Shown piece by piece: positions 1-64,000 of a DNA stretch of 64,000 nt. The notes below the pieces were generated by a model. That model made no database searches, was not told the DNA's origin, and saw nothing but the letters and a program-made list of their open reading frames with translations. The stretch is taken from the IMG/VR virus record IMGVR_UViG_3300005326_000046, positions 1 through 64,000 of that record. The stretch is one strand, 5' to 3'. Origin of the DNA: a virus (lineage: Duplodnaviria; Caudoviricetes). The position numbers and the translations under genes were made by a program. Numbering within the stretch: the first letter of the stretch is position 1; each line of letters begins with the position of its first letter.

Positions 1-311
1 GTGATCGTCCCCAGAGTGCCCGAGCCGAGCTTCTGTGAATCAGCCGTCGAACTTGCCCCCATCGAGAACAGCGTCGAAAGAACCGAGTAGGTCCATTCAG
101 TCATGGTTACCGTGATCTTGCCAGAGCCGGCCACAACCTTGCCAGTACCGGCCACGAAACCATAGGCCTCGGAGAAATCCGGGTAGAATTCCTCCGTGCT
201 CATCTCGAAGGGGCAGTCGCCCGTCAGTGCGCCCAAGTTCGTCCCGTTGACCGTGCAGTACGCAGGGCCATAGACGATCCCGTCTTGGGTGGTCGCTGAA
301 ATTCCCGCCAT
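1..311 (-). CDS. Probable major tail tube protein (partial, runs off left edge)
   Basis: Not in ORF track. Hand translation from ATG at 311: MAGISATTQDGIVYGPAYCTVNGTNLGALTGDCPFEMSTEEFYPDFSEAYGFVAGTGKVVAGSGKITVTMTEW..., open to the edge. Beta-rich, GIVYGP start like siphovirus tail tubes, expected position after tail-completion genes. Confidence 0.6.
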   Translation of the reverse strand, partial: MAGISATTQDGIVYGPAYCTVNGTNLGALTGDCPFEMSTEEFYPDFSEAYGFVAGTGKVVAGSGKITVTMTEWTYSVLSTLFSMGASSTADSQKLGSGTLGTI

Positions 312-323
312 TGTCCACCCCGC

Positions 324-1136
324 TTAGTTGCCATAGAGGTTCTTGTGAATGACGGCAGGCCAATCGTCCACCGCCTTGAAGTATGAACGCGTCATCAGGC
401 CAGCGTACGGGTCCCAAATGCTCCCGAAGTCAATCAGCGTGATCCGCTGGTTGTAGCGCTGCCACAGATCATACATCGCAATGTTGGACAGCGCGCCCGC
501 ACTGAATCCAACCAATAACTTGTCATGAACCCCGTCGCCAATCGCGTCCGCAATACGGTCCGCGATGTCCGCGCAACGTTCGTGCGCGTCACACAGCGGA
601 ACCTCAATGAACTCTTCCAGCGTTACCACGCCGTCAAGCGCCGTCTGGACATGCGCAGGACCCACATAGATGATCGTGTAGTCCGCCATGGCCTCAATGA
701 AATCATGTAGTTCGCCACGCGCGGACGCCCGCGCAATTATCTGCCCATCGCGCCACTGCACCCGCGGCGCGTACATCTCGATCGCCTTCTCGGCCGCCCC
801 CTTCGCGCTCAGTCGAAACGCGGCAGGGCTGATGCCGTAAAGATACGGCTTACCCACCAGCGGCGGGAGCCATTCGTGCGGATGTCGCACGGTCTTGCGC
901 AACGCTCGCACGAGCGCGGGCGTGTAGCGATAGCTGTCGATCAGACTCGCGCCGCTACCACCCGGCATACCGGCAATCGCCTGCATCTCCCCATCGCCGT
1001 AGTGCGAAAAGGCAAACGGCAAACCACGCTGCAACCAATACGCCAACGTCTCGATAGTGACTTCATCGTGAATGACGACGTTGCCCTGTTCGCCGTGAAA
1101 TTCCTCTGTCCACAAATCCGTCACGCGTGCCCCCAT
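324..1136 (-). CDS. GT-D-fold (DUF1792-like) glycosyltransferase-like protein
   Basis: FAFSHYGDGE resembles the S-x-R-F/Y-G-D-G-E signature of GT-D proteins; C-terminal IDFGSIWD; adjacent to a GT2 gene; likely start MGARV at 1136. Confidence 0.55.
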   Translation of the reverse strand: MGARVTDLWTEEFHGEQGNVVIHDEVTIETLAYWLQRGLPFAFSHYGDGEMQAIAGMPGGSGASLIDSYRYTPALVRALRKTVRHPHEWLPPLVGKPYLYGISPAAFRLSAKGAAEKAIEMYAPRVQWRDGQIIARASARGELHDFIEAMADYTIIYVGPAHVQTALDGVVTLEEFIEVPLCDAHERCADIADRIADAIGDGVHDKLLVGFSAGALSNIAMYDLWQRYNQRITLIDFGSIWDPYAGLMTRSYFKAVDDWPAVIHKNLYGN

Positions 1137-1735
1137 TGTCGCATCAGCACCTTGGCGTCCTGCGTGTGCCATGGCTCCAGGAATGGCCGCACGGGATGCT
1201 TGACATAAACATGCTGCGCCCACATGGCCTTGTAGCCGAACTCTCGTGCTCGCCATTGATAATCAACGTCACTGCCATAGTGGATGTACCGTTCGTCGAG
1301 CAAACCCACTGCTTGACATAGTATAGCACGAATCAGCACACAAAAAAAGGCCAAATGATCTACTTGTGAAATGACAATGGCCTCATCGTTGCGTTTGCCG
1401 TAACATTGCGGATCCGTGCGACAACCACCGGAGGGTCCGACGAAGCCAATCGCATTATCTGACTCCATCACGGCAACCAGTTTTGCCAGCCAGTCGGTCG
1501 TGAGCGGTCTTGCGTCATCGTTCAGCAGGCACACGTAGGCCCCAGTCGCTTGACGCAGGCCAGAGTTGGCGGCCCGAGTAAAGCCAGAGTGGGCGGGATC
1601 TTCAGCGATGATCAGCCTTGCGTCCGGCACGCCACACATGGGATACGCCGTGGCCCATAGCACTTCAGCGCGTGCTGCGTTGGTGGTTGGAACGATGACG
1701 TCTACTGTCGCTGCGTTGTGTGTATCCTGTAGCAC
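1121..1735 (-). CDS. Glycosyltransferase family 2 (GT-A fold)
   Basis: DVIVPT; GFTRAANSGLRQATGAYVCLLNDD (DxD-like); FFCVLIR; GLLDERYIHYGSDVDYQWRA. Confidence 0.85.
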   Translation of the reverse strand: MLQDTHNAATVDVIVPTTNAARAEVLWATAYPMCGVPDARLIIAEDPAHSGFTRAANSGLRQATGAYVCLLNDDARPLTTDWLAKLVAVMESDNAIGFVGPSGGCRTDPQCYGKRNDEAIVISQVDHLAFFCVLIRAILCQAVGLLDERYIHYGSDVDYQWRAREFGYKAMWAQHVYVKHPVRPFLEPWHTQDAKVLMRQWGHA

Positions 1736-1859
1736 TTTTTGTCTTCCATGATCAATGTGTACATTACTAGTGTATATCGGAACGAGTATGGAAATAGTAG
1801 AAAAAGCGTACCATACTAGTTCCGCGATAATCTCATACTAGATCGTGTATTTCCCGTAG

Positions 1860-2385
1860 GGTGTCCGTCAAGCAAGCTATCCATAAGTATGCTATTGTCC
1901 TATCTGGACGGGAAGGTAAATCCTTGGCCGGGTGTCGTTGCATTCTTTTGCGCGGCGCGCCTTCCCGTTCCCTAATGCCTGTACCATGTGACTATCCTTC
2001 CCACGACAAAGGCCCAGATTGTCGGATACTGGGTATCACATAAGTTGTCACCCCGCTTCGCCCCCAGGCGGGTTACAGCCGAGGAAAACAAGGCCGACGA
2101 TTCTGCTTGAGCGTATCGACTCCCCACAGGAGAATACGACTCTGCAAAATGTTGTTGTACGACAGCCAAGGGCGAAAACGTGAGCTATCTTCGCTACCCA
2201 GATTCATACCGATCGCAGTCGCCGCAAGGCGAGTAGGTGCGTGTGAAGTCCTCGCGAGAGGCACCCGGTAAAGCTGCATCCTGGGCGGGTTACCACACAC
2301 GTTAGCGAAACAACCGACGCCGGCTCCATACGGTTGACTCGCGTGCCTATCCCCACGATAGGGGTAGGTGCGCTCACTGCCCTCA
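1860..2385 (+). ncRNA. Candidate large structured non-coding RNA, antisense to the tail operon
   Basis: No credible ORF; many helices with GNRA loops (2219-2232 GCAA, 2250-2261 GCGA) and G-U pairs that only work on the + strand (2341-2373, 2151-2166). Confidence 0.5.
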
Positions 2386-2404
2386 GCCTCACCACCGGTT
2401 GATT

Positions 2405-2848
2405 TTACGATGCGTTCCACTCTCCATAAACCACCCGATAGCGACACACGACGCGCGGCCAGGCCAACTCGGGCTCGGGCATGTTCGCGGGACCGCCGAT
2501 CATCTCACCCCAGACGATAAGTTCCGTGTGTGATCCGACCGTCACTAGCTGGCGTTCCAAACGATGCAACGCGTCTGCCAGGTACGCGGACACGCCGCGC
2601 GCGCTGGTTTGCGTCGCGCCGTAACAATAGAAAACGAACACCTCATCGGCCATGGGAATGTCCCGGTTGCCCATGCCGCCGTCACCAGCAAAGCTGATGA
2701 AGTCTTTCGGCTCACTGATGCCAACCGGAATCCCCAATGGAGGTCCGTAGATCTTCTGCGTGGTCGCGTCGAGCGCTGCCATCAGTGCCGTGACCGATGT
2801 CAAGTAGGTGTATACAAGCTTGTCGCCGTCAATGCGTGTTGCGGTCAT
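2405..2848 (-). CDS. Tail completion/terminator protein
   Basis: 147 aa, follows HK97 gp10-like gene; IYGPP...FVFYCYGAT...ARGVSAYLADAL...YRVVY pattern. Confidence 0.6.
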   Translation of the reverse strand: MTATRIDGDKLVYTYLTSVTALMAALDATTQKIYGPPLGIPVGISEPKDFISFAGDGGMGNRDIPMADEVFVFYCYGATQTSARGVSAYLADALHRLERQLVTVGSHTELIVWGEMIGGPANMPEPELAWPRVVCRYRVVYGEWNAS

Positions 2849-3352
2849 TTAGCCAAACTCCGGGAACAACGTAGCGGATGTGGGCACACTCAGGTTGACG
2901 CGCCCCTTGTACAAACTACCTGTTCCAGATAGGAACTTGCGGGCAGAACTACGCGCGATCGAATCTGTGTCAAAGCGTACTTCCTCGACAGCGGGCATGA
3001 TCCATGGGTAGCGATAGTGCGTGCCCGACTTGGTTGTCCAGCCCATTTCCAAATATGCGCCGTATTCCATGTCAGTGAAGATAAGTGCCGTCTTGAGGAA
3101 GCCGCGCGGTTGCTGTTGCGTCTTGACGCTCTTAGCCAATTCGCCCGAATCAATATGCTTGGATTGTGGACGATGAGGATGGGGACCCGGACCAATACCG
3201 GGTGATACGGAATGCTTGGCAATGTCCGCCGCGGCCGCGGCCAGAACATCGGCAACATCCTGGGCAAAGCTATTGCCCATCCTGCGCACTTCGGCGGAGC
3301 GGTTATTCACCTCGACGCGGGCACTGACACGCATTGCCTTGCTTCCAGACAC
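2849..3352 (-). CDS. HK97 gp10-like tail component
   Basis: DSGELAKSVK...EYGAYLEMGWT...YPWIMPAVE motifs; synteny. Confidence 0.75.
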   Translation of the reverse strand: MSGSKAMRVSARVEVNNRSAEVRRMGNSFAQDVADVLAAAAADIAKHSVSPGIGPGPHPHRPQSKHIDSGELAKSVKTQQQPRGFLKTALIFTDMEYGAYLEMGWTTKSGTHYRYPWIMPAVEEVRFDTDSIARSSARKFLSGTGSLYKGRVNLSVPTSATLFPEFG

Positions 3353-3368
3353 GTCTACCTCGCGCGTT

Positions 3369-3761
3369 CTAAGCAGTTCTGCGCAGCACTAGCTTGATAT
3401 GCTGATGTTCGCCAGCCGCGTCAATGATCTGTGTGACGAAGAATGGACCGGCGTCAATTGAAACGCCGTCTTGATCAACCACGTTCGTGATGCGCACAAT
3501 GTCCTCTGAGCTAAACGACTTCAGCACGGCTGGCGCATCGTCATACGGCATCCACAAGGCAAAATCACCCAACACCGCGCCAGTCTCTCGGATGGCAACC
3601 ATGTTGCGCAGCATGTCCATGTGCTGCAAGCGACAAGGTACGCCAGTGGTTGTCGTGATGCCGGCGCCCGTCCACGTCTTGATTGTGTGCCCCATGTCTG
3701 TGGACGTGGATGCCTGCAACACGGTACATGTGTGGATCATCAGCGAGTCAAAGACGCCCAT
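3369..3761 (-). CDS. Head closure (head-tail adaptor) protein
   Basis: 130 aa, HTCTVLQ...GHTIKTW...VPCRLQ...HQHIKLVLRR; synteny. Confidence 0.65.
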   Translation of the reverse strand: MGVFDSLMIHTCTVLQASTSTDMGHTIKTWTGAGITTTTGVPCRLQHMDMLRNMVAIRETGAVLGDFALWMPYDDAPAVLKSFSSEDIVRITNVVDQDGVSIDAGPFFVTQIIDAAGEHQHIKLVLRRTA

Positions 3762-4133
3762 TTAGTCGCACCAGTAGACGATGCAGCCGCCCGCGTTGGT
3801 CGCGCCACCCTGAGCAACCACCAGGCGCAACGTGCCATCAATGACGGGCAGCGCTCGATCCCCGCCTGACGTGCCAGTAAGAGCTGTGCCCGCGGCGTCA
3901 TGAACCAGGTCGCGCGGATAGTAAAATGCGTTGTCCGTGTTGGCGGCAGTCAGGGTCAGCAAGGTCTTGACGTTGCCAGGTGCTTGAGTTGACAAAACGG
4001 CGCCAACACCATCCGCAAGGTCATCCTTGAGCCACAACACAGCATAGAGAAAGCCGAACACCGCGCGGCTATCGTTGACGATAAGGTCTTGGCTGCTGTC
4101 GGTTATCCCGTAGAGCTTGGTACTGTGCAGCAT
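3762..4133 (-). CDS. Probable virion structural protein, unknown function
   Basis: AGGAG RBS before ATG 4133; small beta-rich protein inside the head-tail operon. Confidence 0.55.
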   Translation of the reverse strand: MLHSTKLYGITDSSQDLIVNDSRAVFGFLYAVLWLKDDLADGVGAVLSTQAPGNVKTLLTLTAANTDNAFYYPRDLVHDAAGTALTGTSGGDRALPVIDGTLRLVVAQGGATNAGGCIVYWCD

Positions 4134-4154
4134 TGTGCAACTCCTGATAAGGAG

Positions 4155-4200
4155 CGGGCAGACGGCGAGGAAGGAGAGAGGGAACTCTACCGTCTGCCCG
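4155..4200. other. Strong intergenic hairpin (11-bp perfect stem, 24-nt loop)
   Basis: CGGGCAGACGG (4155-4165) / CCGTCTGCCCG (4190-4200). Confidence 0.7.
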
Positions 4201-4229
4201 GCATCCACTAGGTATTACGGCGTGCCATT

Positions 4230-6107
4230 CTAGTAGGCCGCCAGCACCGCGATATCGGCCGTTGATTGGTCAGTGATGTAGACAATGAAGTCAGAGCCGG
4301 TCTCGTAGTGCACAAGGTAGTCCGTCAGTTCAACCAGCGATGCGCCGGACTCAGTGTTGATGACTCCGAGCACGCCGTCCTGTTGAATCGCCACTCCCAG
4401 GGCCTCTTCATCGGCGCTGTCCCACACATAAGCAACGTCCAGATACATCGTGAACGCGCCCAGCGCGGTTTCACCCTGAGCCGACATGAGCACGGCCACG
4501 TCAGAGATTACGTCGCCAGTGCCAGCAGCGAGAGCCGAGATATCGACTTCCAGCCAGGTCCAGGCGTTGGTGGCTGTGAGCGCCGGGATGTCGAAGGTTT
4601 GCGCGCCGCCGTCATCCGTGAGGACCAGCGTAAGGTCACCGGCAGCCCAGGTCGCGGTCGAGTAGACCAGCAAGCCGACAGATTCCATATCCTCCCAGGA
4701 TGCATTCGCGCCAAGGCCCGCGTCAATGAAGCCATCCGTGGCGGCTGCATCCACAGCAAACGCGGCCTCGTAAGATCCCGCGCCGTATTTGTAGATGGCC
4801 GTCTCAGCCGCTTCAGTTACGCTTGCGTCGACGGGGGCAAACTCGCCTTCCGGCGAATCGTCAAGCAAGGCAATCGTCTGCGAGCCGGGATTCGTACCCT
4901 GTCCGCCTCCGATCAACTTGATGCGCGGCAGGCCGATGAACTCTGTCTTCGCGCCTGCATTGCCGCCTGAACTATCCGCCGTTAGCGTCATGTCAACCGC
5001 TTGCGAGGTTAGCGCTACAGTGCCTGTCGCATCTTGCAAGGTGACAGTTCTATCTGCGGTAGGGTCAGTCGCGGCGATGGTCGTCTCGTAGTCATTCGCT
5101 GTCGCGCCTTCCCACACAAGGCCGTTGGATGCACCCGTGACAGCGTTTGCCGCGTCTACTCCATTCGTAGCTAGGCTTGACAACATAACTGTCCCGCTTG
5201 CATCAGGAATCGTAACCGTATTGTCTGCGGTTGGGTCAGTGACCGTCAATGTCGTCTCGAACGCGTCTGCTCCGCCCGTCGCACCTTCGAAGACCAGACC
5301 ATTGGATGCGCCCCATACGCCGTTGGCCGCATCTGGACCATTGGTTGCCAGACTAGACAACATCACGGTTCCGCCTGCATCCGGTAGCACCACGGATCGG
5401 GCTGCAGTGGGATCGGTAGCAGTTACCGTCATTTCGTAGGCGTCCGCGGTGGCACCTTCCCAAATCAGCGAGTTTGTGCCGCCGGTAACGCTGTTTGTGA
5501 TGGCCGTCCCGTTGGTCGCGAGGCTGGACATCATGATTGCGCCAGTCTCGTTCGGGATGGTGTACGTGCGATCCGCGGTCGGGTCTACCACTGCCAACGT
5601 GCCTTCATAGACGTCCGCGGTGTCGCCCTCGAATTCGATACTTGCTCCATACGGATTCAGTGCGATCGTGCCCGAGCTGTTGGGAACAGTGATGGTGCGA
5701 TCCTCTGTTGGGTCAGTGATGGCGAACGTGGTTTCGTCGGCGTCTGCCGTGGCTCCCTCGAACGTCAGAGATCCCAGCGTCCAGGTATTGCCAGTCGCGC
5801 CGTCTACCGTAAAGCTCGGAGTGGACCCGTTGTCCGTGTAGATACTGACGTCCGATCCGTTCCACCCCGTGATGCCGTCCCCGTTGGTGTCAAGCACTCC
5901 CGCGCGCTCGATCGTGCCACGCGTGCCAACACTAGCCGCGCTGGCAGTGGACAGCGCACTGACCTCCGCCGACAGGGCCGCGATGGCAACGTTTTGCTGT
6001 TCAACGCGCGGTTGCACCACGCCAATGTCATACCCCAGCACAGCGCCGATGGCCAGCACCGCGATGAGGACGATGCGAAGAATGTCGATCAACTTCTCTT
6101 TGTCCAT
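4230..6107 (-). CDS. Fibre-like repeat protein with N-terminal hydrophobic helix
   Basis: Five EGATAD..ETT...TDPTADRT.T.P repeats; N-terminal LIDILRIVLIAVLAIGAVLGY; acidic beta-rich C-terminal domain. Confidence 0.7.
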   Translation of the reverse strand: MDKEKLIDILRIVLIAVLAIGAVLGYDIGVVQPRVEQQNVAIAALSAEVSALSTASAASVGTRGTIERAGVLDTNGDGITGWNGSDVSIYTDNGSTPSFTVDGATGNTWTLGSLTFEGATADADETTFAITDPTEDRTITVPNSSGTIALNPYGASIEFEGDTADVYEGTLAVVDPTADRTYTIPNETGAIMMSSLATNGTAITNSVTGGTNSLIWEGATADAYEMTVTATDPTAARSVVLPDAGGTVMLSSLATNGPDAANGVWGASNGLVFEGATGGADAFETTLTVTDPTADNTVTIPDASGTVMLSSLATNGVDAANAVTGASNGLVWEGATANDYETTIAATDPTADRTVTLQDATGTVALTSQAVDMTLTADSSGGNAGAKTEFIGLPRIKLIGGGQGTNPGSQTIALLDDSPEGEFAPVDASVTEAAETAIYKYGAGSYEAAFAVDAAATDGFIDAGLGANASWEDMESVGLLVYSTATWAAGDLTLVLTDDGGAQTFDIPALTATNAWTWLEVDISALAAGTGDVISDVAVLMSAQGETALGAFTMYLDVAYVWDSADEEALGVAIQQDGVLGVINTESGASLVELTDYLVHYETGSDFIVYITDQSTADIAVLAAY

Positions 6108-6119
6108 GTTGTACCTCTC

Positions 6120-6938
6120 TTAGAGTTTCGGTGAATGCCACTCAATGGTTTCGACAACCGTATCTGGGATTGGATAGCCATCCTGATACGTTACCGAGTA
6201 GTCACCGATCTTCTTGCTCTTCACCCCGCCGCTATCGCGCCAGCCGTGCCACATGCTGCCGAGAAGCGCAACTACCTCTTCGATGCCCAGCGCCGGGATG
6301 TAACGATAGATTGCGGCTGCATTGCTATGTGTTGCTGCGGTGGTACCGTTGTTGCCGCGCAGGACCGTTATCGTGTTGCCACTGATCCCGGAGATGAACA
6401 TCTGCTCTGTGTCAACCAGCAAACTCCAGCCCACTTGTAGCAGCGCGCCAGAGCTTGCCGTGAATGTCGTCGCGGACGTGCTGGTGATGGCCGCGCCCAG
6501 CGTCGCGCCCGTGTCGTCGTAGTCCTCACTGTAACCCCAGCGCCCCAGAATCGAGATTGCCTTCTTGCGCGTGTCTGAGTAGTACCAGAAGCGCGACGTC
6601 TCGATCAACTCGATACGTTGCTTGGGGTAGCTGTTCAGCGGGTATAGCACGTAGTCGCTGGCGTCGATCACACCTTCATCATCGCTCATGGTCGTGATTG
6701 CCAGCAACCCGTTGCCGCCGCGCAGATACAACGCCTGTCGCGGCCACGTGGGCCAGTCGAAGTAGCGCGTTTCCGTGACCGGGATGAACGTCCATCCGGC
6801 CGTGGTGTCGACCCACGCGCTCGCGCGCTCGATGTAGCGGCTGAGCTTGGCATCATGTGTCGTTGTAGCAGCAGCGATGCCAAGCTCATTCTTGAGCGCG
6901 TCCAGGCTGATGTACCAACGCCGTGAGCGCGTCGCCAT
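6120..6938 (-). CDS. Head-tail connector (HK97 gp6/SPP1 gp15-like)
   Basis: YISLDALKNELGI...HDAKLSRYIERASAWVDTTAG; C-terminal VKSKKIGDYSVTY. Confidence 0.75.
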   Translation of the reverse strand: MATRSRRWYISLDALKNELGIAAATTTHDAKLSRYIERASAWVDTTAGWTFIPVTETRYFDWPTWPRQALYLRGGNGLLAITTMSDDEGVIDASDYVLYPLNSYPKQRIELIETSRFWYYSDTRKKAISILGRWGYSEDYDDTGATLGAAITSTSATTFTASSGALLQVGWSLLVDTEQMFISGISGNTITVLRGNNGTTAATHSNAAAIYRYIPALGIEEVVALLGSMWHGWRDSGGVKSKKIGDYSVTYQDGYPIPDTVVETIEWHSPKL

Positions 6939-6940
6939 AG

Positions 6941-7174
6941 CTACTTGCTCCTAGCGCGCCGCTTGGGCTTTGCTTCAGCTTCGGACGCATCAACCTCCGC
7001 TTCGTCTGCGGGCGATGCGTCTTCAGTGACCGGTTCTACGACGAATTCCGCCACATGCCGCTGATTGACCAGGTAGTCCGCGATGTCCGCTTCCAGGTCG
7101 TATTCTACCCCGGCCTCAAGCGGATGTCGGCAAAACCACCCCTGGCGAAATTCAGTCATGACGATTCGTGTCAT
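6941..7174 (-). CDS. Small acidic capsid-adjacent protein
   Basis: GGAAGGAG RBS; acidic with basic tail KPKRRARSK, typical of the gene after a major capsid gene. Confidence 0.6.
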   Translation of the reverse strand: MTRIVMTEFRQGWFCRHPLEAGVEYDLEADIADYLVNQRHVAEFVVEPVTEDASPADEAEVDASEAEAKPKRRARSK

Positions 7175-7189
7175 GGTCACTCCTTCCAC

Positions 7190-7218
7190 TTGACTTTGCT
7201 ATGTCGCCATGTTATACT
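7190..7218 (+). promoter_or_regulatory. sigma70-type promoter for the HNH gene
   Basis: TTGACT-17 bp-TATACT. Confidence 0.7.
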
Positions 7219-7248
7219 TAGTGCAACACAAACTAGGGAGATGCCAAC

Positions 7249-8124
7249 ATGACGAAACAACTCAGTCACAAGAACAGGTACAGTCGCTCATCCTATCATC
7301 GCAGGAAGGAACAAGGTCTTTGCCCACGATGTGGGAGTGAACGTGAAGACACCAGTCTCAGTTATTGCCGATCTTGTCTTGATAAGCAGAATGCTGAGCG
7401 CGACAAGAATCGACAAAAACATCGTGAGTACATGCAACGCTGGTATTCTACCATCCAAGGACAGGAACTTCGCCTCAGTAAGCTCTCAAAACGTAGACTC
7501 GAACCTGTTGACGAAACCAGACCCGAGAGTTACGTTCAGTGTACTATCTGTGGTGAAAAGTTTCGCCAGATAACCAGCACTCACCTGAAACTCCACGGTC
7601 TCACGACTACTGAATACAAGGGCCACGGGCACCCCTTGATGTGCCAAGAGAAACTCGATCGCAACGCCGAAGTACTCAAGGCTCGCTCCGAACAACAGCA
7701 GGGAGAGAACCATCCAGCATGGAAGGGCGGACATAAGTCAAAGCTTTCAGGGTATCGCTATATTTATCGTAATGGGAAACCCATGTACGAACATCGAGCC
7801 ATCATGGAAGACGTCCTACAGCGTCCACTGCAAAGCAATGAGCAGGTCCACCACATTGACGGCAACCGAGCCAACAACGATCCATCTAACCTGATGATTC
7901 TGAGCGCACCAGATCATACAAGGATCACCGCAAAACGCAGTTACGCGTCATGGCGGCGTCTAGGCGTGGTCGCCATTAGGTCCATGTTGTCACGTGGATG
8001 GTCTCTAGATGAAATCAGTAGTGAGTTCAACATCACCACAGAAACCATCCTGATACAGCTACGCAAGCATCCTGACACGCTGCAAGAACCACCGGTCAGC
8101 GCATCAGATAATGCTACACGGTAA
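7249..8124 (+). CDS. Free-standing HNH homing endonuclease with zinc-finger and HTH modules
   Basis: CPRC..CRSC; CTICGEKFRQITSTHLKLHG; HPAWKGG; EHRAIME...VHHIDGNRANNDPSNL (HNH); C-terminal HTH. Confidence 0.9.
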   Translation: MTKQLSHKNRYSRSSYHRRKEQGLCPRCGSEREDTSLSYCRSCLDKQNAERDKNRQKHREYMQRWYSTIQGQELRLSKLSKRRLEPVDETRPESYVQCTICGEKFRQITSTHLKLHGLTTTEYKGHGHPLMCQEKLDRNAEVLKARSEQQQGENHPAWKGGHKSKLSGYRYIYRNGKPMYEHRAIMEDVLQRPLQSNEQVHHIDGNRANNDPSNLMILSAPDHTRITAKRSYASWRRLGVVAIRSMLSRGWSLDEISSEFNITTETILIQLRKHPDTLQEPPVSASDNATR

Positions 8125-10702
8125 GGTTGAATCCAAGACCTACGAAGCCAGCACCCCAGAAGCCAACGTCCAACCGGGCGCTCATCATGATGTACCAAGC
8201 GTCCGAGAACGGGACCTGGCCTACGAAGATGCGCGGTCGGCGTTTCCAGCCAACCTTGATGCCAGCGCGGTTCACAACCAGGAACTGGCCGTACACGTTG
8301 CTGCCAGCCGTGCCATTGACGTAGCCGCTGGAATCGGTGAGACCGTAGTCCTCGGACACGACGATCGGAATGCCCTTGATGCGCGCCAGTTCGCCCGTGA
8401 GGATCGTGGCCGCAGGCCCGTACTTGTCCACCGTCAAGACCTCGGACAGATCAGTGAACTTGTAGTAGCTCGCGGTATCGGTCAGCAGGAACAACTGGCT
8501 GGTGTTGAAGCCGTACTTCCCGGCAGTGCCCATCAGCTTGCGAACGCCGCTGATGTCGTCGACCGTCAGGCTGCCAACGTCAACCTTGTCCGTGGTCGTG
8601 GTGACCAGCGGTTCATGGCGTAGGCCGTCAATGACCAGGATGTCACGAGTCGTGCCGACGTTCTGGCCGTAGTAGCTGATGTTGGTCGTTTCGGACGCGC
8701 CAGCGGTTTCGTCGCCATGAATCAGGAGCTTGTCAATCAGGTGTGCGCCGTAGACGCCGAACTGATCGCGGTGTTGCTGGTTCGGGTCGACGATGCCGTC
8801 CTCAGCCTGCTCTTCGGACCAGTAGCTCATCATCCCGACCTTACCCGCGGTGAAGGTCACCTTGCCAGAACCGATCTTGCTGTCGGCGTAAGGTCCGGCG
8901 TCGATCACGAGCTGTGATTCGTCGGTTGCCTCAGCCACCTTGTAGCCGGTCGGGTCAGAACCTTCCTTGGGGTAGTCGTATGGTTGGCTCGGCATGTCGA
9001 ATTGATCGAACAGCGGCAGTACATTGGTGTTGAGTCGGATTGTGCGCCAGAGGATGGCGTTCATCAGGGTTGGCACCCACTCATCACCATAGCTGGACTG
9101 CGTGGAGTACATCAGTTCGTCAGACTTCGCGCCGATTTCCAAAAGTTGCCGGATGCCCTCTTTCGAGACGTTGTCCGACATGGGCACTTCCAGAGACTTG
9201 CCGCCACTCTGGCGAATCTCTAGGACGTCCGACCGGTCATAGGTTGTCGGTGCGACGACGGTGGGATCGAACGCCGGAACTTCCATCATCTTCGGGCGTG
9301 CACCATCAGGCCACACGGCAACCGTGTCGGTAGAGCGCATGAACTTGGATCCACGCACCATCAGGGCGCGGTAGAACTGCTCGGAGGGTTTGGGTCCATG
9401 GCCGGCGCGGGCCTGCATGCTTTGCAGGTAGTAGCGCTGCGCCAGGTCGAGGTCACCCATGCGATCATACTTCGATCCCACGATGACCTGATGGATCTTC
9501 TTCATGTCGTCGGCGTAAGGGTTCTGATCCTTGTCGCTGAAGTCCACGAGCGGGAACGGGGCCTTCGGGGCCGCGTCCTTCGCTTTGGCCGCGTATTCCT
9601 TTTCCAGGTCCGCGCGTACTTGCTGCGCGATGGCATCGCGCTGGGCCTTCTCGGCCTCTGCTTTGCTGGCTGCTTCCTTGGCCTCAGCGTCCAGGCGCGT
9701 CTTGAACTGTGCATACAGTTCGTCAACGGTGGGTGCAGGAACGCTTTTCGGCTCTTCCTCCAGCACCTTTTCTTTGTCGCTCATTACTGTTCCTCCATCT
9801 GCTGTCGGCGTTTCCGCCGCGTCCACAATGTCCGTGCCGACGTCCAACGCTTTAGCAAGGGAGAACAAGGCCTGTTGGTGTGCTGGCACCGTCACGCCGC
9901 TAATCTCCCTGAGATCCCATCGTGTGATGTTGCGAACGCCGTTCGCATCCACAAATCCTTCTGCTAGGTCATCCACCGCCCGCACGCTGAAGGCGTTGAG
10001 GATGCCCTTCCTGATCATGTCGGCAGCCTTGCCGCCCCATTCCAGCGTTTTGTCCACCGCGACCCGCACGAACAAGCCCACTTCGTCAATCTTAGCCTCC
10101 AGGACCTTGCCGATGGGCTTGTGGATGTCGTGCATCAGTAGCACAATCGGGTTGCGCATGTAGGCGTCGAGACCCGCCTTGAACGCGGTCGGGAACATGC
10201 GATCCCCGGTGCGATCGGTCGCAACCGTTGATGCGTAACCCTCGATAATCAGCGTGTCCGGGTCATCTGGGTCACCGAACTGCTTTGCGATGCGAAGGTG
10301 GAATTCTTTGGGTTCCGCCGTGAGCATCTTCGGCATGTCCATGCCCTCGGACTCGTAGAGTTTCTTGAGTTTGGCGAGCGCATCGGCCTTGTCGGGTCCC
10401 TCGTAGACATTGCCTCGAAAACCAGAGTGAAGGGCGGCCCAGGCTGCACCAAGCAGCCGATGGTCTGGTTTGCCATCCGAGCCGCGCACGCGCAGATGCC
10501 AGGTTGACGGCTTCTCAGGATCTTCGACCACCAGGTAATGCGACGCTGGATGTTCGCCCGCGTCGCCTTCGCTCTTGGTGATAGCCTTTGGCTCGACGGA
10601 TGCTGCAGGGTCCTCTAGGTGAATCGTCATATCCGCAGATGCAACATCCTCAACCGCGTCAGTAGACTCCGTGGTGTTCTGTGTCTTTTCGTCTTCGGGC
10701 AT
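8114..10702 (-). CDS. Prohead protease - scaffold - major capsid protein fusion (HK97 type)
   Basis: IEGYAST..DRTGD, VLLMHD, AFSV, LREISGVTVPA (HK97-type protease); Ala/Lys/Glu coiled coil; capsid motifs GDEWVPT, YPKEGSDP, IKGIPIVVS. Confidence 0.9.
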   Translation of the reverse strand: MPEDEKTQNTTESTDAVEDVASADMTIHLEDPAASVEPKAITKSEGDAGEHPASHYLVVEDPEKPSTWHLRVRGSDGKPDHRLLGAAWAALHSGFRGNVYEGPDKADALAKLKKLYESEGMDMPKMLTAEPKEFHLRIAKQFGDPDDPDTLIIEGYASTVATDRTGDRMFPTAFKAGLDAYMRNPIVLLMHDIHKPIGKVLEAKIDEVGLFVRVAVDKTLEWGGKAADMIRKGILNAFSVRAVDDLAEGFVDANGVRNITRWDLREISGVTVPAHQQALFSLAKALDVGTDIVDAAETPTADGGTVMSDKEKVLEEEPKSVPAPTVDELYAQFKTRLDAEAKEAASKAEAEKAQRDAIAQQVRADLEKEYAAKAKDAAPKAPFPLVDFSDKDQNPYADDMKKIHQVIVGSKYDRMGDLDLAQRYYLQSMQARAGHGPKPSEQFYRALMVRGSKFMRSTDTVAVWPDGARPKMMEVPAFDPTVVAPTTYDRSDVLEIRQSGGKSLEVPMSDNVSKEGIRQLLEIGAKSDELMYSTQSSYGDEWVPTLMNAILWRTIRLNTNVLPLFDQFDMPSQPYDYPKEGSDPTGYKVAEATDESQLVIDAGPYADSKIGSGKVTFTAGKVGMMSYWSEEQAEDGIVDPNQQHRDQFGVYGAHLIDKLLIHGDETAGASETTNISYYGQNVGTTRDILVIDGLRHEPLVTTTTDKVDVGSLTVDDISGVRKLMGTAGKYGFNTSQLFLLTDTASYYKFTDLSEVLTVDKYGPAATILTGELARIKGIPIVVSEDYGLTDSSGYVNGTAGSNVYGQFLVVNRAGIKVGWKRRPRIFVGQVPFSDAWYIMMSARLDVGFWGAGFVGLGFNLTV

Positions 10703-10775
10703 AGATCAGCTCCTCGCGAGGAAGGCACGCCGCGTATTTGCGTGCGTGTTTATGTAAACACAACAAGGCGCGTTC

Positions 10776-10795
10776 TGTCAAGTACTCCATTTCAT
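10776..10795 (-). promoter_or_regulatory. Class B promoter box upstream of capsid gene
   Basis: Minus strand reads ATGAAATGGAGTACTTGACA; matches 38381-38400 and 38915-38934. Confidence 0.6.
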
Positions 10796-10796
10796 A

Positions 10797-10859
10797 AACC
10801 TTAAATATCTGCGACTTTTCGAATTGGGTATTGACACGGAGTGCATTATATACTATAAT
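10797..10859 (+). promoter_or_regulatory. Class A early promoter (AACCTTAAA box plus perfect sigma70 consensus)
   Basis: AACCTTAAA 10797; TTGACA 10831-17 bp-TATAAT 10854. Confidence 0.85.
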
Positions 10860-10904
10860 GATGTTGTAGTTAGAGAACAAACGGACATCATGCAGGAGAC
10901 CACA

Positions 10905-11381
10905 ATGACAACCGCAACTAAGACGATCGAGCGAAAATCAGGATCAAAAATCGAACTCTCAATGACCCGAGAAGTCGTTGACGACATCGCTTACGCAGAC
11001 GGATGGAACGTCAAGACTGGTCGCAGAATCGTAGAACTTACATCTATCACCCTTGTACTGCCGAATGGGCGCCGAGCATCGGGAAGCAGCATCAACAAAG
11101 TCAGTGATGCAAAACTAATCGCCAAGGGCGGATACGCCAGGGTGGGAGATGCATACGTGAGCCAGGATGCCTACGAAGTGATCGTTGCTGGGTTAGCGGA
11201 ACTTGACGCAGAGTTGGGTAAGTCAAAAGAATACATTGCACTCAAAACGGCGGAGGCTAACCGGAAGACCCGTGCACTGGAAAACGAGCGGCGAATGGAC
11301 GAGGAAAGAGCGGCACGTCGAAAGCATGTTGGCTGGTGTGATCGCTGCCAAGACTACACCTACGGCGATTGTGGTCACTAG
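10905..11381 (+). CDS. Hypothetical early protein
   Basis: AGGAG RBS; first gene after promoter; C-terminal CDRC..GDCGH. Confidence 0.7.
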   Translation: MTTATKTIERKSGSKIELSMTREVVDDIAYADGWNVKTGRRIVELTSITLVLPNGRRASGSSINKVSDAKLIAKGGYARVGDAYVSQDAYEVIVAGLAELDAELGKSKEYIALKTAEANRKTRALENERRMDEERAARRKHVGWCDRCQDYTYGDCGH

Positions 11382-11441
11382 CACCTATGCCACGCCGACG
11401 ATTGGCTCCGGATCGAGCCGAAACTCCACAGGAGGTTCCCA

Positions 11442-11663
11442 ATGTTCCAGGTCAATGACTACGCCATCGCTACCGGTCTTCGTGGCTTCACTTCTCCGAA
11501 TCTCCGAGTGCGCATCACTAGGTTGCAGTATGACTATGCCTGGGTAGTCACCGCAGACATCCAGGACGCTGGAACGCCGTTGACGTTGGATCTTTCCCAA
11601 CTTCAACCGTTCAAGGTTCAATTCGTTACCAGCCACAAGAGTGGCCTGGTGGCATTAGCCTAA
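11442..11663 (+). CDS. Hypothetical protein (possible SH3-like barrel)
   Basis: AGGAGG RBS; FQVNDY... beta-rich 73 aa. Confidence 0.65.
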   Translation: MFQVNDYAIATGLRGFTSPNLRVRITRLQYDYAWVVTADIQDAGTPLTLDLSQLQPFKVQFVTSHKSGLVALA

Positions 11664-11681
11664 TCGCCCTTCCACCACTCG

Positions 11682-11713
11682 CAGGCGGGCCGGCGCCTAA
11701 TCCGGCAAGGAGA
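11682..11713 (+). repeat. Repeated leader hairpin plus RBS
   Basis: CAGGCGGGCCGGCGCCTAATCCGGCAAGGAGAG, nearly identical to 44302-44333. Confidence 0.75.
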
Positions 11714-11718
11714 GGACC

Positions 11719-11997
11719 ATGAAACTTACAAAGCCCCAGATGCAAGCGCAATTCATGTCCGACCTACGCGACATACTCAACGAAGCGAAGGAAGGACATG
11801 CACCGATGTTCAAGGTTACACGCGGCGGAGGTGTCGTGATCGAGATTGACACCGTGAAACACGACGGAGACTATTCCATGACCGTCGAGTACATGACGGA
11901 CTATCGCGGCAGGACCTTGCGCGTGCAGAATGGCGAACCGCTCTACCCGTTCCAGGACCTCGACTGGTGCGAAGAGGATATCCTACATGGAGATTGA
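11719..11997 (+). CDS. Hypothetical protein
   Basis: AAGGAGAGG RBS, 92 aa. Confidence 0.7.
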   Translation: MKLTKPQMQAQFMSDLRDILNEAKEGHAPMFKVTRGGGVVIEIDTVKHDGDYSMTVEYMTDYRGRTLRVQNGEPLYPFQDLDWCEEDILHGD

Positions 11998-12790
11998 CGG
12001 CCTCTTCGCCAACCTGGCGCGGCGGCTATCGCTATCGGTTGACGACATGTTGCGCCAGATTGCTGCGCGGCCCGACCTCATGGACCACATCGCCGCCGTG
12101 CTGGAGAAGCCAGTCGTCATGGATGCCGCGCCGCTCAAGCTACTGCCAGTCAAACAAGTAAGCGACGATGCCGCGCTCATCATCAGCAGCGGCAAGATGA
12201 TCGCGACCGCACTGTCGGCGCCCGAACAGGCCTTTATTGACGCCGTACGCGCGTTGGGCTATCGCTGGGACAACGGCCAATGGCAACGCACCATCAGACC
12301 GCGCGCCGAGCCGCTCATGGATCGCGCCGTCGAGCTTGGCGTTCACATCCTCGCGGCCGGCTTCCCGGTCATCGTGCGGTCACAAGAACTGTACGATCGC
12401 ATTGCGGCCAGCGACTATGCGCCCGAGATTCGCACATGGGTTGAAGAGCGCACAACGGGCAAGTTCGCGGGCTGGTTCTGCATCTCATGGCCGCGCGACG
12501 ACGAACGGTATTATCGTGCCGTGCGACTGATCAACGGTAGCAGGATTTACCCCGGCAGCGCGCTGATACCACGCGAACGCTTCGATGAAGTGCTTGACTT
12601 TGCCGACTCGCATGGCTTTTCGGTGAGCGACGGCGCGCGAGCGCTGGCAGAGAAGGCGCGTCACGAGCGCGCAGCGCTGCTGGTGGTAGAGCCGCAAGAA
12701 CGCACACAGAAACGCAAACCCAAACCACAACAGGAACCCAACAATGCCGACATCCTGGACGAACTGGTTGACCACGACGACACTGTATGA
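11987..12790 (+). CDS. Hypothetical protein coupled to SNF2 helicase
   Basis: Start MEIDG after GAGG; overlaps both neighbours. Confidence 0.7.
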   Translation: MEIDGLFANLARRLSLSVDDMLRQIAARPDLMDHIAAVLEKPVVMDAAPLKLLPVKQVSDDAALIISSGKMIATALSAPEQAFIDAVRALGYRWDNGQWQRTIRPRAEPLMDRAVELGVHILAAGFPVIVRSQELYDRIAASDYAPEIRTWVEERTTGKFAGWFCISWPRDDERYYRAVRLINGSRIYPGSALIPRERFDEVLDFADSHGFSVSDGARALAEKARHERAALLVVEPQERTQKRKPKPQQEPNNADILDELVDHDDTV

Positions 12791-14171
12791 GCACCAACGC
12801 ACCGCCGTTGACAAGCTGCGCTCCATCCGCGTGGGCGCACTCTTTATGGAGATGGGCACGGGCAAGACACGCGCCGCAATCGAGCTAATGCACATTCGCC
12901 GCAATCGCATAGACCGCGTGCTGTGGTTCTGCCCGGTGTCGCTGAAGGAAACGATCCGTTACGAGCTGCGCAAGCATACCGACCTGCCCGCCGAGGCACT
13001 GTGCGTGTTCGACGATCGCACTTCCATGCGCAACGTGCCGCGCGACGCGCTGGTGTACGTCATTGGCGTAGAGTCTATCGGGCAGAGCAACCGCGTCACG
13101 TTGGCGGCAAACGACCTGATCACGGATCAGACGTTCGTCATCGTCGACGAATCCAGTTACATAAAGTCGCACTACGCCAAGCGCACGGAGCGCATCACGA
13201 CGATGGCTGAGCGGGCAAAGTATCGCTTGCTGCTCACGGGCACGCCAATCAGCCAAGGCGTGGTTGACCTGTTCGCACAGATGCGCTTTTTGTCGCCGTC
13301 GATTCTAGGCTATCAGTCCTACTACTCCTTCGCCGCGAATCACCTGGAGTACAGTGAGAAGTACCCCGGCATGATCGTGCGTTCGTTGAAGACGGATCAT
13401 CTGGCAACTAAGATTCAGCCTTATGTCTACCAGGTGACTAAAGACGAATGCCTGGACTTGCCGGCGAAGGTGTCCGATGTTCGCTATTACCTATTGACAG
13501 AGCAACAGCAGATAGCGTATAATCAGGCGAAGGATGAACTACTTCCGCTCGACCAAGAAGTCGGCATTTACGATCTGTTCAAGCTCTTCACCGCTCTACA
13601 AGAGATCGTTTCGGGATTCTGGAATCGACGGCGCAAGACGTTGGAATTCAAGCATGAGCGTCTGGATGTTCTAGCGCGTGCCATCAATAGCATTCCAGAC
13701 GATCAACCAGTGATCATCTGGTGCAAGTTCCAATATAGCGTTAGGCAGATTTGCGCTATGCTGCGAGAGTTATACGGGGATGCTTCAGTGTCTGAGCTGC
13801 ACGGTACCGTGTCTGGCAAGGACCGCGAGGCGGCAATAGAGCGCTGGCGACAGGGTAAGGCGCGTTTCCTGGTGGCAACTCAGGCAACAGGCGGACATGG
13901 ACTGACGCTTACGGAAGCGCACTACGCCATCTTCTACGAGAATGGCTTCAAGTACGCCGAGCGCGCGCAGGCCGAGGATCGCATTCACCGCATTGGGCAA
14001 GAACACAAGTGCACCTATATCGATCTGGTGGCGGTGCACAGTATCGACGAACGCATCCAAAGTGCGCTGAGTAAGAAGGCTGACGTGGTGGCGGACTTCA
14101 GGGACAGGGTGCAGCAAGTGAAAGACGCCAAAGACAAAGAGGCGCTGAAGGCATTGGTGCTGGAGCTATGA
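12744..14171 (+). CDS. SNF2-family (SF2) helicase/ATPase
   Basis: LYEHQ; ALFMEMGTGKT; IVDESS; LLTGTP; GGHGLTLT; QAEDRIHRIGQ; true start may lie a few codons later. Confidence 0.92.
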   Translation: MPTSWTNWLTTTTLYEHQRTAVDKLRSIRVGALFMEMGTGKTRAAIELMHIRRNRIDRVLWFCPVSLKETIRYELRKHTDLPAEALCVFDDRTSMRNVPRDALVYVIGVESIGQSNRVTLAANDLITDQTFVIVDESSYIKSHYAKRTERITTMAERAKYRLLLTGTPISQGVVDLFAQMRFLSPSILGYQSYYSFAANHLEYSEKYPGMIVRSLKTDHLATKIQPYVYQVTKDECLDLPAKVSDVRYYLLTEQQQIAYNQAKDELLPLDQEVGIYDLFKLFTALQEIVSGFWNRRRKTLEFKHERLDVLARAINSIPDDQPVIIWCKFQYSVRQICAMLRELYGDASVSELHGTVSGKDREAAIERWRQGKARFLVATQATGGHGLTLTEAHYAIFYENGFKYAERAQAEDRIHRIGQEHKCTYIDLVAVHSIDERIQSALSKKADVVADFRDRVQQVKDAKDKEALKALVLEL

Positions 14172-15073
14172 TCTATCTGGGATACAGCCAAGACGAAAGG
14201 CTACGCATCATCGGTGACTATCGGCGGGAACACGCGATTGCTCATACCGTCGTGATAACGCCTGCCATGTTTCCCTTGCCCGTGCCAGACTCAGACACGG
14301 TAGACTACGTTGACGTAATCATGTACGTGACGTTCTACAGGCTTCTGCAGGAGATCGACAAGTCTACCCTGATCGTGCTGAACGAATGTCTACGCACGCA
14401 GAACCGCTATGACCTGGCATACAACTGTATCCGCAACTACCTGAACCAAACCGAGCACGTCTTGATCTTCCAGACGCTGCCCCAGATTGATACCGAAGAG
14501 GACTTCATGATCCTTTTTGACTGGGACACGCGCAGCAGGTGGAAACGTGAACACTTCAACCCAGAACTGATCCACGACAATTCCAACGTGCACGTGCGCA
14601 CGCGCGATTTTCACTTCGAGCGTATTGACGTGCCAACCCCAGACGCGACCAAGCGTCGCTATGAGGCGGAACGCGAGAAGCGCTTTGCCGAACTGGGGGC
14701 ACGTGACCCGCACACGATCCCGCGCAACCTTTACCAACTGGGCGGCAAGGACAAGAAGCGCTGGATGGACGAAGAGCCCGCGCCAACGCTGTTTTGTCTT
14801 GGCGAACCCATAGAGCGGCACTACGTTGCGCGCAACCAGCGCCTCAGTAGCGCGTCGGTGTCAACCTACGACAAGGCGACCATTGACAACATACCCTATA
14901 CCGTGATAGAATTCCCTCATCGGTTCATTGACTGGTGCGACTTCGTGACCGTCACCGGACAAACGGAGTTTGATGTGCTAGTCGCGGATCTGAAGGTCGA
15001 CCAGTGGTACTTTGACCGTTACGTCGCATGGAAGGAGAGACTCAATGCGACCTATGCAAGTCTACGGCGGTAA
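14168..15073 (+). CDS. Hypothetical protein in SNF2/IbrAB-like cluster
   Basis: 301 aa, ATGA overlap with helicase stop. Confidence 0.75.
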   Translation: MIYLGYSQDERLRIIGDYRREHAIAHTVVITPAMFPLPVPDSDTVDYVDVIMYVTFYRLLQEIDKSTLIVLNECLRTQNRYDLAYNCIRNYLNQTEHVLIFQTLPQIDTEEDFMILFDWDTRSRWKREHFNPELIHDNSNVHVRTRDFHFERIDVPTPDATKRRYEAEREKRFAELGARDPHTIPRNLYQLGGKDKKRWMDEEPAPTLFCLGEPIERHYVARNQRLSSASVSTYDKATIDNIPYTVIEFPHRFIDWCDFVTVTGQTEFDVLVADLKVDQWYFDRYVAWKERLNATYASLRR

Positions 15074-16175
15074 AGACGTTCTCACTGCGGCACGTGAGCG
15101 CATCGCATTTATCTTTGATCACTTCGACAACATTAGTTGCAGTATATCGGGTGGCAAGGATTCAACCGTACTGGCGCACCTGGCGCTCACTGAGGCCAAG
15201 CGGCGCGGTCGGCGTGTCGGCATCTTCTTCCTGGACGAAGAGGTGGTCTACCAAGAGACGATCAACCAGGTCGAGTACGTCATGGAAGAGATGATGCCAG
15301 AGTGCGTCATCCCCCTATGGCTCCAGATCGAATTCAACCTTACGAACGCAACCAGCTTGACTGAAACCCAGTTTATCCCGTGGGAGTCCGGCAAGCATGA
15401 CTTGTGGTTACGGCCCAAGAAGCCCTACTCGATCAAGTTCCCGATGTGGGACCGCAGCACGGAATACGTCGCGGATCGAAACAAGGGTTTCGGCTTCTAT
15501 GACGTCTTCGTGAACTTCGAACGCTGCTACCACGACACCGCGTTCCTCGTTGGCTTGCGCGGTGTCGAGTCCCCTAATCGTTGGCGCACAGTGTCCAAGC
15601 ACCCAGTTGACATCGGCGGTCAATCCATCTACTGGGCCACGCGCAAGGGCGAAAACGTGAGCATGTATCCGCTGTACGACTGGAACTTTCATGACGTGTG
15701 GCGTTACATTGGCGACAACAAGCTGCGCTACCACAAGATGTACGACTATCAATTCATGAAGGGCTATTCCATCACGGAGATGCGTATTTCGTCCCTGATT
15801 CACGAGAAGTCATTCAAAGCACTGGTGGATCTGCCCGAGTTCGAGCCGAAGACCTACAATCGTCTGATAAAGCGCGCTAAGGGCATCGTCCTGGCGCAAG
15901 AGACCGGCAAGAAAGCAAAGCTCTTCAAGGCGCGCAAGTTGCCGCATGGACACGCATCATGGCGCGCCTATCGGGACTTTCTGCTTGCCACCCACCCTGA
16001 GCCGGACAAGCGCGACATCATGGCGCGGCGCTTCGCTCGCCACTTGGATAACGAGTACGTGGCTCGGCAACAAGTACGCCAGTTGATCCTCAATGACTAC
16101 GAAAACAACTTGCCGGTTGACAGCCGGCCAGACCCGCGGGACGAATGGGTCGCATACTATCGCGAGGTGCTGTGA
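15045..16175 (+). CDS. PAPS-reductase-family (DUF3440 / IbrA / YbdN-like) protein
   Basis: SISGGKDSTVL (PP loop); FFLDEE; VGLRGVES; YPLYDWNFHDVW; MRISSLIHE. Confidence 0.88.
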   Translation: MRPMQVYGGKDVLTAARERIAFIFDHFDNISCSISGGKDSTVLAHLALTEAKRRGRRVGIFFLDEEVVYQETINQVEYVMEEMMPECVIPLWLQIEFNLTNATSLTETQFIPWESGKHDLWLRPKKPYSIKFPMWDRSTEYVADRNKGFGFYDVFVNFERCYHDTAFLVGLRGVESPNRWRTVSKHPVDIGGQSIYWATRKGENVSMYPLYDWNFHDVWRYIGDNKLRYHKMYDYQFMKGYSITEMRISSLIHEKSFKALVDLPEFEPKTYNRLIKRAKGIVLAQETGKKAKLFKARKLPHGHASWRAYRDFLLATHPEPDKRDIMARRFARHLDNEYVARQQVRQLILNDYENNLPVDSRPDPRDEWVAYYREVL

Positions 16176-16765
16176 CCGTGATCAATACCGTAGAAGACTG
16201 GAACGCCTATCGAGCCACGGCTGAGCCCGTCGTCGTGCGGGGCAAGGGCAAGCGAGAGATTCAGATACCGTGCGCCAATACGATCATGGTCAGACGCGAC
16301 CTTGTCGCCGCCAACACCTACAACCCGAACCATGTGTCTGACGACAAAATGGAGTTGCTCTATCAGAGCATCGTTGACAATGGCTTCGCGTTTCCGATCG
16401 TGGTCATCTGGGATGACGATCAACAACTATTCGTCGTCATTGACGGATTCCACCGCTACATGATCAGCGGCCCCAAGTGGCTTGACATGTCGCACGTGCC
16501 GCTGGCCGTGTTGACACACGATGCCAAGCAGCGCATGACAGCAACATGGCAATTCAACAAGGCGCGCGGCTCGCATGAGGTGGACCTCGATGCGGACTTG
16601 ATTCGCGCCCTGATCCAACAAGGCATGGGCGAAGATGAGATCGCGCAACATCTCGGGATCGACCTGGACACCGTGCATCGTTACAAACAGGTCTCCGGGA
16701 TTGCTGAACTATTCCAACACGCGGACTATTCGATGGCCTGGGAAGTGGTGGAGGTGGACGAATGA
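16172..16765 (+). CDS. ParB-like (IbrB / YbdM-like) protein
   Basis: ANTYNPN; SIVDNGFAFPIVV; VIDGFHRY; FNKARGSH; GTGA overlap with upstream gene. Confidence 0.88.
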   Translation: MTVINTVEDWNAYRATAEPVVVRGKGKREIQIPCANTIMVRRDLVAANTYNPNHVSDDKMELLYQSIVDNGFAFPIVVIWDDDQQLFVVIDGFHRYMISGPKWLDMSHVPLAVLTHDAKQRMTATWQFNKARGSHEVDLDADLIRALIQQGMGEDEIAQHLGIDLDTVHRYKQVSGIAELFQHADYSMAWEVVEVDE

Positions 16766-17415
16766 CCAAATGGACTTATGGAGACGCATGGGAGCATTTC
16801 CCGATTGAACCAGGCGAGACGTGGGTAATCGGCGGTGATAGTAGGGTGGCAGTCCATGACCTCTTTCTACCCCTGCCAGGCTTCATGCTGCGCGCAGACC
16901 TACTTTTTGTTGATCCGCCCTGGAACCGTGGCAACCTGAACAGCTTCTACACGAAGGCGGAAAAGGGGTATCACATTGACCACTTCTCAGAGTTCGAGAC
17001 AGCCCTGTTCCAGCGCGTTGCAGACGTAAATCCACTCGTGTGCTACCTGGAGGTAGGCAATCAGGCGAATGACCGTTGGGTGGAGATGATGCACGGTCAA
17101 TTCCCATACGTGCAACACTGGAACGTAGTTTACTACCGCAAGCACCCCTGCAACATCATACGCGGGTCACACATTGGCGCGCTGGACTTCGACTACACTG
17201 GAATGGATGAAGCAAGGGTCATCAAGAAGATAGCGGAGATTGAACGGAGCAACTGCATTGGTGACTTCTGCATGGGACGCGGCCTGGTTGGTCTTGCGGC
17301 CTATGCTGCCGGCAAGCCATTCGTCGGCACAGAACTGAACAAGCGAAGACTGGCCGTGCTGTTGCAGAAGCTTGCGGCCAAAGGCGCCGACGTGTACTCC
17401 CTGAGCAAACCTTAA
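16762..17415 (+). CDS. DNA amino-methyltransferase-like protein
   Basis: FVDPPW (motif IV) precedes DFCMGRG (motif I-like) and FVGTELN, beta-class order. Confidence 0.7.
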   Translation: MTKWTYGDAWEHFPIEPGETWVIGGDSRVAVHDLFLPLPGFMLRADLLFVDPPWNRGNLNSFYTKAEKGYHIDHFSEFETALFQRVADVNPLVCYLEVGNQANDRWVEMMHGQFPYVQHWNVVYYRKHPCNIIRGSHIGALDFDYTGMDEARVIKKIAEIERSNCIGDFCMGRGLVGLAAYAAGKPFVGTELNKRRLAVLLQKLAAKGADVYSLSKP

Positions 17416-17471
17416 ATATCTGCGCCAACAGCCGATTCCCTATTGACTTTTTGCCCGACACGTGATAGTAT
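17408..17471 (+). promoter_or_regulatory. Class A promoter
   Basis: AACCTTAAA 17408; CCCTATTGACT-17 bp-TAGTAT. Confidence 0.8.
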
Positions 17472-17504
17472 ATAGTCAATCAAGCGAACATCACGGAGGG
17501 CAAA

Positions 17505-17852
17505 ATGAAGGGTAGCGAAAAGCAAATCAAGTGGGCGGAAGACATCAAGGCAGAAAAGGCGGAGCTGTTCGAGATACTACGCCAGCATGTGCGCAACGAG
17601 ATTGGAACCAAGGCACTCGACTACATCCAGGACAACGAATACGCGACCTTCTGGATTGACCACCGCAATCACACGCCCATGATCATGCTGAAGTCCCTGC
17701 TGACCGGCCGCTTTGAGGTCAAGGGTGCGTCGTTTGATCGCAAGGCCCAGATCGACCCCGATACCGGCGTCATCACTGAGACGTGGACGGAAATGGTCCG
17801 AGATGGTGACCGCGGCGACGTCAAGTACGTGAAGCACAGCGTGACGCTGTAG
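17505..17852 (+). CDS. Hypothetical early protein (GSEKQI.WA motif)
   Basis: GGAGG RBS; MKGSEKQIKWAEDIK. Confidence 0.75.
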   Translation: MKGSEKQIKWAEDIKAEKAELFEILRQHVRNEIGTKALDYIQDNEYATFWIDHRNHTPMIMLKSLLTGRFEVKGASFDRKAQIDPDTGVITETWTEMVRDGDRGDVKYVKHSVTL

Positions 17853-17870
17853 TGGAAGCGGCAACTGGCC

Positions 17871-17906
17871 GCAAAGAAGGGAGGGTGAAATTCCCTATTG
17901 ACAACG
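17871..17906 (+). promoter_or_regulatory. sigma70-type promoter
   Basis: TTCCCTATTGACA-17 bp-TATGAT. Confidence 0.8.
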
Positions 17907-17911
17907 CTATC

Positions 17912-18290
17912 ACATTATGGTATGATGTGTGTGCACTGGTGAGGCGTCAATGCCGGTGTTCCTCCTGGTGAAGCTGCTCCACTCGCGACGGTCAGGTAAT
18001 GCCGCGGTGGCTTCCCGTCGTGGAAGCACTAGGCGATGGGGTGGCTCATGGGTGGCAGTCAAAGGCCCTTAGGTTGCGACTGCCACCCACCCAGACGGTG
18101 ACGGCCGAAAGGGGGTGCATGGGAAGTGTGTGACGGTACTGGGTAAAAACGATCCTAGGAGGGCAACCGTGAAAAAGGCGAGGCCTCCCCCGCGTGGCTG
18201 TGACCACAGTTGAAATTTGATTGGGTTTAGATATAGACAGCCAAGGCCCAAGTCTTCAGTAGCCTGGGCCTTCCTCAAACCGACAGGAGA
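17912..18290 (+). ncRNA. Structured long 5' leader or small RNA candidate
   Basis: About 380 nt without a long ORF after a promoter; 11-bp stem 18050-18060/18078-18088; stems 17985-17991/18015-18021 and 18243-18250/18265-18272. Confidence 0.4.
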
Positions 18291-18297
18291 GAACATC

Positions 18298-18456
18298 ATG
18301 CAAGCACTTCGCATCACCAATGATTCCGCACGTCAACTCAAGATTGGCGCGTCATTGTCGCCAGACACGGTGGCACTTGATGATCAGTACGCCGAAGAGC
18401 AGGACGCTATCATTGCCTGCGGCTTTGGCGAGATCGTCGAGGTGGAAGAATGCTAA
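18298..18456 (+). CDS. Hypothetical protein
   Basis: AGGAGAG RBS, 52 aa. Confidence 0.6.
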   Translation: MQALRITNDSARQLKIGASLSPDTVALDDQYAEEQDAIIACGFGEIVEVEEC

Positions 18457-18731
18457 CCGGACAGCGCGGCAATTACAAGATTCACGTGAAGTATGAGAAG
18501 GATGGCATATATCATGCCGTGTTGACAGACGCGCGGACTAGTGGGGTGTTTTCTCTTCCGATGGATTGCAAGGGGGCAATAGATGCGATCAGCGTTGCCA
18601 TGCACGTGATTGACACGTATCTTACTCCGTGCAGTGTCATCATCGAGGCCAGACCAGAACCACCCGTTGACGATGACCTTGCCGCGCAAGTCAACAAGGT
18701 CCTGGATGGCACGGGAGGCAGCGATGGGTAA
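18450..18731 (+). CDS. Hypothetical protein
   Basis: Coupled + strand ORF. Confidence 0.6.
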   Translation: MLTGQRGNYKIHVKYEKDGIYHAVLTDARTSGVFSLPMDCKGAIDAISVAMHVIDTYLTPCSVIIEARPEPPVDDDLAAQVNKVLDGTGGSDG

Positions 18732-19041
18732 GCGCGTGGAGATGGCAATCAATATCGTTGGGCTTCTTATTGCGTGGGGGTTCATCGTCCTCTTTTTGTC
18801 GCTCATGCTTGAACCAAAGCCGCCCGACCCATACATAACAACCACGTCCATGCCAGAGTTTGAGATGGACCGTACGATCGTGATCCCCCCAGCTATGATG
18901 ACGTTTGAGTTGGACACCACAACAGAGAATGACCCGGTTCCAGCAGACATTGTGCTTCAGCTGCCCGACGAGTGGTATCAGGGAGGATGTTTTGATTACC
19001 GCATCAGCGGAGTTGAGTGCGTGTGCGAAGAGTCCAAATGA
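18724..19041 (+). CDS. Hypothetical membrane-anchored protein
   Basis: N-terminal hydrophobic helix INIVGLLIAWGFIVLFLSLML. Confidence 0.65.
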   Translation: MGKRVEMAINIVGLLIAWGFIVLFLSLMLEPKPPDPYITTTSMPEFEMDRTIVIPPAMMTFELDTTTENDPVPADIVLQLPDEWYQGGCFDYRISGVECVCEESK

Positions 19042-19054
19042 AAGGAGCGCGATC

Positions 19055-19267
19055 ATGTGGGCCTACGGATTGGAGCATCACGAGAAGCGGGCGCGGCGCG
19101 TCGACAAATGGGCCAATCCACGCAGCCATGGGTTCGATCGTGCGCGCAAGGCACGCGCGCGACGCGAGGCGCGCGAAGAGATCGTGCAGCAGCTACTCGA
19201 CGAATTGGCATGGAGCCACGGGTTCGGGTATTCGATCTTCATCGGCTATTTTCGCGACGATATCTAG
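19055..19267 (+). CDS. Hypothetical basic protein
   Basis: AAGGAG RBS. Confidence 0.55.
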   Translation: MWAYGLEHHEKRARRVDKWANPRSHGFDRARKARARREAREEIVQQLLDELAWSHGFGYSIFIGYFRDDI

Positions 19268-19303
19268 TTTCACCAGACGGTGAAACCATCGGAGGGAGTG
19301 AAC

Positions 19304-19525
19304 ATGCTACTACTGTGTAAGTACGCAGGACAGTCCAAGGTCATTAGCTCGGCGGCGCTCAAACCAACAACGATCGCGGCACGCTGGGCGGCAAGGAATG
19401 CGTTCGGCGCGGTGTACCCGGTGGATGTTATTGTCGTCTTCAGCCACGATACGCACGTGTTCCGCGTGACCGAGAAGGACACGGTGCACAAGGTCATTGT
19501 GGGAAAGAAGGGGGCACAGAAATGA
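19304..19525 (+). CDS. Hypothetical protein
   Basis: GGAGG RBS. Confidence 0.6.
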   Translation: MLLLCKYAGQSKVISSAALKPTTIAARWAARNAFGAVYPVDVIVVFSHDTHVFRVTEKDTVHKVIVGKKGAQK

Positions 19526-20058
19526 GTCTAGATATCGCCCTCTATGACAAGGCCGATGGCGAGGAAATCATCGCCATGAACTGGTTGCGCAATCCCTTCG
19601 GCTTGTGTCAGTGGGCCGAAGACAACGCAGGCGACGGAGAGCAGTCGCTATGGTATGTCTGCAATGCGTGGGCATACGACAAGGGCAAGGACGTTGACCG
19701 CGTCGGATTCAAGCGCGTAGTTGACGCGTACTGGGAGCGAATCCAGAAATTGGAGCGCGGTTATTACTGGTTTGACTTGCCAGCCTATCGCGACATCGTA
19801 GAACGCAACTGCGGTTGGATTCCTTACGAATTGGGCGGCTCGCGGCTGGGTGCGTCTCCCGCTGAGAGTCACTATGTTGACGAACGGTACAACAAAAAGC
19901 GCGACAAGCTCGGCATTCCGATGGAGTACTTCACAGCGGGAGTATTTCACCTAGCCGGGCAGAATACGCTTGAGCACTACAAGGACTGGTTCGCAGAGTT
20001 GGTGAAGTTCGCCGAACTGCTGCAGGACACGGCATTGGAGTTCTACTGTTCAAACTAG
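19522..20058 (+). CDS. Hypothetical protein
   Basis: 178 aa, ATGA overlap. Confidence 0.75.
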   Translation: MSLDIALYDKADGEEIIAMNWLRNPFGLCQWAEDNAGDGEQSLWYVCNAWAYDKGKDVDRVGFKRVVDAYWERIQKLERGYYWFDLPAYRDIVERNCGWIPYELGGSRLGASPAESHYVDERYNKKRDKLGIPMEYFTAGVFHLAGQNTLEHYKDWFAELVKFAELLQDTALEFYCSN

Positions 20059-20066
20059 GGGGGGGG

Positions 20067-20477
20067 GTGGAAGAAATGATCGGTATCACAGTGCAAACGA
20101 CTCAAAGCGCGGCTATCAGTGTGCGGGATGGGTTCCAGGGCCACTTCGAACTGCGCCAATTCGGCGGCGAGCAACTGGTGACATGTGCCAATCAGGATGC
20201 GCCGGCCCTCATTGCCGCGATCGCCCAGCAGGCTGGCGTCACGATCGAACAGATCGCGGAGGCCATGGGCGTGCCAGGGCACACAGGATTGCCATGGATC
20301 CTCGTCAGTGAGAGGCTGCCAGAGGCTGAAGGCAACTACGACGTCACGCTGCGAGATGGGACACTAAGCACATGGCGGTTCATGCAAGGCAGCACGGGTT
20401 GTGACGGCGAAGACTATTGGCGTTACTGGGTCACAGCATGGGCTCCATCTCGTATTGCGCACAAGGCGGAGCAATGA
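20067..20477 (+). CDS. Hypothetical protein
   Basis: 136 aa; C-terminal WILVSERLPE...YWVTAW module. Confidence 0.65.
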   Translation: MEEMIGITVQTTQSAAISVRDGFQGHFELRQFGGEQLVTCANQDAPALIAAIAQQAGVTIEQIAEAMGVPGHTGLPWILVSERLPEAEGNYDVTLRDGTLSTWRFMQGSTGCDGEDYWRYWVTAWAPSRIAHKAEQ

Positions 20478-20647
20478 TTGATAACGACTACGAAGAGGGC
20501 GACAAGGTCACGTGGAGCGATGAGGGCGGCAGGCAGCACACGGGAACGGTTGAAAGAGTGTGGTACGTAACCGAGTATTGGATTGTACCAGACGACCCAA
20601 AAGATGAGCCGCGTATCATGCGTTCGTCCGATCTAAGCCTGACATGA
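20474..20647 (+). CDS. Small SH3/KOW-like protein
   Basis: YEEGDKVTWSDEGGRQHTGTVERV. Confidence 0.6.
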   Translation: MIDNDYEEGDKVTWSDEGGRQHTGTVERVWYVTEYWIVPDDPKDEPRIMRSSDLSLT

Positions 20648-20928
20648 TGTGGTGGCGTGAACACGGCCGCAACGATTACATGGGTTCCTGCTATGGCACA
20701 CAAGGGGGAGTGATGAACTGCTCACGACGCAAAGGCACGGGCGAGGTTGATAACCTCCAATTTGGATGGAGAGCGCTGGGGGATGCTTGTAAGGAAGCCA
20801 GGATGAATCCATTTATGGGCATATACGAGGTGAGTCTTTTTACGGGTATTTCCATCCCGGAACTGTATCGCATGGAATGCGGGTTGGACGATCCCGCCCC
20901 GCTAGCAAAGTTCTGGGGGATCCAATGA
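20644..20928 (+). CDS. Hypothetical protein (possible HTH)
   Basis: EVSLFTGISIPELYRMECG resembles an XRE-type HTH. Confidence 0.55.
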   Translation: MMWWREHGRNDYMGSCYGTQGGVMNCSRRKGTGEVDNLQFGWRALGDACKEARMNPFMGIYEVSLFTGISIPELYRMECGLDDPAPLAKFWGIQ

Positions 20929-21359
20929 GCATCACCTTCGCCGAGTGGAACGCGTTTATCGACACCACCAACAAGATATCCCACTCCACGTCGCACAACA
21001 TCATCTGGCACGGCGTAAGCGCGTTCACCGATCGCGAGAAGCAAACGGTGTCGTTTGGCTACGGACACGGGCAGGAGTGGATCATCTTTCAGCAACGCCA
21101 CAATTGCGTCCTGCGCCTCGCCAAGTCAACCAACCAAGATGAGGACTTCTGTCTTGGCGACATTAGCACGCATCGCGGCGTTGAAGCCACTGTGCCGACG
21201 TACTTCGTCAAGGAACTGCTGAACGCCGCTATCGCGTTCGTCGGCGTGCCTGAGGACTGGGAGCGCCGCGGGTTGATCCGCGCGAGTTGGTACGCGCCCA
21301 TACCTGTCATGGCAGAGGCCGCGAAGGACGATGACGACGGCGGGGACATCCCGTTTTAG
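20925..21359 (+). CDS. Hypothetical protein
   Basis: ATGA overlap; acidic DDDGGDIPF tail reminiscent of SSB C-termini. Confidence 0.65.
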   Translation: MSITFAEWNAFIDTTNKISHSTSHNIIWHGVSAFTDREKQTVSFGYGHGQEWIIFQQRHNCVLRLAKSTNQDEDFCLGDISTHRGVEATVPTYFVKELLNAAIAFVGVPEDWERRGLIRASWYAPIPVMAEAAKDDDDGGDIPF

Positions 21360-21401
21360 GTCAATCAACTGATTGGTCGATCTACCGAAGGGAGAATAAG
21401 A

Positions 21402-21716
21402 ATGCCATACGATCCGCGCTTCTGTTGGGTGCTGTCCCACAAGTCGTACCACACAGGGTCCGGTACAGGATCGCTGTTCGCCGTTACAATGACATTGGCG
21501 CAGGCCAAGCAACTAGCGGTTGCATTCCTGGAAAAACGCGCGCATGATGACGGCGAAAATTTTCGCCGCGCAAGTCACTGGAAGCACGACGTTGGTAAGT
21601 GGGAGGTCTGGCAAGCTGAGAGCGATGTAACGGAAGACATCGTCATGATAGAGCGTGTGCCGTTCGGCGCGTCATATCGGTTCGATGGTGGCTATTTACC
21701 GGACGATGCCAAATAG
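21402..21716 (+). CDS. Hypothetical protein
   Basis: GGGAG RBS, 104 aa. Confidence 0.65.
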   Translation: MPYDPRFCWVLSHKSYHTGSGTGSLFAVTMTLAQAKQLAVAFLEKRAHDDGENFRRASHWKHDVGKWEVWQAESDVTEDIVMIERVPFGASYRFDGGYLPDDAK

Positions 21717-21723
21717 CGCAGAA

Positions 21724-21758
21724 ACCCTATTGACAAGCGGCGCGAAGTATGCTATGAT
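21724..21758 (+). promoter_or_regulatory. sigma70-type promoter
   Basis: CCCTATTGACA-17 bp-TATGAT. Confidence 0.8.
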
Positions 21759-21799
21759 CTTGCATATACGGACAATCATACAATCTACAGGAGAGAGAC

Positions 21800-21979
21800 A
21801 TGACACCTTGGGCACAAATCATCTTCCTCGCACTGATCTGTATTGACTTCGGACTGGTTGCAATGCAACATGGCAAGCCACGAGAACCATACAACTTCTG
21901 GACGTGGATCTTCGCCACCGCGATTTAGTTCGCCATCCTCTGGTGGGGCGGCTTCTGGGCTCCACTGTTTGGGCGATAG
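21800..21979 (+). pseudogene. Small two-helix membrane protein interrupted by an in-frame TAG
   Basis: MTPWAQIIFLALICIDFGLVAMQHGKPREPYNFWTWIFATAI*FAILWWGGFWAPLFGR*; internal stop at 21926-21928. Confidence 0.6.
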
Positions 21980-21990
21980 GAGAGAACACC

Positions 21991-22272
21991 ATGGGCTACT
22001 ACTACCTGGCCAATGTCAACGACCTGATCGGGAAGGTGCACCGCGTTCGTATGCTTAGCTATGATGTTGAAAATGCGGCGGAAAACGTCGCCGACAATCT
22101 CGCTAGGTGCACTAGCGTCGAAGAGATGCACCGCTGGCTCGCATCTGGCGTAGTGCGCGATGAATGGAATCGACTGGTAGACCATGCCAAGTCACTGTCC
22201 GTCATGCTGGGTTGCATCATTGACTACGACGGTGAATTGCAGGTGCTAAACCAGGAGGCTAAGGATGAATGA
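21991..22272 (+). CDS. Hypothetical protein
   Basis: AGGAGAG RBS. Confidence 0.65.
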   Translation: MGYYYLANVNDLIGKVHRVRMLSYDVENAAENVADNLARCTSVEEMHRWLASGVVRDEWNRLVDHAKSLSVMLGCIIDYDGELQVLNQEAKDE

Positions 22273-22687
22273 CGTTACCATCTATCCGGAGGTGGCTTGT
22301 GCCGCCAAGTGGTGGGCTGATCAGTTGCGGGGAGATCCGATGCATGATGCTGGCGATGCTATGATGAACGCGATGGCAGCGTGGGCATCTGGTCGTATCT
22401 CGCGTCTATCTGAAGCTGACATACTGAGATTCGAGCAAGAGTTGGAGACAGTCTTGCAGGCATATGTGATCAAGAAGGGGTGGCATCCCGATCGCCCCGG
22501 CTGGGGGAACAGAGACGTAGGAACAGACTATCATCCTGATGGGACACTTGATCAGGCGGCGCAGGCTGCGGGCCTGGGTGATCTCAGTCTGCAACTACCA
22601 TACAAAACCATGATGTGGGTGAATCCGGGATCGGTTACGGTGAGTAGGGGGTATCGGGCGCCAGTTGTAGAGATTTTCCATGAGTGA
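22265..22687 (+). CDS. Hypothetical protein
   Basis: Coupled ORF, 140 aa. Confidence 0.7.
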   Translation: MNDVTIYPEVACAAKWWADQLRGDPMHDAGDAMMNAMAAWASGRISRLSEADILRFEQELETVLQAYVIKKGWHPDRPGWGNRDVGTDYHPDGTLDQAAQAAGLGDLSLQLPYKTMMWVNPGSVTVSRGYRAPVVEIFHE

Positions 22688-22892
22688 TCCAACCAACGTC
22701 GACGCTGTTCTTGTTACCTTGCTCATCCTGAGCATCATCGTCTTTGTCCTCGACTACTTCCCGAACTTCAGCAAGTCGCGCGAGGGATTCTTGGCGCAGC
22801 CATGGTACGTGCGCCACATGACGGGCATCGTGAGCGCGGGACTCGTGATCGTGCTGTCGGCCGCGATTCTCTACAGGATGGTGGCGGGATGA
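22680..22892 (+). CDS. Hypothetical two-TM membrane protein
   Basis: Two hydrophobic helices. Confidence 0.65.
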   Translation: MSDPTNVDAVLVTLLILSIIVFVLDYFPNFSKSREGFLAQPWYVRHMTGIVSAGLVIVLSAAILYRMVAG

Positions 22893-23215
22893 GCCTGATT
22901 GACGATCTGAGTGAGTACCTGCGCGACATAGCCGCTCTCGCCTGGGTATCTGGGCATGACGACTACGAGGATAGAATCGACGAGGCGGCCGATTCGTTGA
23001 TTGAGTTGCAGCGCGAAAACGTTCAGCTGCGTGCCAAGGTCCGGGAGTTGGCGAAGATGTGCGACGACGTCGAGTGTGCGTCTGGAGATCCAGGCGGAGA
23101 GGACACGGGCTGGTGTCCATTCTGTGGATACTGGCCGCCAACCGATGGGCATGCACCAGACTGCCGCCTCATCACCGCCGACATCGCGGGCCTGCTGGGG
23201 AAGGAGCAATCATGA
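22889..23215 (+). CDS. Hypothetical protein (CPFC zinc motif)
   Basis: ATGA overlap; WCPFCG..H..DC. Confidence 0.65.
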   Translation: MSLIDDLSEYLRDIAALAWVSGHDDYEDRIDEAADSLIELQRENVQLRAKVRELAKMCDDVECASGDPGGEDTGWCPFCGYWPPTDGHAPDCRLITADIAGLLGKEQS

Positions 23216-23442
23216 AACTGTCTGATCATCTACGCAATCACGCTATGGCAAGTACGCTTGCGGCACGTAGCGGCAAGCCTGTGGACTTGCAAGAGCACGC
23301 GCGGCTATTCGGCGAAGCGGCCTGGAGACTTGATTACATGGAGGGTCGACTACGCAACGTTGGTATTGTGTTGAGCGATGCAGAGTATAAGAAGGCGTGG
23401 ATTTCGAGCACGGACAAACTGCTGGGGGAAGACCCATCATGA
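23212..23442 (+). CDS. Hypothetical protein
   Basis: AAGGAG RBS; ATGA overlap. Confidence 0.65.
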   Translation: MKLSDHLRNHAMASTLAARSGKPVDLQEHARLFGEAAWRLDYMEGRLRNVGIVLSDAEYKKAWISSTDKLLGEDPS

Positions 23443-23801
23443 AAGCATGGTATGTCTACCGGGCTTTTGATGAGGGCGGGGAACAAGAAGCAGACATTGT
23501 GCACGCCGAAAATCGCACCTCTGCCAAGAGGCGAGCATACAGCCTGCCGTTTTTTGACGTCGACAACTGGGTCACGGACATCGGCGCCCGGCGAGTGCCA
23601 GAGCTGGACGACAAACCAATCACCGATCTAGCATACCTGGCGCACGGCTTCGGCGTCGAGTGCGAAAAGTGTTCGGTCTACGTGTACGGACTGGAGGATT
23701 GCGTAATTGCATTCGGCAAGATCTACTGCGTCGAATGCGGCGAAAGCATTCTCAAAGATGAATATGTCGAGGCATTGTATGCTAAGGAGGATCCATCATG
23801 A
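23439..23801 (+). CDS. Hypothetical zinc-ribbon protein
   Basis: CEKC...CVEC. Confidence 0.7.
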   Translation: MKAWYVYRAFDEGGEQEADIVHAENRTSAKRRAYSLPFFDVDNWVTDIGARRVPELDDKPITDLAYLAHGFGVECEKCSVYVYGLEDCVIAFGKIYCVECGESILKDEYVEALYAKEDPS

Positions 23802-24031
23802 GCAAGCGCCCAAACTGGCCGAAGTGCCCGAAGTGTGAAACGCCGTGTGTCGCTATTGTTGAAATTTGCGAAGTCACCAGATCGTGGTACGCAACTGACG
23901 CGTGTGATGACCCGAGCGTGATCGGCCCTGATCCTACAGGTATATGGATATTTTGCGACAAGTGCAGAGACGACTTTGAGCTTGAAGGGATATTCGAGGC
24001 CGATCCAAAATGGTGGGAGGAAGTCGAATGA
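23798..24031 (+). CDS. Hypothetical zinc-ribbon protein
   Basis: CPKC...CDKC. Confidence 0.7.
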   Translation: MSKRPNWPKCPKCETPCVAIVEICEVTRSWYATDACDDPSVIGPDPTGIWIFCDKCRDDFELEGIFEADPKWWEEVE

Positions 24032-24255
24032 GCAAGCGCAAGTGGCACGACATCACGCGGGCGACGGGGGACCCCAAGGACTTGCCGACACGACGGAGTC
24101 AATACCTTGTGGCGTTCAAGGGCAGAAAGCATTGTCGCGGATGGTGGTTCAATCCAGATGATAAGATTTCAGTCTTTATGTTCCGCGACAGCGTCATCGC
24201 CTGGCGCGAGATGCCGAAAGCGTACCGCCCGAAGCCGCGCAAGCAGAAGGGGTAG
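24028..24255 (+). CDS. Hypothetical protein (DUF551-like)
   Basis: KWHDI...DLP...QYLV...VIAWREMPKAY pattern. Confidence 0.6.
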   Translation: MSKRKWHDITRATGDPKDLPTRRSQYLVAFKGRKHCRGWWFNPDDKISVFMFRDSVIAWREMPKAYRPKPRKQKG

Positions 24256-24504
24256 GTGTTCGAGCACGAGTGCGAAGTGGATGACGGACCGGACGGTCAG
24301 GGTCTTAAGGTGGTTGAAGTAACGGTCGAAGGTTATGGAGCCGTCCTTTCGATGGGTGAATACGGGTGGCGTGATGATTTGCGCGCAATGTGGGGCGAAG
24401 GCGCAAGTCAGTATATCGCGCTAACCAAGCGCGGCACTCCGCTTCACGCGCGCGTCACGGTGGAGATCAGCGATGACAGCAAGGTGAGGGGGCAAGATGC
24501 CTGA
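24256..24504 (+). CDS. Hypothetical protein
   Basis: Coupled ORF. Confidence 0.55.
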   Translation: MFEHECEVDDGPDGQGLKVVEVTVEGYGAVLSMGEYGWRDDLRAMWGEGASQYIALTKRGTPLHARVTVEISDDSKVRGQDA

Positions 24505-24721
24505 AATCATGACGCGCCGTTGTCGGGTCACGGAATGCGGAGATGTCGAGGTGTATCTTGATGATAGCAGCGGGAGCGGACTGATTTCCACAATGGCACA
24601 TGAGGCATTTCGAGACCTGTTCGGACTACGGGGGCGTTTCTACGCCGAACCAGGTGATGAATTTGACCTGGATATGTGGACAAATGCGTACAACGTCAGC
24701 CGAGAGGTAAACCATGGGTGA
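24497..24721 (+). CDS. Hypothetical protein
   Basis: Coupled ORF. Confidence 0.6.
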   Translation: MPEIMTRRCRVTECGDVEVYLDDSSGSGLISTMAHEAFRDLFGLRGRFYAEPGDEFDLDMWTNAYNVSREVNHG

Positions 24722-24998
24722 GCACTACGAGAAGGCAACCTTTCACCGCGACACAGCTACCGGTAGAACGTGGGTAGAGCATTGGCCTAAGCTGTGTCTG
24801 ATGTCGCCCGAGTTCATTTTGGATGGCTCAGGCATTGAGGTTGATGGTGACTTGGTCAACGGCGCAATTGTCACGGTTCGAACAACAGACGAGGTACAGC
24901 ACTATCGACTCAAGCGCGATCCCGAATGGCGCGCGTGGATTGCCGAACTGATCGACGACGCGCCAGAATTCCCTATTGACAAGAACGCCGTTACGTGA
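24714..24998 (+). CDS. Hypothetical protein
   Basis: GAGG RBS. Confidence 0.6.
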   Translation: MGEHYEKATFHRDTATGRTWVEHWPKLCLMSPEFILDGSGIEVDGDLVNGAIVTVRTTDEVQHYRLKRDPEWRAWIAELIDDAPEFPIDKNAVT

Positions 24999-25004
24999 TA
25001 GGAT
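24970..25004 (+). promoter_or_regulatory. sigma70-type promoter
   Basis: TCCCTATTGACA-17 bp-TAGGAT. Confidence 0.75.
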
Positions 25005-25031
25005 AGGACATCACACACAAGGAGAGTAACA

Positions 25032-25307
25032 ATGCAACCATACGATTTCACGGAGGGCGCACGCGTATCATGCGGCGACGGCAAGACGGAGATCCTGTTC
25101 TACGAGATCCCCGAGTACGACAACGAGGGTGTCAACGATGGCGAGCCGTTCCTGGTGTGCATCGATATCGCCGACCAAGACAGCTTGCCACACGCGACAC
25201 TGTATGTGCGCGTGGAAGATTGGCCCGCGTTCGTCCAGAAGGTCAACGCGTTCGAGGCCACACGGCTGGCGCGCGTCGCGAAGTGGCAGGTGGCGAACAG
25301 CGCGTGA
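25032..25307 (+). CDS. Hypothetical protein
   Basis: AAGGAGAG RBS. Confidence 0.7.
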   Translation: MQPYDFTEGARVSCGDGKTEILFYEIPEYDNEGVNDGEPFLVCIDIADQDSLPHATLYVRVEDWPAFVQKVNAFEATRLARVAKWQVANSA

Positions 25308-25495
25308 GCTACGGTCGCGCACGGGGGATTGATGACGATGGCCGGTGAATATCTTGTTGTCGTAGACAACCTAGTGGCACACATGGATCCCGCCAAGGCT
25401 CGCGAGCTGCTGGCGATGAATGACGATGATTTTGGCGCAGCGCTAGCGCAGATGTGCTCCGCGATGTCCATCGCGCCAGCGGAAGGGGATGGCGA

Positions 25496-25786
25496 ATGAT
25501 GACTGATGAAGAACTGATGACCGACGAAGAACTGGCGCAGATTGAGGCGCGCGAGAAGCGCGCGTCTCTGTGGTCACCTCAAGACATCTTGCTGAAGGGA
25601 AACACGGTCCAGTCATATGCGATAGCGGGAGTATGTAGCGGCATGAGCCCCAATAAGCTAGGTAACGTTACGTTCATTGCCCATGCCCGCGAGGATGTGC
25701 CGGCGTTGGTCGCGGAGGTTCGCCGCCTGCGCGCCGAGCTTGCCGAGCACCGGCAGCGAGAGAGGATGGGGTGCGGCCATGGATGA
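25496..25786 (+). CDS. Ead/Ea22-like phage protein
   Basis: FIAHAREDVPALVAEVRRLR motif. Confidence 0.65.
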   Translation: MMTDEELMTDEELAQIEAREKRASLWSPQDILLKGNTVQSYAIAGVCSGMSPNKLGNVTFIAHAREDVPALVAEVRRLRAELAEHRQRERMGCGHG

Positions 25787-26180
25787 TTCCACCTGCACAT
25801 GGGAAACGCTGGTCGCGACGAGGAAGGAAGTCGAGGCGCTTGGCCCGTTCCCGCTGCGTCTGTGGTTCATCGGCATACCCTACGGGACGCAGGCGTGTAT
25901 TGAAACACTCCTGCGAGACGCGGGGGGCGAGTTGGCCGATGCGCCAAGAGGCCTTGACAAACTCTTCTCATTCGCGCTTGAAGTGGCGGCGTTCAATCCC
26001 CTGTCGGACAAGTGTCCACTCGGCGACTACGCGCCATGGTTTGCGCGACGCGCCCTTCCAGGCGTATGGATTGAGATGTCAAACGGCGAACATCAGCGCT
26101 TGGACCTGGACGAAGGCGTGCTCAGAGACACGCTACGGGCGGCGCTGGTGGAATCGATGAAGGAGAAGTGGAATGCGTAA
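25779..26180 (+). CDS. Hypothetical protein
   Basis: Coupled ORF. Confidence 0.6.
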   Translation: MDDSTCTWETLVATRKEVEALGPFPLRLWFIGIPYGTQACIETLLRDAGGELADAPRGLDKLFSFALEVAAFNPLSDKCPLGDYAPWFARRALPGVWIEMSNGEHQRLDLDEGVLRDTLRAALVESMKEKWNA

Positions 26181-26940
26181 GATCAACGTTGGTGACCGTG
26201 TAGTCCTTGACAGCCACCACGGCGGACGAACCTGGGCAACAAGGTGTGGCGTCGTTATGGGTATTGCAGACGGTAGAGCTACGGTGCGATGGGGTGGCGA
26301 AACAGAGAGTCACGATCATCCCTTGTCCATCCTTGTCGCGGTGACAGATCGAGTCCCCGAGCGCATTGGAGAATCGCCAATCAACAAGTTCGCGATTAAT
26401 GGGCTGAAGACCATCAGTGAACGCATCCTCTCCATGTGGCAGCAGACGCTACCCGTCTCTTCGCCACCGCAGGCGCAACCCGAGATCATGGAGTGCCTTG
26501 AGGCGATATGGCGGGACAGGGACACGTGGAAGCGCGCTTGTCTTGAAGAGCGCGAGGTTGTTGCCGAGCTTGGTGCAGGTGATAATGCGCTGTCGTGGAT
26601 CAAGGCATTGCGCCGGCAGAATGCCGCGCTGGTTGCAGAGAACAGCCGCCTAGAAAAGGAGTTGCACGACACACTCGCCGCGGTCAATTCGGCGCATCAC
26701 CGCATTGACGCCTTCTTGGTGAACGAGCGCAAGCTCATGGATCGCGTCGTCAAACTGTCCGACGACCTTGAGACGTTGCGAAGCATGAACAAGGTAGCGA
26801 ACGAATGGATGTCTCATCGCAATCGAGAAGCAATGGACATTGTGCGAGAGTTGGCAAAGTGGACATGGCTACAGCCGGGCATGGCACGTCTGATAGGGCG
26901 GGCGCGCACACTGATTGAGAAGGAGAGGATGGCGAAATGA
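26173..26940 (+). CDS. SH3/KOW-like domain plus coiled-coil protein
   Basis: INVGDRVVL...GVVMGI...ATVRWG, then heptad-rich C-terminus. Confidence 0.7.
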   Translation: MRKINVGDRVVLDSHHGGRTWATRCGVVMGIADGRATVRWGGETESHDHPLSILVAVTDRVPERIGESPINKFAINGLKTISERILSMWQQTLPVSSPPQAQPEIMECLEAIWRDRDTWKRACLEEREVVAELGAGDNALSWIKALRRQNAALVAENSRLEKELHDTLAAVNSAHHRIDAFLVNERKLMDRVVKLSDDLETLRSMNKVANEWMSHRNREAMDIVRELAKWTWLQPGMARLIGRARTLIEKERMAK

Positions 26941-27161
26941 GCGACTGTGCAATATGTGGTACCGATTTGAGCAAAGACCTGTTCGCCAGCGTAACAGATG
27001 ATTCTGTATGCTGTATATGCAAAGTGAAATACATTGGCGGCTTGTCATCGCGCGACAGGATTCCCGTGGTGCGTGCCAGCTTGGGTCTCAAGGATGGCGA
27101 ATACTTGGCGCAAGACAATGCGCAAGAAGCAGCGAGAATTCTCGGACGCCGGGGACGGTGA
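26937..27161 (+). CDS. Hypothetical zinc-binding protein
   Basis: CAICG...CCICK. Confidence 0.6.
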   Translation: MSDCAICGTDLSKDLFASVTDDSVCCICKVKYIGGLSSRDRIPVVRASLGLKDGEYLAQDNAQEAARILGRRGR

Positions 27162-27179
27162 TGATGTGTAAAGGAGAGC

Positions 27180-28895
27180 ATGATGAGCGACTTCGGGCCA
27201 GGTGATCGCGTGGTGTACGCCGGAAAGCTAGTTCCAGAATGGAAAGGGATGGTTGGAACGGTCTCGGAAATGTGGGATGGTGGCGATGGATGCTTGGTCA
27301 TATTTGACGACTACGGGGTCGGACGCTGGGGTATAGCATGCAAAAACCTTAGGCATCACACGGGGCACACGTTCCACGTCGGCGATCGCGTAAAGTACAT
27401 TGGCGACAAGGTGAAATGGAAGGGACACACTGGCACGATAACGGTACTGCGCGGCAATGATAACGACGGACCGTATGTCGAGATAAAGTGGGATGACCCG
27501 CCGTACGGCTGCGACGCAACCGCCGCGCCCTACGAGAAGAACCTCATGCGCATCGACGAACCGCGCCCCTTCAAGGTCGGTGATCGTGTGCGGTACCGTG
27601 GCACGTTCTCGTATGAATTGGAAGGGAGAATTGGAACGGTTGTAACCAGATGGGAAAATGGTGACGGTGCCAGAATTATATTCGATGGCGATACTAGAGA
27701 ACATTCCGTGGCATCCATAAGCATCGAGCACTACAAGGACCCTGGTCCGGCGTTCCATGTAGGCGATCGTGTCACGTGTGTTGGGACCTATCGCGCCAAG
27801 GATAGCAAGAACGGAACGATCAAGCGGCTATGGGAGTCTGGCACGGGCGCAGATGTTCAGTTTGATGGCGACAAGTACACGATAGGGGCACGGTTCTGCG
27901 ACCTTGCCCACTACAAGGACCCCGTGGCGAAGTTAGCGGTTGGTGATCGCGTGCGGTACGTGGGGCACGTGAAAGAGTGGTCGGGGTTTGTCGGCACGGT
28001 GAAGGGGTTCGACGCCTGGCATATTCACGTTTGGGTGAAGTGGGACGATGCGTCCTTCGGCCTCAACTCAATCATGAATGAGTACCTTGTGCCAGATAAC
28101 AGCGAGCAGCCCGCCGCGCATCCACCATTCAAGCAGGGCGATCGCGTCAAGATCATGGATCCTGGTAGTCCATTCAATTTTCAACTTGGCACGGTGAGGT
28201 TCTTCAGCGACACGAAGGTATACGTCAGGCCAGACACAGCCAACATGGCCTATGGATTCCATGACTGCCACCTGATGCATCTTCCCGCGCACGTGAGCAA
28301 CCACCGGTGCACGATGGACTCCAGCGCGCAATACGTCGATAGGCGCGAGTTGCCAACTGAACACACTGTGACCGTTACCGTCAAGCCGTCGCCGTGGTTG
28401 CGCAAGGCTATTGACAACCTGGCGAAGAAGATGGACGCTGAGGTCAAGAAGGGGCTTGCCGGGCAGGTGGCAGACGCAGAGGCGGAGATGTGCGAGCTAC
28501 GGAAGCGGGTTGAAGAGACACTTGCAGAGAACAACCGCCTGAATGCAGACTGCGACAAACGGCGCGGCGAGAACAAATACCTGAACCAGGAATGCAACCG
28601 CTGGCACGATCGGTTTTACGAAGCGCTTGACGAGCGCGACGCGCTGCGCGCCGAGAACGCGAAGCTGAAGGACGAAGCCAAGACAGACGAAGAGCGTATT
28701 GTCTATCTAACCAAGGCCCGCTCAGAGTTAGCTGATTCGTGGAGCAAAACTTGTAGGCGACTAGATCGTGCCATGCGCGTCGTAGAAGCCGTTGCGGACC
28801 TTCCGTCCGATGGCGGATTCGTGGTCTGGACAGACGCGGAGCGTGTCATCGAATCAGCGCGTGAAGTCATTGCGGCCAACGGGGATGTGTGCTAG
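27180..28895 (+). CDS. Six tandem SH3/KOW-like repeats plus coiled coil
   Basis: FxVGDRVxYxG...GTV...V.F/WD repeated six times; long coiled coil in the C-terminal third. Confidence 0.8.
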   Translation: MMSDFGPGDRVVYAGKLVPEWKGMVGTVSEMWDGGDGCLVIFDDYGVGRWGIACKNLRHHTGHTFHVGDRVKYIGDKVKWKGHTGTITVLRGNDNDGPYVEIKWDDPPYGCDATAAPYEKNLMRIDEPRPFKVGDRVRYRGTFSYELEGRIGTVVTRWENGDGARIIFDGDTREHSVASISIEHYKDPGPAFHVGDRVTCVGTYRAKDSKNGTIKRLWESGTGADVQFDGDKYTIGARFCDLAHYKDPVAKLAVGDRVRYVGHVKEWSGFVGTVKGFDAWHIHVWVKWDDASFGLNSIMNEYLVPDNSEQPAAHPPFKQGDRVKIMDPGSPFNFQLGTVRFFSDTKVYVRPDTANMAYGFHDCHLMHLPAHVSNHRCTMDSSAQYVDRRELPTEHTVTVTVKPSPWLRKAIDNLAKKMDAEVKKGLAGQVADAEAEMCELRKRVEETLAENNRLNADCDKRRGENKYLNQECNRWHDRFYEALDERDALRAENAKLKDEAKTDEERIVYLTKARSELADSWSKTCRRLDRAMRVVEAVADLPSDGGFVVWTDAERVIESAREVIAANGDVC

Positions 28896-28933
28896 AATAG
28901 CCACAGCCTCGTGTACCATGTGTACAAGGAGAT

Positions 28934-28969
28934 CAGACGGCGCCGCGGAGATCGCGGCGTCGTCTGTTT
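28934..28969 (+). terminator. Intrinsic terminator-like hairpin ending the + strand block
   Basis: CAGACGGCGCCGCG-GAGAT-CGCGGCGTCGTCTG followed by TTT. Confidence 0.6.
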
Positions 28970-29007
28970 CGGAGATTGACGGGCCGTGGTATGATTGGGT
29001 TGGCTCC

Positions 29008-29064
29008 CCCAGTTGCTTCGGTGGCTGGGCGCGACGGCTCTCCACGTGGGAGCCGTCTGCTTTT
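29008..29064 (+). terminator. Tandem hairpins (UUCG-capped, then GC stem plus T-tract)
   Basis: CCCAGTTGC-TTCG-GTGGCTGGG (29008-29029); GACGGCTC...GAGCCGTC (29033-29057) then TGCTTTT. Confidence 0.55.
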
Positions 29065-29101
29065 GTGGAAGTGAGATTTATAGGGCGTCTAAAGAGTGCA
29101 C

Positions 29102-29767
29102 TCAGGCGCTCTTTGCGTTCTGCATCTCGCCAATCAACACAGTTTTCGATTCCAGGCCACACCGACAGTTAGTCATGCATTGTGAGTTTTCCCCTGGAAT
29201 TGGGAGTACCCCGTGTGGCTGCCATCCTTGCCCTGCGTAGTCCAAACATGATGGGCAATGCTCCGCCGTGCCAAGCACCCTTCGTTCGATGATAGTATAT
29301 CCCGGCTTGGGTATTGGATAGTTGCCGCGATACGTATGCCAGTACTCGCGCCGCGCATTGCCCATGTACATGCCGGCGCGATTCAGCGCCTGTGCCTCAC
29401 TGATCTTGCCAGAAATGATGTCCTGCGCAAAGCCGTTGATCCGGCGATAGTCCGCCTGCAGGATGCCACCCATCCGCCCATAGTCCGCTTGTGTCAGGCG
29501 ATCCCACCCGCCCGCGCCGAGCGCCCCAAACTGCAGGTGAGCCTGGAGCAACTCTGCCCGGAAGCGCGCCGTAAATACAGATGGCGAGATCTGCCCACTC
29601 ATGAACGCCTGCGTCAAGCGCCCTACTTCCATCTCGCGCTGTAGGACTTCGCCGTCAAGTAGGCTCAGAATGCTAGAACGCGCCACGAAGCGGCCCGTCT
29701 TGTTGGAGATGTAGCGCGCGGCAGACTTGTTGTAGCGGTATCCTGGCAGTACTTCGTCAAGCGGCAT
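29102..29767 (-). CDS. Head morphogenesis / minor capsid protein (Mu gpF-like)
   Basis: Downstream of portal; ERRVLGTAEHCPSC...PIPGENSQCMTNCRC. Confidence 0.7.
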   Translation of the reverse strand: MPLDEVLPGYRYNKSAARYISNKTGRFVARSSILSLLDGEVLQREMEVGRLTQAFMSGQISPSVFTARFRAELLQAHLQFGALGAGGWDRLTQADYGRMGGILQADYRRINGFAQDIISGKISEAQALNRAGMYMGNARREYWHTYRGNYPIPKPGYTIIERRVLGTAEHCPSCLDYAGQGWQPHGVLPIPGENSQCMTNCRCGLESKTVLIGEMQNAKSA

Positions 29768-30056
29768 TGGCGGTCCTCATCTGTTCATCATCGCGCGCAT
29801 CCAACAGGCGCTTGGCCCAGTTCGGGACCGTCTCGCGCGCATACCAGTCCGTGCGTGCATCCTGGACGGTCACTTGTGTGATCTGCGCGTCCTCTGGCGC
29901 GGCCTCAGGGCCAGGCAGCCACGTCGCCGGATCTTCACCTTGCGGCAAGTTGCGCAAAACCCATTGCACGGCGGCTTCAGCCTCAGCCAATGATGTACCA
30001 ATCTCCAGCAATGCAGCAAGTTGCGCTTCGGCCCACTTCTGATGCAGTGGCGGCAT
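29757..30056 (-). CDS. Hypothetical protein between portal and head morphogenesis gene
   Basis: Start MPPLHQ overlaps portal stop. Confidence 0.6.
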   Translation of the reverse strand: MPPLHQKWAEAQLAALLEIGTSLAEAEAAVQWVLRNLPQGEDPATWLPGPEAAPEDAQITQVTVQDARTDWYARETVPNWAKRLLDARDDEQMRTANAA

Positions 30057-31651
30057 TAGTAGCCCCCTCCCAGCGTGCGCGCGGCGGCCATAAAGATCGC
30101 GTCCATTTCCTCGCGCGAGTCTGCCCCTACCAGATTCCATAACCGCTTGGGTGGTTCTTGCTGTGCATCGGACTGCGCGCCGTTAGCGTTTACGCTTGCA
30201 TTGCTAGCGCGAGCATCCCGGTTCGCTACAGTGCCCGCCGCGGCCCCAAATAGTTCTTGTGGTGCAACAATTGGGGCGTTTGGATCGTTATTGGTACTAG
30301 ATGACGTCGCGCCGCTTTTACCCACTTCTGCGAGCAATTTGTCGCCACCATCCTCCAGTGGATCGAGTTTGGCAAACTTGCGCATCTCGTTAACGGTGAT
30401 GACCTTCTCCATCACGGCGATAGGCACATTGCCCCACGGCGCGTCGTCATAGCCAATCGCAGAACGCACCTCGTTGGGGGTGACGACCGATGAACGCAGA
30501 TTCATTTCGCGTTCGGCGACTTCCTGCGCTGCGTCGCGTGGCACAACGTCAAGACACCGCAACTCCGCGTTGTCTGGATACAAACTCATCAGTTCAGCGT
30601 TCAGGCGCTCGATGATGCGCGTCAGCATGGGTAGCAGCGTGTACTTGGCAAACAGGTATTCGCCAGTCTGGGCATTGGCGCGATTGACGTCTTCAGCCAT
30701 CAGCAAGGCGGGATGCACACGCTGGGTCAAAAACGAATCCTGCCGATTCATCTTGCGGCCCTCGATGTACTCCGCGTCGCGCAAGTTCATGCCGAGATCT
30801 TTGAACTTGAAGCCGTCCCACAGAAAGGCGAGCTGTCCGGCCTTGTCTGGGTTGCCCGTGTAGGTGTCTTGCCAGTACTGCTCCATCATCTCCTTCTGGT
30901 CAGGCTTGAAGGTCTCCTTGTCGCTCTCGACAACCCCGGAAATGCGCGCCGAGTTCTTGAATGTTGCCAAGTTGTGCCGTTGTGCGGCGACATCGGCAGA
31001 CAGCGCATAGGATGCCGGTTCTATTGGGGAGAGGCCGGCGAAGTCATTGAGAGGATGGAATGTGCGCAGATGGATGACGTCCTCGGTCAGGATGGGAAAT
31101 TCCTTGCCGCCAACCTCGTAGTTGTAATAGACGACGCCATCCGCGTTGCTGCCAACTGGCGTGATGCGGTCCGGGCGCAAGGGCAAGAGCATCATGGGCG
31201 GGCGCTTGGGGGACGATCTGCCACCCATGTACAAATACGCATTGCCGGCCAGTCGCAATGACGACACGATGCTTTCGATGACCGTGAACTTGTCCAGCGA
31301 TAACCACTCCATGTTGGGCGCGGGCTTGCGCAGCAGTTCCAGCACGGGGTGTTCGTAGAGCCGCTCGGCGTCCTCTTCCTTGCCCGCGAACACGGCGATA
31401 TCGGTCATGGCGGCGGCTTCAGCCAGCAGCGATACGGCCGCATACATGGATGGGGCACGGCGATAATACTCCGCCTGGCGCGCGTACGTGAAGGGCTCGG
31501 GCACACCATCGCCATAGGCGGCCATGCCCCCCATCTGCGACCACCAGGGTACGAGTTGCCCCGTCCTGGTCTTGCCGACAATCTCCGCCTTGGGCTCCAG
31601 GCCAAAAAGCGCCAATGCCCGATCGACCGTAGACATGAAGTTAGCTGCCAT
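30056..31651 (-). CDS. Portal protein (HK97 family)
   Basis: SSLRLAGNAY; LLPLRPDRI; EDVIHLRTFHPLNDFAGLSPIE; VVTPNEVRSAIG. Confidence 0.92.
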   Translation of the reverse strand: MAANFMSTVDRALALFGLEPKAEIVGKTRTGQLVPWWSQMGGMAAYGDGVPEPFTYARQAEYYRRAPSMYAAVSLLAEAAAMTDIAVFAGKEEDAERLYEHPVLELLRKPAPNMEWLSLDKFTVIESIVSSLRLAGNAYLYMGGRSSPKRPPMMLLPLRPDRITPVGSNADGVVYYNYEVGGKEFPILTEDVIHLRTFHPLNDFAGLSPIEPASYALSADVAAQRHNLATFKNSARISGVVESDKETFKPDQKEMMEQYWQDTYTGNPDKAGQLAFLWDGFKFKDLGMNLRDAEYIEGRKMNRQDSFLTQRVHPALLMAEDVNRANAQTGEYLFAKYTLLPMLTRIIERLNAELMSLYPDNAELRCLDVVPRDAAQEVAEREMNLRSSVVTPNEVRSAIGYDDAPWGNVPIAVMEKVITVNEMRKFAKLDPLEDGGDKLLAEVGKSGATSSSTNNDPNAPIVAPQELFGAAAGTVANRDARASNASVNANGAQSDAQQEPPKRLWNLVGADSREEMDAIFMAAARTLGGGY

Positions 31652-31835
31652 CGTTCGCCTCTACTTTCGTCGCGTAGCGGCTCATGATCGCGCCCGCAAT
31701 CAAGGCGACGATCAACCATGCCACCAGCGCAAACACGCACCACCAATCCAGGTAGATCACGCGCAGGAGCATCAGCCACACCAGCGCGAAGATGCTAGTC
31801 CAACTCAGGGTCGCTACCAGCTTTGTTATCCGCAT
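31641..31835 (-). CDS. Small two-TM protein between terminase and portal
   Basis: Two hydrophobic helices, usual position. Confidence 0.65.
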   Translation of the reverse strand: MRITKLVATLSWTSIFALVWLMLLRVIYLDWWCVFALVAWLIVALIAGAIMSRYATKVEANDGS

Positions 31836-33300
31836 CCTTCTTGCCGTACCTTTCCTTCAGCCAGTCCAGCATGGACTTGCCGGTGTTCCTGGACGCGATC
31901 ACGGCCAACGCGAACGCGTCTGCTCGATCGTCATGCTGTCCCGGTGGCGCAAGCAACGTTGACCCGTCAATACTAGCCAACTCTTCATAGGTGGCGCTGT
32001 TGTGCACCAGACAGGCCTGATCCTTGAACGCGTCTGCGCATGCGTCATACAGCAACGCCTTACCCTTCGAATTGTTCAGCCAGCCGCGCTTTCCGTCGTA
32101 GCCGTTTTCTAGTACGACCTCGGGTGCATTGTCGTGCAACCACAGCAACACCGCGTGACCGTGGTTGTTCCGCTCCACGAGCACGTTTGCCCGGTTGTAC
32201 CACTTTGACAACGCGTTGAGTGTGGCCCCAAACTGCGATGGTTGCAGGTGCTCGGCCAGGCTTGCTACCTGCTCGCCAGTGTCGGCATCAATTACCTCCA
32301 GCGCCGAATTGTCGCTGGTTGGATTGCCTTCTGCCGGATCCCCGCCGATACCGTAACTTCTGCCTGGCATAGGCGGCCTGAATACTCGCAATCCCGGCAA
32401 TGACGGCACGTCAAATAGTGCGCCATCGTTCACCCCGACCTGAACCAGCGGGCGCAACTCTTCGTAGCACTGCATCAGCCATTCGGGCGGGATCCGCTTG
32501 TCCAGCGTCTTGGCGGCCAAGGCCTCTTCTGGCGTGTCTGGGTACTCCTGCCACAGTTCGTCTTTCGCGCCCGTCCGAGCTAAGACATCGCGCTTCTGCG
32601 CCTCGTACCATTCCTGTGTGCGCTCGGGTCGCGCCCGCCAAGACAGAAATACCGGCTTGTAGTCGTTTTCGCCCCTGCGCGCCGCTTCGTAAATGCGCTT
32701 GAATGCCGACAAGGGCGTCTTCTTGTTGACCGTACTGAGCAGCGCCAGCTGTCCGCCCGCGTCCACCGTGGGCTTGACGTCCGTCAGCAACCCGTTCAGA
32801 TCCTCAATGATGTCGGCTTCGTCAATAATCGCCAATGACGCTGTATACGATCGCCCGCCCGTGGTCGGAAAGGCCAGGGCGCGCGATCCATTGTTGAGCC
32901 GTAGCTCATGCGTTGACCGGCTACGCGTGCCCGTGCGCATCCAATCCGGCAACCGGTCATACATGCCAGTCAGCCGGAAGTAGAGCAACTCCACCGCCTC
33001 ATCGTCACGGCGCGAAAACAAGAGCACGGTCGCGGCCGGATGAAACACCATGAGCCACAGTGCATACGCCAGCATCAGCCACGACAAGCCCAACTGCCGC
33101 GCCTTGAGAATGACAATCAGCTTGCTTAGCCTAACATCCTCCAACACGCGCTCTTGCGCCGGCCACAAGTCGAACGGCAGCCAATCTTCTTTCTTGTGCG
33201 CATCGTAGATCTTGACATAATCGCGCACGAAGTGAACTAGATCATTCTTGCAGCGTTCCCAGTCCGCCTGATGTTCGCCGTGTTCCTCTTCGATGAGCAT
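31795..33300 (-). CDS. Terminase large subunit
   Basis: ILKARQLGLS (Walker A); AIIDEA (Walker B); GIGGDPAEG; VERNNHG; HDDRADAFALA (nuclease). Confidence 0.93.
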   Translation of the reverse strand: MLIEEEHGEHQADWERCKNDLVHFVRDYVKIYDAHKKEDWLPFDLWPAQERVLEDVRLSKLIVILKARQLGLSWLMLAYALWLMVFHPAATVLLFSRRDDEAVELLYFRLTGMYDRLPDWMRTGTRSRSTHELRLNNGSRALAFPTTGGRSYTASLAIIDEADIIEDLNGLLTDVKPTVDAGGQLALLSTVNKKTPLSAFKRIYEAARRGENDYKPVFLSWRARPERTQEWYEAQKRDVLARTGAKDELWQEYPDTPEEALAAKTLDKRIPPEWLMQCYEELRPLVQVGVNDGALFDVPSLPGLRVFRPPMPGRSYGIGGDPAEGNPTSDNSALEVIDADTGEQVASLAEHLQPSQFGATLNALSKWYNRANVLVERNNHGHAVLLWLHDNAPEVVLENGYDGKRGWLNNSKGKALLYDACADAFKDQACLVHNSATYEELASIDGSTLLAPPGQHDDRADAFALAVIASRNTGKSMLDWLKERYGKKDADNKAGSDPELD

Positions 33301-33301
33301 C

Positions 33302-33934
33302 TCACCGAGGATCAACGGCAACGAGTCTTGTAAGCCCTTCGCTGATTGCAATGAGAGCATCGCGGTCCTTCACGTGTTCCTTGACCAGGCCGGCAATGGC
33401 GGCTATCAGCACCATGGCCTTTTCCGCCGATATCATCTGCTGCATTTCGACAAGCCGCTTGCGCTCTGACTCCACCAACTGTTTACGCATAATAAGCGTG
33501 GACCGTATGTCTATCCAGGCGGCATTGTCTTCGAAGCCATTCTTGATCAACGCGCCGATGGCGTTCAGCGCCTTGGCCTGCGCGGCGTGGTCACCGTCCT
33601 GTCTCGCCGCAACCATCTCGTACCACGTGACCTGTAGGCTTTTCCAGATGGCGCCGGATTCGCCGGTGTCCACCCGTAGCAACAAGTCGGCAAGCCGGGC
33701 ATCCACAACGGCAATCTGGTCGCGCAGCTCCAGCAAGTTGTTATCGGCCAGCGCATCGTTGTAGCGCTCCATCAGCCGAGCCGGTAGGTACTTCGAGTAC
33801 TTGCCGGTTTTGAACGACGGGGACGCCACACCAGACAGTGACTTTCCGCCGTGCACGTAACACACATTCTTGCCAACCATCGCGTGACGGGTACATTGTT
33901 TCCCCGTGCTCTTGGCTTTTGCGGTGCACTGCAT
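33302..33934 (-). CDS. Terminase small subunit (HGG zinc-finger type)
   Basis: CTAKAKSTGKQCTRHAMVGKNVCYVHGGKS; directly upstream of the large subunit. Confidence 0.8.
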   Translation of the reverse strand: MQCTAKAKSTGKQCTRHAMVGKNVCYVHGGKSLSGVASPSFKTGKYSKYLPARLMERYNDALADNNLLELRDQIAVVDARLADLLLRVDTGESGAIWKSLQVTWYEMVAARQDGDHAAQAKALNAIGALIKNGFEDNAAWIDIRSTLIMRKQLVESERKRLVEMQQMISAEKAMVLIAAIAGLVKEHVKDRDALIAISEGLTRLVAVDPR

Positions 33935-33995
33935 TATGAGGTCTCGACTCTACTATGGGGTGCATCCCCCCTATAAACCAACCCAAAATTCACTC

Positions 33996-34024
33996 TTGAC
34001 ATTCACCCTCACCTATGCTATTAT
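33996..34024 (+). promoter_or_regulatory. sigma70-type promoter
   Basis: TTGACA-17 bp-TATTAT. Confidence 0.75.
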
Positions 34025-34056
34025 GTTTCTAGCAATTACATTCTCGGAGGTGAAAC

Positions 34057-34269
34057 TTGGATGATGCACTCACGAACACGATAGGCACAGAAGAAGCCGC
34101 GGCTTTCCTTGGCCTGTCGCAAGCTGGCGTGCGGTACCACCTGTACCGCGTCAAGGACCTGCGCCCCGACTTCAGGGACGGGAACAAGATTCTCTTCCTG
34201 AAGGATACGCTTGTCGAGTTCAACAAACGCAAGCGCAAACCAGGGCGTCCGGGCCTAGAACCAGACTGA
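34057..34269 (+). CDS. Small HTH (excisionase/MerR-like) DNA-binding protein
   Basis: IGTEEAAAFLGLSQAGVRYH...LFLKDTLVEF. Confidence 0.8.
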   Translation: MDDALTNTIGTEEAAAFLGLSQAGVRYHLYRVKDLRPDFRDGNKILFLKDTLVEFNKRKRKPGRPGLEPD

Positions 34270-34287
34270 CCGCTTGACATAAGGGAA

Positions 34288-34563
34288 TCAGTGCTTAGTT
34301 GCACTGGAACCCCATAGCGTCTTGCGGATGACGTCTGGAATGCTAACGGGTTTGCGGATTACTCGCATGCTCCGGCTTGCGTTTGCCTCAATGGCGGCCT
34401 TTTCCTCGTGGTATACCTGTAGGCCGCGACCCAGCACCATGAGCACCAGGACAACGATGGGTAACCATGGGGCAGCCGGGAAGAGTTGGGGCAGTTGGTC
34501 CACCAGCAGCGCGATAACCGCAATCCAGACGGCGTTAGGGATTTCGGGTAGTTTGATGCGCAT
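34288..34563 (-). CDS. Small two-TM protein (holin-like)
   Basis: Two hydrophobic segments and a basic tail; GGAGG RBS. Confidence 0.55.
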   Translation of the reverse strand: MRIKLPEIPNAVWIAVIALLVDQLPQLFPAAPWLPIVVLVLMVLGRGLQVYHEEKAAIEANASRSMRVIRKPVSIPDVIRKTLWGSSATKH

Positions 34564-34654
34564 GTGTCAAGTACCTCCATGCGCAGTATAGCACATGGTG
34601 TTGAAAAACACACTATGTCAATTTCACGTCAGGTAGATTCACAAGGAGAGAGAG

Positions 34655-35350
34655 ATGGCAGTAAAGACACATGGTTATCGGCTGCACGTGGAGTTCATTA
34701 CTCCCGTGCTTGGGACTCAGTCAACGCGTGAAGTAGCGACCGAGTTTATCGCCAAGAAGTCCGGCTTCGAGATCCCCCAGGATGAACAGGAAACACTCCC
34801 CGAAGCGCTGGAACGCGGAACCACCGTCTTTCACCGCAAAGACGACAAGCCGGTCTACTACGATTATCACATCCTCGGATTCCTGCGTGAAGCCGGATCT
34901 GTCCTCAATGGCAAGGTGACCGGTGGCGTCAAGAATCTCCGCAGTAAGGTTGAGAATAACGTCTTTGCGTTCCCCCGGCAGATTGAGCTACACGTGCCCG
35001 ATGGAGCGGACTACGAGCCTTACAACGAGCGTGCGCTTCGAGCCAAGACGGCGCGGGGACCGCGCGTTACCCTCGTGCGATCCGAGCAGTTGCCAGAAGG
35101 CACGTGGTTTGACGCCATGCTGGAAGTGATCGACGGCGAGATCACAGAGAACGTCCTGCGCGACTTGTTCGACTTCGGTTATTTGCGCGGCTTCGGTCAG
35201 TGGCGCACGGGTTGCTGGGGCCGGTTCGTGTACACGTTGACCAGCGACGAAGAGAAGCCAAAGGCCAAGGCAAAGAAGGTCGCGACGGATGATTCCGTCA
35301 CGACTATCTCGGGGATCCCCGTCATGCTGATGGAGGCACAACATGGATGA
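34655..35350 (+). CDS. Solitary Cas7-like RAMP protein (Vipr-like)
   Basis: YRLHVEFITPVLGT (RRM beta1); PVYYDYHILGFLREA; ERALRA; SEQLPEGTWFDAMLEV; Gly-rich loop GFGQWRTGCWGRF; no other cas genes in the window. Confidence 0.8.
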   Translation: MAVKTHGYRLHVEFITPVLGTQSTREVATEFIAKKSGFEIPQDEQETLPEALERGTTVFHRKDDKPVYYDYHILGFLREAGSVLNGKVTGGVKNLRSKVENNVFAFPRQIELHVPDGADYEPYNERALRAKTARGPRVTLVRSEQLPEGTWFDAMLEVIDGEITENVLRDLFDFGYLRGFGQWRTGCWGRFVYTLTSDEEKPKAKAKKVATDDSVTTISGIPVMLMEAQHG

Positions 35351-35600
35351 TGGTTCAGAATATGAATACGTTGATACGGTTCGAGTGCACTTTTATGTGA
35401 TTGATGACGAAGCGCGAGCATTGCGTAAGCTTGCCTATCTTGAATTGCGCACACCGCGCGACCAGGTGCGTTTCATGTTACGCCAGGAGCTTACGCGGCG
35501 CGGTTTGTTGCCGGTTGCGAAGGCCGCCGCGGATGACTCGACTACGACCAGCGCGGGCGTGCCCGTCATGGTGATGGAGATGAGCGATGCCGAAGTATGA
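35343..35600 (+). CDS. Ribbon-helix-helix-like DNA-binding protein
   Basis: VRVHFY strand, then DEARALRKLAYLE and PRDQVRFMLRQEL helices. Confidence 0.55.
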   Translation: MDDGSEYEYVDTVRVHFYVIDDEARALRKLAYLELRTPRDQVRFMLRQELTRRGLLPVAKAAADDSTTTSAGVPVMVMEMSDAEV

Positions 35601-36282
35601 CATTGGCAGCAAGGTGGCTTACAGGCACGAAGATGGCCGGCGCGTCGTCGGGCACGTGGTTGACTACTCGCCACATAGCGATCACTACACGATTCGCTTG
35701 CCAGAAGAACTGGTAACCGTCGACTCCGAGAACATCACTGCTGTGCCGAAGTACAACGTCGGCGACAAACTCAAGTACCGCAGTTCCGTAGGGTTCATAA
35801 TTCCATGCACCGTGATTGCTGTCCACGAGCATGGTAAATTCGGACGCAAGTATGAGGTTCGGTTGGAAGGAAACCGGTGGCAGAATATCCCCATGCATCT
35901 TTGCGAAGAAGACATCGTAGACACACCAAGTGAAAACCCAGTGCCGCCTGTGGGCTCACGCGTCTTCTATCATGACTTCTCACATGCCGAGAGCGCGTGG
36001 AGCGGCAGGCTTGGTACTGTTGTTGGTCTTGCGGTGGGTGGTGTTCATGTGCAATTTGACGGCGAGAAAGACACGTGGAACTTGGAAACGGCCAAGGTGC
36101 ACCTGGTTGACGACGCTTATGGATTGTTTGCGAACAACGACGCCCTCAAGTTAGCCAACAAGGAGATCGTTGTCCTCCGCGACGCGCTAAACTCCGCGAA
36201 CACTGAAGCAAACACGCTGCGCCGTTGTGTCGACAGAATTCATAGGCTTACCCATGAAGCACTGGGCCTAGATGATGACTAG
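35587..36282 (+). CDS. Three SH3/KOW-like repeats plus coiled coil
   Basis: YDIGSKV, YNVGDKL, PPVGSRV repeats; helical C-terminus. Confidence 0.7.
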   Translation: MPKYDIGSKVAYRHEDGRRVVGHVVDYSPHSDHYTIRLPEELVTVDSENITAVPKYNVGDKLKYRSSVGFIIPCTVIAVHEHGKFGRKYEVRLEGNRWQNIPMHLCEEDIVDTPSENPVPPVGSRVFYHDFSHAESAWSGRLGTVVGLAVGGVHVQFDGEKDTWNLETAKVHLVDDAYGLFANNDALKLANKEIVVLRDALNSANTEANTLRRCVDRIHRLTHEALGLDDD

Positions 36283-37254
36283 GCATTGGCAGAGATCCGT
36301 CTTGCGACGCGCTGGCATAGCATGGCACGGTAACGCAACGGCGCCGCGTGGCGTCGCTCGGCAGTGGTAAAGTCAGGCGTAGCACAGTATCAGCATAGTA
36401 CGGTCATGTGGAGCGGCGGCAAAGCGAAGTAAAGTCCCGCGGCGGCATGGTCTAGTCCAGTCGAGTCCCGCGCGGCAATGGCTTAGCGCAGCAGGGCGTT
36501 GGCACAGCGACGTGTCGCAGCGCGATGGCGTGGCCTAGTGCAGTCGTGCAGTGGCACAGCTTGGCGAAGTCTCGTTTGGCACAGCAATGGCGAGGTATTG
36601 CGCGATTCGGCAAAGGCGAAGCGGTGTCCTGCACGGCAACAGTCTAGCGTGGAACAGTCAGGTATTGCCGGGTGTTGCGAGGCGTTGGCGAGGCGAGGCT
36701 TTGTGAGGCGTTGGTCCTGCATAGTTGGGTGATGCATTGGCAGGGTTCGGTCAGGCACTGCGCTGCGCTGGTAGTGCTCGGCAGTGTTAGGCATTGGCAA
36801 AGCGTTGTAGGCCGCTGTCCTGTCTCGTTCTGCATGGCGATGGTCAGGTGAGGCGCTCTAACGTGCCGCGGGGGCACGGCGCTGTTTTGCGGCCCTATGT
36901 TCTGCAATGGCGAAGTTCAGCCTTGTGCCGCGAAGGCATAGCCTGGCACAGTTCAGCATGGTAACGGTCTTGTTTGGCACACTGATGTCTAGCAACGGCC
37001 AAGCACAGCAAGGTCCGGCAATGGCATAGCCCAGTATGGCAGTGCGACGGCAAAGTTCTGCTTGCGCCGCAATGGCGAGGCATTGCCAAGCACAGTTTTG
37101 TCCGGCAATGGCAAAGCGTGGTTACGTTTGGTAATGGCATGGTGCAGCAAAGTAACGCATCGGTAAGGCCAAGTGACGTTTGGCGATGGTGTGGCATAGC
37201 TGCCTGCGGCAAAGTAACAGTGAGGTAAAGCTGAGTCATGCAGTGCAACGGTAA
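36282..37254 (+). repeat. Non-coding NGY-NN pentamer array (candidate guide-RNA array)
   Basis: 36287-37254 parses exactly into 187 pentamers in 34 blocks, each block opened by one extra nucleotide; all but 8 pentamers begin NGY; no credible ORF. Confidence 0.9.
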
Positions 37255-37292
37255 GTCCTCAAAACGATTGGCAAGGCCCGAAGGGGGAAACA

Positions 37293-37847
37293 ATGGCAAA
37301 ACGGTGGTTCCACTGGAAGAAGTTAGGGCGATACGTCGAGATCGACACAACCCGCACGTGCAAGAACTGCGGCGCGGTGCATCCATACCTCGGAGGCGAA
37401 TCGTACACGCTTCGTCAGTCTCTGGGCGCAAAGATCATCTGCCCAGTCTGCGACCACGAGTACGAGATGCGCACAAGCCAAGAGATTGTTCTGGGCCTTA
37501 TCGAGCACATCGGGCACGTTGAGGCGGAGCGCGACTACTGGAAGAACTTGTGGTACAACGGCGGATACAAGAACCGGCCAGCACCGCGAGATAGGCCATG
37601 GGACATCAAGGCCGTTGACGGCTCGCCAACCATCGTCTCAGGGCCGGCACTGTGTCCAAAGTGCGGCAAGCAGCAGGTTGAACTACACGCCGGTGTGCTG
37701 TATCCTGGCAATGACCTTCCGCACATGGAGATTCGTTGTCCAGACTGCGGCCCGCTTCAGGCCAACCCCTACGAGCCGTCCGAGGATCCAATCAACAAGG
37801 ATGCTCCACCGGTGAAGCCGTGGGCACCGCCGCAGGAGCAACTATGA
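37293..37847 (+). CDS. Hypothetical multi-CxxC zinc-ribbon protein
   Basis: CKNC, CPVC, CPKC, CPDC. Confidence 0.7.
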   Translation: MAKRWFHWKKLGRYVEIDTTRTCKNCGAVHPYLGGESYTLRQSLGAKIICPVCDHEYEMRTSQEIVLGLIEHIGHVEAERDYWKNLWYNGGYKNRPAPRDRPWDIKAVDGSPTIVSGPALCPKCGKQQVELHAGVLYPGNDLPHMEIRCPDCGPLQANPYEPSEDPINKDAPPVKPWAPPQEQL

Positions 37848-38083
37848 GGTACTGTTCGGCCTGTCGAATTCGAGAGGGAACGATTCACGCATTCCTGATC
37901 ATGGACATCGTCGCGCCCACTTCAACGAAGCATAAGGACGTGAGCTTCTGGCTATGTCCACAATGCGAGAAGCTCACACAGAAGACGTTCACGCGCAACG
38001 CCGACCAGAAGGAACGCGTTGCGCGCTTGCTTGCCGCAGAAGAACCGCGGTTCGCGAAAGGCAACAATGGTCAAGCAACTTGA
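37844..38083 (+). CDS. Hypothetical zinc-ribbon protein
   Basis: CSAC...CPQC; AGGAG RBS. Confidence 0.65.
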   Translation: MRYCSACRIREGTIHAFLIMDIVAPTSTKHKDVSFWLCPQCEKLTQKTFTRNADQKERVARLLAAEEPRFAKGNNGQAT

Positions 38084-38384
38084 CATGGTCTTCCCAGAGG
38101 ATCCCCCGCCGTCATCGTGGGCCCTGATGCGCGGCAACCATCCCCTGATGGAGCGCGGGTCCATGTGGCACTGCGCGTTGTATCACTTCGATGAGCACTG
38201 GAAACCGCGCTGGACGCAGGTGATGCAGTTCACGTTGGCTGAGGCGCGCGACTTCTTCGGCGACACGGTCCTGCTGGAACTTGAGAAGGCAGGGCCGAAT
38301 GACTTCTTGTACTTCGAGCCGGGGGATGCGAAGCCGCTGTCGATCGGGAACTATCCTGGTGAAATGAAGATGCCGCGATTATGA
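38067..38384 (+). CDS. Hypothetical protein
   Basis: Coupled ORF. Confidence 0.6.
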   Translation: MVKQLDMVFPEDPPPSSWALMRGNHPLMERGSMWHCALYHFDEHWKPRWTQVMQFTLAEARDFFGDTVLLELEKAGPNDFLYFEPGDAKPLSIGNYPGEMKMPRL

Positions 38385-38423
38385 AATGGAACACTTGACA
38401 AGCTAGACAATACGTGATAGGAT
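38381..38423 (+). promoter_or_regulatory. Class B promoter, probably leaderless
   Basis: ATGAAATGGAACAC-TTGACA-17 bp-TAGGAT, then 7 nt to ATG 38431. Confidence 0.75.
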
Positions 38424-38430
38424 GTGAGTA

Positions 38431-38625
38431 ATGGAAAAAGAACAGTTGACCGTATCGGAGGCGGCACGATTGCTGGGAGTCAGTCCGGCAACGGTACGCA
38501 GGATGTTGGACAGTGGAGTCATCCAAGGATGGCGCATTCCTCTTGGAACGCGTCATCGGCGAATTCCGCGCGCCGAGATAGAGCGCGTCATGCAAGGCAC
38601 GGGGCCAGAGGGGGATACGTCATGA
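38431..38625 (+). CDS. Excisionase-like HTH protein
   Basis: LTVSEAARLLGVSPATVRRMLDSG...HRRIPRAEIE. Confidence 0.85.
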   Translation: MEKEQLTVSEAARLLGVSPATVRRMLDSGVIQGWRIPLGTRHRRIPRAEIERVMQGTGPEGDTS

Positions 38626-38903
38626 CCAAGCGATGCAAGCATACCCGCAACAATACGACACTCTTCAAGTTACGCGAGATCGGTACATATGCAATCCTGG
38701 GATTCCCGAATCAACACGAAAACCCTAGACCCCTATGGGACCGCAGCCAATGGAGCGTTACGGTCAGGTGCGGTGACTGTAACGGGAGATTTCACTTCAC
38801 GTCAAACCGTTATCCCTTGTGGGTTGGCCGCATCGTGGCGAAGATGGCGCCTGAGTTGTTCGAGCCGAAAGAGCGAGACGATGCAGGGGATGTCGCGACG
38901 TGA
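38622..38903 (+). CDS. Hypothetical protein
   Basis: ATGA overlap; CKH...CGDC. Confidence 0.6.
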   Translation: MTKRCKHTRNNTTLFKLREIGTYAILGFPNQHENPRPLWDRSQWSVTVRCGDCNGRFHFTSNRYPLWVGRIVAKMAPELFEPKERDDAGDVAT

Positions 38904-38914
38904 GAATTGAAACC

Positions 38915-38958
38915 ATGAAATGGGGCACTTGACAAAACGTTACGGAGTGTGATATCAT
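38915..38958 (+). promoter_or_regulatory. Class B promoter, probably leaderless
   Basis: ATGAAATGGGGCAC-TTGACA-18 bp-TATCAT with TGn, then 7 nt to ATG 38966. Confidence 0.7.
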
Positions 38959-38965
38959 GGACGTC

Positions 38966-39181
38966 ATGAGATGGTACTACACCATGGGTGAGGCGGCGCA
39001 ATTCTTTGGCGTTTCAAGGCAGAGCATATGGCGCTGGTGCTACGACGGCAAACTCAAGACAGTACAGTTGCCGTCTGGCAGGCGCGTGATTCTACGCGAT
39101 GAAGTAGATCGCGTCATGAACGCTGGATCACAAGAGGGGGAACTGGATGGAGAAGAAGCGAAGGCACTTTCCGACATTTGA
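38966..39181 (+). CDS. Excisionase-like HTH protein
   Basis: YYTMGEAAQFFGVSRQSIWRWCYDGKL...GRRVILRDEV. Confidence 0.85.
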   Translation: MRWYYTMGEAAQFFGVSRQSIWRWCYDGKLKTVQLPSGRRVILRDEVDRVMNAGSQEGELDGEEAKALSDI

Positions 39182-39365
39182 TGGACTGGATGTCAGTTTG
39201 TCTGACGACGGTGAATACATCGAACTTTCACAGATGGATCCGTCTGGCGACCCGGATCACATGATTTTGATACCGCTACAGTTAGCCAAAACGGTCAGCA
39301 TATGGCTCAGGGAAATTGAGAAGGAGTCCGGGTTTGACCAACAGAATAGGGAGAATGTGACATGA
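39147..39365 (+). CDS. Hypothetical protein
   Basis: Coupled ORF. Confidence 0.6.
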   Translation: MEKKRRHFPTFDGLDVSLSDDGEYIELSQMDPSGDPDHMILIPLQLAKTVSIWLREIEKESGFDQQNRENVT

Positions 39366-39625
39366 CCGAAGAAATAGGCGTTCTTGCCGCGCGAGAAGAG
39401 ACGCGGGTAGAAACCGGTAATCTAGAAGACAAGGAATGGAAGATCAGACCCAAGTGGGGAGCGACGATCTACATTGCAGAGTCATTGGATGACATCTTGA
39501 TCACACAGGCTCGCGAGTCTGAAGACGGGTTAGTGTCGATAGCGCTAGATGACATCGACACTGTCTGTCAGTTTTTACAAGAGGCAAAGCGGGGAGCAAT
39601 CAAGCTGCGCACCGACAAGGAATAA
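39362..39625 (+). CDS. Hypothetical protein
   Basis: Coupled ORF. Confidence 0.6.
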   Translation: MTEEIGVLAAREETRVETGNLEDKEWKIRPKWGATIYIAESLDDILITQARESEDGLVSIALDDIDTVCQFLQEAKRGAIKLRTDKE

Positions 39626-39628
39626 GGC

Positions 39629-40639
39629 ATGGCAGACTTTCGCAGTGTCCAAACCAGGATGTGGCGCGAAGACGAATGGTTCATGGATTTACCCACAGAT
39701 GCGCGTCTGTTCTGGATCTATCTCTTCACGAATCCGAGCGCAAGCATCTGCGGCATGTACCGACTACCGCCCCGCACCATGTCATTCGAGAGTGGCCTAT
39801 CACATGAGCGCGTGTTGGAGTTGTTGGACCAGTTTACACGGGCGGGCAAGATCGCGTATGAGGATGGAGTGATTTGGGTAGTCCGTATGCGCGACAATCA
39901 ACTGGGCGACAAACTCAGTAAGACACAGCGTATAGGCATCATCAAAGACATGGCCAAGATTCCCCCGTCTCCGTTGAAGGATCACTATCTAGACCACTAT
40001 GGATACCCTATTGGTAGCCCATGCATGGCACCAGGTGAAGACGACGAAGGCCTAGATAGCCTATGCATAGGTCGCGCTACGTTACGTTACGATACTGTTA
40101 CAGATACGTTACGTCACGTGACGTCATCGGAGCCTATGCAACTTTGCAGTAGAACAGATGATGAAAACGACGATATCACAAATGACCATGATCGTTCCCT
40201 TGAAAACTCCGAAGGTGTCTCTCCCAAAAAAGAACCAGTGAAACGCAACGTAACGCCCATGAAACGCCATGAAACGGTAAAAACCGATCGTAAGAAGTCG
40301 ATTGACGCGGCCTCTGGGCTCTTCAACACGCGCGTGCACATGATCACAGGGGGATTACCGCGCGACGAGCTTGAAGAGTTAGCCGGCACTCTGTTCGACA
40401 TGGAGGTTCCAGGGTGGTTTGAGATGGCGATAGACGCGGCCGAAGCCGCGGGAGCACGCAACTGGGCCTACGTGCGCGCGTGTATCAAGAACGCCATTCG
40501 GGAAAAGCGCCCGCCAAGCGCGAAAGGCAAGGGGAATGGAGCCAATTTCAGAGGTGGTAACCGCCGCAATCCAAAACGCAACGACCCGACCCCGGAGGAT
40601 ATCGAAGAGTGGAACAACGCCCCAATCATCGAAGAGTGA
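39629..40639 (+). CDS. Phage replication initiator
   Basis: FRSVQTRMW.DEWF.DL..DARLFWIYLFTNP (winged-helix N-terminus); low-complexity linker; C-terminal NWAYVRACIKN (DnaD-like); precedes loader and helicase. Confidence 0.8.
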   Translation: MADFRSVQTRMWREDEWFMDLPTDARLFWIYLFTNPSASICGMYRLPPRTMSFESGLSHERVLELLDQFTRAGKIAYEDGVIWVVRMRDNQLGDKLSKTQRIGIIKDMAKIPPSPLKDHYLDHYGYPIGSPCMAPGEDDEGLDSLCIGRATLRYDTVTDTLRHVTSSEPMQLCSRTDDENDDITNDHDRSLENSEGVSPKKEPVKRNVTPMKRHETVKTDRKKSIDAASGLFNTRVHMITGGLPRDELEELAGTLFDMEVPGWFEMAIDAAEAAGARNWAYVRACIKNAIREKRPPSAKGKGNGANFRGGNRRNPKRNDPTPEDIEEWNNAPIIEE

Positions 40640-41294
40640 ACCGTGCGCTACCTGCCACGGCATCAAGTGGGTCTTACCCAGAGTCGACGCGGAACACTTC
40701 TTGTTCGACATGCCGCAACCGTGCCCACAGTGCAACACCGGGCAAATGCACGTCTATCTATGCGCATTGCTCGGGATTCCTGCGGCGTTACAAGCAGCGG
40801 TCGCGGAACCTCCACGCAGGACCAAGGGCGGCGCGCAAGCAACGGCGCTGGTAAGGCGATTTGGAACAACCAATCAGGGCGTCTTGACCGTCAGTGGCCC
40901 CAATGGTGTGGGCAAGTCCAGGATCGCGGCGTCGATCGTGATGCAGGCCTATCGCGCCGAACGTAGCACCTACTACGTGCGGTTGCCAGTCCTGCTGAAT
41001 GGCATCAGGGCAGGGTTTAGGGACGCGGATGCTAAGGCACGCTGGGACAAAATCATGGGCGTCCAGGTTCTAGCGCTTGACGAACTGACGCCTGGCGACA
41101 ATGATTGGGAGCGGCGCGAGGTGCAACGGATCATCACGGAGCGCTATGAGTTGTCCATGGTGGATTGCGGCACGGTGTTTTGTACGGAGTGCGACATGAC
41201 AGAGTTTTCGGGTCACGCGTACAGCAGGCTCACGGATAAACGCTGTGCGGTTGTGCAATTGGAAGGACCAGATTTGCGGAAGATCAGGGAGTGA
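40536..41294 (+). CDS. DnaC/IstB-like helicase loader ATPase
   Basis: CATC...CPQC; GPNGVGKS; VLALDEL; SRLTD. Confidence 0.85.
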   Translation: MEPISEVVTAAIQNATTRPRRISKSGTTPQSSKSEPCATCHGIKWVLPRVDAEHFLFDMPQPCPQCNTGQMHVYLCALLGIPAALQAAVAEPPRRTKGGAQATALVRRFGTTNQGVLTVSGPNGVGKSRIAASIVMQAYRAERSTYYVRLPVLLNGIRAGFRDADAKARWDKIMGVQVLALDELTPGDNDWERREVQRIITERYELSMVDCGTVFCTECDMTEFSGHAYSRLTDKRCAVVQLEGPDLRKIRE

Positions 41295-41563
41295 AAGGGG
41301 GGAATAGGATGCGCATCAGTCTAAGGTGGTGGAATGCACGTAAGGACACAGAAGAGCGGGTCGCGGCACTGCAAGAGCAAAATAGGATTCTACAGGAACG
41401 GATTGATCGCCTTTTTGATCAGGAGCAAAAGTATCGCAGGCTGGCGCGTGCACTTGCTAGCATCATGATGCATGGTGAGATACGCGAAGAAGATGGACTT
41501 GTCAACGAGACCGTTGAGGTCCTTACTGGAGCGTCGCGTGGCACAACAACAAAAGCCGACTGA
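41291..41563 (+). CDS. Hypothetical coiled-coil protein
   Basis: Between loader and helicase. Confidence 0.55.
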   Translation: MKGGNRMRISLRWWNARKDTEERVAALQEQNRILQERIDRLFDQEQKYRRLARALASIMMHGEIREEDGLVNETVEVLTGASRGTTTKAD

Positions 41564-43322
41564 ACGCCCTATCCCAGCCAACCCGGAGGCGGAGGAAGCC
41601 GTACTTGGTTCCGCCTTGCTTGACCCAGACGCGATCGTCATCTTGTCTGGCATCCTCAAGCGCGGCGACTTCTACCGTGAGAAAAACGGGTGGATCTATC
41701 AGGCAATGCTTGACCTCCACAACGAGGGCAAGCCGATTGACTTCGTTACCCTGGTTGACGTCCTGGAGCGCAACGACCAGCTTACACAGATAGGCGGCGC
41801 GAGTTATCTCACGGGCCTGTTGAACAAGGTTCCGTCTGCCATGAATGCCGAGCATTACGCGGGCATCGTCGCACGTGCCGCCACCTTGCGCAGACTCATC
41901 GGTGTTGCAGGCATAATTGCTAATCTTGCCTACGACGAAACGACACCAGCGACAGAGATTGTCGATAAGGCGGAAACGCTAATCCTCGGCATGTCTGAGC
42001 GTACGAGCCGCAACGAGCCCACACCCATCGGTGCGGGGCTGCGGGCCGTGGTGGATCGTCTGGACTACATCCAGCGCCACGAAGGCGAGCTGTTGGGTGT
42101 GCCCACGGGATTCGCTCGCCTTGACGGCCTGGTGGGTGGCTTCCAGAAGTCTGACCTGATCGTCCTTGCGGCGCGGCCAGGCGAGGGTAAAAGCTCATTC
42201 GCCATGAACATCAGCCTGAACGCGGCCAAGGACTACGGGCAGCGCGTCGGCGTGTTTAGCCTGGAGATGAGCAAGATCGAGCTGGCGCAGCGGATGCTCG
42301 CCACAGAGAGCGGAATTGACCAGAAGATGCTGCGGCGGGGCGGACTGAGCCCAGACGAATGGGCGCTACTGATGGAGACGGCTGGACGCATGGCCGAACT
42401 ACCGATTTACATTGACGATTCAGCCAGCCTATCAGCGACTGAGCTACGCAGCAAGGCGCGCAAGCTCCAGGCGGAGCACGGTCTTGACTTCGTGGTTGTT
42501 GACTACTTGCAATTGATGACGGGGGACGCGCGGGCGACGAATCGGGTGCAAGAGATCGCGACGATCACGCGCGGACTCAAGGCGCTGGCGCGCGAGCTGG
42601 ATGTGCCTGTGCTGGCACTGTCGCAGTTGTCGCGGGCGATTGAGACCCGTAGCGAGAAGACGCCAATGCTATCAGACCTACGGGAAAGCGGATGTTTGGC
42701 CGGCAGCAGCATGATCGAGATAGCTGGTACGGCGTGGCCGGAACGAATTGACTCTCTTGTTGGGCGAGACAACCTGTATGTCGGGGCCATGAACCTTGCC
42801 AGTAGGAAGGTTGAGGCAAGTAAAGCCGGTAGCATATTTTACTCTGGCGTAAAGCCGCTTTATCTACTACGGCTTTCCAGCGACCTTATGATACGGGCAA
42901 CAGCCAACCACAAGTTTTTCGTCAAGGGAGCGGGATGGAAACGACTTGACGCTTTGACTTGCGATGATGAGTTGGCCGTCAGAAACGAGCGCTTGGCGAT
43001 TTGTGACGTGTCGTGGGCGCGGTTTGTTTCGCGCGAGTATGCAGGAACCGGAAAGACGTATGACATAACCGTGCCATGTTACAGCAACTTTGTTGCCAAT
43101 GGGATCATCTGTCACAACAGTATCGAACAAGATAGTGATATTGTCATGTTTATTAAGAAGCAAGACGCGGACGCCGCATCAGGCGGCTTGGCGAACGAGG
43201 ATCTAGTGCGTATCGTCATCGGCAAGCACCGCAATGGGCCTACGGGCTCGTTTCCCCTCTTCTTCGACCGCAAGCGCACGCGGTTCCTGGAGCTTGAGAC
43301 GGTGGAGAAGCCGCCGTATTGA
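41538..43322 (+). CDS. dnaB: Replicative DNA helicase DnaB (intein-containing)
   Basis: PANPEAEEAVLGS; LAARPGEGKS; FSLEMS; VVVDYLQL; LSQLSR; DLRESG...SIEQDSD; KHRNGPTG. Confidence 0.95.
   Translation: MAQQQKPTERPIPANPEAEEAVLGSALLDPDAIVILSGILKRGDFYREKNGWIYQAMLDLHNEGKPIDFVTLVDVLERNDQLTQIGGASYLTGLLNKVPSAMNAEHYAGIVARAATLRRLIGVAGIIANLAYDETTPATEIVDKAETLILGMSERTSRNEPTPIGAGLRAVVDRLDYIQRHEGELLGVPTGFARLDGLVGGFQKSDLIVLAARPGEGKSSFAMNISLNAAKDYGQRVGVFSLEMSKIELAQRMLATESGIDQKMLRRGGLSPDEWALLMETAGRMAELPIYIDDSASLSATELRSKARKLQAEHGLDFVVVDYLQLMTGDARATNRVQEIATITRGLKALARELDVPVLALSQLSRAIETRSEKTPMLSDLRESGCLAGSSMIEIAGTAWPERIDSLVGRDNLYVGAMNLASRKVEASKAGSIFYSGVKPLYLLRLSSDLMIRATANHKFFVKGAGWKRLDALTCDDELAVRNERLAICDVSWARFVSREYAGTGKTYDITVPCYSNFVANGIICHNSIEQDSDIVMFIKKQDADAASGGLANEDLVRIVIGKHRNGPTGSFPLFFDRKRTRFLELETVEKPPY
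42693..43118 (+). mobile_element. 142-aa mini-intein in DnaB
   Basis: In-frame CLAG...ATANHKF...YDITV...NFVANGIICHN followed by Ser, between DLRESG and SIEQD; no endonuclease domain. Confidence 0.93.
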
Positions 43323-43396
43323 CATGTACGCGTTTCGCCGTTTTGGGTACACGTTCTGCGTACATGTCGCCAACGGGTACACGTGCAGGGAGTCGT

Positions 43397-43732
43397 ATGT
43401 TTGACCTACTATTCGCACTCATGGTTACAGCAACCGTCACCGGCTATGCTCCATCTGCTGGTGGAATCAACTGTGACGGCAACTGCGGTGTCACGGCGGC
43501 CGGGCTGCAACCAGGGCCCACGATAGCCGCCTGTGGCGACGCGTGGCCGATTGGCGCGGTTCTATGGGTCAGGCGCGCAAGGCGCGTCGTCGTGTGTGGC
43601 GATCGCTTCGGGCCTGGAGCGCCGAGACGCGCGGTTGACTTGTGGTTCGCGACGAGGCAAGAGGCGCTGAAGTGGGGCAGGCGCGAGAGCCTCATCGTTT
43701 CCATCGGCAAGGTCAACTTGCACCGCGAGTAA
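43397..43732 (+). CDS. 3D/RlpA-like double-psi barrel protein with N-terminal hydrophobic segment
   Basis: VTGYAP...TAAG...IAAC...GDR...VDLWF...EALKWGR. Confidence 0.7.
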   Translation: MFDLLFALMVTATVTGYAPSAGGINCDGNCGVTAAGLQPGPTIAACGDAWPIGAVLWVRRARRVVVCGDRFGPGAPRRAVDLWFATRQEALKWGRRESLIVSIGKVNLHRE

Positions 43733-43801
43733 AATTCCTTTGCATCAAAGTCCTCGTCGTTATAATTTTGAGCCAATTGTTATAATGCATCGTCCCCCAC
43801 G

Positions 43802-43920
43802 AACCTTAAAGATTCGCGTCGCGTCGAAACTCGCGCGGATTCCCTATTGACATGCAGTGCGAGATATGCTATAATCATGGTGTAGTTAGGAAGTCAACCA
43901 AGCAACACGGAGGGATACGA
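43802..43920 (+). promoter_or_regulatory. Class A promoter cassette, copy 1 of a near-identical triplet
   Basis: AACCTTAAA 43802; TTGACA 43847-17 bp-TATAAT 43870; GTAGTTAGGA. Confidence 0.88.
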
Positions 43921-44288
43921 TGGGCAAGCGTGTGTCAAACCAGGAAATTGCAGCAATGATCATCACAACCAAATACAACGACTTTGCTCCAGCCATATAC
44001 AATGTAGTTGACTACCGCAACGTTAGGGTGGCAAGCTTTTTGGAACCAGTTCGCGATGAGACTAGGGTTCCTAGCATCATTGCATACTATGAAGATAAGG
44101 GTTATATCTGTGAAGTTCGGGAGAATCGCGGCGACTTCATGGACACCATACAGAACGTGATCATAGTAACACACAACACGGCTCAACACGTGAGTTTCCG
44201 TAGCTGGGGGGCTGCGGCTGCCTACGTGCGCAGCAACTACACGGCCCTTGCGGCCGCCAGAACAGCCTTTTACGCCAACGCCGACTAG
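43920..44288 (+). CDS. Hypothetical early protein
   Basis: GGAGG RBS after promoter. Confidence 0.7.
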   Translation: MGKRVSNQEIAAMIITTKYNDFAPAIYNVVDYRNVRVASFLEPVRDETRVPSIIAYYEDKGYICEVRENRGDFMDTIQNVIIVTHNTAQHVSFRSWGAAAAYVRSNYTALAAARTAFYANAD

Positions 44289-44301
44289 ATATTCCCACCC
44301 A

Positions 44302-44333
44302 CAGGCGAGCCGGCGCCTAATCCGGCAGGAGAG
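44302..44333 (+). repeat. Repeated leader hairpin plus RBS
   Basis: CAGGCGAGCCGGCGCCTAATCCGGCAGGAGAG; copy of 11682-11713. Confidence 0.75.
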
Positions 44334-44337
44334 TGAC

Positions 44338-44766
44338 ATGTCAAATCTAGGAGTGGGATACTTGATCAACGCGATGCTTCGTGGCAATGTAGAATCTGTC
44401 AATGTTGCGAAATCATCCTACGGCAAGACCATCGCGGCACTTGAGAAGGGCAGCCATGATGGCGAGGAAGCGTTGATCTTCACCTTCACCGATGGGGTAA
44501 AGATGGCACTGTGGGACGATGCCCGCTCATGTTGTGAGAGTCGGTACCTGCACACGGACGATGATCTGTCCAGTGTTGTGGGCGCAGAACTCGTATTGTT
44601 GGACGTGCGAGATGGCGGAGTGAAAGACGACGAAGACGGTAGTCATGAGTGGGCGTTCTTGCACATCATCACGGACAAAGCAACCGTGGTGGTAGAGACC
44701 CACAACGAACACAACGGCTACTACGGCGGCATTGATCCGCGATGTGAACTCATCACGGAAGACTGA
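44338..44766 (+). CDS. Hypothetical phage protein (NGYYGG motif)
   Basis: SCCESRY...HNGYYGG. Confidence 0.75.
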   Translation: MSNLGVGYLINAMLRGNVESVNVAKSSYGKTIAALEKGSHDGEEALIFTFTDGVKMALWDDARSCCESRYLHTDDDLSSVVGAELVLLDVRDGGVKDDEDGSHEWAFLHIITDKATVVVETHNEHNGYYGGIDPRCELITED

Positions 44767-44780
44767 AACAAGGAGAGAAC

Positions 44781-45794
44781 ATGACTAACCAACCACAGAA
44801 CCAGAAGCAAGGCCGCGAGTTGGCGCCGCGGCAGGAACAGGACGCAGAGATCGTTGTTCAGCCAAGCAACAAGATCCCAGATGAGATCCTGCAAGTTGCT
44901 GCGACCCTTCACGCCATGGCGGTTGAGGGTGGAGGGGGTATCTCGAAGGCCGCCGCAATTCGCGCCGCACAGTACTTGCGCGATACGGGAGACACGCTTG
45001 GCCGCGACGTCTATCTGGGTACGAAGGGTAACGTTGCCGGCCAGATCATGGATGGCTATCAGGGCGTAGCAAAGCGCGTCAAGCGTGACTACTATGCCAA
45101 GTACCGCCGCCCAACAGCAGAGGAAATGGAAGACCATGAGATGGACCCCAATGGCAGCGCGCTTATCTGTGAGGTGTACGTTTACGACCTCATGGAGAGG
45201 GCGCGGCGAGTGGGGATGCCGTATGAACCAATAATCGGAATCTGCTACTACGGGCCAAGGGTGGAGTTTCGCGTTCCTCCGACGAAGACGCGCCGCTGGG
45301 TGCTTGAGAAAAACGCCCTCAAAGATGCGCTGCGTCACGTGTCTGGCGTACCAACAACCCTCGGCGAAGCCATGGAGATCGCGGAAGAGCACGGCGTAGA
45401 CCCAGACCTGATCAAGGACCTTGACGGCATCACGCCACGGCAGGCCATGGACTACGTTGATGCCGTTGTGCGCGTCCAATCTGCCGAGCCAGAAGAACCC
45501 GAGTCCGAGCCGTCAGAGGAAGGCCTGATCATCACGAAGGCCGCGGTCAAGGGATGGGAAAAGATGTGCCTGATCCTGGCGAACTCTGATCCGTACTTCG
45601 CGCTCGATGCCCCGGACAAGCCCAACGTGGACTTGATTGTCAAGTTGGCGACCCAGGCGCTTGGATTTGACACCGTAACCGTGAGGAACCTGTCCGAGAT
45701 CCAGCAAGCGCTGGTCGAGTACCACAAGGCTGAACGGGAAGAGCTTGACGATGATCAGGGTGACCTGTTCTCAGAAGACCCAGAATGGAAATAG
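44781..45794 (+). CDS. RecT/Red-beta-like ssDNA annealing protein
   Basis: IMDGYQGVAKR and WVLEKNALKDALR resemble RecT motifs; acidic C-terminus; near sbcC/sbcD. Confidence 0.55.
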   Translation: MTNQPQNQKQGRELAPRQEQDAEIVVQPSNKIPDEILQVAATLHAMAVEGGGGISKAAAIRAAQYLRDTGDTLGRDVYLGTKGNVAGQIMDGYQGVAKRVKRDYYAKYRRPTAEEMEDHEMDPNGSALICEVYVYDLMERARRVGMPYEPIIGICYYGPRVEFRVPPTKTRRWVLEKNALKDALRHVSGVPTTLGEAMEIAEEHGVDPDLIKDLDGITPRQAMDYVDAVVRVQSAEPEEPESEPSEEGLIITKAAVKGWEKMCLILANSDPYFALDAPDKPNVDLIVKLATQALGFDTVTVRNLSEIQQALVEYHKAEREELDDDQGDLFSEDPEWK

Positions 45795-45804
45795 GGAGGG
45801 CGAC

Positions 45805-46143
45805 ATGGGCAAGAGAAAACAAGCAGGACAAGAGGCAATCGCGCAACTGAACGAGTACGCGTGGGCGGAGAATCAGTCCAACATTACGATTCTGCATATG
45901 TATCCCGGCAAGCTGGCGTACCCAGAGGGGTTTTACGGCGATCGGTGGTTTCAGTTGGTTGGCTATGACGATGTAAGCAAGACACGGGTCGACCTTGGGC
46001 AACACGATCGAATCAACATTGAGGATGGAGTGGTGGTGCGACACGTCGAGATCTTCGCGGATGGGTCCACACTTGTGATGTTCGGCAAACCCGTTGAGGT
46101 AGATGACAATCAGGCCGCCAGCGTTTGTCCAGCGTACTGTTAG
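45805..46143 (+). CDS. Hypothetical protein
   Basis: GGGAGG RBS. Confidence 0.7.
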   Translation: MGKRKQAGQEAIAQLNEYAWAENQSNITILHMYPGKLAYPEGFYGDRWFQLVGYDDVSKTRVDLGQHDRINIEDGVVVRHVEIFADGSTLVMFGKPVEVDDNQAASVCPAYC

Positions 46144-46163
46144 TATCGCGCGTGTGGCGTGCC

Positions 46164-46281
46164 AACCTTAAAGAATCCGCACTTGCGCAAACTCGTGCGG
46201 ATTCCCTATTGACACGAGACGCATGATATGCTATAATCAAGGCGTAGTTAGGACAGCAACCAAGCAACAGGGGGGACACGA
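46164..46281 (+). promoter_or_regulatory. Class A promoter cassette, copy 2
   Basis: AACCTTAAA 46164; AATCCGCAC...GTGCGGATT inverted repeat; TTGACA 46209-17 bp-TATAAT 46232. Confidence 0.88.
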
Positions 46282-46658
46282 TGAAGGCATACATGGTCAC
46301 GTGGACAAAGTCACCGAAGAGCCGCCGATTCTATACGTGGATCAGGTATGCCGAAACCCTTGAAGCGGCAGCGGAAAGTGCAACAAGGGCAATTGACGAA
46401 GAGACATTCGGCGAAGGCATATTGATCAACGTAATAGCCGCCCCCGTTATTGGAGACGCGGTCACCGTCAAGGGCAAGACCTACGTAATCGAGACCATTC
46501 ACACGGCTGACTCAACGCAAGCGGAACATCCTCACTATGCACAGAGTATGCGGGACCGTGGTCTTATCGCAAGCGGGAGTTGCCGCCTGGCAAGTGGCCG
46601 CAAGGTCCACGGCATTGACTGGTGGAAGAGCGGATCAGTGACGCTGTTTGATGTCTAG
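46281..46658 (+). CDS. Hypothetical early protein
   Basis: First gene after promoter. Confidence 0.7.
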   Translation: MKAYMVTWTKSPKSRRFYTWIRYAETLEAAAESATRAIDEETFGEGILINVIAAPVIGDAVTVKGKTYVIETIHTADSTQAEHPHYAQSMRDRGLIASGSCRLASGRKVHGIDWWKSGSVTLFDV

Positions 46659-46705
46659 TGTTCGACTCCCCCGGTCGGGCGATAGCCGGCAGAAGGAACT
46701 TTGCG

Positions 46706-47011
46706 ATGCATTACTATACTTGCACTCAGGGGTTCGAACTTCCTTTTGAGTCCGAGGCGGCAGCATTTGATGGTATATTCCGCGCGATCCTGGATGACGC
46801 CGCGCAATCATGGGAACTAGAGTGCTACACTGGGATAGAGCTTGTCCGGGACGATGGAGAGTCACAGTGGGTTTATGATACGGGAACCGGATACTCTGCT
46901 GTGTCATCAACTGTTCAGGATACGATTCGCGAGGCCCTTGTCTACTTGGACCGGGGCGGCACATGGCGATTTGTGGGGCCACTGGACCTTGAATGCGGTC
47001 GCTGCTACTAA
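46706..47011 (+). CDS. Hypothetical protein
   Basis: AAGGA RBS after CCGG hairpin. Confidence 0.65.
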   Translation: MHYYTCTQGFELPFESEAAAFDGIFRAILDDAAQSWELECYTGIELVRDDGESQWVYDTGTGYSAVSSTVQDTIREALVYLDRGGTWRFVGPLDLECGRCY

Positions 47012-47060
47012 TCACACACGCCCCACCGGTCGGGCAAAAGGCCTATAGAAGGAGAATCTT

Positions 47061-47303
47061 ATGCGTGGCAAGGCGGAGGCGGTAGCACGAAGTCTCTTGC
47101 GCGAACTGGGGAAGGACCCCAAAGATATCTCGCCAGACGAGGCACTTGTGGTGCTAGATGATTTTGAGCGAACCAATCCGAACCATGACGCGTCTGTGTG
47201 GTATCGCACCGCGACTGACAATCAGATCAGGTTGTTCAAACGAGAATGGCAGGGACGGCAGAGGTATTATGCAGAAAGAGATAGACTGGCTAGCGCGCGC
47301 TGA
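47061..47303 (+). CDS. Hypothetical protein
   Basis: AAGGAG RBS. Confidence 0.65.
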   Translation: MRGKAEAVARSLLRELGKDPKDISPDEALVVLDDFERTNPNHDASVWYRTATDNQIRLFKREWQGRQRYYAERDRLASAR

Positions 47304-47487
47304 GTACTACGGTAAGGAAGCTGCCGCCAATGGCAGGCGGCACATGTCCGCGGATGATCGAGAGGATATTGCTCTAGCCTATGGTGTGTCAAGGTGGCTT
47401 GATATACCATTTTACGAACGTGACGCGGCGATGGAGTGCTTTCGTCGCGGTTGGGACATAGAAAAACGGAACCAACGCGGCTTTTGA
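47269..47487 (+). CDS. Hypothetical protein
   Basis: GAGG RBS. Confidence 0.55.
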   Translation: MQKEIDWLARAEYYGKEAAANGRRHMSADDREDIALAYGVSRWLDIPFYERDAAMECFRRGWDIEKRNQRGF

Positions 47488-47510
47488 AGCGCAACAAAAG
47501 GAGAGAGACC

Positions 47511-47825
47511 TTGAAGCACAACGATAAGAGATGCACGACCTGGGACAAGAACGAACCTTCGACTTTCAGCGATATCACCTTTGCTCCAAACTATGACCAG
47601 CCGCCGCACATATGGATCGAATTCGCTAACGGATATACGGCATCCATCATTTTCTGGAGTGACGCGTTTGAGATGGCGTGCATGAACAAGCTCGGAGTCG
47701 TGTACAATACCGCATTTGGCGATGACGTACGCTATTCCCTCGACGAAGCCAGTGTAACTGAGGGACTGCGGATCATCCACGGGTTGTCGCCCATTCCGTT
47801 TCGCTTCAAGGAGAGAAAGGCATGA
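47511..47825 (+). CDS. Hypothetical protein
   Basis: AAGGAGAG RBS before TTG. Confidence 0.6.
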   Translation: MKHNDKRCTTWDKNEPSTFSDITFAPNYDQPPHIWIEFANGYTASIIFWSDAFEMACMNKLGVVYNTAFGDDVRYSLDEASVTEGLRIIHGLSPIPFRFKERKA

Positions 47826-50371
47826 TCCCCAACAAACTAACCCTACACAACTTCATGTGCTATCGCGGCACACAAGAAGTGGACCTCACGGGCATGCCGC
47901 TTGTCTGCCTCACTGGCGACAACGGGCACGGCAAGTCCAGCGTCCTGGACGCCATCACGTGGGCGCTCTTCGGCCAGGCACGCGCCAACCGTGACGATGA
48001 ACTCATCACCCTTGGCGAGTCCGACATGTCCGTCACGCTGGACTTTGAGTTGACGGGCCATCCGTACCGCATCGAACGCGGCCGCAATGCCGTGCGCCAG
48101 AAGTCATCACTGGCATTCTGGCTGATGGGAACTGGCGAGACAGGCACGGACATGGGCGGATCTGGCATCCGTGAGACACAGGCGGCCATCGTCAACACGC
48201 TCCACCTGGACTACGATTCCTTCGTCAACTCCTGCATGTTGGTGCAGGGGCGATCGGATTCGTTCATGGTCAAGCGACCAGCCGAGCGCAAGCAGGTGCT
48301 TGCCGACATCCTTGGGCTCGGCGACTGGGAGCAATACGAGGCCACGTGCGCGGGGCTGCTGTCTGCGGCCAAGAACCGCGCGACAGAGATCGAAGCACAG
48401 GCGAAGCTCATCGAAGGCAAGATTGAAGCCGAGAGCGACGCGACCGCTGCGCTAGAATCGTGCGAAAGTGCCCTGAACGTTGGGCTTTTGGGGGTGAAAA
48501 CGGCGCAAACCCGCAAAGACGATGCGGAAGCCTCGTTGACCAAATATCGCGGCTTTCGGTCCACACAGGCAGCGAAGTTGGACGTCTTGAACCGCGAGAG
48601 GCGGGAGATAGTCGCGTTGGTAGACGCATTGTCCGCGGATGGTATCGCGCGTGGGCAACTTGCCACCATCAAGGAGCGCAGCGCGGAGATCATCGCGGCC
48701 TACAACCAGCTGGTTGCATTGCGCCAGGCGGAAAGCAACCTGGTTGACCGGTCGCAGCGCCACATGGCGGCAAGCAAGCGCGTCAATGTCGCTGAGGGCG
48801 CGCTGATTGACTGGCAGCATGGATTGGAGATGCGCCAGCAACAGGCGACCAAGGACATCCTACGACTGTCGGCGGCGCTCAATGAGATTGGGCACAAGAT
48901 CAATGCCCGCGACCTACTGATCAGCAACCTTGAACTACTGAGTAACCTAGATGCCGCGCTTGTAGACAACGAAAACGAACGCAAGTCTCTTGAGGCAGAA
49001 ACCACGGAAGTGCGTGACGTGCGTTCTGCGCTGAAGTTTGCCCGCGATAGCGCGTCGCAACGATTGTCAAGCGCGGCAAGCCTACAGGTCGGCGGATCAT
49101 GCCCTACTTGCGGTCAAGGGCTAAGTGAAGAGCACATCACATCCTTGCAATCGGAGACTGAAGCTGAGTGGTTTGAGACCAACGCCCAACTAAAGGCGGC
49201 TGATGGTGCACTTGAGTTTCTAGCGCGACGCACAGAGGCATACCGAAAAGAGGCCGCTGAACTTCAGCGCAAGGTGACCCAGAGGATTGAATTACAAACT
49301 GCTATCGCGTCTATCACAGAGGCCATTGACGGGGCAGGCGGGTTGCGCGACGAATTGAAGACTGCCCACAGTGAAGGCGATACCGTTTCAAAAGAACTCG
49401 GAAGCAGAACATCCCTGCACGAGGAACGCGACGAGGCCAAGGTGGCACTAGATGAGATCGGCTACTGTTCTGCGGACCATGCCGCCTTGCGCGTGGAGCT
49501 TGCCAACAAGGCGAACGCGGAGCGCGACTACCAGGCATTGCTTGGGACCGAAACCGAACTACTGACGATCGAGCGCCGCATCCAGGAGCGCGAACATGCC
49601 TTGACGGAGAAGAGGCAACAGGCCGCAGCACTTGAGGCAGAAGTCGTCGCGCTGGAAGCGCAATGCGCCAACGAAGAGAATGAGCGATCGGTTCTGCGGG
49701 CGGCAGAGGCAGAGTTGCAACGGGCGCAGGACGATCTTGTCGCAGCCCAACGCCAGGAAACCATCGCTCGCCAACGTGTGCAAAATTTGCAACAGTTGGA
49801 GGCCGAACTCAAGGACCTGGAATACGGACGCGCCCAATCCGAACGTGAGACGGCCCGGTTGGCAATGCTGCGCGAGGCGTTCGGCAAGCGCGGCGTGCCG
49901 GCTCTCATCATTGACAGCGTCCTGCCGGAGATCCAATCCGAGGCGAACGTGCAGCTTGACAGGATGACCGATGGCCGTATGACCGTGCGACTTGAGACCC
50001 TGCGCGATAAGGTTACTGGAGGCGGGGCAATCGAGACGCTGGACGTCATCATTGGCGACGAATTGGGCGAACGGCCCTACGAACTGTACAGCGGTGGAGA
50101 AGCGTTCCGGGTCAATCTAGCGCTGCGCATTGCCATCAGCAAGCTATTGACGCGGCGCGCAGGGGCGCGGTTGCAAACACTGATCATTGATGAGGGGTTC
50201 GGTAGTCAGGATGTACGCGGGCGCGAGTTGCTCCTAGAGACGATCAACGCTGTGCGCCAGGACTTCGAGCGGGTCATCGTCGTGACGCACATCGAAGAGT
50301 TGAAGGACGCATTCCCGGCGCGGTTGGTTGTGCGCAAGGGCGTGGACGGGTCGCGCGTATACGTGGAGTAA
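47822..50371 (+). CDS. sbcC: SbcC/Rad50-type SMC ATPase
   Basis: GDNGHGKSS; coiled coils; CPTCG zinc hook; YSGGE; LIIDEGFGSQD; VVTH. Confidence 0.95.
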   Translation: MIPNKLTLHNFMCYRGTQEVDLTGMPLVCLTGDNGHGKSSVLDAITWALFGQARANRDDELITLGESDMSVTLDFELTGHPYRIERGRNAVRQKSSLAFWLMGTGETGTDMGGSGIRETQAAIVNTLHLDYDSFVNSCMLVQGRSDSFMVKRPAERKQVLADILGLGDWEQYEATCAGLLSAAKNRATEIEAQAKLIEGKIEAESDATAALESCESALNVGLLGVKTAQTRKDDAEASLTKYRGFRSTQAAKLDVLNRERREIVALVDALSADGIARGQLATIKERSAEIIAAYNQLVALRQAESNLVDRSQRHMAASKRVNVAEGALIDWQHGLEMRQQQATKDILRLSAALNEIGHKINARDLLISNLELLSNLDAALVDNENERKSLEAETTEVRDVRSALKFARDSASQRLSSAASLQVGGSCPTCGQGLSEEHITSLQSETEAEWFETNAQLKAADGALEFLARRTEAYRKEAAELQRKVTQRIELQTAIASITEAIDGAGGLRDELKTAHSEGDTVSKELGSRTSLHEERDEAKVALDEIGYCSADHAALRVELANKANAERDYQALLGTETELLTIERRIQEREHALTEKRQQAAALEAEVVALEAQCANEENERSVLRAAEAELQRAQDDLVAAQRQETIARQRVQNLQQLEAELKDLEYGRAQSERETARLAMLREAFGKRGVPALIIDSVLPEIQSEANVQLDRMTDGRMTVRLETLRDKVTGGGAIETLDVIIGDELGERPYELYSGGEAFRVNLALRIAISKLLTRRAGARLQTLIIDEGFGSQDVRGRELLLETINAVRQDFERVIVVTHIEELKDAFPARLVVRKGVDGSRVYVE

Positions 50372-50484
50372 CCTTAAAGAATCCGCACTTGTGGAAACTC
50401 GTGCGGATTCCCTATTGACATTGGGTGCGAGATATGCTATAATCAGGGCGTAGTTAGGACAGCAAGCTACACAGGAGGATACGA
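50370..50484 (+). promoter_or_regulatory. Class A promoter cassette, copy 3
   Basis: AACCTTAAA 50370 overlapping sbcC stop; inverted repeat; TTGACA 50415-17 bp-TATAAT 50438. Confidence 0.88.
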
Positions 50485-50783
50485 TGGTAAGCTTTGAAAA
50501 ATGGGCCAGCGAATATACCTGGAAGGTCCGCAAGAATCCGAACAGGGTAGTAAGTTTCCAGGTTCCAAACGCCGACATCGAGGACTATGGTTGGACCATC
50601 ATCGAAAAACGCGACGGTACCTTTTTCGTCACAGCATACCGGATGAGCGGCGGGGAAGTTAGTCTGCCATTCCACACCTTCGACAACGCAGAGGACGCAA
50701 AACTCTGGGCGATGCGCTGGGATTTCGACCGCCAACGACGTTTGGTGGATGAATTTAGAGCAGATGAGAGCATCGAACTTTGA
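50484..50783 (+). CDS. Hypothetical early protein
   Basis: AGGAGG RBS. Confidence 0.7.
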   Translation: MVSFEKWASEYTWKVRKNPNRVVSFQVPNADIEDYGWTIIEKRDGTFFVTAYRMSGGEVSLPFHTFDNAEDAKLWAMRWDFDRQRRLVDEFRADESIEL

Positions 50784-50825
50784 ATCACGCCCAGCCGGGC
50801 GACAGCCGGCAAAAGGAGCCCATAC

Positions 50826-51062
50826 ATGACGCGGGATGAACTGTCAAAACTAGAAGCAGAGTCAACTCAAAAGGCGCTATATCAGCGCCTTTGTGGAGGC
50901 AGCGTGATAACATATACTGGAAATTATGCCGCATTCTACATTGAAATTTATAGGGACAAGACCTATGCGGTGTTTGATAAGGAGTGGAAAAAGCTGAGCG
51001 TGAGAGTCTTGCCGGGATGGATAGGGCCACTTGACCTTCGCGAAGATGAGGTGCGCGCTTGA
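50826..51062 (+). CDS. Hypothetical protein
   Basis: AAGGAG RBS after CCGG hairpin. Confidence 0.65.
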   Translation: MTRDELSKLEAESTQKALYQRLCGGSVITYTGNYAAFYIEIYRDKTYAVFDKEWKKLSVRVLPGWIGPLDLREDEVRA

Positions 51063-52270
51063 ACGAACTACGACTGATCCACACGGCAGACTTACATCTC
51101 GGCACTGAGGCTGGCCCTGTTGACACGGACGGCCTCGGGCCGAGAACGTCGGATGCAATCCGCCGCCTCAGCGATTGCATCGAATACGCAATCCAAAATC
51201 ACGTTGACCTGTTCGTCTTTGCTGGCGATGCGTACAAGTCGCGCAACCCGACCCAAACGCTACAGCGCGCCTTCGTGCGCCAGATCAAGCGCCTGGTGGG
51301 CTACGGCATCACCGTCGTGCTTGTGCCAGGCAACCACGATCGGTCGCGCAACGTCAACCGTGCCAACGTGTTTGACGTATTTGAGGCACTGGACATTCGC
51401 GGCGTGATCGTTGGTCAAGACGGCTTGGCGCAGACGATCACGACATTGTCCGGCAAACGCGTCTGGCTGGCAACCGTGCCGTATCCCGCGACCAACGGCA
51501 TGGACTCGGCAGAGGTTGAGACACTGTTGCTCAAGGACATTGACAATGCAGCTTGGACTGCGTCTCAAGCCGCCCCCGTAATGGTTCCGCGCGTGCTTGT
51601 CGGACACTTCGCCCTAGCAGAGGCGACGCCTGGCGCAGAGCGCGGCATCATGGTCGGGCGCGACGCAACCGTGCCGGTGTCGCGGCTGAACGCGGACGTG
51701 TTCGACTATGTCGCTTTGGGTCACATCCACAAGCACCAGGAATGGGGCGAAAATGTCGCCTACTGTGGCAGTATCGAGCGCGTGGATTTTGGCGAAGAAG
51801 GCGACGCGAAAGGCTGGCTTGACGTAACGATTGACGCCAACGCGAAGACGACCGTCAACTTCATCGAACAGCACAACGTGCAGGCTCGGTCATTTGTCAC
51901 CCTGCGAGCCGACGTGCGGCAAGAAGCGAATCCTGCGGCCGCGATTCGCGGCATGGTTGACGAAGCAATCGCGGGAGGGAAGATCGCGGATGCGGTTGTG
52001 CGGCTTGAGGTTATGCTGCTACCAGAACAGCAGGGCGCGCTGAACGAGGCAGAGGTCAACGCCAGGCTGGACTCTGTTGCGCAGTCACACGTCATGCACA
52101 AGACGATCGACCGCGTGGATCGCAAGCGGCTTGGCGGCGCGTCTGCGGAGTCCATGACGCGCGAGGAATTGCTACGAAATTTCTTCGTGGCGAAGGGGAT
52201 AGGCGATGCCGATACAGAAGCATTGGTCGATCAAGGTGTCGCTATTATGCAGGAGCAGTCGCATGGGTAG
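51059..52270 (+). CDS. sbcD: SbcD/Mre11-type nuclease
   Basis: HTADLHLG; FAGDAY; PGNHD; LVGHF; ALGHIH; YCGSIERVDFGE. Confidence 0.95.
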   Translation: MNELRLIHTADLHLGTEAGPVDTDGLGPRTSDAIRRLSDCIEYAIQNHVDLFVFAGDAYKSRNPTQTLQRAFVRQIKRLVGYGITVVLVPGNHDRSRNVNRANVFDVFEALDIRGVIVGQDGLAQTITTLSGKRVWLATVPYPATNGMDSAEVETLLLKDIDNAAWTASQAAPVMVPRVLVGHFALAEATPGAERGIMVGRDATVPVSRLNADVFDYVALGHIHKHQEWGENVAYCGSIERVDFGEEGDAKGWLDVTIDANAKTTVNFIEQHNVQARSFVTLRADVRQEANPAAAIRGMVDEAIAGGKIADAVVRLEVMLLPEQQGALNEAEVNARLDSVAQSHVMHKTIDRVDRKRLGGASAESMTREELLRNFFVAKGIGDADTEALVDQGVAIMQEQSHG

Positions 52271-52610
52271 AATGTGGACGCCATCTGAGACGCTGACGCG
52301 GGTCACGCTGAAACAGATCAATGCCAACACGGAGAATAAATTCTGTACCGTCTGTGGAAGAGAGATGCGTCTTCGAGCGACAAAAGAGGGATACGATCGG
52401 TTCACGGGCGAACGTCTGATAGAGATCAGGACAGAGTGTCCAGCCATAGGCGAAAAGCGCGGACTGTTTCGGCGCCTTGTTGAACACTTCGCGCTGGGTG
52501 AAGCGTCGCATGATTCATGGTGGCTGGGTGGACTGCGACAGTCTGAGTTCGACGCCTTGGACGAAGAGACGAAGAGGAAATTCGTCGTTGACGAGAAGAG
52601 GCCACAATGA
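52263..52610 (+). CDS. Hypothetical protein
   Basis: AGGAG RBS; FCTVCG. Confidence 0.6.
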   Translation: MGRMWTPSETLTRVTLKQINANTENKFCTVCGREMRLRATKEGYDRFTGERLIEIRTECPAIGEKRGLFRRLVEHFALGEASHDSWWLGGLRQSEFDALDEETKRKFVVDEKRPQ

Positions 52611-52951
52611 TAGCGATGCAGATTAGATGGTGGGACGAAAAAGATCTATGGATCCTGGCTTGTGACGCAAGGTGCGAGAAGGCCTGGGGAATGAACAGCC
52701 AGCCCAAGGTAAGCATGTCGGAAGACGAAGACGATTATGCATACCTTGCCGACGATGAACTTGGCATAGCACCAGATGACCCAGGCACGTATGAAGGGTT
52801 CCAGGCAAAGCCGATGTGCGCAACGAATCGTCTGAATAAGTGGTGTGCTCGGGAGTGTGAACGGTCCGTCATGGCGAAGCCAAACACTGAATTCGATCTT
52901 CCGAATCTTGCAGTGCGGCTTGGTAACATGCGGGAGTACGTTGATGACTGA
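52607..52951 (+). CDS. Hypothetical Cys-rich protein
   Basis: CDARCEKAWG...NKWCARECERS. Confidence 0.7.
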   Translation: MIAMQIRWWDEKDLWILACDARCEKAWGMNSQPKVSMSEDEDDYAYLADDELGIAPDDPGTYEGFQAKPMCATNRLNKWCARECERSVMAKPNTEFDLPNLAVRLGNMREYVDD

Positions 52952-53174
52952 ACGAATATACAGGCTCGGAGCGATTGTCACTGTCGCCGAAGATGCGGCC
53001 AAATCGTGCGTAGCGCTTGTTGAACTGGAGAGGTTCCAAGCCATGCAGTACTCTCCAGAACTATGGGCCATGGTACACGCGACGACGTGTCTCTTCCGGG
53101 ACGCGCTGAACGGGTTCGAGAAGATTGAGGCTGAATTCGCAGCGGAAGGAGCGCGGCAAGTTGAACGAGACTGA
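52944..53174 (+). CDS. Hypothetical protein
   Basis: Coupled ORF. Confidence 0.55.
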   Translation: MTERIYRLGAIVTVAEDAAKSCVALVELERFQAMQYSPELWAMVHATTCLFRDALNGFEKIEAEFAAEGARQVERD

Positions 53175-53358
53175 ACATCCTGACGCGGTTAAGGACGCGT
53201 ACTACCTGGCCTTCACGGCAGACACGGATCCCGCGGCGGCCATGGAGCGGTTCGCGCAGAAGTATGCTGAAGCGCCGCGCTGTTCCTTCGTCTCGCGCGG
53301 CAATCTTCTGGTGGGTCCGATCCCGGAGCATGCCACCAGGAACGGCGGGCGGAATTAG
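53161..53358 (+). CDS. Hypothetical protein
   Basis: AAGGAG RBS before TTG. Confidence 0.55.
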   Translation: MNETEHPDAVKDAYYLAFTADTDPAAAMERFAQKYAEAPRCSFVSRGNLLVGPIPEHATRNGGRN

Positions 53359-53423
53359 CGATTGGGCAGCAAAACGATAATTTGTCAACGCGGAATTGTA
53401 AACAACGATAATTTGGAGGCGGC

Positions 53424-53609
53424 ATGAGTGACCTGGAAGAGATCAAGGGAATCATTGGACTATTGCCGGAGGGCGAGCGGATGACGGTAGACCTACTCGC
53501 GACGGCCATCCGGGCAATCGTCATGAGCAATAAGAACGGCGTATTGGCAATGTCGCTGGTTGGCATCGAACTGAGTAGCTCGATCGACGACGGCGGCAGC
53601 GATCAATAG
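53424..53609 (+). CDS. Hypothetical protein
   Basis: GGAGG RBS. Confidence 0.65.
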   Translation: MSDLEEIKGIIGLLPEGERMTVDLLATAIRAIVMSNKNGVLAMSLVGIELSSSIDDGGSDQ

Positions 53610-53685
53610 GGACGCGCTGGCGTTGTGTGCAAAATGGGATGTTCACAACAACGAATTGCACACAGGACAGATCAACGGAGGCGGA

Positions 53686-53925
53686 ATGATGGAGCAACAT
53701 GAGCGCGTATTCGGCAACTTCAGGCGGACGCAGGGCGGGATCGTCTACGATGACGATCCCAATGTGATGCTCTGCGGCATGGATAGCACACACGAGTTAT
53801 TCGGCGCCGCTGTGACCGACGACATCAGCGAACTGTCGGTTGGTGAGAAGTTCTATGTTCGGGTGACCTATGAGACGATCAAGCTACCAGACGACGGAGG
53901 GGGCAATGCACACAAACTACCTTGA
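53686..53925 (+). CDS. Hypothetical protein
   Basis: GGAGG RBS. Confidence 0.6.
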   Translation: MMEQHERVFGNFRRTQGGIVYDDDPNVMLCGMDSTHELFGAAVTDDISELSVGEKFYVRVTYETIKLPDDGGGNAHKLP

Positions 53926-54349
53926 CATAAGAGGCCGGCTTGGAAAGCCCACGTGGTGGGACGAATACGCCGTGCCGCGCTACTGCGAATTCACTACAGA
54001 TCGCATTGCCAATACCGGCGCGCGACAATGTGCCCTCGTAGAGATAGCGTGCCAAAGCTGCGGCCACAAGTATCAAGTAGCGGTGTCTAGCAGGGTAACT
54101 GACCCCTATCCGCTAAGCACACTCATTGAACAACGATGGATGAATTATGGAGACCCGCCGAACTACTGCTGTTTCATGGGCGCGAGCGTGAACAGTATTC
54201 CATTGCGCGTGTTGGAGTTCTGGATAATACATTCCGCAACGGGAATGGGATGGGAGCGTTTCGAGAAATATGAGAGCGCTGACATCGTGCCAGACTGGGC
54301 CAAGGATATCGTGGAGGAAATGCACCTGCTGGACAAGGGCGCGCCATGA
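53906..54349 (+). CDS. Hypothetical protein
   Basis: GGAGG RBS; CQSCG. Confidence 0.7.
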   Translation: MHTNYLDIRGRLGKPTWWDEYAVPRYCEFTTDRIANTGARQCALVEIACQSCGHKYQVAVSSRVTDPYPLSTLIEQRWMNYGDPPNYCCFMGASVNSIPLRVLEFWIIHSATGMGWERFEKYESADIVPDWAKDIVEEMHLLDKGAP

Positions 54350-54624
54350 TTGAATACTGCCCCAACTGCTATGCAGAGTTGCTTCCACAACAGCAAGAGT
54401 ACTGGAACAAATATGGTCTTCCAGAACTTGGCGAAGCGGCGTGTGTTGCTTGGATCCCGCCTATGTTCAAGTGCGAATGTGGATTCCCAGTCGACGGCAT
54501 AGTGATAACGCTGGAAATACAAGATGGAAAGATCCTCCGGGAATCATGGATATGGCCCCAGTGGACGTGTTCACATTGCGGCAAGACCATCCCGGAGCGC
54601 GAGACGCATCATTGTTCGCAGTAG
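54346..54624 (+). CDS. Hypothetical zinc-ribbon protein
   Basis: CPNC, CECG, CSHC. Confidence 0.65.
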   Translation: MIEYCPNCYAELLPQQQEYWNKYGLPELGEAACVAWIPPMFKCECGFPVDGIVITLEIQDGKILRESWIWPQWTCSHCGKTIPERETHHCSQ

Positions 54625-54725
54625 CCGCTGGTTAGTATTGGCCCAGCGGCTGAGGCCTTTGTGGAACCCGAACTGTCAGTAAGGGTCAGATGGATCGTAG
54701 CACAGAATCGCGCGGTCGGCAAGTC

Positions 54726-54778
54726 AACCTTAAAGATTCGCGCCGGCTATTGATTTCCCGCCGCATGTATGCTATAGT
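54726..54778 (+). promoter_or_regulatory. Class A promoter (short spacing)
   Basis: AACCTTAAA 54726; TTGATT 54750-17 bp-TATAGT 54773. Confidence 0.75.
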
Positions 54779-54795
54779 GTTCTGGAGGGGGAAGA

Positions 54796-54996
54796 ATGGA
54801 CGAACACAATGACGAAGACGAATTCACTGATCTGGGGGATGGATTCTCCATCAACATCACGTATCTGCAAACGATTGCCGACAGGATGGCTGCGCCTTGG
54901 CTACGGCTCGCGGACGTTCTCGAAGAGGCGCGCATAGCCTTCGAAGAATTCAACGAGATAGCAGAGTGCTACGGTATAACGGTGGATGAACTCTGA
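54796..54996 (+). CDS. Hypothetical acidic protein
   Basis: GGAGG RBS. Confidence 0.65.
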   Translation: MDEHNDEDEFTDLGDGFSINITYLQTIADRMAAPWLRLADVLEEARIAFEEFNEIAECYGITVDEL

Positions 54997-55358
54997 TGTC
55001 AAGCAAGAAGAAGGTGTCTGATTTTTTTGTCACAATTGGCCCCATATCGCCACCGGATCTACTAGGGCTAGTCGGTCTTGTTGATCCCGTTGTACGCAAA
55101 CACATACTGGGGATGTTTATGATCCCTTCGCACATTATAGACTGCGACTTGGCGCGTCAAGCGGCAGAACAAGACCGCCTTTGGCGAGAAGAGAATGAAC
55201 GCGTCGCAATGGAGTTTGGTATAACCGTAGAACAGGTTCGGGCACTGGACAATTCTCACCTTGGTCCAATATGGCGCGCGGCATGTCGCTCAGGTAAAGA
55301 CGACACGCGCAGACTGATTGAGATTTCAGAAAAATGGGTAGAAGAGGATAAAGCATGA
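54996..55358 (+). CDS. Hypothetical protein
   Basis: Coupled ORF. Confidence 0.6.
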   Translation: MSSKKKVSDFFVTIGPISPPDLLGLVGLVDPVVRKHILGMFMIPSHIIDCDLARQAAEQDRLWREENERVAMEFGITVEQVRALDNSHLGPIWRAACRSGKDDTRRLIEISEKWVEEDKA

Positions 55359-56050
55359 AAGAGCGACCGATTCTCTACGGCGCGCCGATGATCCGTGCGC
55401 TAAAGGCTGGCATCAAGACGCAGACACGACGAACGCGCGGACTTAAGGAACTCAATTCGTCTCCTGACAGTTGGGAAGTAATGCCATCCTGGTGCGACGG
55501 AGAGTGGATCTTTCATACGGACCCCTGGACCGAGGCTCATGGCATTGAATGTCCATACGGCAAACCTGGAGACGTTCTGTGGACGCGCGAGACCTTCGCC
55601 ATTGAGAACAACTTCAACATGGGCGACTACGATCCACCGCTCAACGACGGCCGGCCCGTGCGAAGACATGATGATCCCGACTATGGGAAATGGTGGGAAC
55701 AGTGTCACTACCGCGCCACGGATCCCACGCCAGAACTGGCCTACGAGGACAGCGGCAGCGAGCCGGATGTCCGTTGGAAGCCGTCGATCCATATGCCTAA
55801 GTGGGCGTCACGCCTCCGCCACGTCATCACTGACGTGAGTTTGGAGCGCTTGCTAGATATTACGTTTGACGACGCGATCGCCGAGGGCGTGTTCGCCGAC
55901 TTCGATCCACAAGACGGGCATGGGTTCCGATGCGAAGCGCGCATCATGTTTTTCGAGTTGTGGGATTCGATCAACAAGAAGCGCGGGCTAGGATCCGATG
56001 TCAATCCGTGGGTGTGGAAGATCACGTTTGAGGAATGCGGCAATGGATGA
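55355..56050 (+). CDS. ASCH-like phage protein
   Basis: MKERPILY...MIRAL..GIKTQTRR; CPYGKPGDVLWTRETF; WKPSIHMPKWASR; NPWVW. Confidence 0.8.
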   Translation: MKERPILYGAPMIRALKAGIKTQTRRTRGLKELNSSPDSWEVMPSWCDGEWIFHTDPWTEAHGIECPYGKPGDVLWTRETFAIENNFNMGDYDPPLNDGRPVRRHDDPDYGKWWEQCHYRATDPTPELAYEDSGSEPDVRWKPSIHMPKWASRLRHVITDVSLERLLDITFDDAIAEGVFADFDPQDGHGFRCEARIMFFELWDSINKKRGLGSDVNPWVWKITFEECGNG

Positions 56051-56273
56051 TGCGCTCTTCGATCATCTAGATGGCATAATCGCGTCTGCTGAGACCATAT
56101 CGTCCATGGTCGGTACCTTGATCCGGGTTGCCGAGAAGCTTGACGGAGAGCCCGAGCCCACGAACGTCCAGCTTCTCAAGAACATCTTGCGGGACGGCGT
56201 TCTGTTCATTGCGGCCGAATGCAAGACGATCGACGAGCATGTGGGGGCATTGGAAAAAGACGGCGATGCATAG
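56043..56273 (+). CDS. Hypothetical protein
   Basis: Coupled ORF. Confidence 0.6.
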   Translation: MDDALFDHLDGIIASAETISSMVGTLIRVAEKLDGEPEPTNVQLLKNILRDGVLFIAAECKTIDEHVGALEKDGDA

Positions 56274-56694
56274 AGAACCCATCTGGGTCTTCAGGTACGA
56301 TCCCCAACGATTCCTGTGGTTGTGCGGCAACGTGCACGGAGAGCTACACAACGTGTGCGATGAGGCGATAGACGCGTATTTCGAAGCACGTAAGCCCATG
56401 CCGATTGGCGACAGCGTCCATCGCAGATTTCCGATCTACAAATATGGGGGTGTTACCCGGAAATGGCCGGTAAGCACAGAGACAATGAATTACGTTGGCG
56501 TAACACTTGAGCGTTGGGTGTTCTACGATTGGCACATTACATTCTGGTGCAAGTTCGTTCCTGAAATTCCCGCATGGGTATGGCAGGGAAAAGAGTACGT
56601 CAAGCAATTGGATCCCATCAAATGCAAGGAGTATCTAGATGCCAAAGCACAACTTGATGAGCGAACGCACACAACCGGACCCCAGACCGATTGA
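56266..56694 (+). CDS. Hypothetical protein
   Basis: Coupled ORF. Confidence 0.55.
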   Translation: MHREPIWVFRYDPQRFLWLCGNVHGELHNVCDEAIDAYFEARKPMPIGDSVHRRFPIYKYGGVTRKWPVSTETMNYVGVTLERWVFYDWHITFWCKFVPEIPAWVWQGKEYVKQLDPIKCKEYLDAKAQLDERTHTTGPQTD

Positions 56695-56971
56695 GGCCGT
56701 CATTGCAGAGATTGAAGCGCTCTACAATCGCGGACGCGGTCCGCGACCGGTAGACAATCTGCGCTACGTGGGTAAGAAAAGCTGTACAAGGTGCGGCAGG
56801 CCAATTGCTACAGCCGCTGCCTATCATGACCTCGGGGCAGGCAATGGAACCAATCTCTGTTGGGGTGATTGCCACCAAGAAGCGGATCTTACCGTGCCAA
56901 TCATGGACGTCATGCGCCTGGTGGATGAAATCCGCCAACTTCAACGGTCCCATGATGAGAAACAAGCGTAA
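56657..56971 (+). CDS. Hypothetical protein
   Basis: CTRCG...CWGDC. Confidence 0.55.
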   Translation: MSERTQPDPRPIEAVIAEIEALYNRGRGPRPVDNLRYVGKKSCTRCGRPIATAAAYHDLGAGNGTNLCWGDCHQEADLTVPIMDVMRLVDEIRQLQRSHDEKQA

Positions 56972-57300
56972 TGCCACCAGGACGCATATTTACCCGAAAA
57001 GACATAGAAACGGCAAAGGCGGCCCGTAGGACTAGGAAGTTAGCCGCTTTGCAGTCAAACGTGCGCTTCGATTGGCCAGACGATGCGCGCTGGGTGGACC
57101 TGGCAACGGAGCGCGGCGTTCGTCTGCCGTTGCGCCTAGCATTGTGCACGCCGGCAAGCATTGCGCGCTTCCTGCATCGGCTCGGGCGTGACGGCGCATG
57201 GTTCAAGAAGTGGAGCGGTTACAATCCAGCCGGGTGGATCGCGATGAACCCGCGCTGGTCGCTGCGCGCGGTAGTAGGACTCATACTAGAGGAACTATAA
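56971..57300 (+). CDS. Hypothetical basic protein
   Basis: Coupled ORF. Confidence 0.6.
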   Translation: MPPGRIFTRKDIETAKAARRTRKLAALQSNVRFDWPDDARWVDLATERGVRLPLRLALCTPASIARFLHRLGRDGAWFKKWSGYNPAGWIAMNPRWSLRAVVGLILEEL

Positions 57301-57310
57301 GGAGAGAAAC

Positions 57311-57685
57311 GTGAGTAAGCTTTTCAAACTAGAAGACGTGGTCAGTGTGGTTACCGGTTACTTCATGTCCGAGGACATCGGGGACATCTACGCCATCCTC
57401 AATTACATGACAGGGGATGACCTATTCACTCACCAACTACCGCGCGCGGCAGATGCATGCAGGCCAAGCCTGATAGAACAACATCCACTTCTGGCGCAAC
57501 TTGACTTTGACGGCCTGGAACTCGAAGAGATGCGCGCCAAGATTGAGGAAGTGCGCCCGAAAACCGGCAATGAGCTGTGGGTTAGTCCGCTGGCAGAGTG
57601 GGAGCACAAGGGAGCCATCCGGGAACTTACCGAACTTGTGGGCGAAGATCGAGTGATCGTGCTTGACGTGGAGGGGCACGCATGA
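57311..57685 (+). CDS. Hypothetical phage protein
   Basis: AAGGAG RBS; ILNYMTGDDLFTHQLPRA. Confidence 0.75.
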   Translation: MSKLFKLEDVVSVVTGYFMSEDIGDIYAILNYMTGDDLFTHQLPRAADACRPSLIEQHPLLAQLDFDGLELEEMRAKIEEVRPKTGNELWVSPLAEWEHKGAIRELTELVGEDRVIVLDVEGHA

Positions 57686-58431
57686 AGATAGCAGAAGGCG
57701 AGCTGATGATTCTTGGGAGATGCAAGACTGACGGAAACGTCCTGTATCTGCCAAATGAACAGCTTGACCGCAAGACCTACGAGGCAGTGAACAAGTGCCT
57801 CGTTGCCATCGGCGGCAAGTGGGATCGGAAGTCGAAGGGGCATGTGTTTGACCACGATCCCGCGGACGATCTGGACTCCATGCTGTTGACCGGCGAAGTC
57901 ACGGACACCAAGAAGCTCTACCAGTTCTTCCCGACGCCGCGACCAATCGCTGAGCAGATGTGCGACCTGGCAGAGTTGGATTCGACATGCACGGTCCTTG
58001 AGCCAAGTTGCGGGCGCGGCGACTTGGCCGATGTTATCTATGAACGCGGCGTGGCCGAGGTCTTCGGCGTGGAACTAAACCAGGGCATGGAACGATACCT
58101 CCACGATAAGCCGTATGCCTGCATGGTTGGCGTAGACTTCCTGGAATTTGCGCGCGACGAGAATCACTATTGGGACCGGATCGTGATGAACCCTCCGTTT
58201 GCACACGGACAAGACGTGCAGCATGTTCTCGCCGCGTACAAGCTTCTCGCTTCGGCTGGGGTCCTTGTTTCAGTGATGAGCCCGTCGCCGTTCTTCAGGG
58301 ACAACAAGGCGTCGGTTGGTTTCCGCGAATGGCTTCGTGAGGTTTATGCAGAGGTCATTGACGTACCTGAAGGTGCATTCAAAGATAGTGGTACGACGAT
58401 CCGGACGAAGATTGTCAAGATAAAGAGGTGA
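57682..58431 (+). CDS. SAM-dependent DNA adenine methyltransferase-like protein
   Basis: YQFFPTP; VLEPSCGRG (motif I); IVMNPPF (motif IV). Confidence 0.85.
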   Translation: MKIAEGELMILGRCKTDGNVLYLPNEQLDRKTYEAVNKCLVAIGGKWDRKSKGHVFDHDPADDLDSMLLTGEVTDTKKLYQFFPTPRPIAEQMCDLAELDSTCTVLEPSCGRGDLADVIYERGVAEVFGVELNQGMERYLHDKPYACMVGVDFLEFARDENHYWDRIVMNPPFAHGQDVQHVLAAYKLLASAGVLVSVMSPSPFFRDNKASVGFREWLREVYAEVIDVPEGAFKDSGTTIRTKIVKIKR

Positions 58432-58440
58432 GATAACACC

Positions 58441-58722
58441 ATGGCAGACGGAACGGGGAATGACGGCAACACACTACACGTCCCGGACAACGCGGCGCTG
58501 ATTGTGCAATGGAACGGGCATCACGTTGAGCTTCATCACACGCAGGGAATAATCGTCGTCGACGGTGTGGCATGGGACATCGAGAGTCTAGCGCTGATCG
58601 GGTCGGATGATCCCATGAGGGTAACATTTTGGACGGAGAACGGCCGTCGCTACGCCTTTGTCCAGAAGCTCGCCAAGAAGCCGCGTGGACTACCCAAGGT
58701 CACAAAGGGAGAGCAACGATGA
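58441..58722 (+). CDS. Hypothetical protein
   Basis: GAGG RBS. Confidence 0.6.
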   Translation: MADGTGNDGNTLHVPDNAALIVQWNGHHVELHHTQGIIVVDGVAWDIESLALIGSDDPMRVTFWTENGRRYAFVQKLAKKPRGLPKVTKGEQR

Positions 58723-58979
58723 TGGAACGTCTTCGTCCCGTCTTAATCCTGCTTGAAATCTTCGGTGCTGCAATCTTCGTCTGCTGTGGTATAATAGCAG
58801 CGGCACACGGATTGGCCGCACATCCATTCCTGGCGCGCGTCGCAGTGAGCATGTTCCTTGCGATGATTGTACTCATTGTGCTGAATTGGGGCACGTCCAC
58901 ACTGAAACGGGGTGAGAATGCGGTGCGATTTCCATACGGCAATTATGAAGGAACTGGACCGGATCGAGGCGAAGATTGA
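58719..58979 (+). CDS. Hypothetical two-TM membrane protein
   Basis: Two hydrophobic helices. Confidence 0.6.
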   Translation: MMERLRPVLILLEIFGAAIFVCCGIIAAAHGLAAHPFLARVAVSMFLAMIVLIVLNWGTSTLKRGENAVRFPYGNYEGTGPDRGED

Positions 58980-59065
58980 AACGCTGCACAAGGCATGCGA
59001 TGAACTTGGAGAGGACTTTCAAAAGTTGTTCAGCGAAGCGGAGGATCTGAATGTGGGAGAGGTAG

Positions 59066-59440
59066 ATGGTTGACGTTCCATACCAGTGCCAATTGCGCTT
59101 CGAGGTTTCGGGGACGCCGGTAGCGAAGCAGAGCTTTAGGTTTCGCTCGGGAGGTGGCTATCAGCCTCCGCGCGTGGTCGCGTGGGAGAAGGAAATCGCG
59201 CGTTGCGCGCGTGCGGCCATGGGGGATCGTCTGCCGTTCATCGGGCAGTGCGAAGTGCGGCTTGACTTCAGACTGCCAACCAAGCGCCGCGTTGACTTGG
59301 GCAACCTGAGTAAGCCCGTGCTGGACGCGTGTAACAAGATCGCGTTCAAAGACGACAGTCAAGTCGTGCAGGAAACTAACACAAAGCGGCTGGACAGAGA
59401 CAATCCGGGCGTGTCGGTTGTGATCGTTGAATTGCCATAG
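59066..59440 (+). CDS. rusA: RusA-like Holliday junction resolvase
   Basis: GTPVAKQS; RVDLGNLSKPVLDA; FKDDSQV. Confidence 0.88.
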   Translation: MVDVPYQCQLRFEVSGTPVAKQSFRFRSGGGYQPPRVVAWEKEIARCARAAMGDRLPFIGQCEVRLDFRLPTKRRVDLGNLSKPVLDACNKIAFKDDSQVVQETNTKRLDRDNPGVSVVIVELP

Positions 59441-59448
59441 GAGCGTGC

Positions 59449-59691
59449 ATGGACAAAGACGATAGGCTAGACAGAGACGACAAGCTGGTCTCGCTTACCA
59501 TCGCAATGATGAACGGGAAGCGCGTTCTCACGAAGGACATTGCGGAAGAGTTTGACATAAGCCTAACGACGTCGTGGCGGTGGCTTCGCAAAATCGCCAA
59601 GTTTACCAACATGCAGATAGACGATTGCGGCTACTGGTACATAGACAACATCCGTCGCAGACAGGTGCAGGTCGAGTACTTCCGCCCCTAG
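59449..59691 (+). CDS. Small winged-HTH protein
   Basis: LTKDIAEEFDISLTTSWRWL. Confidence 0.7.
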   Translation: MDKDDRLDRDDKLVSLTIAMMNGKRVLTKDIAEEFDISLTTSWRWLRKIAKFTNMQIDDCGYWYIDNIRRRQVQVEYFRP

Positions 59692-59906
59692 TCCTTCTTC
59701 TTGAACGCCAGGATCCTTTGACCGGTAGGCCCCTTGGCCCACCGCTGTGTTAGCCGCCCCTCTCGAACCTCTTTCTTCAGCAGATTACGTGCCACATCAT
59801 CGTCAATGTCCATTTCTTGCGCCAGATCACGCGTAGTGACTTCCCCTTCTTGCAGTTCCATGAGCATGTATCGGTCGCGCAACTCGCGCAGAATGTCGCT
59901 ATTCAA
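59688..59906 (-). CDS. Small winged-HTH-like protein
   Basis: VTTRDLAQEMDIDDDVARNLL. Confidence 0.6.
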   Translation of the reverse strand: MNSDILRELRDRYMLMELQEGEVTTRDLAQEMDIDDDVARNLLKKEVREGRLTQRWAKGPTGQRILAFKKKD

Positions 59907-60786
59907 GCGTAAGCTCCTCTTCTTCGTCCTGTTGGATTTGCGTAATCAGTGGTATCACTTCCGACGATCCGTCTGGGTCGATCTGAATCACCAACAAGCC
60001 AATCTCCGATACGCCGTCTGGGTTGAGGCGATAGACGAACTCCGTCTTGAGTTGCCAGCCGGGAAGCGTGAACGCCTCAGATACGATCTTGAAGTTCCTG
60101 TCGCGTACTTCTGCGCGGTCTGACTGGTGGCGATGCGATCGGACGATGAAGCGTGGCATCTCCGCCTTCGTTTCTAGGCAGTCCAGGTAATAGGACTTTA
60201 GGAACCAGCGCAGGTTGTTGCCGCGCAACCAGTTGCGCGCGCCGCGTCCCGGTCCATGATGCGCGATGCTGATGAGATTGCCGCCGACGCGCAGCAAGAG
60301 ACGTTTCTTGACATAAGATCCGACCGTGTTATCGTCTGGCTTGATATCCAGCAACGTGCGCGCGATGCGCTCTTCCGTGCTAGAGCCCGGCCCGACATGA
60401 GGTTCAGTGCCAGTGATGTAGAAGAGTCGATCGCGGCCTTGACGGAAGGACACCCGATCGAGCACTGGTTGCATACAGCGGTAGTGAATGCGTTCCTGGA
60501 CGTCCTTGCGCATGGTCATGAGCTGCGTCGTGCCGTGGTGAATCCCTTCTATGGCGTCGCCATTGTGACAGACAATCAACTGTCTGCCCCGGCGCAGTTC
60601 CGCGACAGTGTCCCACGAATTCAACCAGAATTCCCATTCCAACAGTTGCCATCGGTTGGGCGCAATGGCCTCATCGTCTGGTAGAATCGTGGGCGTATCA
60701 GGATGTAACGCGAAGGGATGGCCGCTGTGCAAATCACCGAACAGCGCAAGTGTCCAGCCTTCTTTACTTCGCATTGAGCTTGGCAT
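59899..60786 (-). CDS. Calcineurin-like metallophosphoesterase
   Basis: GDLHSGH; HNGDAIEG; GTEPH; AHHG; RSHRH. Confidence 0.85.
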   Translation of the reverse strand: MPSSMRSKEGWTLALFGDLHSGHPFALHPDTPTILPDDEAIAPNRWQLLEWEFWLNSWDTVAELRRGRQLIVCHNGDAIEGIHHGTTQLMTMRKDVQERIHYRCMQPVLDRVSFRQGRDRLFYITGTEPHVGPGSSTEERIARTLLDIKPDDNTVGSYVKKRLLLRVGGNLISIAHHGPGRGARNWLRGNNLRWFLKSYYLDCLETKAEMPRFIVRSHRHQSDRAEVRDRNFKIVSEAFTLPGWQLKTEFVYRLNPDGVSEIGLLVIQIDPDGSSEVIPLITQIQQDEEEELTLE

Positions 60787-61429
60787 TCAGGAGCGATGAG
60801 ATTCCGTCAATCTTGCGCTCCACTGACTCCAGACGGGTGTCCATCTGGTCAATGCGGGAGACGATGCCGCGATAGCCATTGGTGATGCCGCCGACAAGCT
60901 CGATCATGGCGGCCTGATCGTCCGCGTCGTCTTCCGGCAGATCCATCACGGCTTCGATGGCGCAATCGTAAGATTCCCCGACATCCGCGTCGGCCATCAT
61001 GGCGCGCACGAATTCCGTTGTGAACGTGTAGGCTGGCTTGTCTTGAATCTCAGACTTCATGCCGATGGCATTGATGCCTACTCTTGAAATCGCCCGAGTC
61101 ACCGCCTTCAGTGATGCATCGGGTTCTGCGCTGTAGCATGCCGCCACTATCATCGCCCGCGGATTGCCCTTGCGCGCCTGCGTTGCGACCCATGAGCCAC
61201 CCACGGTTGTGTTGTCTGCCAGAAGCAACCTGTCTGGCATACCGTGTCCAGCCCACACGACGATGTCATGCTTTTGGCGCAGCACGGATGCAACCTTTGA
61301 CTTCGTGGCATTTTTGCCGCCAACCAGGGTATAGGTCACTCCTTCGATGTTGGCAATCTCCGATATCTCATTCGTCCAGGTGATCGGTCGTTGTCCGGGT
61401 GCGTCAGGTGCGATAAGCAAAACGTCCAT
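60764..61429 (-). CDS. CHAT (caspase-like) domain protein with C-terminal coiled coil
   Basis: HDIVVWAGHG and MIVAACYS (His/Cys dyad); AIGM...IQD.PA..F..EF; GGAGG RBS. Confidence 0.75.
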   Translation of the reverse strand: MDVLLIAPDAPGQRPITWTNEISEIANIEGVTYTLVGGKNATKSKVASVLRQKHDIVVWAGHGMPDRLLLADNTTVGGSWVATQARKGNPRAMIVAACYSAEPDASLKAVTRAISRVGINAIGMKSEIQDKPAYTFTTEFVRAMMADADVGESYDCAIEAVMDLPEDDADDQAAMIELVGGITNGYRGIVSRIDQMDTRLESVERKIDGISSLLNAKLNAK

Positions 61430-61490
61430 GTGAGATGTCCTCCGCCGGTGCTAGATTGATGTGCTCTCTCATTTTTGCTACCAACGATCG

Positions 61491-62114
61491 CTACTCAAGC
61501 CACGCTAGTATGATTTTCAGGATGCGAGTCAGAATGCGCTTGAACCATGACACATCGTCGGCATCAATGGGTGTATCCGGTTCGTCTGGCGTGTCCGATT
61601 CATCGGGTTCTTCGGGCGTATCTGGCTCTTCAGCCACAGCACGCTTACGCCACGTGAAGCGGAAACACACGTGCCGCTTGTAAGGCAACCCCACTCCGCC
61701 GATGATGTCCGAGTTGATGCGCCCGGCATTGTCGCCAACGTACAGCGCGAGCGGTCCTACTGCTGGTGGGTAGTAGCCATTGCTGATGACATGCTCCCCA
61801 GACGGATTGCCAGGCAAAAGCTTGTTCTGTAGACGCGCTTCAGGATCCCCGACGTGTGCCGCTGCGTTTTCCAGTCGCCAGTACGGATACGACAAGTAGA
61901 CCTTGGCCGCGGTTTGGATGTTAGCTTCGTTCAACACAACGCAGGTCGCGACCGTGTTATTTCCCGAAGCCGTTTCGTCAATCAGTTCCGCAAGAACCAG
62001 TTCGTATTCCGTGTCCGGTTGCTTCTCGACAACCAACTCCACACCAACAACCTGATTTGCGCTGTTCAGCGCGTTGGCGCGGCAATTCTCCGCGCGTGGA
62101 TCAAAGTCAGACAT
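61491..62114 (-). CDS. Lysis-region protein with acidic Pro linker and amphipathic C-terminal helix
   Basis: GPLALYVG...SDIIGGVGLP..H; PDTPEEPDESDTPDEPDTP; SWFKRILTRILKIILAWLE. Confidence 0.65.
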   Translation of the reverse strand: MSDFDPRAENCRANALNSANQVVGVELVVEKQPDTEYELVLAELIDETASGNNTVATCVVLNEANIQTAAKVYLSYPYWRLENAAAHVGDPEARLQNKLLPGNPSGEHVISNGYYPPAVGPLALYVGDNAGRINSDIIGGVGLPYKRHVCFRFTWRKRAVAEEPDTPEEPDESDTPDEPDTPIDADDVSWFKRILTRILKIILAWLE

Positions 62115-63740
62115 TCAGGTCACCTCTTCCAGATAATCGCCATGACTCCATCCCGTTATGGAAAGTCCGTTCAGCGAACCGGTTACGCGCAACCAGGGCG
62201 CGTCTTCCTCCAACACCGTGAGCACTGCCCCCTGCGGCCAGACACCGATCACTTGTGAGTTGACATTGGCTGTGGATCGACACCGCAAACCGATAGCTGG
62301 CAGAACCTTAACGAATCTGCCCGTGCGCAAGTCCGACATGCGCGCAAACAGGAACCGGCCGGGGCACACCGTGCCCGCCATGACTTCACGATGAGCGAAG
62401 ACCCCCAGCGGCTGGGGTGACAGAAAGTCATTCAGCACATGAATAACTTTCACAAGCGTATCGAGCAATAGTTGCGGTGGTTCGTCCGTGTCGAAGTTGC
62501 CCATGCAGGACACGCCAATCGAATCCGTGTTCGCGCCGCCCGCGTGCCAGCGGATCGTTCCGATGTCCCCGACGTAGTGCACGGAACCATCCACGTTGAC
62601 GCCGATGTGATAGCCGATGCCGGGCCATCCTTTGCTCGCCACATGGTAGTGCGCAACGGTCTCCCATGTAGTGGTCGTGGGTGTCGCCGTGTGGTGGATG
62701 ACGATGCGGTTGATTGCGTCAAGTTGCCGAGTTTGGTATGTTTCTGCACCGGTCTCCAATTCCGCGCGCAGATCAGTGAACGCTTCCCCAAATGCTGTGC
62801 GCAGTGCGTCAGCCAGGGTTGCGGTGGCGGGTTCCTGTGGAGGTATCTCTATGGGGATGTTGTGATAGTGGTTGGCGAGGATGTCAACCACTTCGCCGTC
62901 AATGCGGTAGGTGTCCCACTTGGCGTCGCCGTTGGACCCCAGGCAGTAGACGCAGTAGCCCAAGATGCGGTCGCTCCACTGTTCGCAGTACTGACCGATG
63001 TTGATCAGGTCTTGCGCATACTGTTTGGCCGATGCACCAGGCATGGCGGCCCACCCCGCGGCCTTCTTGCCCGTGATCAAGCCGTCGATCCCGTACTCCG
63101 TGATGCCAAACTTGAGCTTCTTGTACGGGATCAGGGGTAGCACTTGCTTTTCCAGCCTGTGAATGTTCCAGTCGGCGCCGCCCTTGCTGTCGGGCCCCCA
63201 GAGGGTGGGCGTGCCATACTGGTGCGCAATCCAGATGTGGCCCCAGCGTTCAGCAAACTCCATGGATTCATCTACCTGTCGCCACAGCGCGGCGCGGTCA
63301 TTCTCCGGCAGGTCCGGTTGCCCCGTGGACGTACCATCCATCGCGCCGTGATAGTTGGCCTCGTTCGCCAGTTGCATGCGGCGCAACAGGTAGCGATTCA
63401 GGTTCGGGCGTTGGTCCCAGAACGGGCACACTTCGTTCTCTACGGCCCAGTAGTCTACCAGCCCAAAGGCCTCATTGTTCACAATCAGACCGTGTGCCCA
63501 CTGCGCCGCGCCTTCGGGATCGTTTTTGATCCGCTCGTTCATCTCGTTGTCTTCAACGTAGACGCGCGCGATGGTCGTGGTGTTGGGGCACACCGCCTTC
63601 AGTAGTTGCATGTCCTCGCGTTTTGGGATCAGCTTGAGCGCCAGGCGCGGTTGCCACAAGGACAGTGTGTCAACGAACGGCGACACGCTGCCCGAGATGT
63701 GCGGGCCGATGATCGCGCCCTTACTCATCGCTGCCCCCAT
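62115..63740 (-). CDS. Modular endolysin: glycoside-hydrolase-like domain, amidase-2, SH3b
   Basis: IVIHHTA; WPGIGYHIGV; WHAGGANTDSIG; FAHRE; CPG; C-terminal GLRCRS...IGVWPQGAVLTV...WLRV. Confidence 0.88.
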   Translation of the reverse strand: MGAAMSKGAIIGPHISGSVSPFVDTLSLWQPRLALKLIPKREDMQLLKAVCPNTTTIARVYVEDNEMNERIKNDPEGAAQWAHGLIVNNEAFGLVDYWAVENEVCPFWDQRPNLNRYLLRRMQLANEANYHGAMDGTSTGQPDLPENDRAALWRQVDESMEFAERWGHIWIAHQYGTPTLWGPDSKGGADWNIHRLEKQVLPLIPYKKLKFGITEYGIDGLITGKKAAGWAAMPGASAKQYAQDLINIGQYCEQWSDRILGYCVYCLGSNGDAKWDTYRIDGEVVDILANHYHNIPIEIPPQEPATATLADALRTAFGEAFTDLRAELETGAETYQTRQLDAINRIVIHHTATPTTTTWETVAHYHVASKGWPGIGYHIGVNVDGSVHYVGDIGTIRWHAGGANTDSIGVSCMGNFDTDEPPQLLLDTLVKVIHVLNDFLSPQPLGVFAHREVMAGTVCPGRFLFARMSDLRTGRFVKVLPAIGLRCRSTANVNSQVIGVWPQGAVLTVLEEDAPWLRVTGSLNGLSITGWSHGDYLEEVT

Positions 63741-64000
63741 TGGTCATGCGTTCCGCACGATAGGCCAGGCCGTATTTCTGATTCACCAGGTCATAGAGGA
63801 TCTGCGCGGCGTAGCTGTTCTTCATCCAGGTTTCCGAATGCGTCGCTTCCAGTTGACGTAACGCTTCCTCAGTGTACCAACGCCCAATGCGCGTTATGTC
63901 GCCCAACGCTTCGGGATGCTCTTCAGACGGCAGGGTGCGATGGGGTTCAACAAACTGATCCTTGAAGAGGTCAACGCGGTGATACATGCCAGGCGGCAAG
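63721..64000 (-). CDS. Hypothetical protein (partial, begins beyond right edge)
   Basis: Open frame to the edge; stop overlaps endolysin start. Confidence 0.5.
   Translation of the reverse strand, partial: LPPGMYHRVDLFKDQFVEPHRTLPSEEHPEALGDITRIGRWYTEEALRQLEATHSETWMKNSYAAQILYDLVNQKYGLAYRAERMTNGGSDE

Follow-up and report, generated by a model that had tools for sequence, protein, structure and literature searches.

The window analysed here is a 64-kb stretch of DNA taken from the start of an 80,003-bp virus genome that has direct terminal repeats. From ~10.7 kb down to base 1, all genes lie on the minus strand. Pfam and PHROG matches identify among them a head-tail adaptor gene (6120–6938), a tail completion/Neck1-like gene (2849–3352), a tail-terminator-like gene (2405–2848; phrog_123, E = 3.9e-4) and a GT2 glycosyltransferase gene (1121–1735). 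The latter two are separated by a gene-free gap of 669 nt (1736–2404), delimited by the ORF list and the assignments of its flanks, which was also left empty by the gene callers on four identical public contigs. ORFs of 30–124 aa are present within the gap, none of them credible. The 124-aa ORF on the minus strand (2073–2447) was considered as a protein and rejected, as it has no Pfam or PHROG match and covers DNA that is absent from relatives; over 1890–2010, all frames are disrupted by 1-nt indels with respect to the relative L182. An initial annotation had described positions 1860–2385 as a structured RNA of ~520 nt, free of ORFs, lying within the tail operon and running opposite to all flanking genes. 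The gap without a credible gene bears out the lack of coding sequence, and the plus-strand covariance-model match and GNRA loops described below bear out the orientation, which is contrary to that of the phage tail and neck genes on either side.

A search of Rfam 15 with cmscan, as the initial annotation had advised, revealed a match to the EGFOA family (RF02955) at positions 2192–2303, on the plus strand only, with a score of 48.5 bits (gathering score, 37.7) and an E-value of 1.1e-5 in the 64-kb window. The match is full length, covering model positions 1–108 of 108, and is the single above-threshold Rfam match in the whole window. Helices P1 to P4 are all formed in the alignment, with two positions flagged as non-standard. 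P1 closes a GCAA loop (2219–2232; TCGCC-GCAA-GGCGA), P2 pairs residues 2239–2245 with 2296–2302 (CGTGTG/CACACG at 2240–2245/2296–2301), P3 closes a GCGA loop (2250–2261; CCTC-GCGA-GAGG), and P4 pairs residues 2263–2267 with 2286–2290. The stems 2219–2232, 2240–2245/2296–2301 and 2250–2261, which had been picked out by inspection of the letters, correspond to P1, P2 and P3, respectively. Both loops are readable as GNRA loops only on the plus strand, and these loops, together with the covariance-model match, uphold the earlier argument that GNRA loops and G–U pairs favour this strand. The family motifs are found at 2197–2203 (CCCAGAU) and 2268–2275 (GUAAAGCU), and deviate from the consensus twice, once as CCGAUCGCAG and once by an additional U in CUGCAUCCUGGG. 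On this evidence, the window very probably carries a full-length member of the EGFOA RNA family.

The RNA had previously been proposed to be a GOLLD- or ROOL-like member or the first of a new class, a proposal that gives way to a catalogued family for the core. No match at the gathering score was found in the 64-kb window for GOLLD, ROOL, group I or group II introns, RNase P or tmRNA, and ARAGORN detected neither tRNA nor tmRNA, in agreement with the reported lack of intron, RNase P and tmRNA signatures. Between positions 1600 and 2600, Rfam models yielded nothing at E ≤ 10 besides EGFOA and noise. RF02956, considered as an EGFOA-associated motif, is a different family (DUF2693) and has no match here. 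We also considered a second, degenerate EGFOA unit at 2014–2085, with CCCAGATT and GGCGGGTTAC in common, and rejected it, since it has no covariance-model match at E ≤ 10 and the repeat of the 10-mer is within chance. The duplication of GGCGGGTTAC (2067 and 2284) is exact, as had been stated, but not significant: 3.2 matches with at most one mismatch are expected in the window, and by our estimate the chance that some 10-mer repeats within 526 nt is ~0.13.

The EGFOA core contains a pseudoknot, in which the 5' motif pairs with the P4 loop. In an alignment of 27 family sequences, the pairing consists of CCCAG/CUGGG and GUCGCAG/CUGCAC; 99% of the cells are paired, against at most 47% in slid controls, and 17 cells have changes on both sides, where shuffles give 4.7 (0/500). 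In the window, the first part of the pseudoknot is formed by CCCAG (2197–2201) with CUGGG (2281–2285), and the second part by GAU-GCAG (2211–2218, with C2214 bulged) with CUGCAUC (2274–2280). The window departs from the family pairing by having GA in place of CG at 2211–2212 and an extra U at 2279. The two departures compensate each other, such that all pairs are kept and the helix is one pair longer, the pattern that a functional copy of the RNA should display. The pseudoknot displaces a long-range pairing between GCAGT (2215) and ACTGC (2376) that had been suggested from the sequence, as GCAG 2215–2218 pairs with CUGC 2274–2277 in the covarying family structure. The initial annotation had called for a collection of homologues and a test for covariation. 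Across the 27 family loci the pseudoknot covaries strongly. The phage itself recurs in ERZ27247097, SRR5248219, JGI 3300001866 and JGI 3300002171; over 1101–2900, the four additional public contigs match the window at 100% identity, so that the cassette described below has no within-lineage covariation.

Further members of the family were gathered with a two-anchor pattern, which succeeded where simple EGFOA loop patterns gave mostly chance matches. The collection comprises 10 viral and 37 genome contigs, with ~27 true members, and three viral records were confirmed with the Rfam EGFOA model at 57–74 bits. Among other phages and bacteria, 27 EGFOA loci remain conserved for ~100 nt beyond the Rfam model; counted from CCCAG, divergent loci stay similar as far as about +170 to +220. 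All 27 loci have a hairpin ~30–60 nt past the core, its 5' arm rich in C and its 3' arm rich in G; in the model-fitted alignment, 24 of its cells have changes on both sides, where shuffles give 12.4 (0/500). CCUC motifs follow the core in all 27 aligned loci as well. The hairpin is preceded by a GGAUACCUCA-type motif and followed by a GUUKUCCUC-type motif, and after each motif comes a short segment, whose two copies around the hairpin agree within any one locus and vary from locus to locus, as with TCGATGAGCTC in L169, AAATCCATATG in L137 and CTTCACACAG in L133. In an alignment-anchored test with 18 subgroups, own-locus repeat pairs beat cross-locus pairs (permutation p = 5e-5), and the window ranks first against the cross-locus controls. 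The conserved unit stops directly after the second repeat copy, as does the cassette of the window. On the 5' side, an A-rich motif, a hairpin and CCGUUAGAGGG recur in many loci within ~90 nt upstream of the core. EGFOA units elsewhere have sharp borders and a length of ~300–340 nt, and the natural unit is probably two to three times the size of the 108-position Rfam model and of the piece whose structure has been studied.

The part of the window that probably corresponds to the 3' extension lies outside the Rfam model at 2304–2402 on the plus strand, and comprises a hairpin, P6, CCUC motifs and a repeat. The hairpin is formed by 2311–2316 and 2331–2336, with GGCUCC in its loop, and is followed by P6, a conserved 13-bp hairpin at 2341–2373. 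Both stems had been recognized earlier, and both are present within the conserved 3' domain. The CCUC motifs span 2380–2393. The direct repeat CGGTTGA occupies 2331–2337 and 2394–2400, and its second copy ends five bases before the stop of the neighbouring gene. A 3'-domain model built without the window finds its best match in 136 kb at window 2314–2402, and the tail of the window resembles that of L169, from a Thermoleophilia genome bin. The match is weak (12.7 bits, E = 0.32) and scores below every training sequence; at this strength, homology of the 3' domain of the window to the 3' extension of the family is held to be likely, not proven.

On the 5' side of the core, the two hairpins noted previously at 2112–2138 and 2151–2166 are both present in the minimum free energy (MFE) fold of the plus strand, as a putative leader in the position of the 5' extension of the family. 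The same fold predicts a closing helix, in which GGGC (2170–2173) and GUGAGC (2180–2185) form the 5' strand and pair with residues 2373–2383. A family-wide self-versus-cross test of a closing helix between 5' GAGG and 3' CCUC was not significant (p = 0.19). We discarded an arrangement in which the two repeat copies would take turns in pairing with a single upstream segment: by eye it suits the window and L169, but not L133. With the 3' extension present across the family and probably in the window, the natural RNA would measure roughly 230–300 nt.

Folding energies were compared with those of dinucleotide-shuffled sequences. For the whole region (1860–2385), the plus strand has a z-score of -1.76, with 4 of 100 shuffles as good, and the minus strand one of +0.39. 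The cassette (2099–2404) gives -2.27 on the plus strand and -1.33 on the minus strand, and the left block (1860–2098) gives -1.03 (not significant) and +1.06, respectively. The expectation that the region folds better than shuffles is thus borne out for the whole region on the plus strand only, and the effect is modest.

Relatives at ~74–79% DNA identity show that the region consists of two parts. Window positions 1103–2098 align with them (78.8%), as does the sequence from 2419 onward, but 2099–2418 does not. This segment, cassette A, lies on the plus strand and has no counterpart in L182, L181 or L183 between the aligned flanks. It is located just after the tail-terminator gene, whose 3' end constitutes its right border, and measures 306–320 nt; in its longer form it contains the last codons and the stop (2405–2407) of that gene on the opposite strand. 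At the same site and on the same strand (the minus strand of those loci), L182 (376–680) and L181 have a 305-nt cassette B, which folds well on this strand (z = -2.96) and has neither an EGFOA match at E ≤ 1 nor any Rfam match. By eye, its 3' domain consists of GGAAACCUCA, a CUCUCCC/GGGGGAG hairpin and CCCGUUUCCUACGCC, the last being identical over 15 nt to L148; against the 3'-domain model it scores only 6.5 bits. Cassettes A and B have the site, the strand, a near-equal length (306 and 305 nt) and, by eye, the 3' domain in common, whereas the 5' two-thirds of cassette B look unrelated or rearranged. In L183, the site is occupied by the C-terminal part of a TnpB protein (PF07282, E = 2.3e-11), with the strand and the right junction unchanged.

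Tail-terminator homologues are few (43–83% identity), and a search of viral contigs with the tail-terminator protein recovered no relatives. Phages at ~50% protein identity have no gap after the tail-terminator gene, and contigs L179 and L180 end 17 nt after it. With the gap and two other EGFOA loci as queries, blastn found no match among 50,697 cultured-phage records. No visible terminal repeats mark the borders of the cassette. The replacement of 2099–2418 between aligned flanks indicates that the EGFOA unit, as judged from these alignments, is an exchangeable insert at a swap hotspot. The ~520-nt RNA of the initial annotation stands as noncoding, structured and plus-stranded, and falls as a single evolutionary unit.

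The left block (1860–2098, plus strand) is noncoding and contains a long hairpin at 1906–1971 and a second one at 2044–2081. It is covered by one relative, L182 (~79% identical), with L181 overlapping only 2044–2098. Over 1903–2098, the block is 83–87% identical to L182, against ~70% in the adjacent coding N-terminus. The consensus fold of L182 and the window on the plus strand keeps 62 of 62 pairs, with three compensatory changes at the base of the hairpin 1906–1971; the stem 1906–1916/1960–1971, listed earlier, is therefore not only present but compensated in L182. Three one-sided changes stay paired only on the plus strand, and the alifold energy is -69.4 on the plus strand against -59.7 on the minus strand, the latter without compensatory change. 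Two short left-block patterns had no matches in viral contigs, and a metagenome scan with a left-block 20-mer returned only the known L182 contig. L182 being the sole relative, the structure rests on one comparison, which is suggestive of a structured RNA on the plus strand; the block is possibly a leader or a second RNA.

Further upstream, the segment 1750–1850 is AT-rich (40–43% GC) and largely kept in L182. The repetition of CATACTAG pointed out previously holds up, with four occurrences against 0.76 expected, two of them within the segment at 1812 and 1834. The segment also contains the inverted repeat GGAACGAGTATGG (1779–1791)/CCATACTAGTTCC (1811–1823), and may be a promoter or operator region. 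Between 1500 and 2700, no sigma-70 consensus promoter was found, and no intrinsic terminator on either strand.

These features could be joined in one long plus-strand RNA of ~550–650 nt, in which a promoter in 1750–1850 drives the left block and the EGFOA cassette as a single working molecule. Both parts favour the plus strand, no terminator was found between them, and the left block is kept before cassettes A and B, as an expression platform would be. The two parts nevertheless evolve independently through cassette swapping, nothing like the left block is seen at other EGFOA loci, and EGFOA units elsewhere are sharply bounded at ~300–340 nt. The left block on its own, moreover, folds no better than shuffles and draws its structural support from a single relative. 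We regard a joint RNA of this kind as rather unlikely.

The distribution of the family bears on the other alternatives. EGFOA members have been found in phage genomes that are complete or nearly so, in Paenibacillus, the Bacillus group and other Firmicutes, and in many Solirubrobacterales, Thermoleophilia and Gaiellales bins. In low-GC genomes they lie in ORF-free gaps of 0.7–1.9 kb, with at least 500 nt upstream free of ORFs. Among 130 neighbouring ORFs, the commonest encode resolvases (7), phage integrases (6) and large serine recombinases (5), followed by IS110 transposases (3) and DNA polymerase III alpha (3), the latter exclusively in phages; the RNA lies upstream of the gene for this polymerase in three phages of low GC content. 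EGFOA RNAs that are ~87% identical are found in unrelated gene neighbourhoods (L131, L149 and L151), and members occur in both orientations relative to their neighbours, often co-oriented. Read from these neighbourhoods, the distribution is the pattern of cargo on mobile elements.

A role in cis would have the plus-strand RNA, or hairpins in the minus-strand late mRNA, control processing, stability or read-through between the tail-terminator and glycosyltransferase genes, as an antisense or insulating element. The location is suited to this, as the RNA lies between two co-oriented late genes with its 3' end abutting the stop at 2405–2407, and, compared with more distant phages, the glycosyltransferase genes are inserted; on its minus strand, too, the cassette is slightly more stable than its shuffles. 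Against it, the contexts and orientations of EGFOA RNAs are so varied that the function of the family cannot depend on antisense to tail genes. The covariance-model match, GNRA loops and G–U pairs are confined to the plus strand, and no terminator-like site was found on either strand, which makes a role in cis improbable.

We give still less credence to a DNA-level feature with an incidental RNA fold, that is, a recombination or insertion hotspot with a mobile-element relic (e.g., the RNA end of an IS200/IS605-type element) or origin-like repeats: the TnpB element at the same site and strand in L183, the breaks in L179 and L180 where coexisting variants would be expected to end a contig, the recombinase neighbours, the position upstream of DNA polymerase III alpha genes, and direct repeats around the hairpin that could be protein-binding sites would agree with it, but the covariation is strong and of RNA type, pseudoknot included, neither the window nor the ORF-free low-GC loci have a tnpB or other ORF adjoining EGFOA, the cassette borders show no terminal repeats, and purified EGFOA RNAs take defined three-dimensional structures (bioRxiv 10.64898/2026.07.01.735769).

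The reading that we favour, with moderate confidence, is that the locus harbours an autonomous accessory ('moron-like') EGFOA RNA gene on the plus strand, carried in a swap cassette. The RNA would comprise the core (2192–2303), a 5' leader starting at about 2099–2170 and a 3' domain extending to about 2402, and would fold as a pseudoknotted core with the conserved 3' hairpin flanked by a locus-specific repeat. Its transcription is anticipated to be independent of the late operon. The upstream block 1860–2098 would be a separate element, which may supply a promoter or leader. How such an RNA would act is a more tentative matter. It may work in trans, folded and probably homo-oligomeric, as a scaffold or decoy, and the duplicated 3' segment could feed strand exchange between the monomers of the oligomer; this proposal draws on analogy with two other EGFOA members for which oligomerization is known in vitro. 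EGFOA is an orphan RNA.

A bolder and rather improbable extension of the accessory-gene reading is that EGFOA RNAs are self-contained, horizontally exchanged cassettes in which the duplicated 3' segment is a programmable specificity code, its sequence differing in each lineage, with cassettes A and B as rival alleles of one RNA-based accessory system at a single hotspot. Such a code might serve the choice of partners in strand-swapped oligomers or the recognition of a nucleic-acid target.

What the locus adds is the extended architecture, the lineage-specific repeat and the cassette swap, which are leads and not a new class of RNA. That a complete phage genome of 80 kb has a canonical EGFOA RNA in a defined accessory slot speaks for a role in the biology of phages or mobile elements. 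The conserved 3' hairpin and its lineage-specific repeat may be relevant to the oligomers with strand exchange that cryo-EM has revealed, and near-isogenic phages that have EGFOA, a second structured RNA or TnpB at one site constitute a natural swap experiment.

Among known systems, the omega/reRNA of TnpB (IS200/IS605) is comparable in that the RNA of the window is likewise structured, lies at the right-hand end of its insert, and abuts the target position that is held by a TnpB element in L183. It differs in that no tnpB-like ORF was found in or adjoining the gap (ORF list and Pfam), and the cassette has no similarity to the right end of L183. GOLLD, ROOL and HEARO are orphan, highly structured noncoding RNAs of 400–800 nt on mobile elements, and ROOL and GOLLD are reported to form RNA-only homo-oligomers, as EGFOA now is. 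The RNA of the window has no Rfam match to these three families, is much smaller (~230–300 nt) and bears no likeness to them in sequence or secondary structure.

The closest system is the EGFOA family itself. The motif was reportedly first described by Weinberg et al. in NAR in 2017. The name EGFOA is absent from the main text of the 2017 motif paper (PMC5737381). Cryo-EM of two members, with PDB entries 23NN and 23ND, has revealed defined three-dimensional structures, and in vitro these oligomerize as a trimer/hexamer and as a dimer held by 3'-terminal strand exchange; the family has been described from unusually long gene-free regions (bioRxiv 10.64898/2026.07.01.735769). The window displays the same motifs, CCCAGAU...CCGUCGCAG and GUAAAGCU...CCUGGG, the same helices P1 to P4 and the same pseudoknot, and its 669-nt gap is likewise a long gene-free region. 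By contrast, the copy in the window is set in a phage neck/tail module, runs antisense to its neighbours, resides in a swappable cassette, and has a pseudoknot that the GA-for-CG change and the extra U lengthen by one pair.

The site of the EGFOA cassette (window 2099–2418), the swappable segment that carries the structured RNA of Rfam family RF02955 and abuts the tail-terminator-like gene, has other occupants in sister phages. On contig L183, it holds the C-terminus of a TnpB/Cas12f-like protein (864–1115; PF07282, E 2.3e-11), on the minus strand of that contig and hence in the plus orientation of the window. The TnpB segment matches the position of the window's cassette exactly and terminates at the tail-terminator stop codon; the ~150 nt that follow the TnpB C-terminus are a probable guide-RNA scaffold. 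In L182 (376–680) and L181 (~913–1229), the slot is filled by cassette B, an ORF-free segment of 305 nt on the minus strand of those loci, which folds well (z −2.96) and has no match in Rfam. A comparison by eye shows that its 3' domain resembles that of EGFOA-class RNAs, and cassette B may represent a rearranged RNA or a separate RNA family. Two further metagenome contigs of sister phages, L179 and L180, both end at the border of the cassette, 17 nt past the tail-terminator gene, which is what assemblers do when one sample holds several coexisting variants.

In EGFOA-class RNAs, a short direct repeat brackets the conserved 3' hairpin, with copies at 2331–2337 and 2394–2400 in the window and equivalents in six other EGFOA loci (L169, L137, L133, L131, L157 and L162). 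The repeat has the same sequence inside one locus, differs from locus to locus (permutation p=5e-5), and forms partial palindromes in many copies.

Beyond the gene-free gap, the window carries two additional genes (324–1735): one for a GT2 glycosyltransferase, the other for a 310-aa protein with no family matches. Because the more distant relatives L174 and L175 lack both genes and the gap, the whole 2.1 kb appears to be an accessory insertion within the neck/tail module. The AT-rich segment upstream of the RNA contains a 13-nt inverted repeat (1779–1791/1811–1823) and the repeated CATACTAG (1812, 1834), found four times in the window versus 0.76 expected. This segment, mostly kept in L182, may function as an operator or as divergent promoters that serve the RNA and the glycosyltransferase genes.

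Several bacterial loci have a small serine recombinase or tyrosine integrase gene at a near-constant distance upstream of EGFOA, either on the opposite strand (about 510–570 nt; L133, L135, L143, L166) or on the EGFOA strand (about 520–545 nt; L140, L141, L163), with IS110 transposases another 1 kb away in three of these loci. In three low-GC phage contigs, EGFOA is found near a DNA polymerase III alpha gene (L115:9321–12182; L129:8265–11129; L130:8695–11553), within a 0.7–1.3-kb gene-free region directly upstream of it and downstream of a 1,700–2,460-aa ORF with no match in Pfam. These surroundings are quite unlike the tail module of the window phage.

What the first reader, a model, noticed from the sequence alone, without database searches (positions are those of the whole stretch)
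34655..37254. Solitary Cas7-like RAMP gene plus a ~1-kb NGY-NN pentamer array: candidate phage RNA-guided system without CRISPR (VIPR-like)
Seen: the 231-aa ORF 34655-35350 has RAMP/Cas7 hallmarks (YRLHVEFITPVLGT, ILGFLREA, ERALRA, SEQLPEGT, Gly-rich loop GFGQWRTGCWGRF). No cas1/2/3/5/6/8/10 gene or CRISPR repeat-spacer array occurs in the 64 kb. Two genes later, on the same strand with no terminator seen in between, lies a 968-bp ORF-free tract of 5-nt units with a constant NG(C/T) triplet and a hypervariable NN. Established: Cas7-family proteins polymerise along RNA with a fixed nucleotide footprint per subunit. Inference: one RAMP subunit clamps each constant triplet and presents the NN bases for pairing, so the variable dinucleotides spell a gapped target. 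This matches my recollection of the recently reported VIPR systems (Cas7-like Vipr plus GGY/NN RNAs, gapped dsDNA recognition, proposed to act against competing phages). The triplet here is relaxed to NGY and the array is long and blocked, so it may be a distinct variant. No nuclease is attached, so silencing or blocking is more likely than cleavage.
Basis: partly seen in the sequence, partly recalled or inferred. Interest (0 to 1): 0.97.

Follow-up and report, generated by a model that had tools for sequence, protein, structure and literature searches.

The report
Phage VIPR system, punctuated guide array
A complete 80-kb uncultivated phage carries a VIPR system, a CRISPR-related RNA-guided DNA-binding device first described in 2026: a small Cas7-like protein plus a 970-base array of about 185 five-base guide repeats, real and well supported but a further example of a published kind, with targets still unknown.

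Summary
ORF 34655-35350 encodes a protein whose alignment-based AlphaFold model is a Cas7/Csm3-type RAMP (VIA Z 12.2; Foldseek E 2.6e-8). Its family profile aligns over its full length with the clade of the characterised SUSP1 Vipr protein (hhalign 86.5%, E 4.6e-6). Positions 36286-37256 form one same-strand array of xGY-NN pentamers (G 96%, Y 99%), the only one in the 80,003-bp genome.

In 89 of 95 loci with a homologue, the same kind of array lies within 400 nt of the gene.

It is not the characterised type II:
- The first G of GGY is free, and the two SUSP1 residues that read it (H17, D177) are replaced.
- There is no 3' tail.
- A 6-nt unit (junction consensus GC-RA-n-GGC) breaks the array about every 5-7 repeats, family-wide. 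Related arrays differ mainly by whole-block indels.

I therefore file it as a new member of a known kind.

No natural target was found. Local extras are an RHH gene and a Tudor/SH3-like gene between vipr and the array, and a clade-specific zinc-ribbon gene.

The parts
34655..35350 (+). vipr: Cas7-like RAMP protein, 231 aa. Core is about residues 1-200; G-loop is GFGQWRTGCWGRF; predicted long beta-hairpin 121-146 is the candidate thumb. Residues about 200-231 are a C-terminal tail absent from most homologues.
   Evidence: AF2 model with a 35-sequence alignment has pLDDT 81. Best VIA match is Csm3 9g9a_D at Z 12.2, and the top 23 rows are all CRISPR RAMPs. Best Foldseek match is type VII Cas7 at E 2.6e-8. 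hhalign against the SUSP1 Vipr clade gives 86.5% probability, E 4.6e-6, over 189 columns. There is no Pfam, PHROG, PADLOC or NCBIfam hit.
35343..35600 (+). ORF B, 85 aa: predicted ribbon-helix-helix DNA-binding protein. Its C-terminal 26 residues repeat the Vipr tail. Its start overlaps the vipr stop.
   Evidence: The ESM Atlas gives RHH_5/RHH_9/Arc clusters at 0.91-0.93 by features and Arc-like models at TM 0.52-0.56 by structure; this is a lead only. Tail similarity is 16/26 identical, E 5e-8, with many identical DNA columns over the tail-coding stretch. No homologue occurs in the 80 related loci.
35587..36282 (+). ORF C, 231 aa: three tandem small beta-barrel (Tudor/Agenet/KOW/SH3-like) repeats plus a C-terminal coiled coil. 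Function is unknown. Its start overlaps the ORF B stop.
   Evidence: Only weak leads exist: Pfam SH3_15 at E 0.27, and Atlas structure rows for Agenet, KOW, SH3_15 and Tudor at TM 0.35-0.46. No homologue occurs in the related loci.
36286..37256 (+). vrRNA array: about 185 xGY-NN units in about 33 blocks, mostly of 4-7 units. Blocks are separated by 6-nt units, typically [T/C]GG[C/T]NN preceded by xGC-RA.
   Evidence: HMM parse and unit composition; block list; junction logo. The RNA is predicted to fold less well than all 20 shuffles, z +2.35. No Rfam family or hammerhead ribozyme matches.
36862..36893 (+). Terminator-like GC-rich hairpin followed by a T run, inside the array. It lies in the only irregular stretch and may split the array into a 5' part (about 110 units) and a 3' part (about 70 units).
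   Evidence: Consensus scan and irregular units at 36856-36900. Its function is inferred.
37293..37847 (+). 184-aa protein with two zinc ribbons, directly downstream of the array, with a ribosome-binding site and no terminator in between.
   Evidence: Sub-threshold zinc-ribbon Pfam hits, Lar_restr_allev at 27.3 bits against a cutoff of 28.6.
37844..38083 (+). 79-aa CxxC...CxxC zinc-ribbon protein with a QxxRVARLL helix: candidate clade-specific Vipr-associated (vap-like) protein.
   Evidence: Homologues lie immediately after the array or immediately before vipr in 10 of the 16 closest viral loci and in one MAG. All 7 IMG/VR loci retrieved with this protein carry vipr and an array beside it, including 2 loci not found through vipr.

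Best explanation
This is a phage-encoded VIPR system of a clade other than type II. It sits at the head of the rightward early/replication gene block, divergent from the packaging genes.

Inferred from published type II work: the operon vipr - RHH - ORF C - array - zinc-ribbon genes is transcribed as one RNA. Vipr protomers polymerise on the array RNA, one per pentamer. Each holds the invariant G and the pyrimidine through the G-loop and thumb, and exposes the variable dinucleotide. The exposed dinucleotides pair with foreign double-stranded DNA in a gapped register (NN, skip one base). Because no nuclease is present, the result is silencing rather than cleavage.

Shown here for this clade:
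- The first base of each unit is free, and the residues aligned with the two SUSP1 contacts to G1 are substituted.
- The array is modular. Blocks of about 5-7 units are delimited by a +1 junction (GC-RA-n-GGC), and related phages gain and lose mainly whole blocks.

My inference: each block is one short guide cassette of 10-14 specifying bases, processed or phased at the junction, and several cassettes act together on rival mobile elements or host genes.
For: Fold: RAMP/Cas7, with model pLDDT 81, VIA Z 12.2 and Foldseek E 2.6e-8.

Homology to a characterised Vipr: the family profile hits PDB 36pp 'SUSP1 Vipr protein' and type VII Cas7 at the G-loop. Profile-profile alignment to the SUSP1 clade is full length, 86.5% probability, E 4.6e-6. 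It aligns W183 and R184 with SUSP1 W178 and R179, Q182 with D177, and T21 with H17, followed by the invariant Q22 (residue roles from 10.64898/2026.04.26.720927).

Array: G 96% and Y 99% at fixed positions on the gene strand.

Linkage: 89 of 95 homologue loci carry such an array within 400 nt, while only 0.35% of bases more than 2.5 kb away lie in one.

Selection pattern: between near-identical arrays G never changes, while x, Y and NN do.

Modularity: the junction motif is conserved across 1121 junctions. Block length has its mode at 5-6 units. The larger indels between L045 and L049 are 31, 36, 58, 62 and 62 nt, each spanning one to three junctions, alongside a few of 1-16 nt.

RNA: the array is depleted of secondary structure, z +2.35, as expected for a protein-coated single strand.

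NN composition: it fits codon positions 1-2 of the sense strand best in the window, log-likelihood -2.715 per unit against -2.814 for the next model over 185 units. This matches the published finding that skipped bases fall on wobble positions.

Self-targeting: none above shuffled controls, as published for VIPR.
Against: No transcript, ribonucleoprotein or binding data exist for this locus or this clade.

No natural target was found under any skip rule.

The hhalign probability is 86.5%, not above 95%, and identity to SUSP1 Vipr is about 14%.

Two genes (936 nt) separate vipr from the array here, unlike almost all relatives.

A guide of 5-7 units specifies only 10-14 bases, which is short for unique targeting. 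The block may therefore be a structural phase mark, for example one helical turn, rather than a separate guide.

Across the family the codon-position fit is best in only 39 of 77 arrays.

Whether the free first base takes part in pairing is unknown.
Confidence: 0.88

Rival explanations
1. The locus is a VIPR system, but the whole array (or each half, split at the internal hairpin) is one long continuous guide filament. On this reading the 6-nt units are only periodic strain-relief or phase marks, about one per helical turn, not guide boundaries.
For: The published filament has 5-6 subunits per turn, close to the 5-7 unit spacing of the junctions. No tail, ribozyme or other processing element lies between blocks.
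Against: Typical spacing differs between loci, from 4-5 units to 7-8, although the proteins are homologous. Related arrays gain and lose mainly whole blocks. Searches that ran across junctions in a constant 3-nt register found nothing. A filament of 100 or more protomers would need a target of 300 bp or more.
Confidence: 0.2
2. The pentamer tract acts as DNA, not RNA: a set of binding sites, a centromere-like or packaging element, or a recombination hotspot. On this reading the RAMP-like protein has an unrelated RNA-binding role.
For: No transcription data exist, and the locus lies next to the packaging genes.
Against: The motif is strand-specific and always on the vipr coding strand, in 89 of 95 loci. 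A 5-nt period with only G-Y fixed matches the published RNA footprint of Vipr, not a DNA-binding site spacing. The tract is depleted of RNA secondary structure. The protein is homologous to one shown to bind such RNA.
Confidence: 0.03
3. The locus is a degenerate remnant of a CRISPR-Cas (type III, IV or VII) module captured by a phage. On this reading it has a solo Cas7, and the tract is unrelated low-complexity sequence.
For: The best solved structural matches are Csm3 and type VII Cas7.
Against: The 80-kb genome has no CRISPR repeat-spacer array and no other cas gene among the proteins tested. No Cas HMM hits the protein. The gene-array pairing is conserved in 89 of 95 loci across several phyla, which a remnant would not show.
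Confidence: 0.02

Closest known systems
Type II VIPR of Escherichia phage SUSP1 (Vipr = KT454805.2 28474-29061, minus strand; PDB 36pp; bioRxiv 10.64898/2026.04.26.720920 and .720927)
   Same: Both have a small (about 195-200 aa) single-RRM RAMP with the G-loop G-x-G-[D/Q]-W-R-x-x-x-G-R-F. Both have same-strand pentamer repeats with a fixed G-pyrimidine and a variable dinucleotide. Both are phage-encoded, lack cas genes and a CRISPR array, and lack a nuclease. Full-length profile homology was shown.
   Different: Identity is about 14%. SUSP1 guides are 4 separate RNAs of about 100 nt; the one parsed here shows 14 in-phase GGY-NN units ending in a hairpin tail. Here about 185 units run on without tails and are punctuated by 6-nt units. 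The first G is not conserved, and the aligned counterparts of its two contacts differ (H17 to T21; D177 to Q182). The neighbouring genes differ (RHH, Tudor/SH3-like and zinc-ribbon proteins; whether any corresponds to vap1 was not compared).
VIPR types with alternative YNNNG repeats and 'staggered' vrRNA arrays (same preprint: methods on type classification, fig. S17, fig. S18)
   Same: xGY-NN read one base later is Y-NNN-G. [quoted passage not shown]
   Different: I could not see the figures or tables, because no supplements are held. I therefore cannot say which of the seven types this clade is, or whether the junction motif, block indels and zinc-ribbon partner are described there.
   Same: Same reading: a solo Cas7-like RAMP, NGY-NN pentamers in short blocks, and unknown targets.
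   Different: It is on different DNA. My sequence look-up found no close relative of this Vipr in other windows.
Class 1 CRISPR Cas7 backbone (Csm3/Cmr4, type VII Cas7)
   Same: The fold is shared, as is the logic of one subunit per fixed RNA step with thumb-induced base flipping.
   Different: The step is 5 nt rather than 6. Guide information is interleaved with the protein-bound bases rather than contiguous. There are no repeat-spacer array, Cas6, large subunit or adaptation genes.

Membership tests
VIPR system | Vipr protein: a single-RRM RAMP fold with G-loop and thumb | tested here: met
   The AF2 model (pLDDT 81) matches Csm3/Cas7 chains at VIA Z 12.2, rmsd 3.7 over 162 residues, and the top 23 rows are all CRISPR RAMPs. 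Foldseek gives E 2.6e-8. The G-loop GFGQWRTGCWGRF is present. A long beta-hairpin at 121-146 is the candidate thumb; that assignment is inferred.
VIPR system | Sequence homology to an experimentally characterised Vipr | tested here: met
   hhalign of the family profile against the SUSP1-clade profile gives 86.5% probability, E 4.6e-6, over 189 columns spanning both proteins. Single-sequence hhalign gives E 2.5e-4 over the C-terminal 49 columns. The PDB profile search lists 36pp_D 'SUSP1 Vipr protein' at E 1.5 in the same region. The support is moderate, not overwhelming.
VIPR system | Tandem pentamer RNA repeats that alternate a conserved GGY (or related) motif with hypervariable NN, on the vipr strand | tested here: met
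   There are 185 units with G 96%, Y 99%, and variable NN and first base. This corresponds to the 'related consensus' YNNNG named in the preprint.
VIPR system | Gene and array are physically linked across the family | tested here: met
   89 of 95 homologue loci have an array within 400 nt, and 3 of the 6 exceptions are cut by contig ends. In this window the gap is 936 nt and holds two genes.
VIPR system | No CRISPR array and no other cas genes in the locus | tested here: met
   Rfam, TRF and ARAGORN on the window; PADLOC and NCBIfam on locus proteins and several large ORFs.
VIPR system | A vipr-accessory (vap) gene | tested here: inconclusive
   No neighbour is conserved across the 80 loci. 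A 79-aa zinc-ribbon gene is linked in the closest clade. An RHH gene lies in the operon. Their relation to vap1-6 could not be checked.
VIPR system | vrRNA is expressed and co-purifies with Vipr; DNA binding is programmable under the 1-nt skip rule | not testable with these tools
   This needs small-RNA sequencing, pulldown and binding or reporter assays.
VIPR system | Natural targets in competing mobile elements at 80% or higher NN match | tested here: inconclusive
   No match above shuffled controls was found in the sequence I could search. Exact-pattern scans of IMG/VR and JGI metagenomes, and a scan allowing 3 mismatches across 404 genomes, were empty or gave chance hits. The searches were far less sensitive than the preprint's nhmmer workflow.
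Type II VIPR (SUSP1 / P. fulva clade) | Separate vrRNAs of 9-16 strictly in-phase GGY-NN repeats, each capped by a conserved structured 3' tail | tested here: not met
   The window array has no tails, its first position is only 33% G, and it has 6-nt units every 5-7 repeats. SUSP1's own RNAs, read, show the type II layout. I therefore do not file this as type II.
Type II VIPR (SUSP1 / P. fulva clade) | G1-reading residues H17 and D177 | tested here: not met
   The aligned positions are T21 (followed by the invariant Q22) and Q182, nearly invariant in the family. W178 and R179 are kept as W183 and R184.
CRISPR-Cas class 1 effector | Cas7 accompanied by Cas5 or a large subunit, with a repeat-spacer array | tested here: not met
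   None was found in the 80-kb genome.

The most novel reading that the evidence does not exclude
The punctuated arrays of this clade may be a guide architecture not yet worked out. They would consist of dozens of ultra-short cassettes (5-7 repeats, 10-14 specifying bases), delimited by a GC-RA-n-GGC junction, gained and lost as units like CRISPR spacers, and made without tail, ribozyme or Cas6. The Vipr has lost G1 recognition, so the freed base could even join the code. If so, the targeting rule, the processing and the way such short guides reach specificity (many cassettes cooperating on one target) would differ from the published 1-nt-skip type II mechanism.
Probability: 0.2. Interest if true: 0.65.

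Novelty: new member of a known kind. Interest (0 to 1): 0.4.

Why it matters
VIPR systems were proposed in 2026 as a phage-borne, pre-CRISPR form of RNA-guided DNA recognition with a non-contiguous code. The biochemistry and structures come from type II (SUSP1), with supporting expression and pull-down work on the related P. fulva system and sRNA-seq of types III and V.

This locus is a complete, clean example of a much larger and more divergent clade. IMG/VR holds at least 111 loci, and there are MAGs of Chloroflexota, Acidobacteriota, Planctomycetota and others. In this clade the repeat motif is relaxed and the array is built of short cassettes.

The clade offers a natural experiment on how the protein reads the repeat: D177 to Q goes with loss of the first G. 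It could also show how guides are delimited without a tail.

As a finding it confirms the known kind rather than revealing a new one.

Tried and rejected
1. Single-sequence AF2 of the protein gave pLDDT 31 and was unusable. The alignment-based model was used instead.

2. Pfam, PHROGs, PADLOC and NCBIfam gave nothing for Vipr, ORF B or ORF C.

3. Rfam found no family, hammerhead or CRISPR repeat in or near the array.

4. Target searches were all negative or at chance:
- Own genome, NN with skip 0-3 and NNx with skip 0-2, compared with shuffles.
- 0.9-2 Mb of related loci: 12-unit windows with up to 2 mismatches gave only poly-A artefacts. Three-base codes gave only hits to unmasked homologous arrays. 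Single-block exact matches gave 41-52 observed against 47-60 shuffled.
- Three IMG/VR seeds of 9-10 units gave 0, 2 and 0 hits. Both hits had flanks matching at 25-32%, which is chance level.
- One contiguous 21-mer under an 'x pairs too' code gave 0 hits.
- Two JGI metagenome scans of 10-11 units gave 0 hits.
- A 14-unit pattern with up to 3 mismatches gave 0 hits in 3 MAGs that carry relatives and in 401 genomes of the class of one of them.
These scans covered only about a quarter of the units and mostly required exact matches, so they do not argue against targeting.

Nothing was learned.

6. The search for related loci with the 9-sequence zinc-ribbon alignment failed for lack of a conserved stretch. 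A 5-sequence alignment worked.

7. A minus-strand parse hit at 14639-14747 looks like chance inside coding sequence.

8. My regex survey of the G-loop across loci was crude. It found GxGQ[W/F][R/H] in 57 loci and false matches elsewhere. The alignment is the better evidence.
Full report
OBSERVATION

The window is the first 64 kb of a complete 80,003-bp IMG/VR virus record. The record has 123-bp direct terminal repeats and 56.5% G+C.

ORF 34655-35350 (+) encodes 231 aa behind an AAGGAG ribosome-binding site.

Downstream, base identity at lag 5 reaches 0.38-0.45 over 36201-37100. The window background is 0.249 +/- 0.037, and no other region does this. A five-state HMM parse gives one + strand array at 36286-37256 with 153 five-base and 32 six-base units:
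- Position 1 is free (A32 C14 G33 T21).
- Position 2 is G in 96% of units.
- Position 3 is C in 58% and T in 41%.
- Positions 4-5 are variable.

It is the only such array of 150 nt or more in the genome. Tandem Repeats Finder does not see it, because only two of five positions are fixed. Mechanical ORFs overlap the tract, so 'ORF-free' is not literally true, but a 5-nt period is incompatible with coding.

THE PROTEIN

No Pfam, PHROG, PADLOC or NCBIfam model hits it. It has more than 130 metagenomic relatives of about 195-205 aa.

An AlphaFold2 model built on 35 of these relatives has pLDDT 81. Its best solved matches are all CRISPR RAMPs:
- Csm3 9g9a_D at Z 12.2.
- Type VII Cas7.
- Cmr4 and gRAMP domains.
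- Foldseek E down to 2.6e-8.

The family profile also hits type VII Cas7 (E 7.5e-4) and, weakly, PDB 36pp 'SUSP1 Vipr protein', both at the glycine-rich loop.

I took the SUSP1 genome from GenBank (KT454805.2). Its Vipr gene is at 28474-29061 on the minus strand, flanked by the expected intergenic vrRNA regions. The translation carries H17 and D177-W178-R179 as in the structure paper. I collected its relatives and compared profiles. hhalign gives 86.5% probability, E 4.6e-6, over 189 columns spanning both proteins.

The window protein is therefore a distant (about 14% identical) but full-length homologue of a characterised Vipr.

LINKAGE

I fetched 80 IMG/VR loci and 15 MAG loci that encode relatives and parsed them with the same HMM.
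- 89 of 95 have a same-strand xGY-NN array of 150-1700 nt within 400 nt of the gene (83 downstream, 6 upstream).
- Three of the six exceptions end within 160 nt of the gene.
- More than 2.5 kb away from the gene, only 0.35% of bases lie in such arrays.

The MAG hosts are Anaerolineae/Chloroflexota and Blastocatellia for the closest relatives (50-56% identity). More distant relatives are in Planctomycetota, Gemmatimonadota and others.

WHAT IS KNOWN

VIPR systems were described in two 2026 preprints (10.64898/2026.04.26.720920 and .720927). The published picture is:
- Vipr is a minimal RAMP.
- vrRNAs are runs of GGY-NN pentamers. One Vipr protomer binds per repeat and sequesters GGY.
- The NN bases pair with double-stranded DNA while skipping every third target base.
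- Natural targets are mostly rival phages and satellites.
- The outcome is transcriptional silencing.

Seven types are defined. The methods name alternative NNNGG, YNNNG and NNNNG repeats, 'staggered' arrays of abutting vrRNAs, and ribozyme-interspersed arrays. The supplements are not held, so I cannot assign a type.

This scan has 138 earlier VIPR notes. One of them (e1-5634545) describes the same sort of punctuated NGY array on other DNA.

HOW THIS CLADE DIFFERS FROM TYPE II

First, the first G of GGY is not conserved in any of the arrays (G is mostly 10-45% at that position). In the alignment, the positions matching the two SUSP1 residues that hydrogen-bond G1 are replaced: H17 by T21 (followed by the invariant Q22), and D177 by the nearly invariant Q182. 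The contacts for G2 and Y3 (W178, R179) are kept as W183 and R184. The link between the substitutions and the relaxed base is my inference.

Second, there is no 3' tail. The vrRNA array of SUSP1 read shows in-phase pentamers (14 in the first RNA) followed by a hairpin tail. Here the units simply run on.

Third, a 6-nt unit shifts the phase by +1 roughly every 5-7 units. This is a family trait:
- Block lengths have their mode at 5-6 units over 1617 blocks.
- 1121 junctions share a consensus of x-G-C-R-A / n-G-G-C-R. A reaches 60% at position -1, against 28% in regular units.

Fourth, related arrays evolve by blocks:
- The larger indels between L045 and L049 are 31, 36, 58, 62 and 62 nt, each spanning one to three junctions. 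A few small indels of 1-16 nt also occur.
- L051 and L052 differ by one 35-nt segment.
- Between those two near-identical arrays, G changed at 0 of 291 positions, while x, Y and NN all changed.

Finally, the array RNA is predicted to be less structured than all 20 shuffles (z +2.35). That suits a protein-coated single strand.

LOCAL ANATOMY

Uniquely among the 95 loci, two genes lie between vipr and the array:
- An 85-aa protein that looks like a ribbon-helix-helix DNA binder (Atlas lead).
- A 231-aa protein with three Tudor/SH3/KOW-like barrels and a coiled coil (weak leads).

The three genes overlap stop-to-start.

The Vipr here has a 30-residue tail that most relatives lack. Its last 26 residues resemble the end of the RHH protein (16/26 identical, E 5e-8; many DNA columns are also identical). 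This may mark a shared docking peptide or simply the scar of the insertion.

A terminator-like hairpin sits inside the array at 36862-36893. No terminator follows the array, which runs into a 184-aa double zinc-ribbon gene and then a 79-aa zinc-ribbon gene.

Homologues of the 79-aa protein sit right after the array or right before vipr in 10 of the 16 closest viral loci and in one MAG. All seven IMG/VR loci retrieved with it carry vipr and an array beside it. It is the best candidate for a clade-specific accessory protein.

The locus lies between the leftward terminase/portal genes and the rightward DnaD/DnaC/DnaB, SbcCD and methyltransferase genes. No integrase turned up among the ORFs I scanned, but the scan was partial.

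TARGETS

I found none.
- The own genome has no match above shuffled controls under any of seven codes. This agrees with the published absence of self-targeting.
- About 1-2 Mb of related phage and MAG sequence gave nothing beyond artefacts, either for 12-unit windows or for single blocks.
- Six exact-pattern scans of IMG/VR and JGI metagenomes were empty, or gave two hits whose flanks matched at chance level.
- A 14-unit pattern with up to three mismatches was not found in 404 genomes.

These searches were insensitive and cover a minority of the array.

One indirect hint is that the NN dinucleotide spectrum of the window's array fits codon positions 1-2 of the sense strand better than five other frames. 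The log-likelihood is -2.715 per unit against -2.814 over 185 units. That frame is also the most frequent best fit across the family, in 39 of 77 arrays. This is what the published wobble-skipping rule predicts for guides aimed at genes.

VERDICT

This is a VIPR system. It is not type II and belongs to a large environmental clade with relaxed xGY-NN repeats in short, junction-delimited blocks. The preprint appears to cover that layout under YNNNG repeats and staggered arrays.

I rate it a new member of a known kind, with interest 0.4.

Still open, and potentially more novel:
- What a block is: a separate 10-14-base guide or a phase mark.
- How blocks are processed.
- Whether the freed first base is read.
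- What the array targets.

Noticed in passing
window 35255-35347 and 35513-35597: The last 26 residues of Vipr and of the following RHH protein are alike (..DDSVTTISGIPVMLME.. against ..DDSTTTSAGVPVMVME..; 16/26 identical, E 5e-8), and many DNA columns are identical too. This is either a shared docking peptide or a recombination scar from insertion of the two-gene cassette.
   Followed up: partly
window 37844-38083; also L002, L003, L005, L007-L011, L016, L083, L102, L103: A roughly 75-aa CxxC...CxxC zinc-ribbon protein with a QxxRVARLL helix is found only next to vipr-array modules of the closest clade. In L103 it lies between two arrays. It has no known family.
   Followed up: partly
window 2192-2303 (+): Rfam EGFOA RNA (RF02955) matches at 48.5 bits, above its gathering score of 37.7. 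This is an environmental sRNA motif of unknown function, here inside a phage genome.
   Followed up: no
window 12744-14171 and 15012-16175 (+): An SNF2-family helicase (ZorD/DpdE-like by PADLOC) lies close to a PAPS-reductase/DUF3440 protein with a weak DndC-like hit. This may be a phage DNA-modification or anti-defence module.
   Followed up: no
L051 and L052, arrays 6642-8244 and 6642-8208: Two near-identical phages differ in their 1.6-kb arrays by one 35-nt segment that is a tandem duplicate of its neighbour. This suggests that arrays grow by block duplication followed by divergence.
   Followed up: partly
L027 (arrays 5035-5922 and 6524-8228), L043, L042, L056, L063: Some relatives carry arrays on both sides of vipr. 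The longest single array seen is 1705 nt, with 66 junctions spaced almost exactly 5 units apart.
   Followed up: no
window 38431-38625 and 38957-39181 (+): Two small HTH_17 (excisionase/MerR-like) DNA-binding proteins lie just downstream of the VIPR operon, and a third small HTH-like ORF lies at 34057-34269 upstream. The region is dense in small regulators.
   Followed up: no

Follow-up and report, generated by a model that had tools for sequence, protein, structure and literature searches.

A staggered array of NGY-NN pentamers near a Cas7-like phage gene: a likely VIPR guide array punctuated by single-base register slips

VIPR, a CRISPR-related, RNA-guided DNA silencer, was first described in 2026 (10.64898/2026.04.26.720920). 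Its effector, Vipr, is a stand-alone RAMP protein that polymerises on vrRNAs built of GGY-NN pentamers, with one protomer per repeat; the protein sequesters GGY, presents NN, and reads double-stranded DNA while skipping every third base (VIPR preprints). Characterised type II vrRNAs consist of 9-16 repeats and a pseudoknot tail of ~40 nt (VIPR preprints). In the structure of the phage SUSP1 system, D177 reads G1 together with H17, W178 stacks on G2, and R179 holds Y3; the DNA-bound filament has five subunits per turn, with ~25 nt of RNA and 15 bp of DNA, and the smallest assembly comprises 5 subunits (10.64898/2026.04.26.720927). The SUSP1 tracts are transcribed and co-purify with Vipr.

Variation on this scheme has also been recorded. 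The available text of the first preprint lists the non-canonical repeats NNNGG, YNNNG, and NNNNG, and it names "staggered vrRNA arrays," said to be "1-nt overlapping," only in the legend of fig. S18, with no experimental test (10.64898/2026.04.26.720920). According to the same text, RNA sequencing confirmed only ribozyme-interspersed and single-vrRNA arrays, not staggered ones, and a 26-nt super-period or a junction motif is not mentioned in it. Another preprint recovers VIPR arrays with motifs such as WGT/NN.

Here, we analyzed a tract of degenerate pentamers in a 64,000-nt stretch of phage DNA (the window), positions 1 to 64,000 of IMG/VR record IMGVR_UViG_3300005326_000046; the phage genome is complete, at 80,003 bp with terminal repeats. 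When the array sequence was sought among sequencing runs, only two groundwater DNA runs, and no RNA run, matched; the sequence is present in both, and groundwater may be its source. The tract begins 0.9 kb downstream of a vipr gene on the same strand, the two being separated by two open reading frames (ORFs) (Table 1). A near-consensus promoter upstream of vipr is, judging from its sequence, a candidate for driving an operon that would run through vipr into the array. Pfam and/or PHROG scans of 10 flanking ORFs detected no Cas family.

Table 1. Features of the vipr locus and its array, with positions counted from the first letter of the window
Feature	Position	Strand	Basis or remarks
Candidate promoter, near-consensus sigma-70 type	33996..34024	+	TTGACA, 17-nt spacer, TATTAT, with TG; 11/12 matches in consensus scan
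vipr, stand-alone Cas7-like RAMP protein, 231 aa (predicted)	34655..35350	+	Fold prediction and Foldseek
85-aa ORF, possible accessory gene	35343..35600	+	C-terminus repeats the Vipr tail
231-aa ORF of unassigned function, between vipr and array	35587..36282	+	Without significant family match
vrRNA array (very probable)	36282..37254	+	188 NGY-NN pentamers in 34 blocks split by single extra bases; HMM parse, spectrum, statistics
Typical 26-nt block	36313..36338	+	Extra T, then GGC-AT, AGC-AT, GGC-AC, GGT-AA, CGC-AA
GC-rich hairpin followed by T-run	36862..36893	+	Terminator-like scan match; most degenerate part of the array; contains the only extra-G junction

The tract has a sharp Fourier peak at a period of 5.16-5.18, with a power of 25.6 against a background below 2. 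In 500-nt windows over the whole 80-kb genome, the peak was confined to the tract, where its power was 14-21, compared to a maximum of 3.8 in the 781 windows outside. Period-3 power within the tract was only 0.2-0.6 versus a genome median of 3.9, indicating that the tract is non-coding. Autocorrelation was 0.381 at lag 5 and reached its maximum, 0.454, at lag 26, the two lags at which the sequence-only reading had proposed to look; there were echoes at lags 31 (0.419), 36, 52 (0.413), and 57. Since the values at lags 24 (0.213) and 25 (0.251) were both at background, the lag-26 maximum means a shift of exactly +1 in the 5-nt register roughly every 26 nt. Tandem Repeats Finder called neither a 5-nt nor a 26-nt array in the tract, because the units are too divergent.

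We parsed the tract with a hidden Markov model (HMM) that had five states for the pentamer, one for the insert, and one for background; emissions were learned by EM, and junction positions were not supplied. Besides the pentamers and the 34 single-base insertions, the parse placed one 1-nt deletion near 37058. Across the 188 plus-strand units, G2 is conserved in 96% and Y3 in 98%, and exactly 8 triplets break NGY. Rfam had no match within the array. The array RNA is predicted to be less stably folded than all 20 dinucleotide shuffles (z = +2.46), and such low structure fits a protein-coated single strand; the 3' flank of the array has no significant or tail-like structure (z = 0.47). The terminator-like hairpin inside the array could split it into two transcripts, but it folds no better than its shuffles (z = +1.13), and its significance is doubtful.

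The insertions delimit 33 complete blocks, of which 20 have 5 units, six have 6, four have 7, two have 9, and one has 4; under a geometric null, 20 of 33 blocks with 5 units would arise with a P of about 3e-14. The extra base is T in 20 cases, C in 11, A in 2, and G in 1. GGY is the first triplet in 31 of the 34 blocks, whereas G1 is found in just 50 of 153 internal units (Fisher 2e-10), and N4 of the last unit is always a purine (34/34 versus 96/153 elsewhere; Fisher 2e-6), with AA as the last NN in 14 blocks. The last triplet is NGC in 30/34 blocks; in the first unit, A predominates at N4, and in 30/34 blocks the second unit opens with a purine (N1). The conserved junction is ~11 nt, roughly G-C-R-a-Y-G-G-Y-r-n-R (GC-RA-Y-GGY-rn-R), and is wider than described earlier.

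These counts agree closely with what the sequence-only reading had claimed from the letters. Its division of the tract into 34 blocks with a mode of 26 nt was recovered by the unsupervised HMM, and a recount returned its 20 blocks of exactly five pentamers (the others having 4-9), its 31 pyrimidine extra bases (T and C together), its 31 blocks opening with GGY amid free internal triplets, and its 14 final AA pairs. The purine that opens the last NN, claimed for 33 of 33 blocks, came out at 34 of 34, and the eight irregular triplets are exactly those it had listed. Its argument against satellite slippage, that no two blocks look identical, also stands: a blastn-short comparison among the blocks found no two significantly alike and none duplicated.

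The putative effector has no match in Pfam, PHROG, or NCBIfam. An AlphaFold2 model built with a 42-sequence alignment reached a pLDDT of 84 (the model from a single sequence reached only 31), and its top PDB matches in Foldseek were type VII Cas7 and the type III protein Csm3 (E 1.5e-8, probability 1.0). By predicted fold and G-loop alignment, the protein would be a stand-alone, Cas7-like RAMP with the RRM core, G-loop, and thumb of a Vipr, encoded outside any CRISPR locus. Its family is large and mostly viral, with 1277 representatives at 50% identity. A tblastn search of the phage collection with P0001 did not match SUSP1, and hhalign of the 42-sequence profile against SUSP1 Vipr gave a weak match (probability 56%, E 1e-4) in which only the 50-residue C-terminal G-loop region was aligned. 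There, GQWRxGxxGRF aligns to GDWRPRFGRF of SUSP1, placing Q182, W183, and R184 opposite D177, W178, and R179; in the alignment, W183 never varies, and conservation at Q182 and R184 is 90% or higher. A change of the G1-reading residue, with the presumed readers of G2 and Y3 kept, fits an NGY repeat.

Vipr also has an extra, Lys-rich C-terminal tail of about 33 aa, which is missing from the ~198-aa relatives. The tail (window 35231-35347) recurs at the C-terminus of the 85-aa ORF (35511-35579), with 16/26 residues identical (BLASTP E 4e-8); the shared stretch is ~25 aa long, with the core DDSxTTxxGxPVMxME, and it may be a docking peptide. The N-terminus of the 85-aa ORF looks ribbon-helix-helix-like by eye. 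A vap accessory gene was considered for the two ORFs that separate vipr from the array, with no family matches found. The 85-aa ORF has no match in Pfam, PHROG, or NCBIfam and no homologue among more than 100 related loci; the 231-aa ORF likewise has no significant match to these families and is absent from related loci, and its structure-atlas matches are weak only (SH3/Tudor/KOW-like, TM below 0.5).

Punctuation of this kind extends well beyond one phage. With the same HMM, this grammar was recovered at every one of ten loci taken from metagenomes and gut-phage records, where protein identity was 31-63%. A Vipr-profile search yielded 80 IMG/VR loci, and in 77 of them there is an array, defined as at least 15 NGY-NN units on the same strand; these arrays have 19-317 units, and most of them begin no more than a few tens of nucleotides past the vipr stop. 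In all, the punctuated grammar recurs in about 90 related loci. From these, 78 non-redundant related arrays with 1320 complete blocks were pooled. Blocks of 5 (332), 6 (377), 7 (186), and 4 (128) units are the common sizes, within a range of 4-13 and with a mode of 6. GGN opens 84% of the 1320 blocks, compared to G1 in 29% of internal units, and the last NN is AA in 37%. As a control, the four SUSP1 vrRNA tracts were run through the same HMM; register was held for 12-15 units up to the tail, with zero internal slips. We conclude that punctuation is a property of a large Vipr clade, not just of one phage, and that the junction is a selected boundary signal, not slippage noise.

The extra base is homogeneous within an array and differs between arrays (related loci L032-L111): it is C in 17/19 junctions of L096, A in 38/46 of L074, T or C in 37/40 of L071, and G in 15/25 of L046. 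This suggests that the base is either read by something locus-specific or copied as blocks are added. In relatives whose vipr genes align at 64-74% nucleotide identity, similarity ends at the vipr stop codon, and no block is common to different arrays. The only other contigs with this exact Vipr (L008 and L009) are 100% identical over the locus, and the next relatives, at most 63% identical in protein sequence, have no blocks in common with it. Array content is replaced rapidly while the junction grammar stays uniform per array, in a manner reminiscent of repeat-spacer behaviour. In related phages this array type grows much larger, reaching 309-317 pentamers and over 50 junctions at 3124-4753 of L080 and 3124-4717 of L081, so the ~1-kb size seen here is unexceptional. 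Features specific to our locus are its strict 5-unit (26-nt) mode, its pyrimidine junction base, the two unrelated ORFs between vipr and the array, and the tail shared by Vipr and the 85-aa ORF.

Among described systems, the closest are VIPR loci with staggered arrays and YNNNG-type repeats, and the array is most likely of this staggered type, as far as the legend text of fig. S18, on which the match is based, allows a comparison. Both comprise a phage gene for a stand-alone Vipr (RAMP) and a long, tail-less pentamer tract with fixed G-Y and variable letters, in which adjoining units are offset by one base, so that each unit's end signals where its successor starts; here, the contiguous tail-less units are offset by 34 slips of +1. 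The blocks are very short, however, with a mode of 5 units versus 9-16 in characterised vrRNAs, and, going by that legend text, a definable ~11-nt junction motif and two unrelated ORFs between vipr and the array set the locus apart.

The type II system of phage SUSP1 (Vipr YP_009199429.1, vap1, four vrRNAs) shares the pentamer code, for which one protomer per repeat is expected here too, the conserved W-R residues of the G-loop, and a phage-borne, co-oriented locus. A VIPR array consists of adjacent, co-oriented pentamers with fixed GGY, or a related consensus, and variable NN, and both the 188 units here and the arrays at 77 of the 80 related loci have this form. The SUSP1 vrRNAs are nevertheless each separate, with 12-15 in-register GGY-NN units and a ~40-nt pseudoknot tail, whereas the array here has no tails, NGY instead of GGY, +1 slips, and Q in place of D177, and similarity to the SUSP1 protein is limited to the G-loop. 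A SUSP1-like type II layout of 9-16 in-register repeats plus a structured 3' tail was thus not found, the blocks being tail-less and 4-9 units long. Class 1 CRISPR effectors, with their Cas7 and Csm3 filaments, are the best structural matches of the modelled Vipr, and repeat-spacer arrays resemble the tract in alternating a semi-conserved element with variable content. The period here is 5 nt, not 6, though; CRISPR repeats, Cas6, Cas5, Cas1, and hairpins are absent; and the "repeat," only ~11 nt long, itself obeys the pentamer code. The element is therefore a large and unusually regular example of a recently described kind, not a new kind of system, and it is one of the cleanest staggered arrays, with 20/33 blocks of exactly 26 nt.

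We are highly confident in identifying the tract as a phage-borne VIPR guide-RNA (vrRNA) array. The grammar, its conservation in relatives, and its co-orientation with vipr are direct observations, and the neighbouring protein is predicted to be Cas7-like. That the slips bound separately acting guide modules is favoured with noticeably less assurance, and the full statement, a VIPR vrRNA array with slip-bounded guide modules, we judge likely overall. The array would be transcribed on the plus strand together with vipr, and in this Vipr clade the first G of GGY would not be needed internally, giving an NGY-NN repeat. Instead of 3' tails, the RNA would carry punctuation: once five or more units have passed, a single extra base puts the 5-nt register out of step, and a full GGY then opens the following block. 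Each block is presumably a single short guide module. Spacing of 6 nt at a junction, a +1 slip, could interrupt the register from protomer to protomer and yield separate mini-filaments, or the RNA could be cut there. By analogy to the CRISPR repeat, the semi-conserved junction (GC-RA-Y-GGC-AN-R) might act as a minimal handle, and targets would be read by the exposed NN. The floor of ~5 units and the 26-nt mode are consistent with at least one full turn of a SUSP1-type filament per module.

This scheme bears on three suggestions of the sequence-only reading. The comparison of blocks with related phages that it called for reveals the same block structure in the relatives. Its view of the junctions as functional sites is borne out to the extent that they form a family-wide, selected boundary signal (84% versus 29% GGN), and processing or filament restart at these sites is what we infer beyond that. 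Between dozens of short guides and a few multi-block guides, which it had left side by side, many short guides are favoured because the NN pairs that flank junctions are semi-conserved, and multi-block guides are disfavoured on the same ground.

The variable letters behave as guides might. Internal NN pairs are used at frequencies that follow the first two codon positions in the genes of the phage itself (r = 0.54 sense, 0.52 antisense), compared to r of 0.10 or less, in some cases negative, for other phases and 0.13 for genome dinucleotides. Guides that skip the wobble base and target coding DNA, in sense or antisense, should leave this pattern, although the evidence is modest, with 16 categories compared.

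Searches for targets returned nothing above chance. On the masked 80-kb genome, windows of 10, 12, and 15 units with junction gaps of -1 to +2 matched no better than shuffled controls, and exact scans of IMG/VR with two 9-unit blocks (18 specified bases each) gave 0 hits. A 10-unit block of gut phage L012, of which 8 internal units served as the query, produced 10 hits, at chance level, none of which extended into the flanking units. When all 338 guides of at least 7 units in 79 arrays were tested for cross-targeting, 770 kb of related loci yielded 0 hits versus 2 in shuffled controls. A host search via terminase relatives led only to MAG contigs of discordant phyla. These searches have low power, and their blank results do not count against a guide function. 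With only 10 nt specified by a 5-unit block, ~10 chance matches are expected in a ~5-Mb host genome, and an independent guide of 10 specified bases would thus have poor specificity.

That problem is one motive for considering guides that span several blocks, in which the filament would continue through the junctions, the extra base would be a bulge tolerated or needed about once per helical turn, and several blocks would read one long target. The modal 5-unit block does equal the five subunits per turn of the DNA-bound SUSP1 filament, and ten specified bases seem too few for a lone guide. A geometric once-per-turn rule, however, disallows the variation in block length (4-9 units here, and more widely in relatives), and with semi-conserved NN beside each junction, the targets would need a matching periodic motif. 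Junction-spanning windows of 10-15 units did no better than shuffles on the phage's own genome, a weak objection, since self-targets are unexpected anyway. We consider multi-block guides distinctly improbable. Specificity would also be solved if N4-N5-N1' paired contiguously with the target, no base being skipped, so that a 5-unit block would specify about 15 nt; this reading is compatible with short guide modules. Internal N1 is nearly as variable as N4 and N5, the residue that would read G1 is Q and not D177, and the YNNNG and NNNNG types in the preprint's repeat list (10.64898/2026.04.26.720920) would accommodate such a code. On the other side, stop codons are not depleted from N4-N5-N1' triplets (2 observed versus 2.4 expected with permuted N1), and C is under-represented at N1, suggesting structural constraint over free coding. 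A three-letter code is unlikely on this balance. More speculatively, the junction could be a miniature "repeat" read by the Vipr of this clade or by a partner, the blocks one-turn mini-filaments of at least 5 protomers, and N1 a third guide letter, with ~34 guides of ~15 nt acting in parallel. The locus-specific choice of extra base across relatives (almost always A, almost always C, or Y as here) points in this direction, yet the combined proposal seems to us rather unlikely; if true, the pentamer code would have absorbed a repeat-spacer logic, and the junction base would co-evolve with the protein.

Two further readings would deny the array a guide function. Neutral, microsatellite-like slippage, or an RNA that soaks up protein with uninformative NN letters, would account for a short-period repeat and for the failure to find targets. 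The units are, however, too different from one another for Tandem Repeats Finder, no block is duplicated, the slips are all +1 and more evenly spaced than chance allows, and NN usage tracks codon positions 1-2; we regard this explanation as very improbable. An element acting as DNA, phasing a DNA-binding protein or bending the double helix, is suggested by arithmetic only: two mean periods make up one B-DNA turn (2 x 5.17 = 10.35 bp), and 26 bp is 2.5 turns. This is scarcely credible for a motif that is strictly strand-asymmetric and always co-oriented with a gene for a Cas7-like RNA-binding protein, whose mean period shifts with block size among relatives, and whose homologous tracts in SUSP1 are transcribed and co-purify with Vipr.

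This locus and the 78 related arrays (1320 blocks) give an explicit junction rule: the slip is always +1, the restart is with GGN, the last NN is purine- and A-rich, the block floor is ~5 units, and the extra base is locus-specific. The rule is directly testable and would help to annotate guide boundaries in such arrays. It also raises the question of how 10-14 specified bases per guide achieve specificity. Two ways out, which are not mutually exclusive, are cooperative or multi-block reading, disfavoured because block length is variable and the junction NN are semi-conserved, and use of N1 as a third guide letter, to which the stop-codon test lent no support.

Several other features of the window were observed. 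Directly downstream of the array, on the plus strand, an ORF at 37293-37847 encodes a double zinc-ribbon protein with a sub-threshold match to the Lar-like (restriction alleviation) family PF14354 (27.3 bits versus a cut-off of 28.6). At 2192-2303, also on the plus strand, there is an Rfam match to EGFOA RNA (RF02955) that covers the full-length model and scores 48.5 bits versus a gathering score of 37.7. Short tandem repeats occur at 40078-40124 and 40239-40276, consisting of TACGT x9 (a period of 11 also fits) and a 10-nt unit x3.7, respectively. They sit within a DnaD-like replisome-organiser gene (39629-40639), have no relation to the VIPR pentamers, and might serve as iterons of an origin.
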